A stretch of 64,000 nt of DNA. Origin: Octopus sinensis. Lineage: Eukaryota. Shown one piece after another: positions 1 through 64,000 of the stretch. Under the pieces are notes generated by a model, which searched no databases, was not told where the DNA came from, and was given only the letters and a program-made list of their open reading frames with translations. A program made the position numbers and the translations under genes. How positions within the stretch are numbered: position 1 is the first letter of the stretch; each line of letters opens with the position of its first letter. The stretch covers positions 118,730,001 through 118,794,000 of the forward strand of contig NC_043002.1 in assembly GCF_006345805.1 (NCBI RefSeq). The letters run 5' to 3'.

Positions 1-1630
1 TCTTATGTTACTGTTTACAATAGATTGTGACTGATCTTATTCTCACAATAAATGTAAAAATAGGATTCTTCCAGAAAGTTGGGGAATATACTGATCAAAA
101 TATGAGACAGAAAAACAAGAGAGAAGACTAATAATCTTGAAATTAAGTTGTTTTTATCATAAACCAGTAACAAAATACATAAATCATCATTTAATGTGTT
201 TTCCAAAGTCTTTCTTGGACCTTGAAGCAAAGTATATAATTTGATTTCACTTTCAAAAGTAGTTACCACCACATTCCTCTTTAGAAGTTGACTGACTGTA
301 TTAACATCTGTTAGAAAACTACAGACATCTGGCCTCATAAAATCATTCAACCTTTCTTTGTATGTAAAAATAAGTTGCAGCAAATAAAAAAAAAGAATTA
401 CTGAACTTGACTACTGAAAATATGTTGATATAACTAGTAAATATGTTTGTTGTCTAGCCAATCTTTTGGAGACATCTTGGGCTGTATTATCTAATAAGTT
501 GTTCTTTTTTAAAAATTCTTTGGGTAATATTTGAGAAGGGTTCTATTTCTTTTGTAGGCTGAGCAATAATGTATGTTGTTTAACTCCAAGTAAGAATGTC
601 TAAAGTACAAGAAAATGAGAACCCACAGATAGCAGTAGAAGTCATTTAATATTTTGATATTTTAGATTTTCTCAAATAACATAAAGGAAGTCCATTTTTA
701 TAGAGGTATAATAGATAATTCAATGGATCTAAGCTTCTTGCTGATATTTTATTGAGCACAGACTCAACAGGAACAAAGCTTAATACAAGAAAACATTTTG
801 GTTAAGTGTTTTACTGTCAGTGGCTTTCTTAGGAGGGTAAGAAGCTGAGTTCTTGTACCACAGAAACCTATCCCAAATGTAAAAATCAAGGGATACGCAG
901 AGTACAGTGTTGTTTTTCTTGCATCTAGCAAAATAGCTAGGATATTGATTTGATCTCATTGCCCTTAACAAAATAAAAATATGTTTTTAAAACTAAGTTA
1001 CATTAACGTCAACTTAGCACACTTATTAAACAGGAATTTAGCTTTGCTATTATACACACAACACTGACAGAGCTGGTTGGTATTAGGCAGATATTTCACA
1101 GATATTATCTAAAATATTTCTATCCTAGTAGTATAAAATGTAAATTGCAATGTTTAGCGTTTAGAAAGTTAATTAGCTGACAAGCTCAAATTGTTGATAA
1201 TCAAACTAAATGTAGGGACTAAATTATCTTTATCGCAAAATTTTGTGAAAGCTGCCAGTTAATGGTGTGTTTTTTCTATCAAGTGTTTATACAACAGCCA
1301 CTTTTAAATTGATAACCTTTCCCCAATGCTGTGTAGTCTCTGGAGTGAAATCACTAGAAATTAACAAACTCGCTGACTCGTATACTTACTTCATCGACAG
1401 GATTTATAGTGAGAGTGTAGTAGTATTTTGTAGTTTGCAATTATATACTTTACAGCTATAGTTTACAGACCCTTTCTAATTTCCAGCTCGATCTTGCATT
1501 TAGTTTTCAACAAGACTGAAGTAAATAATATTTAATATTAATACAAAACAAAAAGACAGACAGAATAGTGCCTCTAATGAAGTTCAAATACTCTTACATT
1601 CTAAATCCTTCAAAATCTTTTTAATAAGTA

Positions 1631-2021
1631 CTAGCAGTATCGCCCGGCGTTGCTCGGGCTTGTAAGGGAAATAACTATATAAGCATTTTTAGAGAGTTAT
1701 AGCCAAAAAATAGCAAAAAATGCATTAAAAATGGGGAAAAAATGGTAAATTTTTTTAAATCGTTGACTCATCGTAAACATTTTTTAGAGAGTTACTTCCC
1801 TTATATAATAGCGAAAAAATGCATTAAAATGGAAAAAATGATGGTAAATTTTTTTTTAAATCGTAGACTCATTGTAGACGCGCGCTAATACCCAGAAGGG
1901 CTCGATATGAATCACGACTATAAGATACCTGGTTTTGGTTAAACTGCACCGCAAAATGTGGGAGTAGTTAGGAATCTAAATCGTAGGAGACAGACACACA
2001 ACCTCTCTTTATATATAAAGA
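1631..2021 (-). mobile_element. Non-autonomous Helitron, copy 1
   Basis: On the minus strand it starts A|TCTTTATATAT and ends with a hairpin (CCCGAGCAACGCCGGG), 12 nt ending CTAG, then T. It sits between A and T with no TSD. Four copies in the window. Confidence 0.85.
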
Positions 2022-3116
2022 TTTCAACAGTTTTAAACTTATATTAGTGTTTCATATGAACCATTTCATTCAGAAAGGCAATAACGTTAGTGATAAGGGT
2101 TAGTTTACTGTAATATATTTTAAGATGCAATATTTCTTCCTATTCAACCAACATGAGATCAGAACTCTAAAAATAGTAAGACAGTGATGGAAGTTCAACA
2201 ACCAGCACCAAATTTTGTCTCAGCAATTGGAAACCGAAGTCAACCAAAGAAAATAACCACCCCCATAGAAAATATTTTAAACATGTCTCACCCTATCTCT
2301 AAAGATAATAAAAAAAAAAAATTTTCTTTTTAAATTAAATGAAGGGAGACACAGACAAACCAAGTTCCCACAGTGACATGAAACTGTCTCAAATTTCTCT
2401 ACAGAATCAACCTCAAGCTATAAACCAGAATTTTCTTTGCAGAGAGAGAGAGGCTAGTGAAAGTGTCACTTCCTTTCATTATAAGTTACCAACCCCTCCC
2501 ACCTGTAAGTTGATAATGTAATAGGGGGCGGGGTGAACTGTTTGGGTACATTTCCTCCCTATGTGTCAGCCTGCTCTCAAAGTTAAGTTCTTATATAAAT
2601 CCAACTTTTTCACACCCTACTTTAGTGTTGTAATCCGAGTGCCAGAACAAATACACAATACAATCAAAGTTTTGTGTCATCCCCCCACACTACTTTTTCT
2701 CTTATTATTTAAAAAAACCCACTTTACTGAAAGAATATGTTAATATATCAGAATGTTTAAGGCTATTATGTTACAATGAGACAAATATAATCTAACTAAC
2801 TGTAATTCTGTCCTAGTAACTAATCATCAATTAAAGATCATTGCATATTGTATATAACGAGGAAGTTTTGCATCTTAATATACTAAAATGCATTGGTATC
2901 TTTTCATTAGCTGCAAATGTTTTATAATTTTTTGAGGGGAGAAGGGGAGTGTCGATGTTCATGCCTTTGACAAGGTTATTATCAAATTAGGTGAAGAGCT
3001 GCGAAACCAAGTCACAATTTCTGCTGACAGACGCAATTTACTGTACTGATCACATGCATGACACTAACACGCATTATTTGCTAAAACTGCAAAACTTTTA
3101 GAGTTAATGTAAGCAT

Positions 3117-3503
3117 AGGCGCAGGAGTGGCTGTGTGGTAAGTAGCTTGCCTACCAACCACATGGTTCCGGGTTCAGTCCCACTGCATGGCACCTTGGGC
3201 AAGTGTCTTCTGCTATAGCCTCTGGCCGACCAATGCCTTGTGAGTGGATTTGGTAGATGGAAACTGAAAGAAGCCTGTTGTATATATGTATATATATATA
3301 TATGTGTATGTCCCCCTAGCATTGCTTGACAACCGATGCTGGTGTGTTTACGTCCCCGTCTCTTAGCGGTTCGGCAAAAGAGACCGATAGAATAAGTACT
3401 GGGCTTACAAAGAATAAGTCCCGGGGTCGATTTGATCGACTAAAGGCGGTGCTTCAGCATGGCCACAGTCAAATGACTGAAACAAGTAAAAGAGTAAAAG
3501 AGT
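3117..3503 (+). mobile_element. tRNA-derived SINE family A
   Basis: A-box-like TGGCTGTGTGG, B-box-like GGTTCAGTCC, CORE-like CCTTGGGCAAG, internal (TA)/(TG) microsatellite, (AGTAAAAG)n tail. About 15 copies in the window. Confidence 0.9.
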
Positions 3504-4304
3504 ATGGGAAAATAACTAATACATTGGCAGAGCTATGACATAAATCACATTTCCTAAGTTTTCTTATATTTAAAATTTTGGCAAATATAGCTTTTGTTCC
3601 TCTGAAATAGCTAGCTCTTCACCTGTTCTTCCTCATCCAAACACATTTACTATCCAGACCTCACATTAAATTGCTCACCAGAGTTACAACCTTCTGGAAC
3701 TTCCTTCAAAACCATGTGAAAAAATACATCAGGATTCTGTTTTTTCTTTATCACAGCAACTTACTTATACTTTTAATTGGTCTGAAGAAAAAGGTGTTTA
3801 ACAGACAAGTCCAAGGAGTTGTTGATTGCCACTGAAATTCTATTTCAAGAGATATAGGAGCCATTTAAGTAGTTCTTTCATTTAATGAGATCTTCACATC
3901 AACTGACAACCTCCTACGATAGTTTACTTCAAAATAAATGACACACTAAACACTTTGTCACACACACACTTAAAAGTGATAGAAGAACATAGCAAAAGAA
4001 CTAAATTGTGCATATGATTTAAGAACATTTTAAAACCTCTTCAAGAAAACTAAGAGAATGTCATTCATTACTAATGATAAAAACAGTTGTTAATCTATTT
4101 AGTCAGTTCACAGTTGTATTGCCATTGAATAAGCTCAATCAATCTCCAAAGCAAACTATATATATGATCCAGTGGTGTCACATTTAAATGACATTATCTA
4201 AGTAGTTTTGTTCAGCCCTAGGTCAACCTTAACTGAGTAATCCTATACCCAAAAGGCATTCCACCGATAATCTATCTACAACAACATTATCTAATGTGTC
4301 TCCT

Positions 4305-4514
4305 TTCGTTACCAACCCGGCTGAAACTGGCTCTGTAATACAAATGTCTTGTTTTCATAAGTTTTGAATTAAAATCTTCCACCAAACCTCAGTCACAATT
4401 TATGTTCCTAACATTAATTTAGTGATTACTAAGTTATTTTACTAATTTCTTTGTAATATTTAAAGTAATTGAAAGAAACACAGAGCATTTCAAAATAAAT
4501 ACAGTAACGGAAGG
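4305..4514. mobile_element. piggyBac-type MITE family F (left end degraded)
   Basis: Matches other F copies; right end GAAGGG|TTAA. Confidence 0.75.
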
Positions 4515-4777
4515 GTTAAAGACAATAGAGTGTGACAGGAATGAGAATTGGCAACTGCTGCTGGGAGGCCGAGTAACACCATAAAGATTCCCTTTTAGCT
4601 CACACCAACTTCTAAGTTACAGCCGAAAGAAAAAAGATTCCCAGATAATAACTAATTTCAAGAACAAAACTTAGCAGTAATGGAAGCATGAAGTTGATGA
4701 CACTCAGCTAGCATAACATCACTAAAAATGGTAAATTGTGAAATTGTGGCAATTAATTCCTGAAATAATAATAGTAA

Positions 4778-5305
4778 ATCATCATCATCATCATTTAGCG
4801 TCCGCTTTCCATGCTAGCATGGGTTGGACAGTTCAACTGGGGTCTGTGAAGCCAGAAGGCTGCACCAGGCCCAGTCTGATCTGGCAGTGTTTCTACGGCT
4901 GGATGCCCTTCCTAACGCCAACCACTCCGTGAGTGTAGTGGGTGCTTTTTACGTGCCACCGGCACAGGTGCCAGACAGAGCTGGCAGACGGTTACGGGTG
5001 GATGGTGCTTTTTATGTACCACCGGCACGGGGGCCAGGCGAGGCTGGGAACGGCCACGAACGGATGGTGCTTTTTACGTGCCACTGGCACGAGGCCAATC
5101 GGGGCGGCGCTGGCAATGGCCACGAACGGATGGTGGTGCCAGATGAGTCTGGCAAACGTCCACGAACGGATGGTGCTTTTTACGTGCCACCGGCACGGGG
5201 GCCAGGCGAGGCTGGCAATGGACACGAACGGATGGTGCTTTTTACGTGCCACCGGCACGGGAGCCAGGCGAGGCTAGCAACAGCCACAAACGGATGGTGC
5301 TTTTT
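4778..5305 (-). mobile_element. Family D: RTE LINE 3'-tail derivative with 6-7 tandem ~63-bp units
   Basis: (ATC)n tail plus ~170 bp matching the LINE 3' end at 58243-58440, then repeated GGTGCTTTTTACGTGCCAC units. Confidence 0.85.
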
Positions 5306-5613
5306 GTAAGATTAAAACCATTCTATATTAAATGCTGAGTTTAATTCAGCAACAAACTACCAGCAAGTACACAAATTCATATCTACTGCCAGCTTTTTGT
5401 CCGGAGCTCTGAAAAGGGAACTCCATGCTCAATGTCACCTCTTGTAGCACTGGGGTGTACATATCTTATATCCTAGGAATGTTACCAGTGATAAACTGAA
5501 TAGTTATCTCGCATCTGCTTAACACTACAGAATCCCATGCCTTATTGGAATATCAAATTTATAGAGTAGAATAATATATTAACGTTAATTTACTGATAAA
5601 ATACGATCATTAA

Positions 5614-6059
5614 CCCTTTCGTTACTGTATTTATTTTGAGATGTTCTGTGTTTCTTTCAATTACTTTAACCCTTTAGCATTTAAACCGGCCATATCCGGC
5701 CAAAAGTATTCTGCCTGTTTTATGTTCAAACTGGCCAGATCTGGTCTCTCACACCAACCCTACAATATTGTTTTAAAAATTAACAGCTACCTCATCAAAT
5801 TCTCATAGCTACAAGATAATGCATGATTAGTTCAAAACAATGTAGATAAAAAAGCATTAATTTTGGCAGAATAATGCGAACACTAAAGGGTTAAATATAG
5901 CAAAGAATTTAGTAAAATAACTTAGTTATCATTCAGCTTGTATTAGGATCATAAATTGTGACTAAGGTTTGGTGGAAGATTTTAATTGAAACCTTAAGCA
6001 AACGAGACATTTGTGCAACAGAGCCAGAGCCGGTTTCAGCCGGGTTGGTCACGAAAGGG
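5614..6059. mobile_element. piggyBac-type MITE F containing nested MITE E
   Basis: TTAA|CCCTTTCGTTAC ... CACGAAAGGG|TTAA; interrupted at an internal TTAA by E. Confidence 0.9.
5670..5890. mobile_element. piggyBac-type MITE family E
   Basis: TTAA|CCCTTTAG ... CTAAAGGG|TTAA, with TTAA duplicated (5666-5669 and 5891-5894). Confidence 0.9.
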
Positions 6060-6289
6060 TTAATATGAGTCACAAGGATTACTGAGATCTGCAGTATAAA
6101 AGTAATGTGCATTTGAAACTGAGAGAGTGGGAATAAATTTAAAAAAACAAAACAAAAGCAATTAAGCCCTTATTGAAAACAGTTGGTTCTGCATGTTAAA
6201 GTTGCATTACAGACACAAGATAAGATTGACAGAAAACAGAGAGAATGTGCCAAGATGTAAAAAACACTTTAGTTAAATAATCAACATGT

Positions 6290-6680
6290 AGGCGCAGGAG
6301 TGGCTGTGTGGTAAGTAGCTTGCTAACCAACCACATGGTTGCGGGTTCAGTCCCACTGCGTGGCATCTTGGGCAAGTCTCTTCTGCTATAGCCCCGGTCC
6401 GACCAATGCCTTGTGAGTGGATTTGGTAGACGGAAACTGAAAGAAGCCTGTCGTATATATGTATATATATAAATGTGTGTGTGTGTGTGTGTTTGTCCCC
6501 CTAGCATTGCTTGACAATCGATGCTGGTGTGTTTACGTCCCCGTCACTTAGCGGTTTGGCAAAAGAGACCGATAAAATAAGTACTGGGCTTACAAAGAAT
6601 AAGTCCCATGGTCGATTTGCTCGACTAAAGGCGGTGCTCCAGCATGGCTGCAGTCAAATGACTGAAACAAGTAAAAGAGT
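6290..6680 (+). mobile_element. SINE family A
   Basis: Full head, body and tail, as in the 3117 copy. Confidence 0.9.
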
Positions 6681-7959
6681 ATGTTCATTGTAGTGACTAT
6701 ATTTTCTTTAACAAAGCATGTTTGTGTGATTAAGCTAGCTTCCTAACCATGTCACTCTGGGTTCAATCCCACTGCGTAGCATCATGGGCAAGTATTTTCT
6801 ATTATAGCCCCAGGCCAACCATATACTTGTGAATAGAAACAGGATAGAAACAGGAGCAAGCACGTGTGTGTGTGTCTCCTATCACTGCTTGACAGGGTTT
6901 TTATTCATAACGGAGTTAACCAGTATTTTGCAAGTGGAATTTGGTAGATGAAAATTGTGATGGAGTTTATTCTTTATATATCATCATCATCATCATCATT
7001 TAACGTCTGGTTTCTGTGCAGTTATGGGTTGATCAGTACTTAATTACAGACATTCCTTGTCACTACTGCCATCAAAAATACTATTAATTATAAAATCCAG
7101 TGACTGAAAAATTGCAATCAGAAACCTAGAAAAACCAATGATTTATGTACTGGAAATATATAACCAATGACGTTTTTGTTCTCAAAGTAATCAATTTTCC
7201 ATACAAATATCCAATTAAAGTAAAACTGTAATTTAAAAAATGTTCATTTAACAATAGTTAAATTGTATATTCAATTAATATTCTGACTGGAAAAGAATAT
7301 TAACATTGCAGTGTCAAAGTTAGCATCTGCCTGTGTATACAGTGCTTGTCCTAGCTCGACTATGTGCCTCTGAGAGAAAGTAAATTAAGAGTGGGATGAC
7401 CTTTAGAGAAAAAACACTATAACCTTCTCATCTAACACTTTTGCTTGTCTAAAACACTATAGGATTTGGTCTAATTATGCTTCATTTCCTGTTATGAATG
7501 ACTGTGTTGACAGTCTCAAGCTTCAATAGGGGGGAAGGACCATGTTACAATCACTCACAATACACCAACAAAAGTAACAACTTCCTCAAACAAGTAGCAA
7601 CAATAATGTAGACTAAACCAATATATTTGAACAGTTTCCCCCCATATGGTGTGCTAATGATATTAAAACTAGTAAGCTAACAATGCAATGTAGCCGGAAT
7701 TCCCTATTACCTGTTTCCTTCTTGGAGCAACAATATATGAACAAAAAGAAATAAATGAAAATCAACTAAAATAAACAAAGTTTCTATCAATGTAAATAAG
7801 TAAATAGTATTTTGTGAAAACAAATCTCTAAGTTTTTCACTTAAGGGAGAAAAGAACAATATGGAAAATATAAATATTAATTCAAATAATGAATTTTCTA
7901 TTTTAAAGTAAGCTCAAACTCAAATACTAAAACACCACAAAATAAATACAGAACATTAA

Positions 7960-8146
7960 CCCTTTAGCATTTAAACCGACCATATCCGGCCAAAAGTATT
8001 CTACCTGCTTTATGTTAAAACTGGCCAGATCTGGTCTCTCACACCAACCCTACAATATTGTTTGAAAAATTAACAACTACCTCATCAAAATCTCATATCT
8101 ACAAGATAATGCCTGATTAGTTCAAAACAATGCGAACACTAAAGAG
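7960..8146. mobile_element. MITE family E (internal deletion)
   Basis: TTAA|CCCTTTAG ... CTAAAGAG|TTAA. Confidence 0.85.
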
Positions 8147-8426
8147 TTAAACGTAGAAATGTTGAAGGTAAATGAATGCAAGTTGTATAAATTGATCAAA
8201 TATGTCAGTGTCATTAAAATTGTTACATTACATGCCAAATGACTTCCACATGGAAAAAAAATTAGTAAATTAGACATCATTGTAAAAATAAAACTGTTGG
8301 GAAGTAGAAGTTAATGAAATTTAATATCTTGACAAAATTCAAAATGAGAAGATAATTTTCTTTTTTGCCCTAATGTTAGTTCTAAAAACAAGGTACTCCA
8401 CTTTCTCCCTATCTCAACTGTTTTAG

Positions 8427-8646
8427 CCCTTTAGTGTTCAGATTATTCTGTCAAATGTGATATTTGTTTATTTATATTGTTTTGAATTAATCATGCATTA
8501 TCTTGTAATTTAGAGATTTCAGTGATGAGATTTTTTAGTTTTAGAATGACATGGAAGGGCTGAGGTGAGAGACAAGATCTGGTCAGTTTCAATATAAAAG
8601 AGGTTAAATATTTTGGCCGGATATGGCCGGTTTGAATGCTAAAGGG
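8427..8646. mobile_element. MITE family E (older subtype, opposite orientation)
   Basis: CCCTTTAG ... CTAAAGGG|TTAA; reverse-complement similarity to the 5670 copy. Confidence 0.8.
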
Positions 8647-9964
8647 TTAATTAAATAAAATTATATTTTCAGTTCTCCAAGCCCTTCAGCAATCTACCAG
8701 ATAATAATGATAGACTTTTACATCACAAATAATATACAAATGCTGGATAAAAATCTCATATATCACTGGTACTGAACTCACGTATGATTGTGAGGTGCTA
8801 ATCAGTTTTATCACAAACGACACACTCATACATCGATTTTGCCATACAACACAACTCATCTACCTTTATAATAAATATGTGCCTTCAAGATTCCAATAAT
8901 AAAACTATTATTGGAATCTTTATTTGCTATAAAGGTACATGAATTTGTATCATATGGCAAGACTCAATGATACAAACCCATCTACCTTTATAACAAATAT
9001 GTTCCTTCAAGCTATTTCAAACATGAGCAATTTGACCATGCAAGTTGATACCTTAAGTTCTTCAATTTAAATTCAGTGCTAACTAGAGTAGGTGTCAGCT
9101 ATGGTAATTTTACAAAGGACCTGGAAGTATTTTTAAAAGAATACTAAATTGCAGAATACAATTCTGTGCTATGATAAATAGACACAGTATAGCAAGTGTA
9201 GTTTGCAACAGTGAGCTGTCCAATGCATATATCAAATGGACTTTGTGAAACATGACACTATGATAATTTTTTTCACATATTACCTGGTAGGTTTGGTGAC
9301 ATGGTTATCCACACAGGTGTTTAGAAACTCTACCTTTCATTGCACTACAATGCAACAATGTATACTGCATACCAAATAATGAGTAAAAAAGATTCTATAT
9401 TTTGATATGCCCAAACACAAGCACAGTACATTCATTAATTTCTGGATATTAATAAGTCAAATACAAAAGATAATTTCTTTTGATTAAATAGGAACAATTT
9501 GCTTGTTTTGTTTTTGTTTTTTTATAGAAAGGTCATTGTCAAATTTTATCTCAATATATCACTAGCACTTGCGATATCTCAACAGGTTTTTACTCAAATA
9601 TCTGAAGCAAACAGCAGTAAAACACCAATTTCACCTTTCGTCTACCTTCACATAAAATATACTATTCTACAATTTGGTAGTTTTTGTTTTTTTAAATAGT
9701 TCTGGGATCTTTGTGAATTACCATGGCTGACACCTACTTTAATTGGCACTGTATCTAAATAAAAGAATATAAGCTACCAACTTACATGGTCAAATAGTTG
9801 GTGGGGTTCTTAGTTATAATTTCATTTATTGCCATCAGTCAAAAGACCATGAAGTTCTCTAAACTGGTTTATCACATCCATATCGTCAACTGAGTTTCCT
9901 GTGAATATTGAGTGACTTTAATAAGTTGCAATATCAAGCACTTTATCATTATCATTTACATGAT

Positions 9965-10254
9965 ATCATCGTTACCAGCCTCACCTGGCCCCCGTGCCGG
10001 TGGCACGTAAAAAGCACCATCCACCCGTGGCCGTTTGCCAGTCTCGTCTGGCACCTGTGCGGGTGGCACGTAAAAAGCACCCACTACACTCACGGAGTGG
10101 TTGGCATTAGGAAGGGCATCCAGCCGTAGAAACACTGCCAGATCAGACTGGGCCTGATGCAGCCTTCTGGCTTCACAGACCCCAGTTGAACCGTCCAACC
10201 CATGCTAGCATGGAAAGCGGACGCTAAATGATGATGATGATGATGATGATGATG
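9965..10254 (+). mobile_element. Family D (RTE 3'-tail derivative)
   Basis: Two GTGGCACGTAAAAAGCAC units, the common tail and (GAT)n. Confidence 0.85.
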
Positions 10255-10498
10255 AAAGAGTTTGAACATCTTGAAGCTGACTAATCATTTTTCTTCAAAA
10301 TACAAGTAAATCTCATGGGGAAGAAACCAGTTCCTAAAGTACCCAGTTACCATCAACTAGCACCCAATCTCTTTCTTAAAAGAGGATCCTGCCAAGACCC
10401 ACTTTAATCCTTTGATCATCATATCATATTTCTGTTGAAATACACCATCTTTTGTTTCAACTTATTTTGAAAATAATGAAGAATCTAATAAAATAGCT

Positions 10499-10890
10499 TA
10501 CTCTTTTACTTGTTTCAGTCATTTGACTGCAGCCATGCTGGAGCACCGCCTTTAGTCGAGCAAATCGACCCCGGGACTTATTCTTTGTAAGCCCAGTACT
10601 TATTCTATCGGTCTCTTTTGCCGAACCGCTAAGTGACGGGGACGTAAACACACTAGCATTGGTTGTCAAGCAATGCTAGGGGGACAAACACAGACACACA
10701 AACACACACACATATATATATATACATATATACGACGGGCTTCTTTCAGTTTCCGTCTACCAAATCCACTCACAAGGCTTTGGTCGGCCCTAGGCTATAG
10801 CAGAAGACACTTGCCCAAGGTGCTATGCAGTGCGACTGAACCCGGAACCATGTGGTTCGTAAGCAAGCTACTTACCACACAGCCACTCCT
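10499..10890 (-). mobile_element. SINE family A
   Basis: Reverse complement of the family A consensus seen in the window. Confidence 0.9.
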
Positions 10891-10957
10891 AGTCATTATT
10901 AAGTTGTTGCTTGGAACATAAATTAAGTAGAAATTTTTATTGAAGGTTTTCATTTAA

Positions 10958-11565
10958 CCTTGTAGCATTTCAACCAGCCGTATCCAGCCCAAATGTTTTA
11001 CCTGTTTTTCATTCAAACTGGATAGATCTGACCTCTCACACCTACCTTACAATGTTGTTCTAAAAAAGAAACAATCACATCAGTAGGTGCAGGAGTGGCT
11101 GTGTGGTAAGTAGCCTGTCTACCAACCACATGGTTGTGGGTTCAGTCCCACTGCGTAGCACCTTGGGCAAGTGTCTTCTACTATAGCCTCGGGCCGACCA
11201 AAGCCTTGTGAGTAGATTTGGTAGACAGAAACTGAAAGAAGCCCGTCGTATATATGTGTATATATATGTATGTGTGTGTTTGTCCCTCTAGCATTGGTTG
11301 ACAACCGATGCTGGTGTGTTTACGTCCCCGTCACTTAGCGGTTCAGCAAAAGAGACCGATAGAATAAGTACTGGGCTTACAAAAGAATAAGTTCCAGGGT
11401 CGAGTTGCTCGATTAAAGGTGGTGCCCCAGCATGGCCGCAGTCAAATGACTGAAACAAGTAAAAGAGAGTGAAATCTTGAAGCTAGGAAGTAATGCATGA
11501 TTAATTCAATACAATGTGAATAAATAAGTATTACATTTGACAAAGTAATCGTAGACACTAAAAGG
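10958..11565. mobile_element. MITE E interrupted by SINE A (11085-11470, +)
   Basis: E halves with TTAA ends flank a full SINE A. Confidence 0.8.
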
Positions 11566-12215
11566 TTAATTCACTTTAAAGCAGGAAGTTTGTATCATAT
11601 AAACCAGAGTTGCGGGGGGGGGGGGGGCGTTGATATCAAATGGATTAAATACACTTGTTTCAAGTGTGCTGTTTTAGTGGTTTGTTCACCTTTGTATATC
11701 TTTTAAAATTTATATCATCCAGGTCAAAGTCTTGATTGAACATGGCTATGACCAAAGGCATTTCAGCCAGGACTATTTTTCAAGCATTGTATATTTAGGA
11801 CTACATCTTTCAATGTTTCTTCCCTAATATGAAGATAATAAGGTGTGATATGAGGGAGATTTAGCTACGATCTCTAAGAAGTAGACTCGCACATTGGCTC
11901 AAAATACCCTTTATGTGTATTGCAAATAACTTAGTAGTTCAATAAACAGACCTCTATCAGGTTCAGACTGAAATAAATACCATGACCAACGTGATCAGTT
12001 AAACTCTTGAAGGTGATGCCCCAGCTTGGCCAGTCTTATTAATGACATCAGTAAAAGAATAACTGTATAACCCATGTGCTGGCAATATGGCATATTTGTG
12101 AAGACTTGTGGAACTGAGTGAAATTGTAGTCATGGCCGATGCCAGTGACACCTAACTGGCACCCATGTGGGTGGCACGTAAAAAGCACCATCTGAGCATG
12201 GCTGATGCCAGTACC

Positions 12216-12447
12216 TATTTCTTTATTACCCACAAGGGGCTAAACATAGAGGGTACATACAAGGACAGACATAGGTATTAAGTCGATTACATCGACCCCC
12301 AGTGCGAAACTGGTACTTATTTAATCGACCCCGAAAGGATGAAAGGCAAAGTCGACCTCGGCGGAATTTGAACTCAGAACATAACAGCAGACGAAATACG
12401 GCTACGCATTTCACCCGGCGTGCTAACGTTTCTGCCAGCTCACCACC
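12216..12447 (-). mobile_element. tRNA-derived SINE family B inside a family D copy
   Basis: Reverse complement of GGCGGCAAGCTGGCAGAAACG ... GAGTTCAAATTCC ... AAAGAAATA; D sequence on both sides. Confidence 0.85.
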
Positions 12448-13726
12448 AACATGGGAAGCAGGCATTAAATGGTGATGATGATGATTATCATCAGTTCTGT
12501 TATATATCTATATGTTATACTTGTTATATATTATAATATTATGAAGGAGATGACAGAGGACTGAGATATGTGGTGCATTGCTGAACTAAAGATCTGCACA
12601 CCACAGCAAAACTGCAATCCTAAAACCAAGGTACAATGTAAAAACCATTGGTGCTGGTGTCATGTAGAAAGTACCGGTGCTGATGTCACATGGAAAACAG
12701 CCAGTACACTGTAACAAGGTTGACATTAGGAAGGGCATCCAGCTGTAGAAACCAAGCCAAAACAGAATGTGGAACCTGGTGTAGCGCCCCAGCCTTGCCA
12801 GTTACTGTCAAGCAGTCCTACTCATACCAGAATGGAAAATGGATGTCAAATGTGATGATGATGATGATGATAATGAGGCAATAATTTTGTTATATAAATT
12901 ATAATTAATACTCTTCTAGCAACAATAAACTCGCTCTTTTTTTTTTCTTTTTTTGGGAGGGGTTACTTTAGCATGGCTACAGCCCACTGCATAAAAAAAT
13001 AACAGCTAATGTAATCTAGTTTTATATTCCTTCAAAATAAATTATTCACATGTCATACATATATAAAAAGATCATAAAAAGAACTTATAAGAGAGTCTCA
13101 GTCATGTTGATTAAAAATGATATTCACTGTAATATTTGCAAACATTGATATATATTACATAAAATATATTTCATGTAATACACACAGGTTATATATCTTA
13201 ACATATAGTAACCCAGCTTTTGGAACCCTCTTTCCAAAATTAGAAGAGAGAGATATTTGATATAATGACCAATCTTTCTTGGCTTTCGTTATTCCAAAAT
13301 AGAAAGGTCACTTTAATTAGTGCAGTGACATTTCAGGCTAATCATAGTTATTTATATATCCAGAAATGGATGTTGATATAGAAGCAACACTTTATACTCA
13401 GTAATACTAAGTTTCATACAGAAAAAGACCTCGTTGAACAGAGAATCTCACAAGTGCAACAGGGGAGCCCTTATTTGGTCACTGAAACCGTTAAAAATAA
13501 CCAAATTACATTGCATCAGATTACATTCAACCATCCTGAATAAGAAAAGAACACATTAGATGATGAAATGCTAAATAACCCTAGAAACATACAATGCACA
13601 CAGCTTGATAAGTCTCCTTGACTAGAGCTGATTTTGAGCTTAACATTGTCCTAAGGCAAACCTGAATATGTATTTATGAAATAAATCACATTTTTAAAGG
13701 GAGGAGAGTTATAATTTTATACAAAA

Positions 13727-14110
13727 CTAGCAGTATCGCCCAGCGTTGCTCGGGTTTGTAAGGGAAATAACTATATAAGCATTTTTAGAGATGTAAAGTA
13801 TAATAGCCATCTCAATATGGCTAACCACAAAGGGGGGGGGTGTTACTGTAGCTTTTTACGTTCTGAGATTTAATAAATTTTTAGAGAGTTACTTCCCTTA
13901 TATATATGCCAAAAATGCATTAAAAAATGGGAAAAATTCATGGTAAATTTTTTTTTAAATCGTAGACTCATCGTAGACGCGCGCTAATACCCAGAAGGGC
14001 TCGATATGAATCACGACTATAAGATAAACTGCACCGCAAAATGTGGGAGTAGTTAGGAATCTAAATCGTAGGAGACAGACAGCACACAACCTTACTTTTA
14101 TATATAAAGA
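13727..14110 (-). mobile_element. Non-autonomous Helitron, copy 2 (extra internal segment ~13792-13877)
   Basis: Same A|TC and CTAG|T termini as copy 1. Confidence 0.85.
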
Positions 14111-14489
14111 TTAAAGATAATTTGATATGAGTGGAAAAATATGATATTAGCACAAGTTCTATACATGTGTCTGATATCACAACTGAAAAGTGAGGTCATA
14201 AAGGTTTCATTCATTGACTTTTATTCTTAAAAAGTTGATAGATGAAAGTGAGTTAGAGGAGTTTGACACATCCAATAGTGGTCTCATTTCTTAGTCTTTT
14301 ACAACATTGCCAAATACTAAGTTGGTTACTTCAGAGTGAGCAAGCAAGGGTAAAATTATATACTTCAGCTGATAAGAGCCAAAAATCACCCAACATAAAA
14401 AAAAAAGTGTTTTCTCTTGTTTTCCAATAGAATAATATCAATAATGTTAACTAAGCTCCAATACAGCTATCCTTGCTTATCATGAAGAT

Positions 14490-14665
14490 AAACAGTTATC
14501 ATCTCCATGCATTATGTAAATGGAACAAATGGTAGAGTCACTGATGCCAAACTCATGGCCCACAGCTGCAAAGTTTCCACCCTTATGCATTTTCTTAATC
14601 ATCTCTACCTTTTCCTGCATCATTTGTTAGGATCAGGTGCTTTTATAGTTTTTCTGTTCTTTGGT
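14490..14665 (-). pseudogene. Tigger/pogo transposase N-terminal HTH remnant
   Basis: Translates to KVEMIKKMHKGGNFAAVGHEFGISDSTICSIY, resembling the CENP-B/psq-type HTH of pogo-family transposases; degenerate on both sides. Confidence 0.55.
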
Positions 14666-14704
14666 GGATGCTGACCAGTACATAAATCTATATAAAAAAA
14701 AATA

Positions 14705-14883
14705 GGCACGTAAAAAGCACCCACTACACTCACGGAGTGGTTGTCGTTAGGAAGAGCATCCAGCCGTAGAAACACTGCCAGATCAGACTGGGCCTGGTGC
14801 AGCCTTCTGGCTTCCCAGACCCCAGTTGAACCGTCCAACCCATGCTAGCGTGGAGAACGGACGCTAAATGATGATGATGATGT
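14705..14883 (+). mobile_element. Family D (tail only)
   Basis: Common tail plus (GAT)n. Confidence 0.85.
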
Positions 14884-15860
14884 AGACTTGCAGCATGGTG
14901 ATGTAAACACAAGCTACAGTCAGTACATTCTGGATAGTTGAGTATTGTGGATAGTCACTGAGGCATGCTTTTGAGGTACAAGTGGGAATGTTTGACTGAT
15001 TACTGACTCATGTTATCACAGATCAATCTGTGATATGTGTAACATGTTTCACAATTCAGAGTAATATGTTACCTTGAATCAGTAATAAATGAATCCATAA
15101 ATAAGGATTTATGTGCTCTATGTAATACTACTGTAGTTTTTGGATGATGAAACATCAGAAGCAATGAAACCCACCACTTTATACTTAATTAGCCATAAAG
15201 TTTTAGAATTAGAGCAAAAAAATATGTTAAAATTATTAGTCCTTCCCAAAAGCATTAGCATTAATTGAGGACAAAGCTTTAATATAAATAATAAAGATTC
15301 CATTTGTTATTTGGCAACTAAAATGACGAAATATTATTTCAAACGGTGAAACAGACAAAAGCAAATATCTTTAGGTGTGTTTTGTAGTTGCTCATTTATT
15401 TATTATTTTTTTTCCAGTTAGTTAACACTGACCTACAGAGACAATAAACCAGTTTTTCTCTCAGTATATGTACACTAACACACATTGCACTTCACATAGT
15501 TATATGGTATTGTGAATCAGGGTTAATCTCAGACCAGGCAAACCACCTAGGACACTCTAATCCCCCCTCCCGCTCCATCCTTGGAATGCAATGTGTATTT
15601 TTTTAAGACAGTAGAATATAATATAAGTGAGATTTGGTGGTTGTTTCCAATACAAACTTCCTGCTTTAAGTATTTATTATAACAGGATTTGGTATCTATT
15701 TGTTAACCACAGAACAGCATTTTATGTGAAGGTTTTCTGCTACCACATACCTCACACTCAGCCAAGATAGTGCTACTAAACCTTCATCTGAAATCTTGAC
15801 CTTTGTGTAAATCTGGATTTTAAGAAAATGAAACTTTTATACAAAAATGCTTACACATAA

Positions 15861-16206
15861 TTTGTTATATTTCAGAATGGTCATTTTGCCAGTTTAGCCA
15901 ATAAAAACACACGCACTATATATTTGGTGTTACTTTGCTTCAGTGCTATTTATTTTTTACATTAATCTTAATCTTATTTCGGCCAGAGTTCTTTCGTCAC
16001 ACTCCTGTGACCGCATCAGTGGTCCTTTCTGAAATAAGATTAAGATTAATGTAAAAAATAAATAACACTGAAGCAAAATAACACCAAATATATAGCGCGT
16101 GTGTTTTTATTGGCTAAACTGGCAAAATGACCATTCTGAAATATAACAATATCTGTTTCAACACACGTCTTCACATCAAGAATCTTGCATGACAAATATT
16201 TAAACG
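15861..16206 (-). mobile_element. Fold-back Penelope-like retro-insertion with hammerhead core (no ORF)
   Basis: 119-bp inverted arms (15862-15980 and 16031-16149, 3 mismatches); 13-bp direct repeat TGCTTACACATAA at 15848-15860 and 16207-16219; hammerhead motif in the spacer. Confidence 0.7.
15981..16025 (-). ncRNA. Minimal type I hammerhead ribozyme (variant core)
   Basis: Minus strand reads GGACCA-CTGATGC-G-GTCACA(GGAG)TGTGAC-GAAA-GAACTC-TGGCC: stem I, CUGAnG core with C at the A9 position, 6-bp stem II, GAAA, minimal stem III and a CUC triplet. Confidence 0.65.
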
Positions 16207-16447
16207 TGCTTACACATAAAGTTTCCATTTAAATCCAGGCATTGCCATAAGAGAATCATCTCTTCTTGACACAAATCAAGATTTTTATGACAAGTGTGGA
16301 AGTGAGAAGTTGAGACTTCTTTCTCCTAAAGTCATTGGCACAAATGAATTTATCCCAATTGGAAATTAGAACCATGGCACAGAATATACATGAACACACA
16401 AAACGTATACCATGCAGGGTACTTTTGTTAAGTGTCCCTTGGTGCTT

Positions 16448-16820
16448 ATCATCATCGTTTAACGTCCGTTTTCCGCGCTAGCACGAGTTGGACGGTCCGA
16501 CCAGGGTCTGGGAAGCCAGAAGGCTGCACCAGGCTCCAGTCTGATCTGGCAGAGTTTCTACAGCTGGGTGCCCTTCCTAACGCCAACCACTCTGCGAGTG
16601 TAGTAGGTGCTTTTTACATGCCACCTGCACATGTGCCAGGGGAGTCCAGCATCGACCACGATCGGTTGGTGCTTTTAACATGCCACAGGCACAGAAGCCA
16701 GCCAAGGTGGCGCTGGCATCGGCCACGTTCGGATGGTGCTTTTTATGTGCCACTGGCACTGGAGCCAATCGAGGCGGCGCTGGCATCGGCCACATTTGGA
16801 TGGTGCTTTTTATGTGCCAC
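16448..16820 (-). mobile_element. Family D with tandem units
   Basis: (ATC)n, the common tail and repeated units. Confidence 0.8.
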
Positions 16821-16869
16821 TTAAAATAAATACATTCATCAATGTGTAGAAAAGTAATAAATGATTTAA

Positions 16870-17280
16870 CCCTTTCGTATTCAGATTTCTTTGTCAAATG
16901 TTTGCTTATTTATTTACATTGATTTGAATTTCTCATGCATTATCTTACAGCTTCAAGATTTCAATGGTATGTTTTTATAATTCTAGAATGATATATTAGT
17001 ATAGGTCTAAGAGGTTGGATTTGGCCAGTTTTAACATAAAACATGTAGAATATTTGGGCCAGATTAAATGCTAAACCGGCCATATCCGGCCTAAATATTT
17101 TTACTGTTCTATGTTCAAACTAGCTAGATGCAGCCTTCCACACCTACGCTACAATGTCCTTCTATAAATAAGCAATCATATCATGAAAATCTCAAAGCTA
17201 CAAGGTAAATGCACAGTTAATTCAGAGCAATGTAAATAAATAAGCATTACATTTGACAGAATAATCTGAATGCTAAAGGG
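16870..17280. mobile_element. Composite of two head-to-head fused MITE E copies
   Basis: Bounded by TTAA|CCCTTT and AAAGGG|TTAA; the two halves are diverged reverse complements joined near 17060-17075. Confidence 0.7.
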
Positions 17281-17874
17281 TTAATGGCAATTCCCTGCTA
17301 GTAAACTGTGGCCCAATTATCATTCGAATTTTACTAATGTCTTTGGAGAAAGCATGAACATCACATGGCATTGTGTGCCTGAGGCAGAAATCTTAAAAAA
17401 CCAAAATGAAAAGAGAAACTATAGAAAACTGTCAACATTCCAAAGTTGAACAATTTTAAACATTGTCTACTCGAATAAATAATGAAAAATAATAAAATTG
17501 AACCACTTAAACCTATAACAGATTAAAAGGGGGATGTAACAAGTGCAAAGTAAAGTTTAATTGAAGGTTCCTATTTCTTGAAACAATAATTAGATAACCC
17601 GTTAAAGCTGGAAACAATTAACAAAACATTAATTAAGGAATTAACTGAAGAGATGGCATGAGAGTTTCTGACACCAATGATGTTAATAGTAAGAGAAAGA
17701 AAACAATGCCATTCTTGGCAGGTGGCATCATTATAGGTTTATTGTTGATGTTCAGATCCAGGTTCTGCTCTACACAAAAACACTGCAGTCAGAAACAACC
17801 CACCTATTACTGCAGACAGCGTGTCTTACATTATCCAATATCTAATCCATGCCAGTGTGATAAAATAGACATGT

Positions 17875-18282
17875 AGGCGCAGGAGTGGCTGTGTGGTAAA
17901 TAGCTTGCTTACCAATCACATGGTTCCGGGTTCAGTCCCACTGCGTGGCACCTTGGACAAGTGCCTTCTACTATAGCTTCGGGCCGACCAAAGCCTTGTG
18001 AGTGGATTTGGTAGACGGAAACTGAAAGAAGCCTGTCGTATATATGTATATATATATATATATATGTATGTGTTTGTGTGTCTGTGTTTGTCCCCCTAGC
18101 ATTGCTTGACAACCAATGCTGGTGTGTTTACGTACTTGTCACTTAGCGGTTCGGCAAAAGAGACCGATAGAATAAGTACTGGGCTTACAAAGAATAAGTC
18201 CCGGGGTCAATTTGCTCAACTAAAGGCGGTGCTCAAGCATGGCCGCAGTCAAATGACTGAAAGAAGTAAAAGAGTAAAAGAG
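17875..18282 (+). mobile_element. SINE family A
   Basis: Full length. Confidence 0.9.
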
Positions 18283-18714
18283 ATATGAGCAGTTACTTTG
18301 TAGCAAAGCCCTTTTCTTTTTGTAAAATGAAAGTTATAGTGAGTTAGCTTATTTTGTAATTCTACTGATTGTGAATGACAAGCAAAGCTGACCCTAAGAA
18401 GATAGAAAGTGAAACAAAATATTATTAGTATTATAAACATAGCTGTTTATTACTCATATAAACTTGAGTATTCTTGATTATTTCATAATTGTTTGCTGAG
18501 CACAGATACAGAACTTGCTGCATCTCCCTATTCAACTTTTAATCAATTAGGAATTCAGAGTTGTTTTTCTTGTCTTTCTTAACAAAAATTATCACTAATG
18601 TCAATGTCCCTTTCTTTTCATTACAAGCAGACTTTTAATTGATTCAACTTCTAAGTTTTAAGCAGGATGGCTCCCACTTCAGCATACAAACACTGTCAAT
18701 ACCGATTCACATAC

Positions 18715-18736
18715 CTAGTTACATCCATACACACTG
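18715..18736 (-). CDS. Candidate 22-nt microexon of an unknown minus-strand gene
   Basis: Long pyrimidine tract plus TAG acceptor and GTATGT donor; no homology evidence. Confidence 0.25.
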
Positions 18737-19046
18737 CTAGAAATAAATAAATAAATAAAACATTCACTGAAGCACAATTACTCAAACACAACCACCAAAT
18801 CGACAAATGAATTAATATCTCACAACACTTCAGTAATGAGAATAATTACTTTAACATTAAAGGATATAATTAAGATTTGCTAAGCACAGTAGGAAAGGAA
18901 AGTGAGCAATCATATTTAGGAGTGGTTGACTCATGCCATCATGTACACATAGCAAACCATATTCAGAGAGAAAACAGTCATCATGAGCAACAAAATGTAT
19001 TTCATCAACTTTGTCATCCTACCTACCATTGTTAATGTACACTTAC

Positions 19047-19066
19047 CTTGATTCCATCTTGGGGTC
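19047..19066 (-). CDS. Candidate 20-nt microexon
   Basis: GTGTAG acceptor and GTAAGT donor; no homology evidence. Confidence 0.25.
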
Positions 19067-19087
19067 CTACACCAAATATTAATTATA

Positions 19088-19520
19088 ATCATCGTTTAAC
19101 GTCCGTTCTCCATGCTAGCATGGGTTGGACGGTTCGACCGGGGATCTGGGAAGCCAGAAGGCTGCACCAGGCTCCAGTCTTATCTGGCAATGTTTCTACA
19201 GCTGGATGCCCTTCCTAACGCCAGCCACTCCGTGAGTGTAGTGGGTGCTTTTTACATGCCACTGGCACTGGTGCCAGGCGAGGCTGGCATCGGCCACGGT
19301 CGGATTGGTGCATTTTACGTGCCACCTGCACTGGTGCCAGGCGAGGCTGGCATCGGCCACAGTCGGATTGGTGCATTTTACGTGCCACCTGCACTGGTGC
19401 CAGGCGAGGCTGGCATTGGCCACGGTCAGATTGGTGCATTTTACGTGCCACCGACACGGAAGCCAGTCGAGTCGGCGCTGGCATCGGCCACGATTCGGAT
19501 AGTGCTTTTTACGTATCTCC
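19088..19520 (-). mobile_element. Family D with near-identical 63-bp units
   Basis: Unit starts at 19308, 19371 and 19434. Confidence 0.85.
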
Positions 19521-19704
19521 AGTCCAGGGGTCCTGGCATCTGCCGGGTGCCAGTCATAGGATTGGTTCAATTTCGAATTAATTATAATCATTAGTCTATA
19601 CAGTTATTCTTCCTATTACAATCAATTACCCACCACTTGAGCCATTGAAAGAGCCTCACCATGGTCACTTGACTTGCTAGAAATTGCAACCAAATCTCCA
19701 TTAA

Positions 19705-19925
19705 CCCTTTTGATACCAACCTGGCCAAAACCGCTTCTGGCTCTGTAGTACAAATGTCTTACTTTCATAAGTATTGAATTAGAATCTTCCACCAAACCTT
19801 AGTCACAATTTATGTTCCCAACACTAGCTTAATGATAACTAAGTTCTTTACTAAATTCCTTGTTATAATTAAAATTAATTGAATGAAACACAGAGCATCT
19901 CAAAATAAATACGGCAACGAAAGGG
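19705..19925. mobile_element. MITE family F
   Basis: TTAA on both sides, CCC/GGG termini. Confidence 0.85.
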
Positions 19926-21529
19926 TTAAACCTCACCAAACCATCTTAAAAAAGAACACTGGATAATGTAACACTGGGTGTTCTATGCTTAAAGAATAAA
20001 AATAGAAAGCTACAACTGGAATACTCTTGACCATAAATTATTTTTCTTGTTTAGCCTAATGTCAGCTTTTTGGATCAAGAGCAACATGGGGTTAACCCTT
20101 TGCCTGTCAAAAGCATTCTCACAAGTTTGTCCTAAACATTTATACTTGTTTTCAGCTTTTTAGTTAGCCCTTGTTTCATACATTTTGAGTAATATAAAGT
20201 TTTCCTTTCATAAATCACAAGATACTTTGGTGGTTGAAAAAAAGCTAAGAATATGTATCATATATGATGCACAGATGTCAGGGAAATATATGCCTTGTGT
20301 ATGAGACACACGGGACAGAAAAAAACTTCAACCCTTTAAGAGTAATACTAAATAGGGTAGTAAGTTTTACAGAAATAGTGGAAAACCAGGCTAAATGCAG
20401 TACACTATTTAAGGCTCTAACTATGCTTTCTTCCCCTAGAGGCTCAGTAAAGTACTGGCAAACATTGGGATCAGTTATATCAACTGTACTCCTTCTCTAA
20501 AATATTCTTGTGTCCAGATGAAAAGAAAATCAATAGTGACACTAAATGTTCTTCAAATCAAATATTAAATGACAGAATGACAGATCAGACTCAATTGTAC
20601 AGACCTATCTATGGTCAAATACTTTTCTCTACTATTTTGTATTCTATTAAAAAAGTGCACATAAAACTACAATATTCAAATATGTCCTTCCTATTTTAAG
20701 ATATTAAGGTGTTATTTGAGAGAGATTTGGTGGTTGTTTCTAGCAGGTAACATGATCATGTAAGAGCAATGATTCACAAACAGATTACTGATACTTTAAA
20801 GTTTTACAACTGTTTGAAAAACCAATTATGACTAAACTTTAAGTCATATCAGAACAAGGGAAATCATAGTCGTGGTTGATGCTGGTAACATGTAAAAAGC
20901 AATCACTATACTCTTGGAGTGACTGGCATTAGGAAAAGCATCCAGCCATAAAAAAACCATACCAAATCAGATTGGAACCTGGTGCAACTCCCCGACTTAC
21001 CAGTTCTCCGTCAAACCATCCAACCCATGCCAGCATGGAAAACAGATGTTAAATGCACTTGTTAACAGGCTAAAATATATTCTTTCCAATTCATTGGTTT
21101 ACTTCATGCACGATTGACACTAAAATAGTTTTATATGCGCTACATGGAAAAACCTTTAGGAATCACTACTACAGAAGAGGATCTCTTGTTGGTACAACAC
21201 CATACTAAATTTATTAAAAGTGTAGAAAATAGCTAGCTATAATGCATAAATGAGTAAGCAGCCTATCTTGGATGCACATCTCTGCATCCTACTAAAATCC
21301 TTACAACACATTTCCCTTTTTGTATGGAACAACATAATTAACAAGTTAATGCTGAAGCCATTGCCAACTATGAAACAAAACAAGTCTATCTCCAAAGGGA
21401 ATAAGGATTTCTGGTCATGTAATACTACCATAATATTTAGAGAAATTTATTCCTTTAGGTTTGTTTTCTTTCATATTGAAATAGATGGTAGGGAGATTCA
21501 GACTTTTTATATGCATCCCCACCAGCATA

Positions 21530-21539
21530 TCATATATAC

Positions 21540-21570
<31 letters not shown>

Positions 21571-21589
21571 TATATATATATATATATAG

Positions 21590-21663
<74 letters not shown>

Positions 21664-21685
21664 TATATATATATATATATATATA
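21530..21685. repeat. Compound (TA)n/(GA)n microsatellite
   Basis: Direct reading. Confidence 0.95.
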
Positions 21686-22850
21686 CAAGCAAGCTTACAT
21701 ACAGAAGTTTCCATGAAGATATATGCAAACTTCTTCAGGGGAGAAAAAAAAAAGAGGGTGTGAATGTATGCATCCTCAATTTGGGGAAGAGGATTTCACT
21801 GACTGCAAAAACCATTCTAAATTTTTTTTTTGTTTTTTTTTTTTTGTTATGGGAAAGAGTATTTTTCCCTTTGCTTCAACCTACTTTTTTTTTTAAGCAG
21901 CAACTAGGGAACAGTAGTAGGATAGATAGGTCAAGAAGCCAGCTACCCAGCCCTGTTTCAAAGAATTTCTGAGTCATCATTTGGCATGATCTAGATAGAG
22001 ATGAGAAATTTAACTCCTTCAGCTTTGCAACAAGAGAAGAAATACAACTATAAATGTGTATACAAGTTAGAAATTCAAACTTATTCTGGAATAAAATAAA
22101 CATATAAGATCAAAGCTGTCTCCTCAGAGAACACAACAGAAACCAACAAGTCTAGGTTTTATAACTTTCCCGATTCCTGTTATCTAGGGAGTTTTATTTA
22201 AAACCTTTTTATGAAACCATTTTAGGTAAAATATACAGAACTTGTTTGATATCAGGGAGACAAAGAAAAGTAAAACCCAAAAAAAAAAAAAGGAGGAAAC
22301 TGAAATGAGTCATACAACACTGAGGAAAAAGAAAAATAAGTGTATCAAAATATAGAGAAAATTTCAGAAATTTTCATCAGACCACTGAAGCTACGAGAGG
22401 AAGTGCAATTAAGAGTTTCTGAGTGTGTACATGATTCAGCAAAGATGTCTTGATGTTTTTATCTTAGTTAGTACAGTAGGGAAGAGTTAGAGATACAATA
22501 AACATTTTAGAAAATGTAGTTATCAATGATACTTTTAAGACCCACCAAAAAGCAAGATGTAGGCTTAATGGGGGAGAGAGCCTGCATTGCTCCATCTGTT
22601 AGAAATAGCAACCAAATCCCCTTCACATCACATCCTCTGTATTAAATAATCCTTTCTACAATAGGCACAAGGCCTGAAATTTTGGAGAGTGGGGGTTGCC
22701 AATTGCATCAACCCCAGTGCTCAACCGATATTTATGGAAAAAATTCCACTAAGCATTGTGTCCAGCATGCTAAAGATTCTGCCAGCTTGCTGCCTTCTGT
22801 ATTTTAAATAATCCAATGTAATATAGTCACTGATGTACAAAAATATGTGG

Positions 22851-23235
22851 TGGAAGCACTCCGTCGGTTACGACAACGAGGGTTCCGGTTGATCCGAATC
22901 AACGGAACAGCCTGCTTGTGAAATTAACGTGTAAGTGGCTGAGCACTCCACAGACACATGTACCCTTAACGTAGTTCTCGGGGATATTCAGCGTGACACA
23001 GTGTGACAAGGCCGGCCCTTTGAAATACAGGTACAACAGAAACAGGAAGTAAGAGTGAGAGAAAGTTGTGGTGAAAGAGTACAGCAGGGATCACCACCAT
23101 CCCCTGCCGGAGCCTCGTGGAGCTTTTTAGGTGTTTTCGCTCAATAAACACTCACAACGCCTGGTCTGGGAATCGAAACCGTGATCCTATGACCGCGAGT
23201 CCGCTGCCCTAACCACTGGGCCATTGCGCCTCCAC
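22851..23235 (-). mobile_element. tRNA-derived SINE family C (Arg-like head)
   Basis: Head GGAGGCGCAATGGCCCAGTGGTTAGGGCAGCGGACTCGCGGTC ... TTTCGATTCCC; flanked by a 10-bp repeat ACAAAAATAT. Confidence 0.9.
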
Positions 23236-23773
23236 GCACAAAAATATAGTGTAGTTAAGGCAGGAAAGACTTTGATCATTGCCCTCCACTGTAGTTGAAT
23301 GAGCGCAAGGAGTCATTCAAGCAGCAATGAGATCAGAAAATGTGGAATAACATCACCACCAGAGTACATCATATAGCAGCATGCTGGCTCAGGGGACAGC
23401 CTCCTCCTCCTTCTCCAGTCACCAGCTCAGGATTTTAATTTACTTACTAGTGACACTGATATCATCAGAGAAAAATATAAGTGTCTCACTTTCAGTAAAC
23501 CTCTTATGAAATCAACATTACACATTTAGTGTACAACCAGTAAATTAATGCAGGAGACAAATCATCATCATCATTCTCATCATTCAACATCTATTTTCTA
23601 TGCCTGCATGAACATTTTAGGTCATATGATTTAAAACTTTCTTTGTCCCTTTCTTTGTAAATTTTATTCCCCTTCCAGGACTTCGATTAACCACTGAAAG
23701 ATTTACAATTAGAAAAGTTATAAATAGTAACCATTATAAAATTTGTTACAATTCTGAAAGATTTTTAACATCT

Positions 23774-23863
23774 TGGCACCTTGGGCAAGTGTCTTCTACT
23801 ATAGCCTCAGGCTGACCAAAGCCTTGTGAGTGGATTTGGTAGACGAAAACTGAAAGAAGCCCG

Positions 23864-23912
<49 letters not shown>

Positions 23913-24131
23913 TGTGTGTGTTTGTGTGTCTGTGTTTATCCCCCTAGCATTGCTTGATAATCAATGCTGGTGTGTTTATGTCCCCATTACTTAGCAGTTC
24001 GGCAAAAAAGACCGATAGAATAAGCACTGGGCTTACAAAGAATAAGTCCCAGGGTCGAGTTGCTCGATTAAAGGCGGTGCTCCAGCATGGCCGCAGTCAA
24101 ATGACTGAAACAAATAAAAGAGTAAAAGAGT
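23774..24131 (+). mobile_element. SINE family A, 5'-truncated
   Basis: Begins at the CORE-like segment; long internal (TA)n. Confidence 0.85.
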
Positions 24132-24435
24132 ATCTATGGATTACAAATATCAGAAAAGGGAAACAGAGTCAAAGGCCGTCAGATTTCCATTTATGAAATT
24201 CAACCAAATAATTGTCTTCATCTTGGATTTCAAAATTCTCCAGAGAACTCTTTCTGTGAACATTATGGCTATTGATTGTATAACTACATTTTAACCCCAA
24301 GAATCATTTACCCTTGTTGACAAAGATGATCTTTAAAACATGATCTAGATAAAACATAATAACAAGTGAGCCTGCATGCAATCACTCAACATGCCAAAAG
24401 CAGCAATCAGATTCCCTCAAATCATACTGCCTTAA

Positions 24436-24641
24436 CCCTTTCATTACCAACCTGGCTGATTTAGTACAAATGTCTGGTTTTCAAAAGTTCTGAATTAAAA
24501 CCTTCCACCAAACCTTAGTCACAATTTATGTCCCTAACTCTAGCCTAATGATAACGATGTTATTTTACTTAATTCTTTGTTATATTTAACATAATTGGAA
24601 GAAACACTGAGCATCTCAAAATAAATTTAGTAACGAATGGG
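24436..24641. mobile_element. MITE family F
   Basis: TTAA flanks. Confidence 0.8.
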
Positions 24642-26239
24642 TTAAAGAAGGATACACTGGATTATAGTAGTCCCAGATATACAAAACAAGGAGGATGGTC
24701 AGGAATGTCTTTGATTATACATCTAAACAACATTTAGATATCCTCTCCAACCCATACACTACAAAAGAAAGTTAAACATTGCTTTATATTTACTTAGAAA
24801 CAAGAAAAGAGATTGAGTGCCATTAGTGCTTTTTGTACGGGTTATTACAAGAGAAAAGTTTACAGCAGAACCAAAACCATATGTAAACCATTATGTGCAA
24901 TATCTGAGGAGAATTCAGTAAAGTTAATTAGTCAGTCAAAATCCAAATAAAATGTCTAAATTTATATTGTTATCTATGTACTAAATATCATTTCTCTTCA
25001 AATTTGACATTAACTACCCAAAAGTTTAAAAGAACCAACCAAGTCGTCAGGTCACTGAGTAAACATTATCACAGAAAATATAAAGAGAAGCTGTAAAGCT
25101 GATATCTCCATTTAAGCCCATTAACAAGTACAAGGTTTTATGGTTCAGATGAAAAAGTTTCATAAACATATAAAGCAATTTCTAACAGTGGAGCACCGAT
25201 GAAACGAGAATATGTTAGATATTAGGTTTGCAAAATAAATCCCATGAATGATTTTTAACATAAATACAAGATCTTCAATTAAGCGTATGGAGTACAGTTA
25301 GATACATCACTTCACTGGTACTGGTGCTAGAAAGATGCAAAGTCAATATCAGAGGGAACTGCACTCAGAATATAAATAGAGTAGTAGTCTGACATTCCAC
25401 CAATTCTTTCAATCCATCATGAATGACAATATACAACATTTACAAATAATACGAAAGAGAATGGACATAGTTATAGGGTAGAAATAGTAGCAAACCATAA
25501 TGTCTAATAAATGTATATTAATAAATTACCCAAGATTTAGGCGAACTGAAATATTTCAAAGATCTCTAGGACAAAAATATATTATAGATCTCACGTTAAA
25601 CCCAACTTTTATATTCTATGCTAACATACTTTATAAAATTTGCATTTTTTAATATATGTTGTTTTACTCAAGTCAGCTCTAATCAACTAGATTGTAATCA
25701 AAAGTATTCCAGCTACAGCCATTCTGTCTTTCTTTTCAGACACAATGTCTCTAAATTGCTTTGCTTTTTTTTAAAAAGTGTTTTTTATCTATTCTACTTT
25801 CATACAAATTGCTATCATGGGTGTCCCAACATCCTCAATACTACCCTATACTCATTGCATGGCAATAAGGTCAGATTCCTTTATTAAAAGAAAAAGTGTA
25901 TCTATCAATTGTAGCAGTTTCAAATGTTACATATACATGTACAAGTGGAATCAGTCCCCTCTCAGTAACAGATCTTATATCCATCAGAAAGTAAAACCTT
26001 AAGATTAAGAAGCTAGGAGTCATTTTCATACAAAATATGTTGGACATGAAACTGCCAATTTTAAAGAGTTCAAATCTGATCTAAAAAAAAAACTTATCAG
26101 AATTTTATGAATTACTGTTTTTAAAAGTTAAAGTTTCAAACACTAGCTTTAATAAGCTAGCTTTTACGAAATCCTTCCAAATTTTTGAATGGTCTCAAAT
26201 TTTTGATATCAATTCCCAGAATAAATTTGACACCTTTTG

Positions 26240-27020
26240 ACACTTGGTCCCACATTAGTTTATACTGCCAATATATATTGATTTCTATTGTCCAACAACT
26301 GTATTTATTGAAAACCTCTCATAATATATTAAAAACAATGAATTAAAATATATCAACTTTTGAATTCATAATCATATATAAATACAGACCTGGTAAGAAA
26401 AGAAAAAAATGAAAAATGAAAACAACCAGCAATTTGGTATTTTTCTCAGAAATACAAACACCTACATGATGATGACAAATATGCATAATGCATACAAATC
26501 CACAACTGTTTCATTGAAAGAAACAGATGACTTGAAGCATCAACTTAGAGCAGACCGATGAAACATTTACTTCTTCCAATTTAATCATCATCCTCATCAT
26601 CATCATTGTCTAACGTCCACTTTCCATGCTGGCATGGATTGGACAGTTTGACTGAGGACTAGCAAGCCAGGAAGCTGCACCAGGATCCAATCTGATCTTG
26701 CAAGGTTTCTACAGCTGGATGCCCTTCCTAATGCCAACCACTCCAAGAGTGTAGTGGGTGCTTTTTACGTGCCACCAGCACAAAGACAACACTGGCATTG
26801 ACACTCAAATGTTGCTTTTTACATGCCACCAGCACAGGAGTTAGTCAGGCAGCACTGACATCAGCCACACTTGAACGGCGCTTTCTACGTGCCACCACCA
26901 CAGGAGCCAGTCGGGCAGCACTGGCATCGATCACACCTGTATATAATAAGTTTTATGAAATAAATAAAGACAAAAAAGGTACTGAAAGAGAATGCCAATC
27001 AAGTAGATAAATGGCAAAAT
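26240..27020. repeat. Old local duplication, copy 1 (blocks A-B-[family D 26586-26935]-C)
   Basis: The blocks recur at 29872-30370. Confidence 0.8.
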
Positions 27021-27043
27021 TAATTGAAAAATATATACAGTGT

Positions 27044-27427
27044 GGTTGTATACTGTCAATCTAACACGAACGTGACAGTAGGGGGTACACCACCACTGTT
27101 TAGCCCTAGGAAGCATCGACGACTCCTGATGGCTTTGACACATTTTTCCTGTGTCATTATATACCGACGAAGGACAATCATCCTGAAACACGTGTCCCTA
27201 GATGCAGCCCTGGGCGGCTGGGAGTGTTTGTCTCCCCTTCGTAAATGTATATAAGGACACAGGAAAAATGTGTCAAAGCCATCAGGAGGCGTCAATGCTT
27301 CCTAGGGCTAAACAGCGGTGGTGTACCCCCTACTGTCACGTTTGTGTTAGAATGACAGTATACAACCATTCTATTGCCCCACCACCGTACATGTCTCTAC
27401 GAGAGATTTAGAAATTTAGTATTTCTG
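27044..27427. mobile_element. Second fold-back Penelope-like retro-insertion with hammerhead core (no ORF)
   Basis: 122-bp inverted arms (27043-27164 and 27247-27368, about 6 mismatches); 13-bp direct repeat ATATATACAGTGT at 27031-27043 and 27428-27440. Confidence 0.7.
27164..27196 (+). ncRNA. Hammerhead ribozyme core (degenerate)
   Basis: CCGACGA-AGGA(CAATCA)TCCT-GAA-ACACGTGT-C: C at the U4 position, palindromic stem III and a GUC triplet; stem I is not formed by the adjacent flanks. Confidence 0.6.
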
Positions 27428-27992
27428 ATATATACAGTGTATTTCACTAAAAATGTCATCACAAAAGAGTTAAAAAGACCTGTGTAATTGTAAACTGAAT
27501 ATTTCCTCTTCCTATAAATAAAACATTTAAATTACACTTATACATGTTTCTATTGCATTAAAATATAAGTAATGGAAAGAAGACGTATTTCCTGACAATC
27601 ATATCAATTTATTATAAAGTCTCATCAAAGAATCTTGAGTTTAGTCACAAAGAAAGATGAGTGCTCCTCTTTAAAGTTTTATTGTATGATTAAGTACTTG
27701 AAATTACAAATTTGTAATGACTACTACACAAGTGAAACATATTTGACCACAAGAAGTTTATTACAATGTCTACGATGTAATGAGTAATTTTCTTGGCATA
27801 CTTTGCATGACCTTTAAAAGCTATCAAGTCTAATAACGGCTATTACCTATATGTAAATCTCTATTGTCAGTTGGTTAACCCTTTCCGTTTCATGGCCTCA
27901 ACAGCAACTACATTAAATTATTAACATTTCAAATCCAAGCATATAAAACAAAAGAGACTAAAACACTATATGGTATTAATGAAATTATAAAA

Positions 27993-28406
27993 GGCGGCAA
28001 GCTGGCAGAATTGTTAGCATGCCAGGCGAAATGCTTAGCGGTATTTCGCCTGTCGTTATGTTGGGAGTTCAAATTCCGCCGAGGTTGACTTTGCCTTTCA
28101 TCCTTTCGGGGTCGATTAATTAAGTACCAGTTACGCACTGGGGTCGATGTAATTGACTTAATACCTATGTCTGTCCTTGTTTGTCCCCTCTATGTTTAGC
28201 CCCTTGTGGGTAATAAAGAAATAGGTATTTCGTCTGCGTTACGTTGTGAGTTCAAATTCCGCCGAGGTTGACTTTGCCTTTCATCCTTTCGGGGTCGATT
28301 AATTAAGTACCAATTACGTACTGGGGGCGATGTAATCGACTTAATACCTATGTCTGTCCTTGTTTGTCCCCTCTGTGTTTAGCCCCTTGTGGGTAGTAAA
28401 GAAATA
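27993..28406 (+). mobile_element. SINE family B with tandem duplication of its 3' part
   Basis: Full copy 27993-28223 followed by partial copy 28224-28406; flanking repeat GGTATTAATGAAAT. Confidence 0.9.
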
Positions 28407-28782
28407 GGTATTAATGAAATGCAGAACAGAGGGCAGCTGACTGCTCCATGTCTGAAATGCACAAATAAATAATAAACGTAGGGTTCATGGAAAATTTATG
28501 TAACTAATTCATGTATTAACATGTAAATGTTATTTTGTTTTTGTTTTCTGAATGTTCCAGATTGAAAATTCCATTTTTGTTAGCACAACCAATTCAGCAA
28601 TTATATGAGCTATTAAAGGATCATCTATACAGCTGCTCAATCTGCTAGACATAGCAGCTCAAATCACAACCTACTATCTTGAAAAAAAAGTAAGGCTATG
28701 TTTAGGTAATATAGTCAAAAACACACAAAAAGACTGTCTTTGAACATGAGTCTACTCAATTAGAACTAACAAAATGAAAAAA

Positions 28783-29147
28783 TCAAAAATCAAAATCGAT
28801 CAACAAGAATGGAAATTGTCGCTGTGATATCAGTGCTGGTGGCACATAAGAGAACCATCTGAACGTGGCTGTTGCCAGTGCCGCCCTGACTGGCTTCCAT
28901 GCCTGTGGCACATAAAAAGCACCATCCGACTGTGGCCGTTTGCCAGACTTGTCTGGCACCTGTGCAGGTGGCACATAAAAAGCACCCACTACACTCATGG
29001 AGTGGTTGGCATTAGGAAGGGCATCCAGCCGTAGAAACATTGCCAGATCAGACTGGGCCTGGTGCAGCCTTCTGGCTTCCCAGACCCCAGTTGCACCATC
29101 CAACCCATGCTAGCATGGAAAGCGGACGCTAAACGATGATGATGATG
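28783..29147 (+). mobile_element. Family D, copy extending furthest 5'
   Basis: Its 5' part (AATGGAAATTGTCGCTGTGAT) matches the LINE 3' UTR upstream of the tandem unit. Confidence 0.85.
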
Positions 29148-29599
29148 AACTTATTCCTATGCAAAACTGACCCAATGAGAATAACATATAGAAAGAATAA
29201 ATATGAAATTATTAGATTCCATTTTTAATTGATATCACCAAGTTTGATCTGTTTTGGTAGCTGCTGCTTTCTGAATTGCAATATGTAGCACTAGAAACCA
29301 CCTATGAGTTGAAGGAGCGATTGCATAACCTACTAGAAATAGCAGTCAAATCTAAAATTATACTCTACAGTCTTAAGAGAAAAAAAAAGCTTTGAATAAT
29401 GTATCATAACTAAACTGTAGCTGAAAAAATTTTCTTAAAGATGACCAGAACACTTCATCAGATTTACTCAATCAGGACTGATCTGACTAACCAAGAAGAA
29501 AAAAACTTACATATCTTTCATTAAATGATGTGTGTTTCCATTTAAAACAGAATCTATGATATACTGATTTGTTAAAATTTTGCAGCTTTCCCTAGAATT

Positions 29600-29860
29600 C
29601 CATTGTTTGCCGGTGGCACGTAAAAAGCACCATCCGACCGTGGCCGTTTGTCAGCCTTATCTGGCACCTGTGCCGGTGGCACGTAAAAAGCACCCACTAC
29701 ACTCATGGAGTGGTTGGCGTTAGGAAGGGCATCCAGCCGTAGAGACAGTGCCAGATCAGACTGGGCCTGGTGCAGCCTTCTGGCTTCCCAGACCCCAGTT
29801 GCACCATCCAACCCATGCCAGCATGGAAAGCGGACACTAAACGATGATGATGATGATGAT
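29600..29860 (+). mobile_element. Family D
   Basis: Two units, the common tail and (GAT)n. Confidence 0.85.
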
Positions 29861-29871
29861 CGGATTACATG

Positions 29872-30370
29872 GAAGAAACAGAGGACTTGAAGCATCAACT
29901 TAGAGCAGACCGATGAAGTTAACATTTATTTCTTCCAATTTAATGACTATAATAAATTCTATGAAATAAAGACAAAAAATGTACTGAAGAGAGAATGCCA
30001 ATCAAGTTGATAAATGACAAAAAGTATCAGTACAAAATATGGTGCATTTTATAATTTTTGACATCAAATCCCTTAAGAAATTTAACACCTACTCCCACAC
30101 TAGTTTATACTGCCAATATATTTTGATTTCTATTGTCCAACAACTGTATTTATTAAAAACCTTTCAAAATATATTAAAAACAGGTTACTATGAATTAAAA
30201 TATATCAACTTTGAATTCATAATCATATATAAATACAGACCTTGCCTAACAAAAAGAGAAAAGAAAATAGGAAACCACAACCAGCAATTTGGTATTTTTC
30301 TCAGAAATACAAACACCTACACAATGATGACAAATGTGCATGATGCATACAAATGAGCAACTGTTACATC
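29872..30370. repeat. Old local duplication, copy 2 (blocks B-C-A)
   Basis: Homologous to 26240-27020 in permuted order. Confidence 0.8.
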
Positions 30371-30721
30371 AATCTGAGTGAGATTGCTTTACAGTTATTT
30401 AGTTTAACATGAATTGCTATTTCCTGTGGAGGAGGTTAATGAAACTATTGCTATACACCCATCTGTCTTCTAAACATCTTCACAGCAAGAAACCAGTCTA
30501 AGCAAGAAATTTCACAGATCATCATCATTAACATTTAACAACCATTTTCTATGCTGGCATGAGTTGGACAGCTTGACAGGAGCTGCTCAGGCCAGGAGCC
30601 GCAACAGGTCCCATAGTTTGTTATGGTTTCTATGGCTGGATGCCCTTCCTGATGCCAACCACTTTACAGAGTGTACTGGGTGGTTTTTATGTGGCACCAT
30701 CACCAGTGCTTTTTATGTGGA

Positions 30722-31108
30722 TGGAAGCACTCCGTCGGTTACGACGACGAGGGTTCCGGTTCATCCGAATCAACGGAACAGCCTGCTCGTGAAATTAATG
30801 TGTAAGTGGCTGAGCACTCCACAGACACGTGCACCCTTAACGTAGTTCTCGGGGATATTCAGCGTGACACAGAGAGTGACAAGGCCGGCCCCTTGAAATA
30901 CAGGTACAACAGAAACAGGAAGTAAGAGTGAGAGAAAGTTGCGGTGAAAGAGTACAGCAGGGATCACCACCATCCCCTGCCGGAGCCTCGTGGAGCTTTT
31001 TAGGTGTTTTCGCTCAATAAACACTCACAACGCCCGGTCTGGGAATCGAAACCACGATCCTATGACTGCGAGTCCACTGCCCTAACCACTGGGTCATTGC
31101 ACCTCCAC
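30722..31108 (-). mobile_element. SINE family C adjoining a diverged family D copy (30520-30720)
   Basis: Matches the 22851 copy. Confidence 0.9.
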
Positions 31109-32357
31109 TATGTAGCACCTTGGTTTTAGGATATCAATTTTGTTGTGGTGGGCAGGTCTTCTTGAGAACAGCAATGCACCACATAGCTCAGTCTTCTGTC
31201 ATCTTTGTAACGCCCAGCGTTTTGAGATCAGTCTTCAATACTTCATCTCAGGTCTTCCTAGATGTCTCTCTTCTATAACTTACCTCTGCTTTAAGTGGTC
31301 AACACTTCTTCATGCAACATTTAAACATTAGCCTCATGCTGTGTTTGTTTTTTTTTGTTGTTTTTTTGTTTTTAAACAATGTTTTAAGTTGAAGCACAAA
31401 CAAAAATACTTCAGAATTTCTTTCTGATATACAAGTCCTGGATCACATCAGTTCCTGTCATACCACCCAGGCCATTTCAGTATGGGACATAAACATTAAA
31501 TAATGATGAAAATAAGAAATTAATATATAAGCTCAATGTGTCCACACACACAAAAAAAAAAAAAAAAAATCCAACAATTTTGTTATTTAAATCCATTCCA
31601 TATAAAAATGAAATATGTAATAGGTTTATTATATAAACACATAAATTAGTATCAAATAACAGTTGGAAACTAACACAAGTCAAACTAATTAATGTATGAT
31701 GTTAAGGCAAACTAAGAGAGTTATCTCTATAATGAAAAAGAAGAAAAGAAAAATGACATTTCTACAGCACCAAACATACCCTCAAATTCCATTTATAGCA
31801 AATAACATAGTTAACCTATCCTTAAAGCTGTGAAACATTGGCAAGAGAGTGGAATGTCAGATATTTTTTTTTATGGGTGAATCTAGTTCAGTATCAGTCT
31901 GGGCTCAAATTCTAACAAGACCAGCTTTGCCTTTCATTTATCTAAAGGAATTTATACCGAATAATCAAGGCCATGGAGTTGAAAAATTGCAGCCAGAAGG
32001 ATTTATTATTGGATTACTAGAACTAGTAAAAAAAATATACCAACTCCAAATGTAATATAGAACATGTTAAAATTTCCAATTTCACAGATACTAATTTTAA
32101 AATAATCTCATCACATTTTAGGATACAACAAACATTATTCTGTCTCTAAGAACCAAATGTTCATAAATTTTATAATCAAATTTTTCTATTTAACACCTAT
32201 TCAATAGATACAATGTTTCTTTAATAAATTTTTTAGGGCTAAACTTTTTAATCCTGAACAAGAGAGTTTTTATTCTATTTCATATAATCTTCCTACTATA
32301 TTTACTGGAATTTTATATTCAAACAATGCTTTAACCTCAAAGAATAAGGGTTATATA

Positions 32358-32578
32358 TAAGGAAGTGCTGAAAAGTTCCTGGCTTTGAGTACAAGAAAAT
32401 ACAGGAGAATCAGTTAATTATGATTTTATTCAACATGTTCCCTAACCCTCAGATACACACGTTTATTGTAGCAGTCCTTCAATTTTACTAAGCCTTGTAA
32501 AAGAACTTGGAAGGTTTGGCCTCCAACTAGGCCTTTCGTGATACCCCTAAAGCCAGGAACTTTTCAGCAACCCCTTTA
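32358..32578. mobile_element. Tc1/mariner-type MITE
   Basis: Inverted termini TGCTGAAAAGTTCCTGGCTTT / AAAGCCAGGAACTTTTCAGCA with TA at the ends. Confidence 0.75.
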
Positions 32579-32579
32579 A

Positions 32580-32801
32580 CCCTTTTGTTACCAACCCGGC
32601 TGAAACCGGCTCTGGTTCTGTAATACAAATGTCTTGTTTTCATAAGTTTTGAATTAAAATCTTCCACAAAACCTTATTCACAATTTATGTTCCTAACACT
32701 AGCTTAATGATAACTAAGTTATTTTACTAAATTCTTTGTTATATTTAAAATTAATTGAAAGAAACACAGAGCATCTCAAAATAAATACAGTAATGAAAGA
32801 G
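32580..32801. mobile_element. MITE family F
   Basis: TTAA flanks. Confidence 0.85.
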
Positions 32802-33018
32802 TTAATCTGAGTTTATTTCTTTTAAAATAGTCATTTGTTAAGTTACTTTATGTATGTAGCCTTTTAAGTTTAAAGTATTTTAGATTTTTGAACTGGCAAA
32901 CAAAGATGTTCTAGGATTTTATTTTCATTTTTGCTTTTTTTATAGTTTAGTCTTAAAATAAAAGCCCCATCTACAATTTTTCAAATTTTGCCTTATGCTT
33001 AATTATCTGTAACTTTAA

Positions 33019-33238
33019 CACTTTCGTTACCAACCTGGCTGAAAACGGCTCTGGCTCTGAGTACAAATGTCTTGTTTTCATAAGTTTTATATTAATATCT
33101 TCCACTAAACCTTAGTCACAATTTATATGCTTAACACTAGCTTAATTATAACTAAGTTATTTTACTAAATTCTTTGTTATATTTAAAGTAATTGAAAGAA
33201 ACAGAGAGCATCTCAAAATAAATACAGTAACGAAAGGG
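33019..33238. mobile_element. MITE family F
   Basis: TTAA flanks. Confidence 0.85.
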
Positions 33239-34039
33239 TTAATATATATAAAAATGCCACAGCAATAGAACTATGACATTTAAGTTGAAACTTTAACGGA
33301 CTGGGATGTAAGAAGGTAAGCTGAAGATTCACACTAGCCATGTGAATTGTGTGGCTTCAGTGAATACAAAAAATATGTGATTAGTTCAATTATAAATAAA
33401 GGAGCTGGAGGTATACAATATATTAAGGGGTTAAAGAATTGATATCCACAGGCCATATATTATAATCAACTAGATTTTTCTAGAATAATTAGCCTGGTCA
33501 AAACAAAAGATATCATGTAACATCCAACAAGGTATAGGTTGTAGATAGACCAGTCACTCAATACCCATTTCTGTAATATTAATAGGTATAGGAAGTTAAC
33601 AAATCCTGGATAGAATGCTAATATCTGTTAAAGGTAACATTCTTGAAAAGATCTCCCTTATAACATTTCATCAAAGTATAAAATGTCTCTGGTGGGCCTT
33701 TAAAGGTCAATGCTCAATGTGGTTTCATGTTTTCAGTGGATAAGATTGCCAAGCTGTCTCATATAACATTCCCAAATAAACTGACACTTTATTCGGTATA
33801 TGAAGCAAGGCACAAAGAATTGAGTTTAATGTCCTAATACCCAATGAAAGAAACACCTGCAGATAAAATAGGTTTGTGTTGCCATTTCATTTTAGCTAAT
33901 ACATGTTGAGAAGAGGTAAACAGAATTAAGTAGCTTACTGAGAGATACAGGATACTGGCAACAGGCAAAATAAACTCACCATTGTTATTGATAAGGAACA
34001 AATAAATATATTATATATTAATATATATATATATATATA

Positions 34040-35106
34040 TGTTAATAAAATAGAACATATGCATATATATAAACAATATGTACGTACCTACCTCTACATG
34101 TACATATACACGCATATATGTGTACAGGACACCAAAAAGACGTCGAACACATAGAGAGACGAAACACATAGACACAAACCAAGGAACAAGACAAGCAAAA
34201 AAAAAGGGAGAGATACAGGACAATAAGCACAACGAAAAATCCCCTTCTTCAGTCGCTAAGATTTCATCTACTAAACGTTTCGAAGGATAAAAGCGAGACG
34301 TATACTTCGAAGAAAAATTCCTTCCCGCGAAAAGCAAATCAATTAAAATTCTGAGATCTTTTCGCAGAGGGGTAAAAAAAAAAAAAAACCAAGACGGTAA
34401 CGACAGTACAAACATATAAACAGTAAAATATATATATATAAACAGTGGAAAAATAAATATATAACAGTGAGAGACAGGACAAGGAGAACAAGATAAGAAG
34501 GGCTGTTAACGCCAGACGAAAAAAGCATTGCAAACGCTAGATTATCGTGGCCGACGAGAGAGAGAAAAATGTGTCGACCAGTAGCCTTACAAGGCGGGCG
34601 AGAAAAGACAGGATAGCAGTTACGACGGAAGTATCGTCGCAGATGGACGACGGGAATGGGGGAGGAGGAGCAAGAGGAAGGGAGAGAAGAAGGGGAATGG
34701 TGCGAGGAGACCATGAAGAATGGTGAAGGGAGAGAGAGATGAAGAATGATGAGAGAGAGGAAGAGACAAGTTAAGTGAGGGAAAAAAGACGAAAAAGGGA
34801 ATGGGAGAGAAAGAAAGAAAATTGCAGAGTCGCGTGAGAGTTAATATCAAGGCTAACTTGATAAACAGAACAATCTTACTTAATAGGGTGCGTGGCGTTT
34901 AGTGTCGTATAATATGTTAATAAAATAGAACATATGCATATATAAACATATATGTACGTACCTACCTCTACATGTACATATACACGCATATATGTGTACA
35001 GGACACCAAAAAGACGTCGAACACATAGAGAGACGAAACACATAGACACAAACCAAGGAACACAAGACAAGCAAAAAAAAGGGAGAGATACAGGACAATA
35101 AGCACA
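34040..35106. mobile_element. CpG-rich ~1.07-kb element with ~190-bp terminal direct repeats (Penelope-like partial tandem or TRIM-like)
   Basis: 34040-34232 is near-identical to 34915-35106; embedded in (TA)n; no credible ORF. Confidence 0.5.
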
Positions 35107-35577
35107 ATATATATATACACACACACACACACACAAACACACACGAGCAAAATGCCCCCGCCCCCACCGTCCAATGGACGGTACTGAGTTGTCAAACATT
35201 TAAACCAAATTTTCTCAAAACAACTTGTCCGACCATCCCATAGGCCTCTCCTTTCAGAAACACTGATTTAACCTAAGTTTGAGACACCAGCAAAAGAAGA
35301 AATAAAGATAGACTTTTTTTTCTATTCCAAGAAAAACGATTTTATATATATATATACATATATATACACATGTATGCATGTCTTTGTGTGTGTTCCCCAC
35401 CACTGCTTGACAACCAGTCTAGGTTTGTTTATAGTTCCCGTAACTTAGCAGTTCAGCAAATACCAATAAAATAAGTCCTGGGGGTAATTTGTGCGACTAA
35501 ACTTTTGAAGGTGGTACCACATATCAATGACTGAATTAAGATGTGTGTGTGTTCATTTTATTGTCTGTTTTTCCAAG

Positions 35578-35685
35578 CTTGCATGGATTCGGATGGGGAG
35601 TTATTTGAACCAGATGCCACCAGTTTTCAAACAAGGGATATCTTTGATCCAGAGATCTTCAAACAATTAATCATAATGTCTACAA
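35578..35685 (+). CDS. Candidate 108-nt phase 1-1 exon (CMDSDGELFEPDATSFQTRDIFDPEIFKQLIIMST)
   Basis: Pyrimidine tract with AAG acceptor, open frame and GTAATG donor; product not recognised. Confidence 0.25.
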
Positions 35686-35920
35686 GTAATGACGAGCATG
35701 CACAAACACACACAACATCTATGCATACAACAGATGCTTGTAATTTCTGACAGATCCTACCCCAGGAGCAGTAGTTAACTTACGGCAAAAGTAGACATTT
35801 GCTGAACTTTTTAGTATTTAAAACTGGCCACATCCAGCCCAAATATCCTACCAGCTTTATGTTCAAACTGTCAAAATCTTACATCTACCTTAAAATGTCA
35901 TTCTAAAAATACATACTCAT

Positions 35921-36108
35921 AGGCGCAGGAGTGGCTGTGTGGTAAGTAGCTTGCTAACCAACCACATGGTTCTGGGTTCAGTCGCACTGCGTGGCATCTT
36001 GGGCAAGTGTCTTCCACTATAGCCTCGGGCCGACCAATGCCTTGTGAGTGGATTTGGTAGACGGAAACTGAAAGAAGCCTGTCGTATATATGTATGTATG
36101 TGTGTGTG

Positions 36109-36144
<36 letters not shown>

Positions 36145-36464
36145 TCATCATCATCATCATCATCATTTAATGTCCGCTTTCCATGCTAGCATGGGCTGGA
36201 CGATTTGACTGAGGACTGGCGATATTTATATGTGTGTGTATGTGTTTGTGTCTGTCTTTGTTCCCCCTAGCATTGCTTGACAACTGATGCTGGCGTGTTT
36301 ACGTCCCCGTCACTTAGCGGTTCGGCAAAAGAGACCGATAGAATAAGTACTGGGCTTACAAAGACTAAGTCCCGGGGTCGATTTGCTCGACTAAAGGTGG
36401 TGCTCCAACATGGCCACAGTCAAATGACTGAAACAAGTAAAAGAGTAAAAAGAGTAAAAGAGAG
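35921..36464 (+). mobile_element. SINE A inside an old MITE E, with a family D fragment (36142-36220) nested in its (TA)n
   Basis: Three-level nesting read directly. Confidence 0.85.
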
Positions 36465-37105
36465 ATATCACTGGCATCTCAAAATTACAAGATAATGCAT
36501 AATTAACTTAAAACTGCAAATTAATAAATATTGAATTTGACAGAGTGATCTAAATGCTAAAGGTTTAAAGTGCCACACAGTGAGATCACACCAGGAAACA
36601 GTTGTGAAACAAACTTCTTAATCACACAGTGAAGCCCACTCCCATTATATATCATTTGAAAAACACTTTACGATTCAATATAAGAAGTTTGCAAATGGTA
36701 ATCTTCTTGAATAATTTGCTTTGAAATGTACTTCTAAGAAATATTTTCTCACCCTCATTTTCTAGTGTTTCCAAATTACTGGTATTTCAGTACCAAATCA
36801 TTCGAAGGCCACCCACTCAGAACTACTGCCCACTATTTCCTGCAGATGATCAAGAGACTTTATATTTAGCACAAATATGTAACACCTCTTCCTGAGCAAG
36901 AATTGTAATAGATGAAGTCACTCTGGGAACACACGACAAAATCATTTTAATTCAGATGAATTATTTCTTCTAGCTATGAGAATTATTAACACAGAAAATT
37001 AGGACTGTTGATAAATATTTCACTGAATATGTTTATTTATTTTGACCGTTTTTGTGGGGGTGGGGAGTAAGTCCGTTTGTGAGTGAATGAGTGTATATAT
37101 ATATT

Positions 37106-37504
37106 CTCTTTTACTTGTTTCAGTCATTTGACTGTGGCCATGCTGGAGCACTGCCTTTAGTCGAGCAAATCGACCCCTGGACTTATTCTTTTTGTAAGCC
37201 CAGTACTTATTCTATCGGTCTCTTTTGCCGAACGCTAAGTGACGGGGACATAAACACAGCAGCATCGGTTGTCAAGCAATGCTAGGGGAACAAACACAGA
37301 CACACAAACACACACATACATATATATACATACATATATACGACAGGCTTCTTTCAGTTTCCATCTACCAAATCCACTCACAAGGCTTTGGTCAGCCCAG
37401 GGCTATAGCAGAAGACACTTGCCCAAGATGCCACGCAGTGGGACTGAACCCGGAACCATGTGGTTGGTAGACAAGCTACTTACCACACAGCCACTCCTGC
37501 GCCT
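37106..37504 (-). mobile_element. SINE family A
   Basis: Full length. Confidence 0.9.
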
Positions 37505-38239
37505 AGTATCCTCCCGTTGGTTGCCATATATATATATATATATTTTGCCATATATATATATATTATATATTCATCATCATCATGGTTTATATATATATAT
37601 ATATTTTCTTTTAGGATTAAATAAAAAGACAACAAACAAAATATGACATACCTGTATGTATGTATGTATAATTTTTTAAAAAGTGTTCTTAAAATTGTTC
37701 AACATATTAACAAATCACCATGTTCACACTTAAAATACAAGTAGATTAATAGATTCACTGAAGCTTAGTTGTTGCTATAAAAATGACACTGAATGTATAT
37801 AAATAAATGTTTGCATCATTTTTGTAATGGAACCTGATAATGCAAGTTCAATATGCTTACAAAAGTAATACAAAAAAAGTCTTTGAAAGCATATATAACA
37901 TCCCTCGGGTGAAGGATGTTGGAACAACGGTAGTTGAGAAATATGTCACTCGATGCATCTGTAAATTTCAGACAGCAACAATGGGAGATGATATTGTGTT
38001 TCAACAGTTGACATTCCTTCTGAAGTAGAGTCTACAATTGTCAATGCCTATCATATAAGATGAAGAAGTTACCAAAATACAAACTTTGTGACTTTTTAAA
38101 ATCTTTTACTTGCTTCTATCACTGGACTAGGGCAGTAATTCTAAACCATTTTTTACTTATTTTACTCAAATGGACCCTTATAGTCATTTGATGTTTAAAA
38201 AAATTCTCATTATATCTATATAATTAAATATTAAGAATT

Positions 38240-38468
38240 CATCATCATCATTTAGCGTCCGCTTTCCATGCTAGCATGGGTTGGACGGTTCAACTGGGGT
38301 CTGTGAAGCCAGAAGGCTGCATCAGGCCCAGTCTGATCTGGCAGTGTTTCTACGGCTGGATGCCCTTCCTAATGCCAACCACTCCATGAGTGTAGTGGGT
38401 GCTTTTTACGTGCCACCCGCACAGGTGCCAGACGGAGCTGGCAAACGGCCACGGATGGATGGTGCTTT
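38240..38468 (-). mobile_element. Family D
   Basis: (ATC)n, the common tail and one unit. Confidence 0.85.
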
Positions 38469-39067
38469 GTATAAATAAAAGAATTGCATAAATAAAAAAA
38501 AATCATTAAAATATTTTGTGCATTGTAGAAGTATAAACAATTTATTGCACCAAAATTCTATATAGAGCCCCACAAGGGTCACATGGACCCCGATTGAGAC
38601 ATTTGACTAAGGCCATGCTGGGTCACTGCCTTGAAACGTTTTAGTCAAAAGAACTGACACCAGTACTTATGTTTTAATGCCTGGCACATTTTTCTGTCAG
38701 TATCTCTTGTCAAACTGGTAAGTTACAGGGTGGTAAACAAACCTACATTTGTTGACAGCTTCTTTCAGTGTCCATCTACCAAATCCACTCACAAAGCTTT
38801 GGTCCAGGGCTATTGCAAAAGACATTTGCACAAGATACCATGCAGTGGGACTGAACACAGAATCATGTAGTTGGGAAGCATTTTGTTAACCACACGGTCA
38901 TGCACTTGGAGGATACATAAATTGTGCAACAAAAAGAACTTTCAAGCTGCAGGTAGTTTTTCTTTAAAAAGTGATGAATGTGTAGAACAAATTGAGGTGT
39001 TTAACAATAAAGTGAACGTGTTTAATTAGAAAGCAAGCAAAACATCACTTGAAGCTAAACTGGAAAA

Positions 39068-39319
39068 CATCAGAGAAGGATGAGGCGAGCTGGACACTAC
39101 ATCAGACACACTGATGAAATTGCTGACAAGCTAGTGCTTTGGCAACCAACGGAAGGAAGTACCAAGAGAGGAAGACGACCTATATCAACAACTTGGTGGA
39201 GGATACTGGTATAGAAGGGGGTACAGGAGCTGAGGACCACAACGGAAGATCAAGATGAATGGGGAAAACGTATGGAAAGAGTCTTGGGGCGTCCTGTGGG
39301 ATGACCTAGATGGATAGAT
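39068..39319 (+). pseudogene. C-terminal remnant of an RTEX/Proto2-like LINE ORF
   Basis: With two frameshifts it reads HQRRMRRAGHYIRHTDEIADKLVLWQPTEGSTKRGRRP/TYINNLVEDTG/.../VQELRTTTEDQDEW, a typical LINE C-terminus; short GATG/GATA tail. Confidence 0.65.
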
Positions 39320-39580
39320 CAGTTCGAATATGCAAGTGGATGCCTGGAAAAAAATTATCTTAATTCTAAAGAACTTTTAGTATTAATCAAGATTTGTTTA
39401 ATTCAACTCCTAGTAATTAATTTGCCTTTCACTCATTTGCTGAGACAGAATGTACCACCAAACACAATATCGTCAAAGAAATCACTACCATTAGCATTCC
39501 AGTTTATTTGTTATGGCACAAAAACAATGCAGTGCTATTTTTGAGCATGTAAAGTAAAAAAGAAAAGAATGAGAGATGAT

Positions 39581-39959
39581 AGGAGTGGCTGTGTGGTAAG
39601 TAGCTTGCTAACCAACCACATGGTTCCGGGTTCAGTCCCACTGCGTGGCATCTTGGGCAAGTGTCTTCTGCTATAGCCCCAGGCCGACCAATGCCTTGTG
39701 AGTGGATTTGGTAGACGGAAACTGAAAGAAGCCTGTCGTATATATGTATATAGATATATGTGTGTGTCTGTGTTTGTCCCCTAGCATTGCTTGACAACCG
39801 ATGCTGGTGTGTTTATGTCCCTGTCACTTAGCGGTTCGGCAAAAGAGACCGATAGAATAAGTACTGGGCTTACAAAGAATAAGTCCTGGGGTTGGTTGCT
39901 CGACTAAAGGTGGTGCTCCAGCATGGCCGCAGTCAAATGACTGAAACAAGTAAAAGAGT
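39581..39959 (+). mobile_element. SINE family A
   Basis: Near full length. Confidence 0.9.
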
Positions 39960-40099
39960 ATATCAGAAAGACAGATTATCCTAAAGAGGAATTGAACCAA
40001 AACACCAAACTTGGAATGGATGAAGCAAGTGACTATCATTAATTCAGATAAATTTTTATTTAACAGTTACAAGGTTTTGAGAATACACAATTTAAAAGG

Positions 40100-40420
40100 A
40101 AATTGTTTCTCAAGATTTGGTCCAAAAAGTAATGGATGTTTATTCTAATAAGAAAGAACTGAAGACCTTTTTAAAGTTGGTGATATTTTAGGTCAATGTT
40201 TGCCAAAATATTCTGAAATGGTGGAATAATTTGCAAACTGCACAAGAGAAATGTTGAATAAGGTGGGATATTCAGCAAAGTGCATTTGATAAATTAGTTA
40301 AGTGCATTTGGTAAGTAGTCTTATTGAGAAACCTGCTACAAATGTATTTGATGCCAACAAAATTGTCCTATTGACAACTGATGCTAGTGAAAAATTTATA
40401 TCAGTGATTTTATCACAATG
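40100..40420 (+). pseudogene. Ty3/Gypsy pol RT-connection/RNase H remnant
   Basis: FDANKIVLLTTDASEKFISVILSQ matches the TDAS RNase H motif; degenerate upstream similarity. Confidence 0.6.
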
Positions 40421-40502
40421 CTATTTTATGCTGTTGACTTAATTCAAGCATTGACATTCAAATTTTTTTATTAGGTAAAAAAAAACCTTGAATTCATCTA
40501 GT

Positions 40503-40722
40503 CAGTGATTCTCAACTGGGGTTCTCATGACCCTTGGGGGTTCATATAAGGTTTTGTTGATAAAGTTTATCTGCAATAAATTGATTTATATTTCTATAAT
40601 ACACAATATTTTTTTATACAATTCCTAATAAAATTTAATCATAAAAATGTAATGGAATTTTTTTAAACATCAAATTAGTATGGGGGTCCAGTTGAGTAAA
40701 ATAGGAATCAAAGGGGTCCACA
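40503..40722. mobile_element. hAT-type MITE fragment
   Basis: Begins CAGTGATTCTCAACTGGGG with GGGGTCC motifs typical of Charlie-like MITEs; other end missing. Confidence 0.45.
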
Positions 40723-41280
40723 GATCTAAGCAAAGAACTTCAAAAGGTTATTTCTTCAAGAATACTGAGGTGGACCAACCAAACACTTGACAGTATTTAA
40801 TTTTAATACCAAAATTCAAGGAAAATTCCATTTCTTACATTGACACACTGTTCACTAAATTTTAGACAGCAACTACAGAATACAAGTTCTGGTTGATGAT
40901 TATTTCATACACTGAATAGGAACTGGATGTGTTATGTCAAGGTAGCCTTGTTTCAAAACACTGCATAATCCAGCATTACATAAATATCATTTCCAGACTG
41001 AAAAAGAATGTCTGTAGAAATTTCTCTGATACTGAAACACTTTGTAAGTGTGTCAAACATAAATTAACACAGAAAAAAAATGATATTCTTTACCATGGTG
41101 ATCTCAATGTTTCACCTGAAGTATCTAAAAGGCAAATCATTAAAAGTATTCATAATGATGTTCATTATAGCATTACTGCTATGAAATTGCATAAAAATTG
41201 AAGCATGGTGTTCAAGCTATTCACACTGCACCGAGGACTACATATTTAAATGTCCTAAATGAGTGGAAATAAATGTTTAA

Positions 41281-41501
41281 CCCTTTAGCGTTTAAACCAG
41301 CCATATCCGGCCAAAAGTATTCTGCTTGTTTTATGTTCAAACTGGCCAGATCTGGTCTCTCACACCAACCCTACAATATTGTTTTAAAATTTAACAGCTA
41401 CCTCATCAAAATCTCACAGCTACAAGATAATGAATGATTAGTTCAAAACAATCTGGATAAAAAAGCATTAGTTTTGGCAGAATAATGCGATCACTAAAGG
41501 G
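41281..41501. mobile_element. MITE family E
   Basis: TTAA|CCCTTTAG ... CTAAAGGG|TTAA. Confidence 0.9.
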
Positions 41502-42779
41502 TTAAATAAACAGGCTCCGTTCACAGCCCAAGAGTTAAGCCCCTAAACAATAATAGATCATGACCATGTTAATGGTATCAGTTATCACATTGGATTCCTT
41601 TTCAGAGTGGTCAGAAATTATTTGTGTTCCTGATTGGAAGAAGTCAACTGAAAACAGGTGTTACAAAGTAAATTTTCATTCAGAAAGGTTTTGGTTTTAA
41701 ACAACACCCATGCATTTTCATAACAGTAGTCTATGTTGCATTTCCTTACAAAATGCCCCCTTATCACCTGCAATCAAATGGGACTGCAGAATGAATGGTT
41801 CAAACATTTAAAATGGGTTTAAGGGTGTTTTCACTTCAGGGCAAACAATCAATTACTGTTTAGTTATTATAAATAATAGTCCTCATGTTGACAGGTTAAA
41901 AAGTCATTCTGCTTAGAATAGGATCATGTCCTATTCCAAGGCATGAATCTTGCTTATGGCTTGGTCTATGGATGAGCAGATGTGCTGTTTATAAAGACAT
42001 AAAAAATAACGGTTCAGCAGCAGAAATTACTATCTTTGTAATGCAAGCTGGAAACAACAATGTTATGCTTACAAATGATGGGATTGGAACATTGACTGGA
42101 TAATGCTGATGAAATCAGAATAAAACTTGAACCTTGAAAAAAATGTGGAGGACGGTGATGGTGTACATTGTGAGGTAGTACATCTCTTATTTTGAGAAAA
42201 AACTTGTATTGATAATGTGGACAAGATTACACTTAATGTAAAAATTAAAAGTATTCAATCTACCCAGTGTTTTAAGCTTTTGTGTTTCAAGAGGTAAAGA
42301 TACTTGTGTTATATAGTGTTATTGTAGAAACAAGGGACTCATGAATAATCTACTCCTTATTATCTTTGTGTGTGTGTGCTCGTGTGCACATACACATGCG
42401 TTCTAGAAGTTTTAAGACTTTTTTAGTAGAAGCTGTTATAACTGGTCTAGATTATTATAATTTTAGTATGTCATTATTATACTTCTAAGAAGCTGGCCTG
42501 ACAACTTCTGTTATTCCAGATTGAAGGAGACAGTTGTAACACCACTTTAAACACAGTCTACTAAACACTGCTAGTCACAGCTGATTAGTCAGAGGAATGC
42601 AGTCAAGACATTGACAAACTGACTATGCAATAAAGTTTTGCGTTCAACTGAGCAAAAACACTACAGAAACTTTTGAGATGTTCCAGATTGCTTATGGATC
42701 AACGTTTTCTCTACTACAAGAGGTTCAAGGACAGTAGAGAGGAGGTGAGAGACAATGAGAAGTGTGGGAGGGAGAGGGA

Positions 42780-43415
42780 CATCAGATCATCAGAGCTGGT
42801 TGAGCATTTTGCAATTTACTGGATGAAGATTGTTGCATGTCTATAAAGACAATAAGCATACAGTTTGGAGCTGGTATAGCAACTGTACACAGAATCATTC
42901 ATGAAGATCTGAATATGTGCAAAGTTTGTTTCAATGAAGAGCATCCTGGTAACCTATTTCTTTATTACCCACAAGGGGCTAAACACAGAGGGGAGAAACA
43001 AGGACAGACATAGGTATTAAGTCGATTACATCAACTCCAGTGCGTAACTGGTACTTAATTTATCGACCCCGAAAGTATGAAAGGCAAAGTCGACCTCGAC
43101 GGAATTTGAACTCACAACGTAACGGCAGATGAAATACCGCTAGGCATTTGGACCGGCGTGTTAACGTTTCTGCCAGGTCACCGTCTTACTGGTAACCAGT
43201 TACTTGACTGAGATGGACATCAAAATTGTCCCTCAGCCATCCTACAGTCCAGACATGCGCCCCATGATTTCTGAAGGAAAACCTCAGGGAAAGCCATTTT
43301 GAAGATGAAGGAGGTTGTGACAAAGGTCCTGGACACCTTCAATATGGAAGACTTCCATGGAGCCTTCACAAAGTAGCTGGAGCACTACAAGAGCATTGAA
43401 GTGAGAGGACACTAC
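42780..43415 (+). pseudogene. Internally deleted mariner transposase remnant, interrupted by SINE B
   Basis: ATVHRIIHEDLNMCKVC followed by YLTEMDIKIVPQPSYSPDMRPHDF (YSPDLAP motif). Confidence 0.8.
42955..43185 (-). mobile_element. SINE family B
   Basis: 9-bp TSD CTGGTAACC at 42946-42954 and 43189-43197. Confidence 0.9.
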
Positions 43416-43815
43416 CACAGCCAGAGTGTGTGCCGCCTAGACCGACCCTTGAGTTTGCCGCCTACAGGCTGCCCACAAAAAATACATATTGCCTACAGCA
43501 GCCCCAAAAGTGGTACCACCCCCATAAAAATGCTGCCCGGGGTAGCCACACAGCCCCCCCCCCATTCTGGCTACGCTAGTGTTAGAGGATCCTTCTTAGG
43601 AGATTAGAGCTTTGTACAGCTTTGAAATTAATGTCTCCTCTCAAAAAGTCTCAAAATTTCTGGAATGCACATTGCGTGCGTGTGCTTGAGCGAATGCAGG
43701 CAGGCAGGCATGAACAGTTGAGACCATTTTAATATGTATTAATATTAATATATTATATAGTGTTATTGTAGAAACAAGGGACTCATGAATAATCTACTCT
43801 TTATTATCTTTGTGT

Positions 43816-44048
43816 GGCGGCAAGCTGGCAGAAACGTTAGCACGCCGGGCGAAATGCTTAGCCGTATTTCGTCTGCCGTTACGTTCTGAGTTCAAATTCC
43901 GCCGAGGTCGACTTTGCCCTTTCATCCTTTCGGGGTAGATAAATTAAGTACCAGTTACGCACTGGGGATCGATGTAATCGACTTAATCCGTGTGTCTGTC
44001 CTTGTTTGTCCCCTCTGTGTTTAGCCCCTTGTGGGTAGTGAAGAAATA
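43816..44048 (+). mobile_element. SINE family B with 5' captured segment
   Basis: 17-bp TSD at 43725-43741 and 44049-44065 encloses the SINE plus 74 extra bp. Confidence 0.9.
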
Positions 44049-44462
44049 CATTTTAATATGTATTATACTGAACGTTCAGTGTATACTGGTAGTTCTTTTA
44101 CACAAATGTATACAGTTGAATTATTTAATTTATTGTCATAAATAAATTTACCTCAGTGTAAGTTTTTATATCCCATAAATTTTCACTAAATAATAGTTTA
44201 TATCAACTAAGGGAAAATAAAACCTGTACATCCCTTATAATTGAAGTGCTGTAGAATATTTAATTGCAGAATATTTGTAACAGAATGTCAACCGAATATT
44301 TCTTAAAGCATCGACGCGATGAGGAGAGAGAGGGGGGGGGTTCAACAAAGCCATGGGAAAGTTGTTCAGACAGTTAAAAATGTTTCACACGCTATCTGGT
44401 TTCCTAGATAGCGTCAGAAACAATTTTTTTAGTGAATGAATGGCTTTCTAACCATTCCTTAC

Positions 44463-44547
44463 CATTCTGCACGACTGCCTTCACAACATACATCGATTGA
44501 CATAAATATCAGCAGAAGCAGAGACAAAGAACTAAAAGCAAAGATGG
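44463..44547 (-). CDS. Candidate exon 2 of a minus-strand gene (AIFAFSSLSLLLLIFMSIDVCCEGSRAE)
   Basis: T-tract with AAG acceptor, GTAAGG donor; frame-compatible with 50036-50081. Confidence 0.3.
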
Positions 44548-45842
44548 CTTAAAAAAATAATAATCTAATTTACTTGTAGCAGTCTTGTGGCTTTCTTTTT
44601 TAAGCGATTCATCATAAATATTCTGCCTAGCAATAAACTAATATTAAAGAGAAAGCCCCGTCACTCGACTGCTAGAAAAAGTAATCAAATCTCCTTAAAA
44701 ATAAAGCATACTACAATCTTTAAAAAAATATCTACATTAGATAATAATTCGATGTACCCTAAAAAAAACAAAAAGGGTTTAAAGGGTTTAAACAGTTGTG
44801 ATTGAAATGTGTTTTCTTTATAAGTCTTCTCAACTAGGGTCCACTTACAGCTAGAAATCTATAAATAAAATATTTCATTACAAGTCAAAAACTTGAACGA
44901 AGCAGAAAAAATGGTTTAAATCGCCAAATTTAAACACTTTCCATTGTTGTTGGATATATTTAACAGGTTATTCAAAACAAGAACCAGATTGATAACTTAA
45001 TTATTTTCAAGACGAAATCCTTATTGCCTTCAAAAGAAGACCCTTAAACTGAAAAATCCAGACCTTTTCCCTCCTATATTTTTTTTATCCTCCACGATCA
45101 GGCAAATTTCATTCAAGCCACAACCCTACCGTTTTAAGGATAGACTGGAGAATGCAGACTTCGGTACAACGTTAGGAATGCCTTTTTATCGAAATTTCAT
45201 TCATTCACAGTTTGCTCGGGACTACATATCATAAACTGATATGATTTCGTTTTTATGGTGTATCAATTCTTTTTCGCAATTTAGTCTACATGTATCTGTA
45301 CAATAATAGTTGTCCGATTCGATTAATTATTGTCGGTATTCTCAAATTTCAAAAGCTATCTCATTGAATCTTATACACTTAGTTTGTAAAATTAACTTTT
45401 ACAACTTAGGGCGAACCAACAACAAGGATCTAATGTAATTTACTATAAAATTAACAGACAGATATGTGCCCCGCATCGATTTTATTTCTATATAACTTTC
45501 TGAAAAATACATATTTCTTTAGTGGTTGAGAAGAGGTCGAGAATAAGTACTAGGCTTAAAAAATTAAGTCCTGAGATCGATTAGTTCGTCTAAAACTCTG
45601 TAAGACAGTGCGCTAGCAAGGCTGCAGTCTAATGACTGTAACAAGTAAAAGATAGGTGTATGTGTGTGTGTGTGTGTGTGAATTTGTCCGTCACCGCAGA
45701 CAAAACAGACCGACAGACTAATTAACAGGCTTTACAAAATAAGCACAGGGGTCGATTCGTTCAACTAAATTTCTTAAAGGTGGTGCACCAGTATGGCTGC
45801 ATTCTAATGACTGAAACAAGTAAAAAAAATAAATAAATAAAG

Positions 45843-46257
45843 AGGCACAGGAGTGACTGTGTGGTAAGTAACTTGCTAATCAACCACATGGTTCCGGGTT
45901 CAGTCCCACTGCGTGGCACCTTGGGCAAGTGACTTCTGCTATAGCCCCGGGCCGACCAATGCCTTGTGAGTGGATTTGGTAGACGGAAACTGAAAGAAGC
46001 CCGTCGTATATATGTATATACATATATATAAATATGCGTGTGTGTGTTTGTGTGTCTGTGTTTGTTCCCCTGGCATTGCTTGACAACCGATGCTGGTGTG
46101 TTTCCGTCCCCGTCACTTAGCGGTTCGGCAAAAGAGACCGATAGAATAAGTACTGGGCTTACAAAAGAATAAGTCCCGGGGTCGATTTGCTCGACTAAAG
46201 GCGGTGCTCCAGCATGGCCGCAGTCAAATGACTGAAACAAGTAAAAGAGTAAAAAAG
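45843..46257 (+). mobile_element. SINE family A (preceded by two old 3' halves at 45525-45835)
   Basis: Full length. Confidence 0.9.
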
Positions 46258-46923
46258 ATATATTTTAGGTTATGACTGTCTTGGAATTTGATGTGAAAGA
46301 AAAAAATGGGTTGCGGTTCGGATAGTTCACAAACCTCGACTTTGTTCCCACACACGCTTTGATGAGGGGTGTGAATTATCCGCTCCCGTTCCTATACCAG
46401 TTTTCTCTTCCACATCAAATTCTGATATGATCGTATCTTACACTACCTGAAGAGTATCTGTTGAAAATTTTACTTTAAAATATCGCTTTTTCACAAAGTT
46501 ATGAGGAGGCAAAATCGGGGCTGGGCATACATTTGGAGTTATCCCAAGAGATCTTCCAAATAATAACCAAAATCCTTGTCCGGTACCAGATCGATCCCCA
46601 AATCTAATCAGTCCGAGCCAGTCAGGAGGCCAAACATCTCTGAAAGTTTCATCCGAATCCCTCCAGCGGTTCTTGAGATATCTTGTCCACGGACAAACTA
46701 ACGAACACGACTGAAAACAATTGTGACAGTGAAAGAGTAGAATCTGAGGAAACTAGTGACATTCTGCCTTATAAGTATAGTGATGTAAATAATACAAGCG
46801 GTGGAATATATCTTAGGCCCTGGAGGAGAGGAAGAAAAATCTTATGTTTCAGACAGGATCTTTCGTCATAGAGTAACGAAACCATTCGGACTGGAACAGC
46901 TCCAAACCAAAGTATTCAGCTCG

Positions 46924-47108
46924 AGACGCAGGAGTGACTGTGTGGTAAGTAGCTTGCTTACCAGCCACATGGTTCCGGGTTCAGTCCCACTGCGTGGCAT
47001 CTTGGGCAAGTGTCTTCTGCTATAGCCCCGGGCCGACCAATGCCTTGTGAGTGGATTTGGTAGACGGAAACTGAAAGAAGCCTGTCGTATATATGCATAT
47101 ATATATAT

Positions 47109-47191
<83 letters not shown>

Positions 47192-47392
47192 TTGTTCCCC
47201 TAGCATTGCTTGACAACCGATGCTGGTGTGTTTACGTCCCCGTCACTTAGCGGTTCGGCAAAAAGAGACCGATAGAATAAGTACTGGGCTTACAAAAAGA
47301 ATAAGTCCCGGGGTTGAGTTGCTCGACTAAAGGCGGTGCTCCAGCATGGCCGCAGTCAAATGACTGAAACAAGTAAAAGAGTAAAGAGAGAG
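46924..47392 (+). mobile_element. SINE family A
   Basis: Full length with expanded (TA)n. Confidence 0.9.
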
Positions 47393-47494
47393 ACGTTGAA
47401 CTTTTTTTCTTTCTCGCGGCATAAGATTTATTGAACTATTTGAACTCTTTACAAATTAATAGTTTGACTTTAAGATAAAAAATTTATCATTTAT

Positions 47495-47845
47495 TTTTTA
47501 CTTGTTTCAGTCATTAGACTGTAGTCATACTAGAGTACCGCCTTGAATTTTTAGTCGAAAGAATCGATCCCAGTACTTTTCTTTTTAAGGTACTTATATC
47601 GGTTTCTTTTGTCGAGGAACGTAAACATAGCAACACGTTGTGGGGGACTTCCTCAAACACACACACACACACATATACGACGGGCTTCTTACACTTTCTC
47701 TCTACCAAATCCACTCACAAAGCTTTGGTCGGCTCGAGGCTGTTTAGTAAAAATCACTTGCCAAAGGTGCCACGTAGTGGGACTGAACCCAGAACCATGT
47801 AGTTCGAAAGCAAGCTTCTAACCACATAGTCATGCCAGCACCTGT
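47495..47845 (-). mobile_element. Diverged SINE A relative
   Basis: Same module order, many substitutions. Confidence 0.7.
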
Positions 47846-48910
47846 AACTTATGTAGTCAAATTTCTTCTCGCCACTTGAATTTCAAAAAAATTTCATTTT
47901 TCTCAAACTTTCTGATGACGAAAATGCTTGTAACTTCTTTGAGATCTTTTCCTTTTGAACGGCAGACAATTTCTAGTTAACTGAACACTTTTAAACTTCG
48001 TATACTGGTAGAATGTGTCAAATTAAAACATTTTTTTCTCTTGGCTTTCTTGAGAAAATTGTAATTTGTAAGTTTAACGTAGTTTAATTTTTCGAATTTT
48101 AACCAATCCTATGGCCTCTTTTGAAATTCTCTCAACTCTCTTTTAACCCTAAGATAGTCTTGTTTTCACAATGAATTCTTAATTAGCCTTCTTACAGCAC
48201 CAGTATTATGCTCCGTGCGTCTCATTATGTATATACATATATATATAAAACGAAAAGTTTACTTTTTATACTTTGTTCGGTATTTTGACTCTGGTATAAA
48301 ACAAGCAGTCCAAACATTGAGATAACAATTTTCTCAAGTTTCAACTTGAAAACAATGAAAATCTGTTGGAAAGAAACTATTTTAATCAATTCTAAATCTA
48401 TTACAACACTGATCTTAAAATTGGTATCCCAGTTAAAAAGCATTTGTTTTATCTACCACCAGCTTCCCCACTAATTCTTCTGACAGCTTTTGTTCTCTGT
48501 ACATTGGATCACTACATAATTTCACAACAGTATTCTTTATATTGATAACTATTTTTGATATAACATTGGGGGAGACGATCGAGAGTGGAACGTCAGATTA
48601 CAGACTTTGCTAAAAAAAAAATCCGGTTCATTTCTAATAAAATTTGTGTCCAAATCCCAGTTAAGACGTATCTTTCATTCATATTCCTGAATTCCATAAG
48701 GTAAGGGATCTAATGAAAGTATTAGTACAGTGCGTTTTGTATAATATGAAAAGTTCTTTCAAGAAAATATATATATAGCACAGAAAGTGGTAATCCTGAA
48801 TGCGGGGTTCTCTGAAGTAAATGGTGTGAGAAAAATTCCACCGAAATTATATTTAGTTAAAACTTTCAAACAATTTTCACTTGTATCCTTCCTTTTCCTA
48901 TATTTATACA

Positions 48911-49260
48911 CTAGCAGTATCGCCCGGCGTTGCTCGGATTTGTAAGGGAACTAACTATAAAGCATTTTTAGAGAGTTATAGCCAAAAAATAGCAAAAAAA
49001 TGCATTAAAAATGGAAAAAAAAACTATGATAAATTTTTATAAAAATCGTTGACTCATCGTAGACATTTTTAGAGAGTTACTTCCCTTATATAATAGCGAA
49101 AAAATGCATTAAAATGGAAAAAAATAATGGTAAATTATTTTAAAAATCGTAGACTCATCGTAGACGCGCGCTAAAATCCAGAAGGGCTCGATATGAATCA
49201 CGACTATAAGATACCCGGTTTTGGTTAAACTGCACCGCAAAATGTGGGAGTAGTTAAAGA
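48911..49260 (-). mobile_element. Non-autonomous Helitron, copy 3
   Basis: CTAG end with hairpin intact; 5' TCTTT appears retained next to a sub-terminal deletion. Confidence 0.8.
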
Positions 49261-50035
49261 TTAGCTGTGACCATCACACTGACCATAGACACATCGGATG
49301 TGTATTTCGTAATTATCGAGATTTACCTTTAAAAATGTTCTTTTCATCAAGTCAAAGGGAGAGCCCCTACATTGGTTAAGGGAAAACAGCAGTACGCGGG
49401 GACTCCTTCCTGAATGGCACACCAAACGGAAATTTACCTTAAAACTCATTTAGGAGTGTGGCCCACCTGATAAGCCTTGTTTCTAGAAAAAGGTTACCCA
49501 TACATGCTCTACATAGAGACTCAACCCGCTAGAAAAAGCAGACCATTTTTCTTTCAATTTACGGAAGTATACTAGAAAATAGAATTGGATGGTCACGGCT
49601 TAGCGCCTCTGAAGATAGATTTGGTCAATTACAGCTGACCTGGGGCTAAACAACAACTGGGGGAACTCTAGATTTAGCACCTCAAATTACCCCTCATAAC
49701 TACATTTCCAAATATTTTCCTTTTAACATTGTCAAAACATTCTTTGACATTTACCTAAGCGAAGATCTTCCATTGAAGCCGGTAATTATAGAATTAGGAT
49801 TAATGTGCGATATTCATGCTTTTCTCAAAATGAGTGAAGTGAGATTGGTCCATCAAAGAATCGAAGCCATGAGACCTCCATGCGCTAAACGTTCGCACTA
49901 ATGCGCTGGTTACATAAACAGATTCCGAAAGCATACGATTGAAAATTAGTGAGAACTGATGATGCTCTCATATGCGACATCCAAGATATAAAACGGAATT
50001 AGAAGAGAATAATTTGGAAAAGAGAAAATACTTAC

Positions 50036-50081
50036 CCCAAAGTGTGGCTAAATTAAGAAGGATGAGAAAGCTTAGTTCCAT
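50036..50081 (-). CDS. Candidate first coding exon, signal-peptide-like MELSFLILLNLATLW
   Basis: AAAAATGG start context, hydrophobic peptide and a phase 1 GTAAGT donor. Confidence 0.4.
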
Positions 50082-50099
50082 TTTTGGTAGGTACTCCGA

Positions 50100-52020
50100 G
50101 TGGAGAATAACCGTTTGCACCATCAACAGGAACCGTGTGATTGGTTTGACTGCCTCACCACAACTGGTTCTGGTCTGTTCGAGTCAGACAATTCCTTGTG
50201 AACAGATTGTAGCAAGTCAGTAAGACGTCATAGATTTACTGGCTGATGGTTGGTTTTCGTTTAACTGGCACTTGTAAGCAAGCTAACACAAAGCGTGCGT
50301 AGGTGCATGGGCTCAGCTTTGCGAATCTCTCAGTCTTCAAAGTAGAAAAAAGACGACAATTAATATATTTCTTTATTACCCACAAGGGGCTAAACACAGA
50401 GGGGACAAACAAGGACAGACAAAGGGATTAAATCGATTACATCGACCCCAGTACGTTAATGGTACTTAATTTATCGACCCCCGAAAGGGTGAAAGGCAAA
50501 GTCGACCTCGGCGGAATTTGAACTCACAACGTAACGGCAGACGAAATACCGCTAAGCATTTCGCCCGACGTGCTAACGTTTCTGCCAGCTCACACACGCA
50601 TAAAAAGTTTTTCTATAACACAATGATTGCGTGCATTTATAGGTAGCTATAAAAGATACATTGCTAAAAAAAAAAAGACATATATATATATATAAATAAA
50701 AGCTAGGTACTACGATACTAGTACCTAAAAGCTAAACATGAAAAATGAATTAGTTTACATTTTTTTCTATCATCATACTATGAATGAGTATTTGTAACTT
50801 TAATAGTTTGTGGGATTAGAAAACAATTTAAATAGAACTCAAATATATGCAGAAAGAAAAATATTAATAATGATTTCAATAGATCGGCTCTGTGTGTGTG
50901 TGTGTGCAAAATTAATCCTTTAGAAATCTAAATGGCAAGTCTGCAGACATTCCAGTTCCCGATTGGAAAAGTATCTAAATAATATTATACTGTTGGGGAG
51001 AAATATGGGAAAATGAAAGCAATTTGTAGTATAAGAATGGAAAAGTAACAAACTACTTTTTTTCTTTTTCAATCTACGTGTGTGTGATTCCGATAGATTT
51101 TCTTTCAAAGGCGTCGTCGTTTATAAAGTTGGAAAGTTAGCTTTGTTGGCTGCCGATCAGCGCAGAAGGCGGCGAAGGGGAAAGCGACGGATTAGGCGCA
51201 CTTGCAAGTGACATTTCAACACAGTAAAAGCAAACTCTTTGCAGTAAAACATTATCAATTCTGATAGCAGAACTTAATCAATGACGTCTGCTTAGAATGC
51301 TAATTAATTGCAATTTTTTTTTTTAAATCGTTGAGTGAAAATAAAAGTTTAATAATTTTAAAATTAATAAACATCTGTATTATTGCCCATATTAAGACTC
51401 TCAACAATGAAAAAAGTGTGTTTGATTAAGGAATGAATGGAAACTGCAAGAATGAAGTTAAATTCTAACAAAGCAATGCAATTTCTAGCTTGTTTCGTGC
51501 AAGAAACAAAAGTATTTTATCGCTCACCTTTTCTGCCTTGGTCCGAACTGAAGTAATTATTACTAAAAAGGAAGTTCTTTCTTAAGGCTATTCTTTTAAA
51601 AGTCTTCCACCCTCTGAAATTTAGTTAGCCCATGCCGCTCTTTAGAAGGAAAACAAAATTAAAACGAGAAATTATGCTTAAATAATTACAAATCATTATC
51701 ATTTTTAAAAGGTATCTTATGTGGTTAAATTAGTAGCTGAAAAATACAAGCAGACTTTATTTGAAGTCTTTTACTGAGAAAGCAAACTTTTAAAATCGGG
51801 GAGTATAAACATCTAATGGCACCGAAAAATAACTCTTTAAGCAGTTGCTTATTGTTAATTCAACGAAAATTAAAGTAAATATCAACTTTTGTTTATCAGT
51901 TAGAGATGTTGATGTATTTCGGCTGTCACTTTCTTTGATTCTAACTAGAAAGGAAATAAAAAATCTGGATTTTTAAAAGTAAATTTAAAGTAATTGCTTT
52001 TGGTTTGAGAGTATAATTCC
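50100..52020. promoter_or_regulatory. Candidate divergent promoter region
   Basis: CpG retained in non-repeat DNA; ETS-like CTTCCG at ~52024; divergent candidate first exons on either side. Confidence 0.35.
50365..50592 (-). mobile_element. SINE family B
   Basis: Full length. Confidence 0.9.
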
Positions 52021-52077
52021 AAACTTCCGCCAACAGTTTTCGTCCGCTCTTTCATGTGGATCTCTCCAAGAATCGTC
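52020..52077 (+). other. Candidate first exon of a plus-strand gene (ATG 52054, MWISPRIV)
   Basis: Perfect GTAAGT donor at 52078; possible next exon after the CT-tract CAG acceptor at 53799, open in frame (RHSSSFPIHYTREQYFS...). Confidence 0.3.
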
Positions 52078-52333
52078 GTAAGTTTTCTCTTTGCTTCAAC
52101 CGAATCTACTCAAACATTCATTATGTTTTAGTAATTTACCTAATTGTTAACGTCAACCCTGATTTCCTGCTCCTTATTTGTGTTTCTGCTTTTAAATTGC
52201 CGAGTGATGGGGGGGGGGTATTTCGCCGCCCCCGACAGCGACATGTGGGACATGTGGGACATGTGGGACTGTTTGGGACAAGAAGCAGAAAACTCAGAAA
52301 CGAAAACAAACCTCAGTCTCTTTCATATATGGA

Positions 52334-52727
52334 TGGAAGCACTCCGTCGGTTACGACGATGGCGAGGGTTCCGGTTGATCCGAATCAACGGAACAGCCTG
52401 CTCGTGAAATTAACGTGCAAGTGAGTGGTTGAGTACTCCACAGACACGTATACCCTTAACGTAGTTCTCGGGTGGATATTCAGCGTGACACAGAGAGTGA
52501 CAAGGCCGGCCCCTTTGAAATACAGGTACAACAGAAACAGGAAGTAAGAGTGAGAGAAAGTTGTGGTGAAAGAGTACAGCAGGGATCACCACCATCCCCT
52601 GCCGGAGCCTCGTGGAGCTTTGAGGTGTTTTCGCTCAATAAACACTCACAACGCCCGGTCTGGGAATCGAAACCGCGATCCTACGACCGCGAGTCCGCTG
52701 CCCTAACCACTGGGCCATTGCGCCTCC
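52334..52727 (-). mobile_element. SINE family C
   Basis: Full length. Confidence 0.9.
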
Positions 52728-55034
52728 GCCTCTTTAATATTAGCAGAACCCTCCACAACCATAATATTTGTCATTTCGTCCCCTGTTAAGAAGTTTTCTT
52801 CCCTAAATTGGAAACCGATTTATTTTACTACGTTTTTAGGTTCAGTGATTGATACAAAAAAAAAAATAAAAAAACAAAAGAAAACTTCCCTATTTTTTTC
52901 TTCCTCCTTCGGAATAAACACCGAAAACGGAGAAGAAAGATCGAATTAATTTCCTCAATGAAACACACAAACAGCTGCTAGGTTTGCTATGAACATTTAA
53001 ATACTTTCTATTTTACGAAAGAACCGGACTGTTTACGCCTTCTGTTGTGTATATAATGACAATTTGATGTCGCATCTTGTTTATGTCTTTACGGAAATTA
53101 ATTAAATCGTAAAAGACCTGGATTTATTTCCATCGTAAATTCACCTCTAACTTGCTTTCGATAATCATTCAAGGTGAATGTGATTCTCTTAAAATTCAGA
53201 ATTCAGCCGAGCCAAGACGTCATTATTTTTATAGTCATTCATTCTTACTTTCTCTTTATTGATACCTTATTTATATTGTCTTTTTTCCTATATGTGTCTG
53301 CTTGTCCCTATTATTATTAATAATAACGGTGTTTGTGATATCGATCTCGCTACCATTTGCAACTGGATGACATGACTTTGATATCAATGCTATATTAAAT
53401 GAATTTTCTGGGTTTTTTTTAATTATCTATATATAATTTCACTTCATTTTTCTTCCTACTTTGTTGTATAGAAAATGCCCGCAGCACTTTCAGAGTCCCT
53501 TTGTTGTACGGGAGTTTTAAAGATAACTTGAGTGAGATTTACTGTAGCTTAATGATTATTTGGATTTTTCCAGCTTAATGTTTAAGGGGAAATATATATA
53601 AACAGGAAAGTTCTAAATGAGGAAAGATTGAATAAAATGCTTTCAGTCTGTTGTAAGACTGGGTTAACACAAAAAGGGCAGGATTATGTCGGCACATTAT
53701 AAAAAGAACAGCAGCTGTTTTAGTAGTGGCAAAAGGTTGATTTTTTTCAAAAAGTGTAATGCGGGAGAAAGCCTTTCGCTAGCTCTCTCTCTGTTCAGCG
53801 GCACAGCTCCTCATTCCCAATACACTACACCCGAGAGCAATACTTTAGCGTATCACCATACACTAGACCAGCATTTAATCTGTTTGTGGTATTCGTGTTT
53901 TACCATCCTATACAGTCTGCTACTGCTAAAGATTTTGGTTCTGAGATGAGAGTCCGCTTTTGTGATGCAATCTTGGTTATGCGTGCGTGAACCACCATGA
54001 AATGTTAGCAGAAGTATTATGACTTGCACTTGTGGTTCTAATTATGAGATATCATACAAAGCTGTGGGGGTTTTTTCCTGCTGATGAAACATTGTTTTCA
54101 TAATTTAGATTTCACATTACAGAATTCTGTGTAATGACAAGATTTTCAGGAATGCAAAGTTCTATAACATCCAGGATGCTTGTGTCAGCTGAAGCTTGTA
54201 CACATGAAATGGCCAGCTGAATATAAGAATTGGATTATCAGGTCTTAGATTTTAAATTCAAATTTACTACTGCCATATAATTGTGTATTGGACACAACAC
54301 TGAATTCTACATTGCCTTAGTTTACCTGGCTACAAGGAATGTTATCTAAGATCACTTGGTACCCTATCTCTTATGCAACTAAGACTTTGAGACCTGGTAT
54401 GACCATCAACCCTAAGTCCTTCAAGGACTTAAGAGACATTTGTGTTTTGGGTTGATGATTACTGACAATTGGAATTTTCGAAAGAAATGAAACCAGTAGT
54501 GTATGACAGGGAGAAATCTTGTACGTATCTGGTTCTATGAAACTCATAGAAGTCATCATTGAGAAGGAAATGAAAGAAATGAGTCATGGACTTATGTTGA
54601 CAAGGTCAAACAGGTTACAGTCAGTTTACATTCATTGATTTTTAATGTACAGGTGAAAATTAATTTTGAGAATTATTATTATATGCTAATGCCAAGGTCA
54701 TATCTGTGCCGTGGTTTAGGTGTTTCACTACTGTTATATTGGACCTTGAGCAAGTTTCTTCTACCATAGCCTTTGGTTAACCAAAGACTTGTTAATGAAA
54801 TTTGTTTGATAGAAATTGTGTAGAAGTCTGTTGGATAATACCAGTTTTGTTCGTGGTTGAAAGTGGTGGTGGTAGTAGTAGACAATTCATTTCACTGTTT
54901 TACAAGATCACCTTTCTCATGTGGTCTTTAGCAGAGTCCTTTCTGTTACAAGCGTTGAAGTTGAATCTTTGGTCTGAGAATAAATTCTTCCTATTCTCAC
55001 AGATTGATCTAGACGTAAAAAAAAAAATCTTAAC

Positions 55035-55206
55035 AGGCACAGGAGTGGCTGTGTGGTAAGTAGCTTGCTAACCAACCACATGGTTCTGGGTTCAGTCCCA
55101 CTGCGTGGCATCTTGGGCAAGTGTCTTCTGCTATAGCCCCAGGCCGACCAAAGCCTTGTGAGTAGATTTGGTAGACGGAAACTGAAAGAAGCCTGTCGTA
55201 TATATG

Positions 55207-55237
<31 letters not shown>

Positions 55238-55438
55238 GTGTGTTTGTGTTTGTCGCCCTAGCATTGCTTGACAACCAATGCTGGTGTGTTTACATCCCCG
55301 TCACTTAGCGGTTCGGCAAAAGAGATCGATAGAATAAGTACTGGGCTTACAAAGAATAAGTCCCGGGGTCGATTTGCTCGACTAAAGGCGGTGCTCCAGC
55401 ATGGTCGCAGTCAAATGACTGAGACAAGTAAAAGAGTA
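55035..55438 (+). mobile_element. SINE family A
   Basis: Full length. Confidence 0.9.
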
Positions 55439-55749
55439 TATAAAGTAAAGATTCAACTGGAATTTTTGCTTGCTTCAAGGCATATTCATTTGGCAGCGTG
55501 ATCAAGGTGCCTACCAAACTACTTCATGTGAACACAGATCTAGACAGATATCAGGAATTGTTTGGTCAGTGTATTTTTAGAAGTTTCATAACACCAAGTT
55601 TATTTTTCATTGTTTTATTCAAGTCATCATCCTACATGTATATCAGTGTGCATTTCTTTTCATTTTGTAAGTCATTTGCCTTATTTATATTTTCATTTTG
55701 TTTTATGTTTACCTTTTCATTCTTCACCCGCAACAGCTGAAAATAGAAA

Positions 55750-56047
55750 TCTTTATACATAAAAGTGAAGTTGTGTGTCTGTCTCCTACGATTTAGATTC
55801 CTAACTACTCCCACATTTTGCGGTGCAGTGTAACCAAAACCGGGTATCTTATAATCGTGATTCATATCGAGCCCTTCTGGGTATTAGCGCGCGTCTACGA
55901 TGAGTCTACGATTTAAAAAATAATTTACCATAATTTTTTCCCATTATAATGCACTTTTTTGCTATTATATAAGGGAAGTAACTCTCTAAAAATGCTTATA
56001 TAGTTATTTCCCTTACAAATCCGAGCAACGCCGGGCGATACTGCTAG
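55750..56047 (+). mobile_element. Non-autonomous Helitron, copy 4 (short form)
   Basis: A|TCTTTATACAT ... CCGAGCAACGCCGGG-CGATACTGCTAG|T. Confidence 0.9.
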
Positions 56048-57059
56048 TTAGATATAAAAGGAATTGAATAAGATTGCATAATTTATTATCACGTCAAGAT
56101 TCCTAATTATTTTTAAGGTTCTTTGAGTTGAAAAGCTGGAAACCTGACCAGAGAGTCATAAGTTCAAACGTCATGTACTCATAATGTAATATTTATCCTC
56201 ACTTAAACATGGATGTTCTATTAGAACAAACTATACTGTGGTAGTTACCTTGAGAGAAACTCTCATATTGGCTCTTTGGAGCAAAATGCACTCTTTATTT
56301 ATATCACTAGCAAGATAAATCCTTGCTACCTCCAGTGATTTTGACCTTATTTGGTCTCGTCAGTGATGGACACTTGGCCACTAGAGGCAGCAGTGATTCA
56401 TCTGTCTACCAGTAATATATAAATTGACAGTGCCAGAATAGATGATGGTGTTGCAATTAGCCAGTTAGTTTGTTGTCCTTTTCATTAACCCCATGGACTA
56501 AAAACCAGTTCCATCCTGTTTTCACATTTCAGGAGTTAGCAGGAGACAAAAAAAAGCTATCCATTGTAAAAATAGTTGTTCCAAAAGAACAGAGATATCC
56601 AAATTTCATGTAGACAGTTCTATACATTCCAACTTGAAACAGCAATGAAATGAAATGGAAGTTGTGTGTATATTTATGTAAAATATGCACTCACATATAA
56701 TGTGAACCATTTTATGGACAATGAGACCTCAGGAATGTCTCCTGTATAATATGCACCAGGAGTTTAGTCAAATTGATTATAATAGCTCTGTCAAATAAGT
56801 ACATTGAAAAAGTTTACAAATCCTTTACTAAACAAAAAACAATTTCAAAAGCAGCATTAACTGCACAGCTGACAAACACACATCCTATGGAATTACTATC
56901 AACAAAATTCAGTATGGAAGGCCAGTATGTAATACTTTCATTGTTGAAACAAAATTAATATTTTCCTTTTCAGAATATGAACAAACCTAAAATGAAATAC
57001 CTATGTTCGTTAAATATTTTAGTTGAAGCTGAAAATGTTTTCATTATGGAAAATGCAAA

Positions 57060-57280
57060 CCCTTTTGTTACCAACCTGGCTGAAACTGGCTCTGGCTCTG
57101 TAGTACAAATGTCTTGTTTTCATAAGTTTTGAATTCAAAATTTCCACCAAACCTTAGTCACAATTCATGTCCCTAACACTAATTTAGTGATAACTAAGTT
57201 ATTTTACTAAATTCTTTCTTATATTTAAAGTAATTGAAAGAAACACAGAACATCTCAAAATAAATACAGTAACGAAAGGG
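57060..57280. mobile_element. MITE family F
   Basis: CCCTTTTGTTAC ... GTAACGAAAGGG|TTAA. Confidence 0.85.
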
Positions 57281-57758
57281 TTAAATTATGATTTCTATCA
57301 AGGTGAAAAATGTAACATTGTTATAGTAATTTAAAACTTTTTGCTACACATCAGTTGGCTTTAGAAAATATCTATGCCTCCTTAATTATGACCACACACT
57401 TGAGACTAGAAAAACAGGTGAGATTTAGTTCTCGTGTATAATGCAGCAATTTTCCCAATTTTAAAATTTAAAAGTCTCCCTGCAAAAAGTGCATATTGCA
57501 TATGAATAAATACAGTCATGTTTGGAAAGATTTAGAACCAAGTTCATTGGCTTGAAATAATATTTCTTATTTTACATATAACAGCCACTATTAAGAATTA
57601 AGTAAATGTGTGTATGTATCATCATTTTAACATCTACTTTTCCATCCTTACCTGTTTTTCAATTAAGCTATTTTGCTGTCATTTGTAATCCTCATATATA
57701 AAAAGCTGAAACTATGGTTAATGTAATCAAAGACACAGTTTTAACTCTCCTTCTCCTT

Positions 57759-57973
57759 CTCTTTACTCTTTTACTTGTTTCAGTCATTTGACTGTGGCCA
57801 TGCTGGAGCACCACCTTTAATTGAGCAACTCGACCCCGGGACTTATTCTTTTGTAAGCCCAGTACTTATTCTATCAGTCTCTTTTGCCGAACCGCTAAGT
57901 GACGGGGACGTAAACACACCAGCATCGGTTGTCAAGCAATGCTAGGGGGACAAACACAGACACACAAACACAT

Positions 57974-58008
<35 letters not shown>

Positions 58009-58180
58009 CATATATACAACAGGCTTCTTTCAGTTTCCGTCTACCAAATCCACTCACAAGGCATTGGTCGGCCCGGGGCTATAGCAGAAGACACTTGCCC
58101 AAGATGCCACGCAGTGGGACTGAACCCGGAACCATGTGGTTGGTTAGCAAGCTACTTACCACACAGCCACTCCTGCGCCT
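57759..58180 (-). mobile_element. SINE family A
   Basis: Full length. Confidence 0.9.
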
Positions 58181-58242
58181 AGGTAATATTAATAAAGAAG
58201 CATCAAAATGACATTGACACACATATGTGTACATATATATAT

Positions 58243-61200
58243 ATCATCATCATCATCGTTTAACGTCCGTTTTCCGTGCTAGCACGGGTTGGACGGTTCG
58301 ACCAGTGTCTGGGAAGCCAGGAGGCTGCACCAGGCTCCAGTCTGATCTGGCAGTGTTTCTGCAGCTGGATACCCTTTCTAACGTCAACCACTCCGTGAGT
58401 GTAGTGGGTGCCTTTTACGTGCCACCGGAACAGGTATCACAACTACAATTTCCATTTGATATTTATTTTGATGTTGATGTACTTGACTCTCCTCAAGCAC
58501 AGCAGGTCACCCTACAACCCAAGGTAAGCACAGCTGGTCGTTCTGCAATTCAAGATACTTTGATGGGCTGGGGCTATGTGAAACTGGTGCAAGAAACAGC
58601 CATGAACTCACATTATTTATCGGGTCTTTGCAGTCACAGCATATCTCCAGAGATCTCAGTCTTTCATCATTGCCTTTGTGAGGCCCAACGTTCAAAGGTC
58701 ATGCTTGACCACCTCATCCCGTGTCTCCTGGGTCTACCTCTCCCTCGGATACCTTCAACTGTTTGGGAGTGGCACTTCTTCACACATCTCTCCTCATCCA
58801 TCCGCAGTACATGGCCATACCAGCGCAAACGTCTCTCTTGCACACCACATCTGATGCTTCTTATGTCCAGCATTTTTCTCAGGACGCTTACATTCTGTTG
58901 TGTATGCACACTGACATCCAGCGGATCATGCTAGCTTCATTTCTTTCAAGCCTACACATGTTCTCTGCAGTCACAGCCCATGTTTCACTACCGTGAAGCA
59001 TGGCAGTTCACACACATCCATCGTACAATCTACCTTTCACTCTGAGCGAGAGACCCTTTGTCACCAGTAGGGGTAGAAGCTTTCTAAACTTTGCCCAGGC
59101 TATTCGTACTCTAGTGGTAACACTCTCTGAGCATCCACCTCCAACACTAACTTGATCAACTAGGTAGCGGAAACTATCAACTACTTTTAGTTTCTCCCCC
59201 TGGAGTGTGATGGAATCTGTTTTCTGAACCTCTGTGCATCTGCTGCACACGAAAGCTATCTTCTCGGTTAATTTTCCTTTGATGTTGCTCCACCTCTTAT
59301 GCATCCATAGCTTACACTGGGTACATCTTATGGAGTTTCTACCTACACCTTTTCTACAGATTGAGCAGGGCCACCTTCCTGAGGGGTGTGTGATGAGTTC
59401 GCCATCCTGCTTACTATAACTTTGGTCTTTGCTACATTTACTCTAAGGCCTTTTGATTCTAAACCTAGCTTCCACACCCGAAATTTCTTCTCTAGTTCCG
59501 GTAGTGATTCTGCTATGAGGGCCAGGTCATCAGCATAGAGGAGCTCCCAGGGGCACCCCATCTTGAATTCCTCTGTTATTGCTTGGAGGACTATGATGAA
59601 TAGAAGGGGACTGAGGGCTGAACCTTGGTGGGCCCCTACTTCTACCCAGAATTCTTCACTATACTCGTTGCCAATCCCAACCTTATGGCCTCTCTGTATA
59701 GGGCTTGTACAACCCTTATCAACCATTTGTCAATCTCCAATTCCCACATTGCTCACCAGATAAGGGATCGGGGGACCCTGCCAAAGGCTTTCTCCAAGTC
59801 CACAAAAGCTGAGTAGAGGGGTTTATCTTTAGCTAGGTATTTCTCCTGCAGTTGTCGAACCAGGAATATGGCATCAGTGGTGCTTTTACCCGGAACAAAA
59901 CCGAACTGCATCTCATCTAAGCAGACTCTCTCCCTAATGAGATGGACTATGACCTTCATCACCTGATCCAGCAGTTTAATACCCCTGTAGTTATTTCTAT
60001 CTAGAGCATCACTTTTACTCTTGTAGCAGTTGACTATGGTGCTGCTATGCCAGTCATTGGGTATGACTCCATTATGAACTACCTGGTTTACAATGTGGTT
60101 GACTAGGCCATAGCCCACACCATCAGATGTTTTAAGCATCTCAGCAGTGATTCCTGATGGGCCAGGGGCTTTTCCTGGCTTCATACCCTTAATTGCTTTA
60201 TCTACTAGGGAGCTGTGTATTGGGATAGCTGGTTCCTCTACTGGGTCAGCATTTGGCAGACTCTCCTCCTCCCATTCATTCTCCATATTCAACAGTCTTT
60301 CATAATGGCTTCTCCAAGCCTCTTTCTTTTCAGAAACATTGAAGGCAAGTGCACCATCATCCATGCAGATGCATTTCTCTCCTGTGACATCGCTATTTTC
60401 TCTCACACACTGTCTTGCGATCCGAAATACCTCAGTTCTTTGGTCCTCACATCGCTGGACATTGGCAAACTTCTTCTTTTCTGCTACATCTTTGGCTATG
60501 TATATACCTGCCGCCCAGCCTCCCTTTTGGCTACCTGGTACAGTTCCCTGCTACCCCGATCCCTCCAGGCTTTCCAGGCCTGTTTCTTTCCTCTAATGGC
60601 TTTGTCTACCATACTATTCCACCACCATGTAACTCTGGGTCTGGAATGGACTTTGCACCATCCGCAGACTTGGTCTGTAGCACTCAGCAAGCTGTCCCAT
60701 AGGAATTTCCAGCTACCTTCTATGTCCAAAGCTCCTCCTCCCTCTCATCAAATTTCTTGATGAGGATGTCCCTAAACCTCTGACCATGTGAAGGGTTCTT
60801 TAGCTTCCAAATCCTTCTTTTCTGGATTGGTCTGCTTCTTGGTATCCTTCTGGCCTCAAGCCTAAAGTCACTAATGACTAGCCTATGCTGGGGAGTACAT
60901 TCTTCACCCGGGAGGGTCTTTGTATTTAAGAGCAACCCTGCGTCCCACTGTCTGGTGAGGATGAAATCAGTCTGGCTTGCAGAGTCCCCTGATTCATAGG
61001 TTATAAGGTGGCTGTCTGGCTTCCTGAAGTTAGTGTTGCAGATTAAAAGGTTACATGCATCACAGAATTCCAGTAGACTAGTCCCCTCATCATTTCGGGT
61101 GCCAATACCATGGCCACTGTGTACCCCAGTAAAGATACCAGATTCCCATCCAACATGCCCATTAAAGTCTCCAGCCACAAAGATGAGGTCATTTCCACTC

Positions 61201-61440
61201 GTCTTTGAGGTAGCCTGCAGAAGGGTATCATAAAAGTGGTTCTTCTGATCATTTGGTAGCCACGCATGTGGGGCGTAGGCAGAGATAATTGTAGCTGTGC
61301 TGTTCTGTAGGACTAGCCTGAGCTTAAGCACTCTATCACATACTCTGACAGCCTCTATGACCTTATCCACCCATTTCTCCGCAAGGATATGCCAACACCC
61401 CCTACCCCATCCATGTTACCTTGCCAGAAGACTTTATACC
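58243..61440 (-). mobile_element. RTE-clade LINE, 5'-truncated within the endonuclease and frameshifted
   Basis: APE endonuclease (ISAYAP, AGDFNGHVG, SQTDFIL, QHRLV; 60720-61370); RT (GKAPGPSG, NYRGIKLL, QFGF..KSTTDAIF, FVDLEKAF, QGSALSPLLF, LLYADDL; 59343-60406); C-terminus RRLRWYGHVLRM..RGRGRP (58667-58909); ~420-bp 3' UTR and (GAT)n tail. Confidence 0.95.
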
Positions 61441-61467
61441 TATATATATATATATATGTGTGTTTGT

Positions 61468-61703
61468 TTGTTTTAGCCTTCGAATGACGCCACCCCGCTG
61501 GCTAAGTAAGCAGGCCAACAGAAGAAAAAGAGAGAAAGAGTGGTGAAAGAGTACAGCAGCGATCACCACCCCCTGCCGGAGCCTCGTGGAGCTTTTAGAT
61601 GTTTTCACTCAATAAACACTCACAACGCCCGGTCTGGGAATCGAAACCATGATCCTTCGACCACGAGTCCGCTGCCCTAACCACTAGGCCATTGCGCCTC
61701 CAC
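61468..61703 (-). mobile_element. SINE C-type head with a variant body
   Basis: Same tRNA head and first body segment as family C, then diverges (..GGGGTGGCGTCATTCGAAGGCTAAAACAA). Confidence 0.85.
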
Positions 61704-61797
61704 AATGCGAACGCATTGTGACCAGCGATGTGTAAAACATCTGATGGTCTGGTCGGTCACGTGTCACGTGTATATATATATATATCACGGTCACGTG

Positions 61798-61828
<31 letters not shown>

Positions 61829-62149
61829 TCTGTCATACCCGCATACATAAATATTAAAAGCTTGCATATATATATTTATGCACACACCAGACAAAAACAT
61901 GCAGCATGTATGCTCTTCCAGACAAACATGTATGCACTCATACATTTATACACAAATGTACATACTTACACACGCACACACACAGACACACATATACACA
62001 TCCATATATCTGCCCTTCTCTCTTCCCTCCCCACCACACCATCAAACCTCAGACCTAGACATGTCCCCCCCACCAGCAACACTGTTGCAACTACCCTAGC
62101 ATACATCTGTCACACCCAAACATAAAATCATGCATATATGCATATATAT

Positions 62150-62380
62150 ATTTCTTTACTACCCACAAGGGGCTAAACACAGAGAGGACAAACAAGGACA
62201 GACAAACTGATTAAGTCAATTACATCGACCCCAGTGCATAACTGGTACTTAATTTATCGACCCCGGAAGGATGAAAGGCAAAGTCGACCTCGGCAGAATT
62301 TGAACTCGGAACGTAACTGCAGACGAAATACGGCAACGCATTTCGCCCAGCGTGCTAACATTTCTGCCAGATCGCCGCCT
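62150..62380 (-). mobile_element. SINE family B
   Basis: Full length. Confidence 0.9.
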
Positions 62381-62451
62381 TCTATATATATATATGCATA
62401 TATATGTTGCATACATGCACACACCCGACAAAAACACATGCACACATATGC

Positions 62452-62790
62452 AAGATGGTATCAAGAAGTTTCCAAACTAGTTCTGTAGTGTGCCAACAGA
62501 TGGCAGCATATGATTGTGTGCACACTGAGAGTTAGCAGAGATCTTCATGAGGCCAAGTGACATCACTGGGTATACTTCGCAAGTTGTGAAATCTGTGTTT
62601 TTCTGATCGTGTGTATGCTGTGGTCTGCTAACGGTCGGCTAACGTGAAATTTTGCATTAAACTTGGGATGTCTGCTACAGAGACAGTAAGCATGCTCCAG
62701 CAAGTTTATGACACCAAAGCAATGGGTCATACACAATGTTTTGAGTGGCACAGGCACTTCAAGATTGGAAGTATGTTCCTGGAGGACCTG
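62452..62790 (+). pseudogene. Mariner 5' end and N-terminal HTH remnant
   Basis: ANVKFCIKLGMSATETVSMLQQVYDTKAMGHTQCFEWHRHFKIG; TIR-like ATCAAGAAGTTTCC upstream. Confidence 0.8.
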
Positions 62791-62809
62791 CTATGAGCAT
62801 CACAACCAG

Positions 62810-63120
62810 AAATGTGATATTGTGCACTGCTGTGCCCCAGGGCCAGACTGTCAGCCTCGTCTGGCACCTGTGTCCATTGCACATAAAAAGCACCATCCGA
62901 TCGTGGCCGTTTGCCAGCCTCGTCTGGCACCTGTGCGGGTGGAACGTAAAAAGCACCCACTACACTCATGGAGTGGTTGGCGTTAGGAAGGGCATCCAGC
63001 CGTAGAAGCATTGCCAGATCAAACTGGGCCTGGTGCAGCCTTCTGGCTTCCCAGACCCCAGTTGAACCGTCCAACCCATGCTAGCATGGAAAGCGGACGC
63101 TAAACGATGATGATGATGAT
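62810..63120 (+). mobile_element. Family D
   Basis: Two units, the common tail and (GAT)n. Confidence 0.85.
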
Positions 63121-63703
63121 ATATAATCAATTAGTTAGCACTATTATGTCACTGAAGATACAGCCTTTTGATTCATCTACAGTTTTAGCTCTGTTAAGGT
63201 CATTTTGCTGTCATAGGGTTCAATCTCATTATGTGATACCTTGGACAAATGGTTTCTACTTTAGTTTTAGATCAACCCAATCCTTGTCAGTTAAAGTCGG
63301 TAACTCATTAGTGTGGATTGTATCCATTTTGTGTGATAGACATAATTAGTTGTTTTTCTCTGCCTTTACAGGAATTCACTTAGCTGCAATTATTCATACC
63401 CAGTCTACCATCTAAGGATATCAATTTACTCTTAAGAAGTTCTGCAGAAAAGTCATGAATGCTACCCTTCCCTAACTAAACCATTAAAATAACAATTGTG
63501 CCACATACCGAGTAATAAAATCTTCCTTTAACTGCAGTTTGACCTTGTAGAGTAAAAGAAAGTGGGAGGGGATCATGACACAAAATGAAGCAAACACTGC
63601 AAATAGTCAATCTACCCAAGAATATCAGAAGTATTTTCAATTCTTGGTACTAACTTTCATAATGTTTATTCATTTTTTAAACTTTTTATAAAAACATAAT
63701 CAT

Positions 63704-64000
63704 GCAGGAGTGGCTGTGTGGTAAGTAGCTTGTTTACCAACCACATGGTTCCGGGTTCAGTCCCACTGCGTGGCATCTTGGGCAAGTGTCTTCTGCTATA
63801 GCCTCGGGCCGACCAATGCCCTGTGAGTGGATTTGGTAGACAGAAACTGAAAGAAGCCCGTCATATATATGTATATATATATACATATATATACAACTTC
63901 TTTCAGTTTCCGTCTACCAAATCCACTCACAGGGCATTGGTCGGCCCGAGGCTATAGCAGAAGACACTTGCCCAAGATGCCACGCAGTGGGACTGAACTC
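63704..64000. repeat. Palindrome of the SINE A 5' half centred on (TA)n
   Basis: 63704-63862 (+) is followed by its reverse complement from 63896 to the window end. Confidence 0.9.

Follow-up and report, generated by a model that had tools for sequence, protein, structure and literature searches.

Closest Described Systems

The closest known system to the insertions described here is that of the Penelope-like elements (PLEs), which include Penelope/Poseidon, Neptune and Naiad (Arkhipova et al. 2013, Craig et al. 2021, Frangieh et al. 2024). PLE insertions include: (i) an inverted 5'-truncated copy, one end of which bears a tail of 30-40 bp (PMC8557442), and (ii) an inverted pLTR with a 31-bp tail, target-site duplications (TSDs) of 8-10 bp and palindromes at the inverted junction (PMC3846280). 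Both strands of the target are cleaved and extended by the PLE machinery, and two start sites of reverse transcription account for the tail (PMC11167929). A hammerhead ribozyme resides in the pLTR of the canonical PLE clades and is absent from the Naiads. In Octopus vulgaris, PLEs form a major and recently active order of transposable elements (PMC13282606).

A second system of relevance is that of the animal non-LTR retrozymes (Cervera & de la Pena 2020; Li et al. 2026 preprint), which are short, devoid of ORFs and presumed to depend on PLEs. Retrozymes are tandem arrays of head-to-tail units in which the type I hammerheads are intact, and their intermediates are circular RNAs.

Two Fold-Back Insertions of Octopus sinensis

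Two fold-back insertions, termed e1 and e2, are found in a 64,000-nucleotide stretch of Octopus sinensis DNA (the window). Their features are collected in Table 1.

Table 1. Anatomy of the e1 and e2 insertions, with positions given on the window.
Feature	Position	Strand	Description
e1, whole	15848-16219		
e1 left TSD	15848-15860		TGCTTACACATAA; exact 13-mer recurring at 16207-16219
e1 left arm	15862-15980	-	3' part of copy A; minus-strand sense points outward; outer end reads ...AUAUAACAA
e1 spacer	15981-16030	-	50 nt; 5' continuation of copy A; degenerate minimal-hammerhead-like motif at 15983-16022
e1 right arm	16031-16149	+	copy B; plus-strand sense
e1 one-sided extension (tail)	16150-16206	+	57 nt; unique sequence that continues copy B from the arm end to the right TSD
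e1 right TSD	16207-16219		perfect 13-bp match to the left TSD
e2, whole	27031-27440		
e2 left TSD	27031-27043		ATATATACAGTGT; last T is the first base of the arm
e2 left arm	27043-27164	-	outer end TGGTTGTATACTGTC, conserved in the O. vulgaris copy
e2 spacer	27165-27246		82 nt; no hammerhead found; missing from the O. vulgaris copy
e2 right arm	27247-27368	+	copy B; plus-strand sense
e2 tail	27369-27427	+	59 nt; TTCTATTGCC...GTATTTCTG; only 3 of 59 nt differ in the O. vulgaris copy, with an identical end base
e2 right TSD	27428-27440		perfect 13-bp match to the left TSD

An earlier note on this DNA had described two unrelated insertions that share 13-bp flanking repeats, a left arm adjoining the TSD, inverted arms of 119-122 nt and a one-sided extension of 57-59 nt before the second TSD, and this part of its description is confirmed. 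BLAST detects no similarity between e1 and e2, and the coordinates place arms and extension as described in both elements. The left arm of e1 differs from the reverse complement of its right arm at 3 of 119 nt, while the arms of e2 (122 nt) have 6 mismatches and are 95% complementary. A 13-mer repeat of this geometry arises by chance at a rate of 1.3e-3 per site when estimated empirically in the repeat-rich window, and at about 1e-5 when estimated from base composition; thus, a chance origin of both repeats is not credible. The e1 and e2 elements are real mobile-element insertions. The four inferred nick sites all precede T-rich runs (TTTTTG, TTTTCA, AGTTTC and ATTTCA, each read from the nick). 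A search for paralogous empty sites in the window and the fetched loci recovered none; the e1 flanks are unique in this DNA, and a single paralogue of the flank to the left of e2 stops about 20 nt short of the insertion point.

The inserts are small (346-384 bp at full length), each is single-copy within the window, and their ORFs span 25-86 aa. A Pfam scan of three of these ORFs gave no match, and the 79-aa ORF of e2 has no homologue among 5.8 billion proteins, hence no further copies by protein search. Exact look-ups of 12 ORFs from the window matched no recorded entry. Neither element has the single ORF of an autonomous PLE, which would encode both a TERT-like RT and a GIY-YIG endonuclease, neither site has a tandem array, and ARAGORN finds no tRNA-like sequence anywhere in the window of the kind expected of a tRNA-derived SINE. 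Two scans of arm and tail k-mers against metagenome, prokaryotic-genome and viral collections, which hold no octopus DNA, were empty, and a tail 20-mer gave chance matches only in these collections, with no flanking homology. A protein search with the LINE of the window returned relatives that are only 44-59% identical, and neither of the loci obtained through it, L001 and L002, comes from an octopus. Local alignment of e1, e2 and a third fold-back, located in the O. vulgaris locus L003 described below, leaves a 13-nt motif as the only common part of their tails or arms.

At the level of RNA structure, neither the arm/tail junctions nor the e1 spacer fold with better energies than shuffled sequence. 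In e2, imperfect pairing of ACGAAGG with CCTTCGT lengthens the stem, such that about 58 nt of the spacer are unpaired, and the minus strand of the spacer is predicted to fold into a 4-way junction (z = -2.7).

A Hammerhead-Like Relic in e1

The hammerhead core that the earlier note had placed in both spacers, and the term 'ribozyme-bearing' that went with it, are not upheld. The CUGANGA box is absent from both strands of e1 and e2, and a strict hammerhead descriptor has no match in either element. At gathering score, Rfam yields neither a hammerhead nor any other ribozyme in the whole window and in small sub-windows, and at E<=10 it yields no ribozyme even in searches restricted to 96 nt or 171 nt. 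The Rfam matches returned are generic long-hairpin miRNA models only, including plant MIR models at E 1e-10.

The spacer of e1 does carry a near miss, composed of CUGAUG-C-G, GUCAC..GUGAC, GAAA, GAAC and UC|UGG. The motif has a single core substitution, A9 to C at the essential A9, with every other part present. It includes an extra nucleotide after position 9 and a G10.1-C11.1 pair, both typical of the minimal hammerheads of PLEs. The motif lies on the strand with outward sense, about 123 nt from the terminus, and its predicted cleavage site falls between 15986 and 15985, which is 5 nt off the arm boundary. When a relaxed minimal-hammerhead descriptor that tolerates one core mismatch was scanned over 128 kb (both strands), two matches were found compared to 0.3 expected in random sequence, and one of the two is the e1 spacer. 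The e1 motif is a statistically unusual hammerhead-like relic that appears damaged. The e2 element has no match even to the relaxed descriptor, and its CTGATG sits within the arms, outside the spacer; thus, e2 has no recognizable hammerhead.

A Second Copy of the e2 Family in O. vulgaris

A further copy of the e2 family is present in one 20-kb locus of O. vulgaris (L003, about 12177-12457, minus strand), with 91-92% identity to e2 and (TA)n as its insertion site. The two copies have the same left terminus within 0-6 nt and an identical right terminus. By contrast, the arms of the O. vulgaris copy are about 101 nt with a 7-nt central loop, versus 122 nt and 82 nt in e2, and meet inside the loop of a hairpin that belongs to the element itself (GACACAggaaaaaTGTGTC). 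Since the O. vulgaris copy keeps the termini and the tail and differs in the centre, the tail is a fixed property of the family, while arm and spacer lengths are not. The 'fixed geometry' earlier ascribed to these insertions, thus, reduces to the extension and the outer termini.

The differences between arms are likewise informative. When e2 is compared to the O. vulgaris copy, all arm-versus-arm differences are private to one locus, three positions differ between the loci but match between both arms of each locus, and no position has an inherited left-versus-right difference. The palindrome therefore looks rebuilt at every insertion rather than inherited, as far as can be read from a family sample of two copies for e2 and one for e1; on this evidence, the proposed class of palindromic retroelements is not supported.

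Probable Insertion by PLE-Type Machinery

The e1 and e2 elements are most likely rather old insertions that arose independently in an Octopus genome from two sequence families unrelated to each other, and the integration machinery of PLEs probably made them. The e1 and e2 elements resemble PLE insertions in: (i) the head-to-head inversion of 5'-truncated copies of a 3'-terminal region, (ii) an extension on one end only (the right end in both), which is constant within the e2 family, (iii) TSDs of variable length at AT-rich or (TA)n targets, (iv) a palindrome or hairpin at the inverted junction, seen in the O. vulgaris copy, and (v) a hammerhead-like motif, degenerate and in e1 only, roughly 100-120 nt upstream of the terminus. 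By contrast, an RT/GIY-YIG ORF and a direct pLTR pair are missing from e1 and e2, their tails of 57-59 nt exceed the 30-40 nt of PLEs, their TSDs are 13 bp compared to 8-10 bp in the rotifer examples, and e2 is without a hammerhead. The likeness seen here is one of insertion architecture; an unsystematic reading of the window brought no homology to a PLE RT, GIY-YIG endonuclease or pLTR to notice. By analogy, we infer that the enzyme was of PLE type rather than another reverse transcriptase. The target-primed (retro-type) insertion suggested earlier is supported for both elements, and the suggested link to Penelope is the best available explanation, with a geometry that fits the published PLE footprint.

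In the proposed mechanism, a GIY-YIG endonuclease would nick both strands of an AT-rich target, and the TSD would be 13 bp because the nicks are staggered by that distance. Each 3'-OH would prime reverse transcription of one and the same element RNA, starting at either of two internal sites that are defined and separated by about 58 nt, which would explain why the tail is on one end only. The nicking, the priming from each 3'-OH and the two start sites are taken from the literature on PLEs. Both cDNAs would end early, via 5' truncation or run-off, and would be joined head-to-head in mid-element, such that a new fold-back forms at each insertion. Arm length and spacer would then be accidents of where the cDNAs stop, while both outer termini and the tail would be properties of the family. 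What the sequences themselves show of this scheme is the anatomy with its TSDs, termini and a tail that are conserved, a centre that varies, and insertion at AT/(TA)n targets. The source RNAs may have been truncated autonomous PLEs or short ORF-less dependants of these.

Retrozymes offer a partial parallel. The e1 and e2 elements are similarly short and ORF-less with a presumed dependence on PLEs, and e1 has the hammerhead association; however, both are single head-to-head inverted units with no intact ribozyme.

Alternative Explanations

On the earlier proposal of ORF-less, palindromic and ribozyme-bearing non-autonomous retroelements of fixed geometry, the fold-back itself would transpose, and a fold-back master would be the template for both arms and the spacer; this reading is unlikely. 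The near equality of the unrelated e1 and e2 in arms (119 and 122 nt), tails (57 and 59 nt) and TSDs (13 and 13 bp) speaks for such a master, as does the apparent abundance of the e2 family, a copy of which is present in the sole 20 kb of O. vulgaris DNA sampled. The shorter O. vulgaris copy could, moreover, be derived from a fold-back like that of the window if the centre were deleted between the GACACA sequences that recur in direct orientation in the two arms. Against these points stand the different arm and centre lengths of the O. vulgaris copy, the lack of any left/right arm difference common to both loci, the three sites that match between arms within each locus, and the state of the hammerhead (mutated in e1, not found in e2). 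Long perfect hairpin RNAs also make poor templates.

Twin priming by an APE-type LINE would yield 5'-inverted SINE or LINE 3' ends, with the top-strand overhang priming internally on the same RNA to leave an inverted overlap. TSDs that vary from 7 to 20 bp and nicks near T/A runs are typical of target-primed reverse transcription by LINEs; the window includes a degenerate APE+RT LINE (59008-61415), and LINE-dependent SINEs are very abundant in it. The inversions of L1 type are similar to e1 and e2 in that two primings on one RNA place an inverted 5' segment within one TSD; however, the segments of e1 and e2 overlap by about 100-120 nt. To our knowledge, twin priming does not usually leave an inverted overlap of about 120 nt. 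Arbitrary internal starts would also be expected, whereas the priming positions of the e2 family appear defined, as its two independent insertions (n = 2 copies) share left (0-6 nt) and right termini. No poly(A) or microsatellite tail is present in e1 or e2, and neither extension matches any LINE or SINE of the window, tails included. Thus, twin priming is an improbable source of the two elements.

The least probable of the explanations, and a very improbable one, is that e1 and e2 are MITEs, which are derivatives of cut-and-paste DNA transposons with long inverted repeats. To an annotation pipeline, the long inverted arms, short centre and flanking direct repeats would look alike in e1/e2 and in MITEs or Drosophila-type foldback elements, and genuine MITE-like elements occur in the window (e.g., the TTAA-flanked family at 16866-17284). 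The termini of e1 and e2 are instead asymmetric: the right terminus, at the tail end, is not complementary to the left, and the TSD encloses an extension of 57-59 nt, that of e2 being conserved in the second copy of its family. The centre is variable and the arms are apparently regenerated with each insertion. We know of no common eukaryotic TIR superfamily that fits a 13-bp TSD.

Implications for Cephalopod Genomes

The blueprint shared by e1 and e2 is not new, as it corresponds to the PLE insertion architecture already described (PMC8557442, PMC3846280, PMC11167929). No new transposition mechanism and no new ribozyme are revealed by these elements, which most likely belong, as ordinary members, to a kind already known. 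If the PLE reading is right, its value is mainly practical: very short PLE-type insertions, composed of two inverted terminal fragments and a tail, resemble MITEs, hairpins or miRNA precursors and would be put in the wrong category when repeats and ncRNAs are annotated in the PLE-rich genomes of cephalopods. The mislabelling as MITEs foreseen in the earlier note is indeed possible. Such mini-insertions would, moreover, preserve in a compact natural form the two priming sites and two nick sites of a PLE enzyme, and a genome-wide table of these could put to the test the model of Frangieh et al. 2024, in which both strands are primed and two start sites are used, in an invertebrate and without biochemistry.

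A broader picture is conceivable, though doubtful, in which Octopus genomes harbor abundant families of short ORF-less retroposons, with copies numbering in the thousands or above, that rely on a PLE-type enzyme and are rebuilt as fold-backs at every insertion. The start sites of reverse transcription in these families would be about 58 nt apart, nearly twice the known PLE tail, and some families, such as e2, would have a 4-way-junction RNA in place of the hammerhead. If true, a cephalopod PLE clade would have a new class of non-autonomous partner in these families, which would also give rise systematically to false MITE calls.

Other fold-backs of the window were considered as sharing the blueprint and were rejected. 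Those at 10501-11467 and 63755-63998 are adjacent SINE copies in opposite orientation, and the one at 16866-17284 is the TTAA-flanked MITE-like element mentioned above.

Structure of the two fold-back insertions

The two fold-back insertions of the window, e1 and e2, have the layout described in the earlier note, with 13-bp direct repeats, inverted arms of ~120 nt and a one-sided unique extension (tail) of 57-59 nt before the right target-site duplication (TSD), and they are also, as claimed there, unlike in sequence, with no detectable similarity to each other (see table). A single extra T lies between the left 13-bp repeat and the left arm of e1, and the unpaired part of the e2 spacer is only ~58 nt, given an imperfect ACGAAGG/CCTTCGT pairing. 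The chance of a 13-mer repeat with such geometry is ~1e-3 per site when the window microsatellites are included and ~1e-5 from base composition; the 13-bp repeats are therefore regarded as real. Each insertion is present as one copy within the window, and the 11 kb separating them is unrelated and repeat-rich.

Features of the fold-back insertions and of other repeats (window coordinates)
Feature	Position	Strand	Details
e1 TSD	both ends of 15848-16219		13 bp, perfect, TGCTTACACATAA
e1 left arm	15862-15980		119 nt
e1 spacer	between the two arms		50 nt
e1 right arm	16031-16149		119 nt; 3 mismatches to left arm, all transitions
e1 extension	right arm to second repeat		57 nt, unique
e2 TSD	both ends of 27031-27440		ATATATACAGTGT
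e2 arms	27043-27164 and 27247-27368		122 nt, 6 mismatches
e2 spacer	27165-27246		82 nt
e2 extension			59 nt, unique
Degenerate non-LTR retrotransposon	59008-61415	minus	frameshifted; Exo_endo_phos_2, RVT_1 in two pieces, weak C-terminal PHD finger
SINE-like family, at least 10 copies	e.g., 14705-14882, 16448-16824, 19082-19594, 28831-29147, 62855-63118		178-bp head, then 62-67-bp tandem repeats
~390-420-bp SINE	10501-11467, 63690-64000, many other copies		ends like tRNA-derived octopus SINEs; internal (AT)n/(AC)n microsatellite
MITE-like family, ~420 bp	16866-17284; relatives 5694-5896, 7984-8622, 41305-41507, 11470-11576		inverted ends TTAACCCTTTCG.../...CTAAAGGGTTAA

Hammerhead-like sequences

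The earlier assertion that both spacers carry a hammerhead core largely failed. The CUGANGA box is absent from both strands of e1 and e2, and no Rfam ribozyme matches at gathering score or at E<=10, even with the search space cut to 96 or 171 nt. Rfam matches are limited to models of miRNA hairpins, from plants and animals, and reflect the long stems of e1 and e2. What stands is a near-miss in the e1 spacer (minus strand, 15983-16022), GGACCA-CUGAUG-C-G-GUCAC-AGGAGU-GUGAC-GAAA-GAAC-UC|UGGCC. This motif resembles the minimal hammerheads of Penelope-like elements (PLEs), as characterized by Cervera & de la Pena, in its extra nucleotide after position 9, G10.1-C11.1 pair, short helix I and minimal helix III, but differs in that the essential A9 is replaced by C and loop 3 is non-palindromic. 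A relaxed descriptor that tolerates one core mismatch, run on 128 kb (both strands) and on ten random sequences, returned two matches in the 128 kb compared to a mean of 0.3 in the random sequences. A match falling within the 50-nt e1 spacer is unlikely to be of chance origin, and the motif is read, from its sequence, as a decayed or variant hammerhead. The relaxed descriptor finds no match in e2, where CTGATG sits in the arms and the spacer holds only a CUGAAAC-ACGU-GUC fragment without helix II. The other match, at a SINE edge (~46869, minus strand), is weak, with a 4-bp helix II that includes a G-U pair and a 3-bp helix I, and is probably due to chance.

A second e2-family copy in Octopus vulgaris

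The window (37% G+C, CpG observed/expected 0.51) is dense with two SINE-like families. An ORF spanning one of its SINEs matches 'Hypothetical predicted protein [Octopus vulgaris]', and the 20 kb of O. vulgaris surrounding the matching gene (locus L003, OX597830.1:66197486-66217803) contain the window SINE at 83-94% identity, which marks the window as Octopus DNA. The locus also has another e2-family member (L003 ~12177-12457, minus strand, 91-92% identity). Set in a (TA)n tract, this copy has the same start as window e2, TGGTTG[C/T]ATACTGTC, and keeps the 59-nt extension with 3/59 differences and an identical last base (...ATTTCTG). The arms of this copy, ~101 nt each, join within the 7-nt loop of a hairpin that belongs to the element itself, GACACAggaaaaaTGTGTC. 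From one copy in the sole 20 kb of O. vulgaris sampled, the family size is put at some thousands of copies or more, an estimate with very wide error.

The 82-nt spacer of window e2 is missing from the O. vulgaris copy. On the minus strand, this spacer is predicted to fold at -29.8 kcal/mol (z = -2.7) into a closed four-way junction that has three hairpins, a fold energy equalled by 1/200 shuffles; the junction is recognised by neither ARAGORN nor Rfam.

A third fold-back is observed at L003 893-1625, its arms being ~130 nt long and its centre ~480 nt. The 13-mer spanning the arm/tail boundary of e2, ATACAACCATTCT, recurs in its arm ends; beyond this 13-mer the fold-back has no further similarity and no clear TSD. 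It may be a relative primed at the same site; alternatively, the 13-mer may match by chance.

Origin of the insertions

The layout of e1 and e2 matches the published insertion footprint of PLEs, and by this analogy both are likely PLE-type retro-insertions. The fixed-geometry, ribozyme-bearing palindromic class proposed in the earlier note is unsupported, given the short arms and centre of the O. vulgaris copy and the absence of a ribozyme in e2; e1 and e2 most likely belong to a known kind of insertion. Rotifer copies with an inverted pseudo-LTR (pLTR) have TSDs of 8-10 bp, palindromes at the inverted junction and, on one such pLTR, a tail of 31 bp; pLTR sequences alone can mobilise foreign DNA in trans (Arkhipova et al. 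2013, PMC3846280). For PLEs, an inverted 5'-truncated copy with a tail of 30-40 bp at one end and TSDs of variable length are described, as is a (TA)n bias of the hammerhead-less Naiads (Craig et al., PMC8557442). With purified PLE protein, both strands of DNA are cleaved and extended, and reverse transcription begins at two adjacent internal sites whose spacing equals the tail (Frangieh et al. 2024, PMC11167929). Among the TE orders of O. vulgaris, PLEs are a major one, and 31 of their families were recently active (PMC13282606). By contrast, the tails of e1 and e2 have almost double the published length, and no ribozyme is present in e2.

In the proposed mechanism, two nicks 13 bp apart would generate the TSD, and priming on one RNA from both strands would yield two outward-pointing copies, the end without a tail arising from start site 1 and the tailed one from start site 2. 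Early ends of both cDNAs would leave an arbitrary centre, and the source RNAs may be truncated autonomous PLEs or short dependent elements. The hammerhead-like motif of e1 is on the predicted sense strand, ~123 nt from the terminus, compared to roughly 90 nt in an anole element. The predicted cleavage site and the start of the right copy of e1 are 5 nt apart, a single case that could reflect run-off on processed RNA. T-rich runs follow 4/4 inferred nick sites, and the arm/tail boundaries of e1 (AUAUAACAA|U) and e2 (GUAUACAACCA|U) show a weak resemblance. Such insertions would be of use mainly for annotation, and because they record naturally where PLEs prime.

Whether the arms are rebuilt at each insertion or inherited, with the fold-back itself as the transposing unit, is addressed by aligning in sense orientation the two arms of both e2-family loci. 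Every difference between left and right arms is confined to one locus, with no position at which such a difference is common to both, an outcome that counts against an inherited fold-back. At three positions (one indel and an adjacent pair, GT vs AC) the loci differ while both arms within a locus agree. The pattern is as expected if both arms were copied at insertion from one single-armed template, and unlike that expected from copying of a two-armed master. This sequence-based argument for rebuilding is moderate rather than firm because the sample is small, gene conversion between arms could imitate the pattern, and the short O. vulgaris copy could derive from the long form by central deletion between direct GACACA repeats, as an inherited unit would allow. 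Twin priming by a LINE is disfavoured by the termini common to both e2 copies, and a TIR transposon (MITE) by the asymmetric termini of e1 and e2.

Other repeats in the window

The best relatives of the degenerate non-LTR retrotransposon are just 44-59% identical, one being from Argonauta hians. The terminal ~55 bp of the 178-bp-head SINE-like family match (84-89%) the end region of a LINE RT-PHD ORF (6174-6236 of L002, an ENA contig), suggesting a LINE-derived tail. The largest palindromes of the window are one head-to-head and one tail-to-tail pair of the ~390-420-bp SINE, the latter joined in (TA)n with its centre at 63876/63877 and cut by the window end; as candidate units of the e1/e2 type, both (10501-11467 and 63690-64000) were rejected as adjacent SINE insertions.

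Nested inverted repeats at 42955-44048 (42955-43032 / 43971-44048 and 43080-43183 / 43818-43921) enclose short ORFs that appear transposase-like by eye and have no match in Pfam. Another SINE-like sequence, containing ...TTCGGGGTCGATTAATTAAGTACC..., forms two tandem 183-bp units (94% identical) at 28040-28412, with related ORF-like stretches near 12229-12507 and 62177-62485. The MITE-like family starts and closes its ends with TTAA, is piggyBac-like in this respect, and is an example of a true TIR element in this genome.
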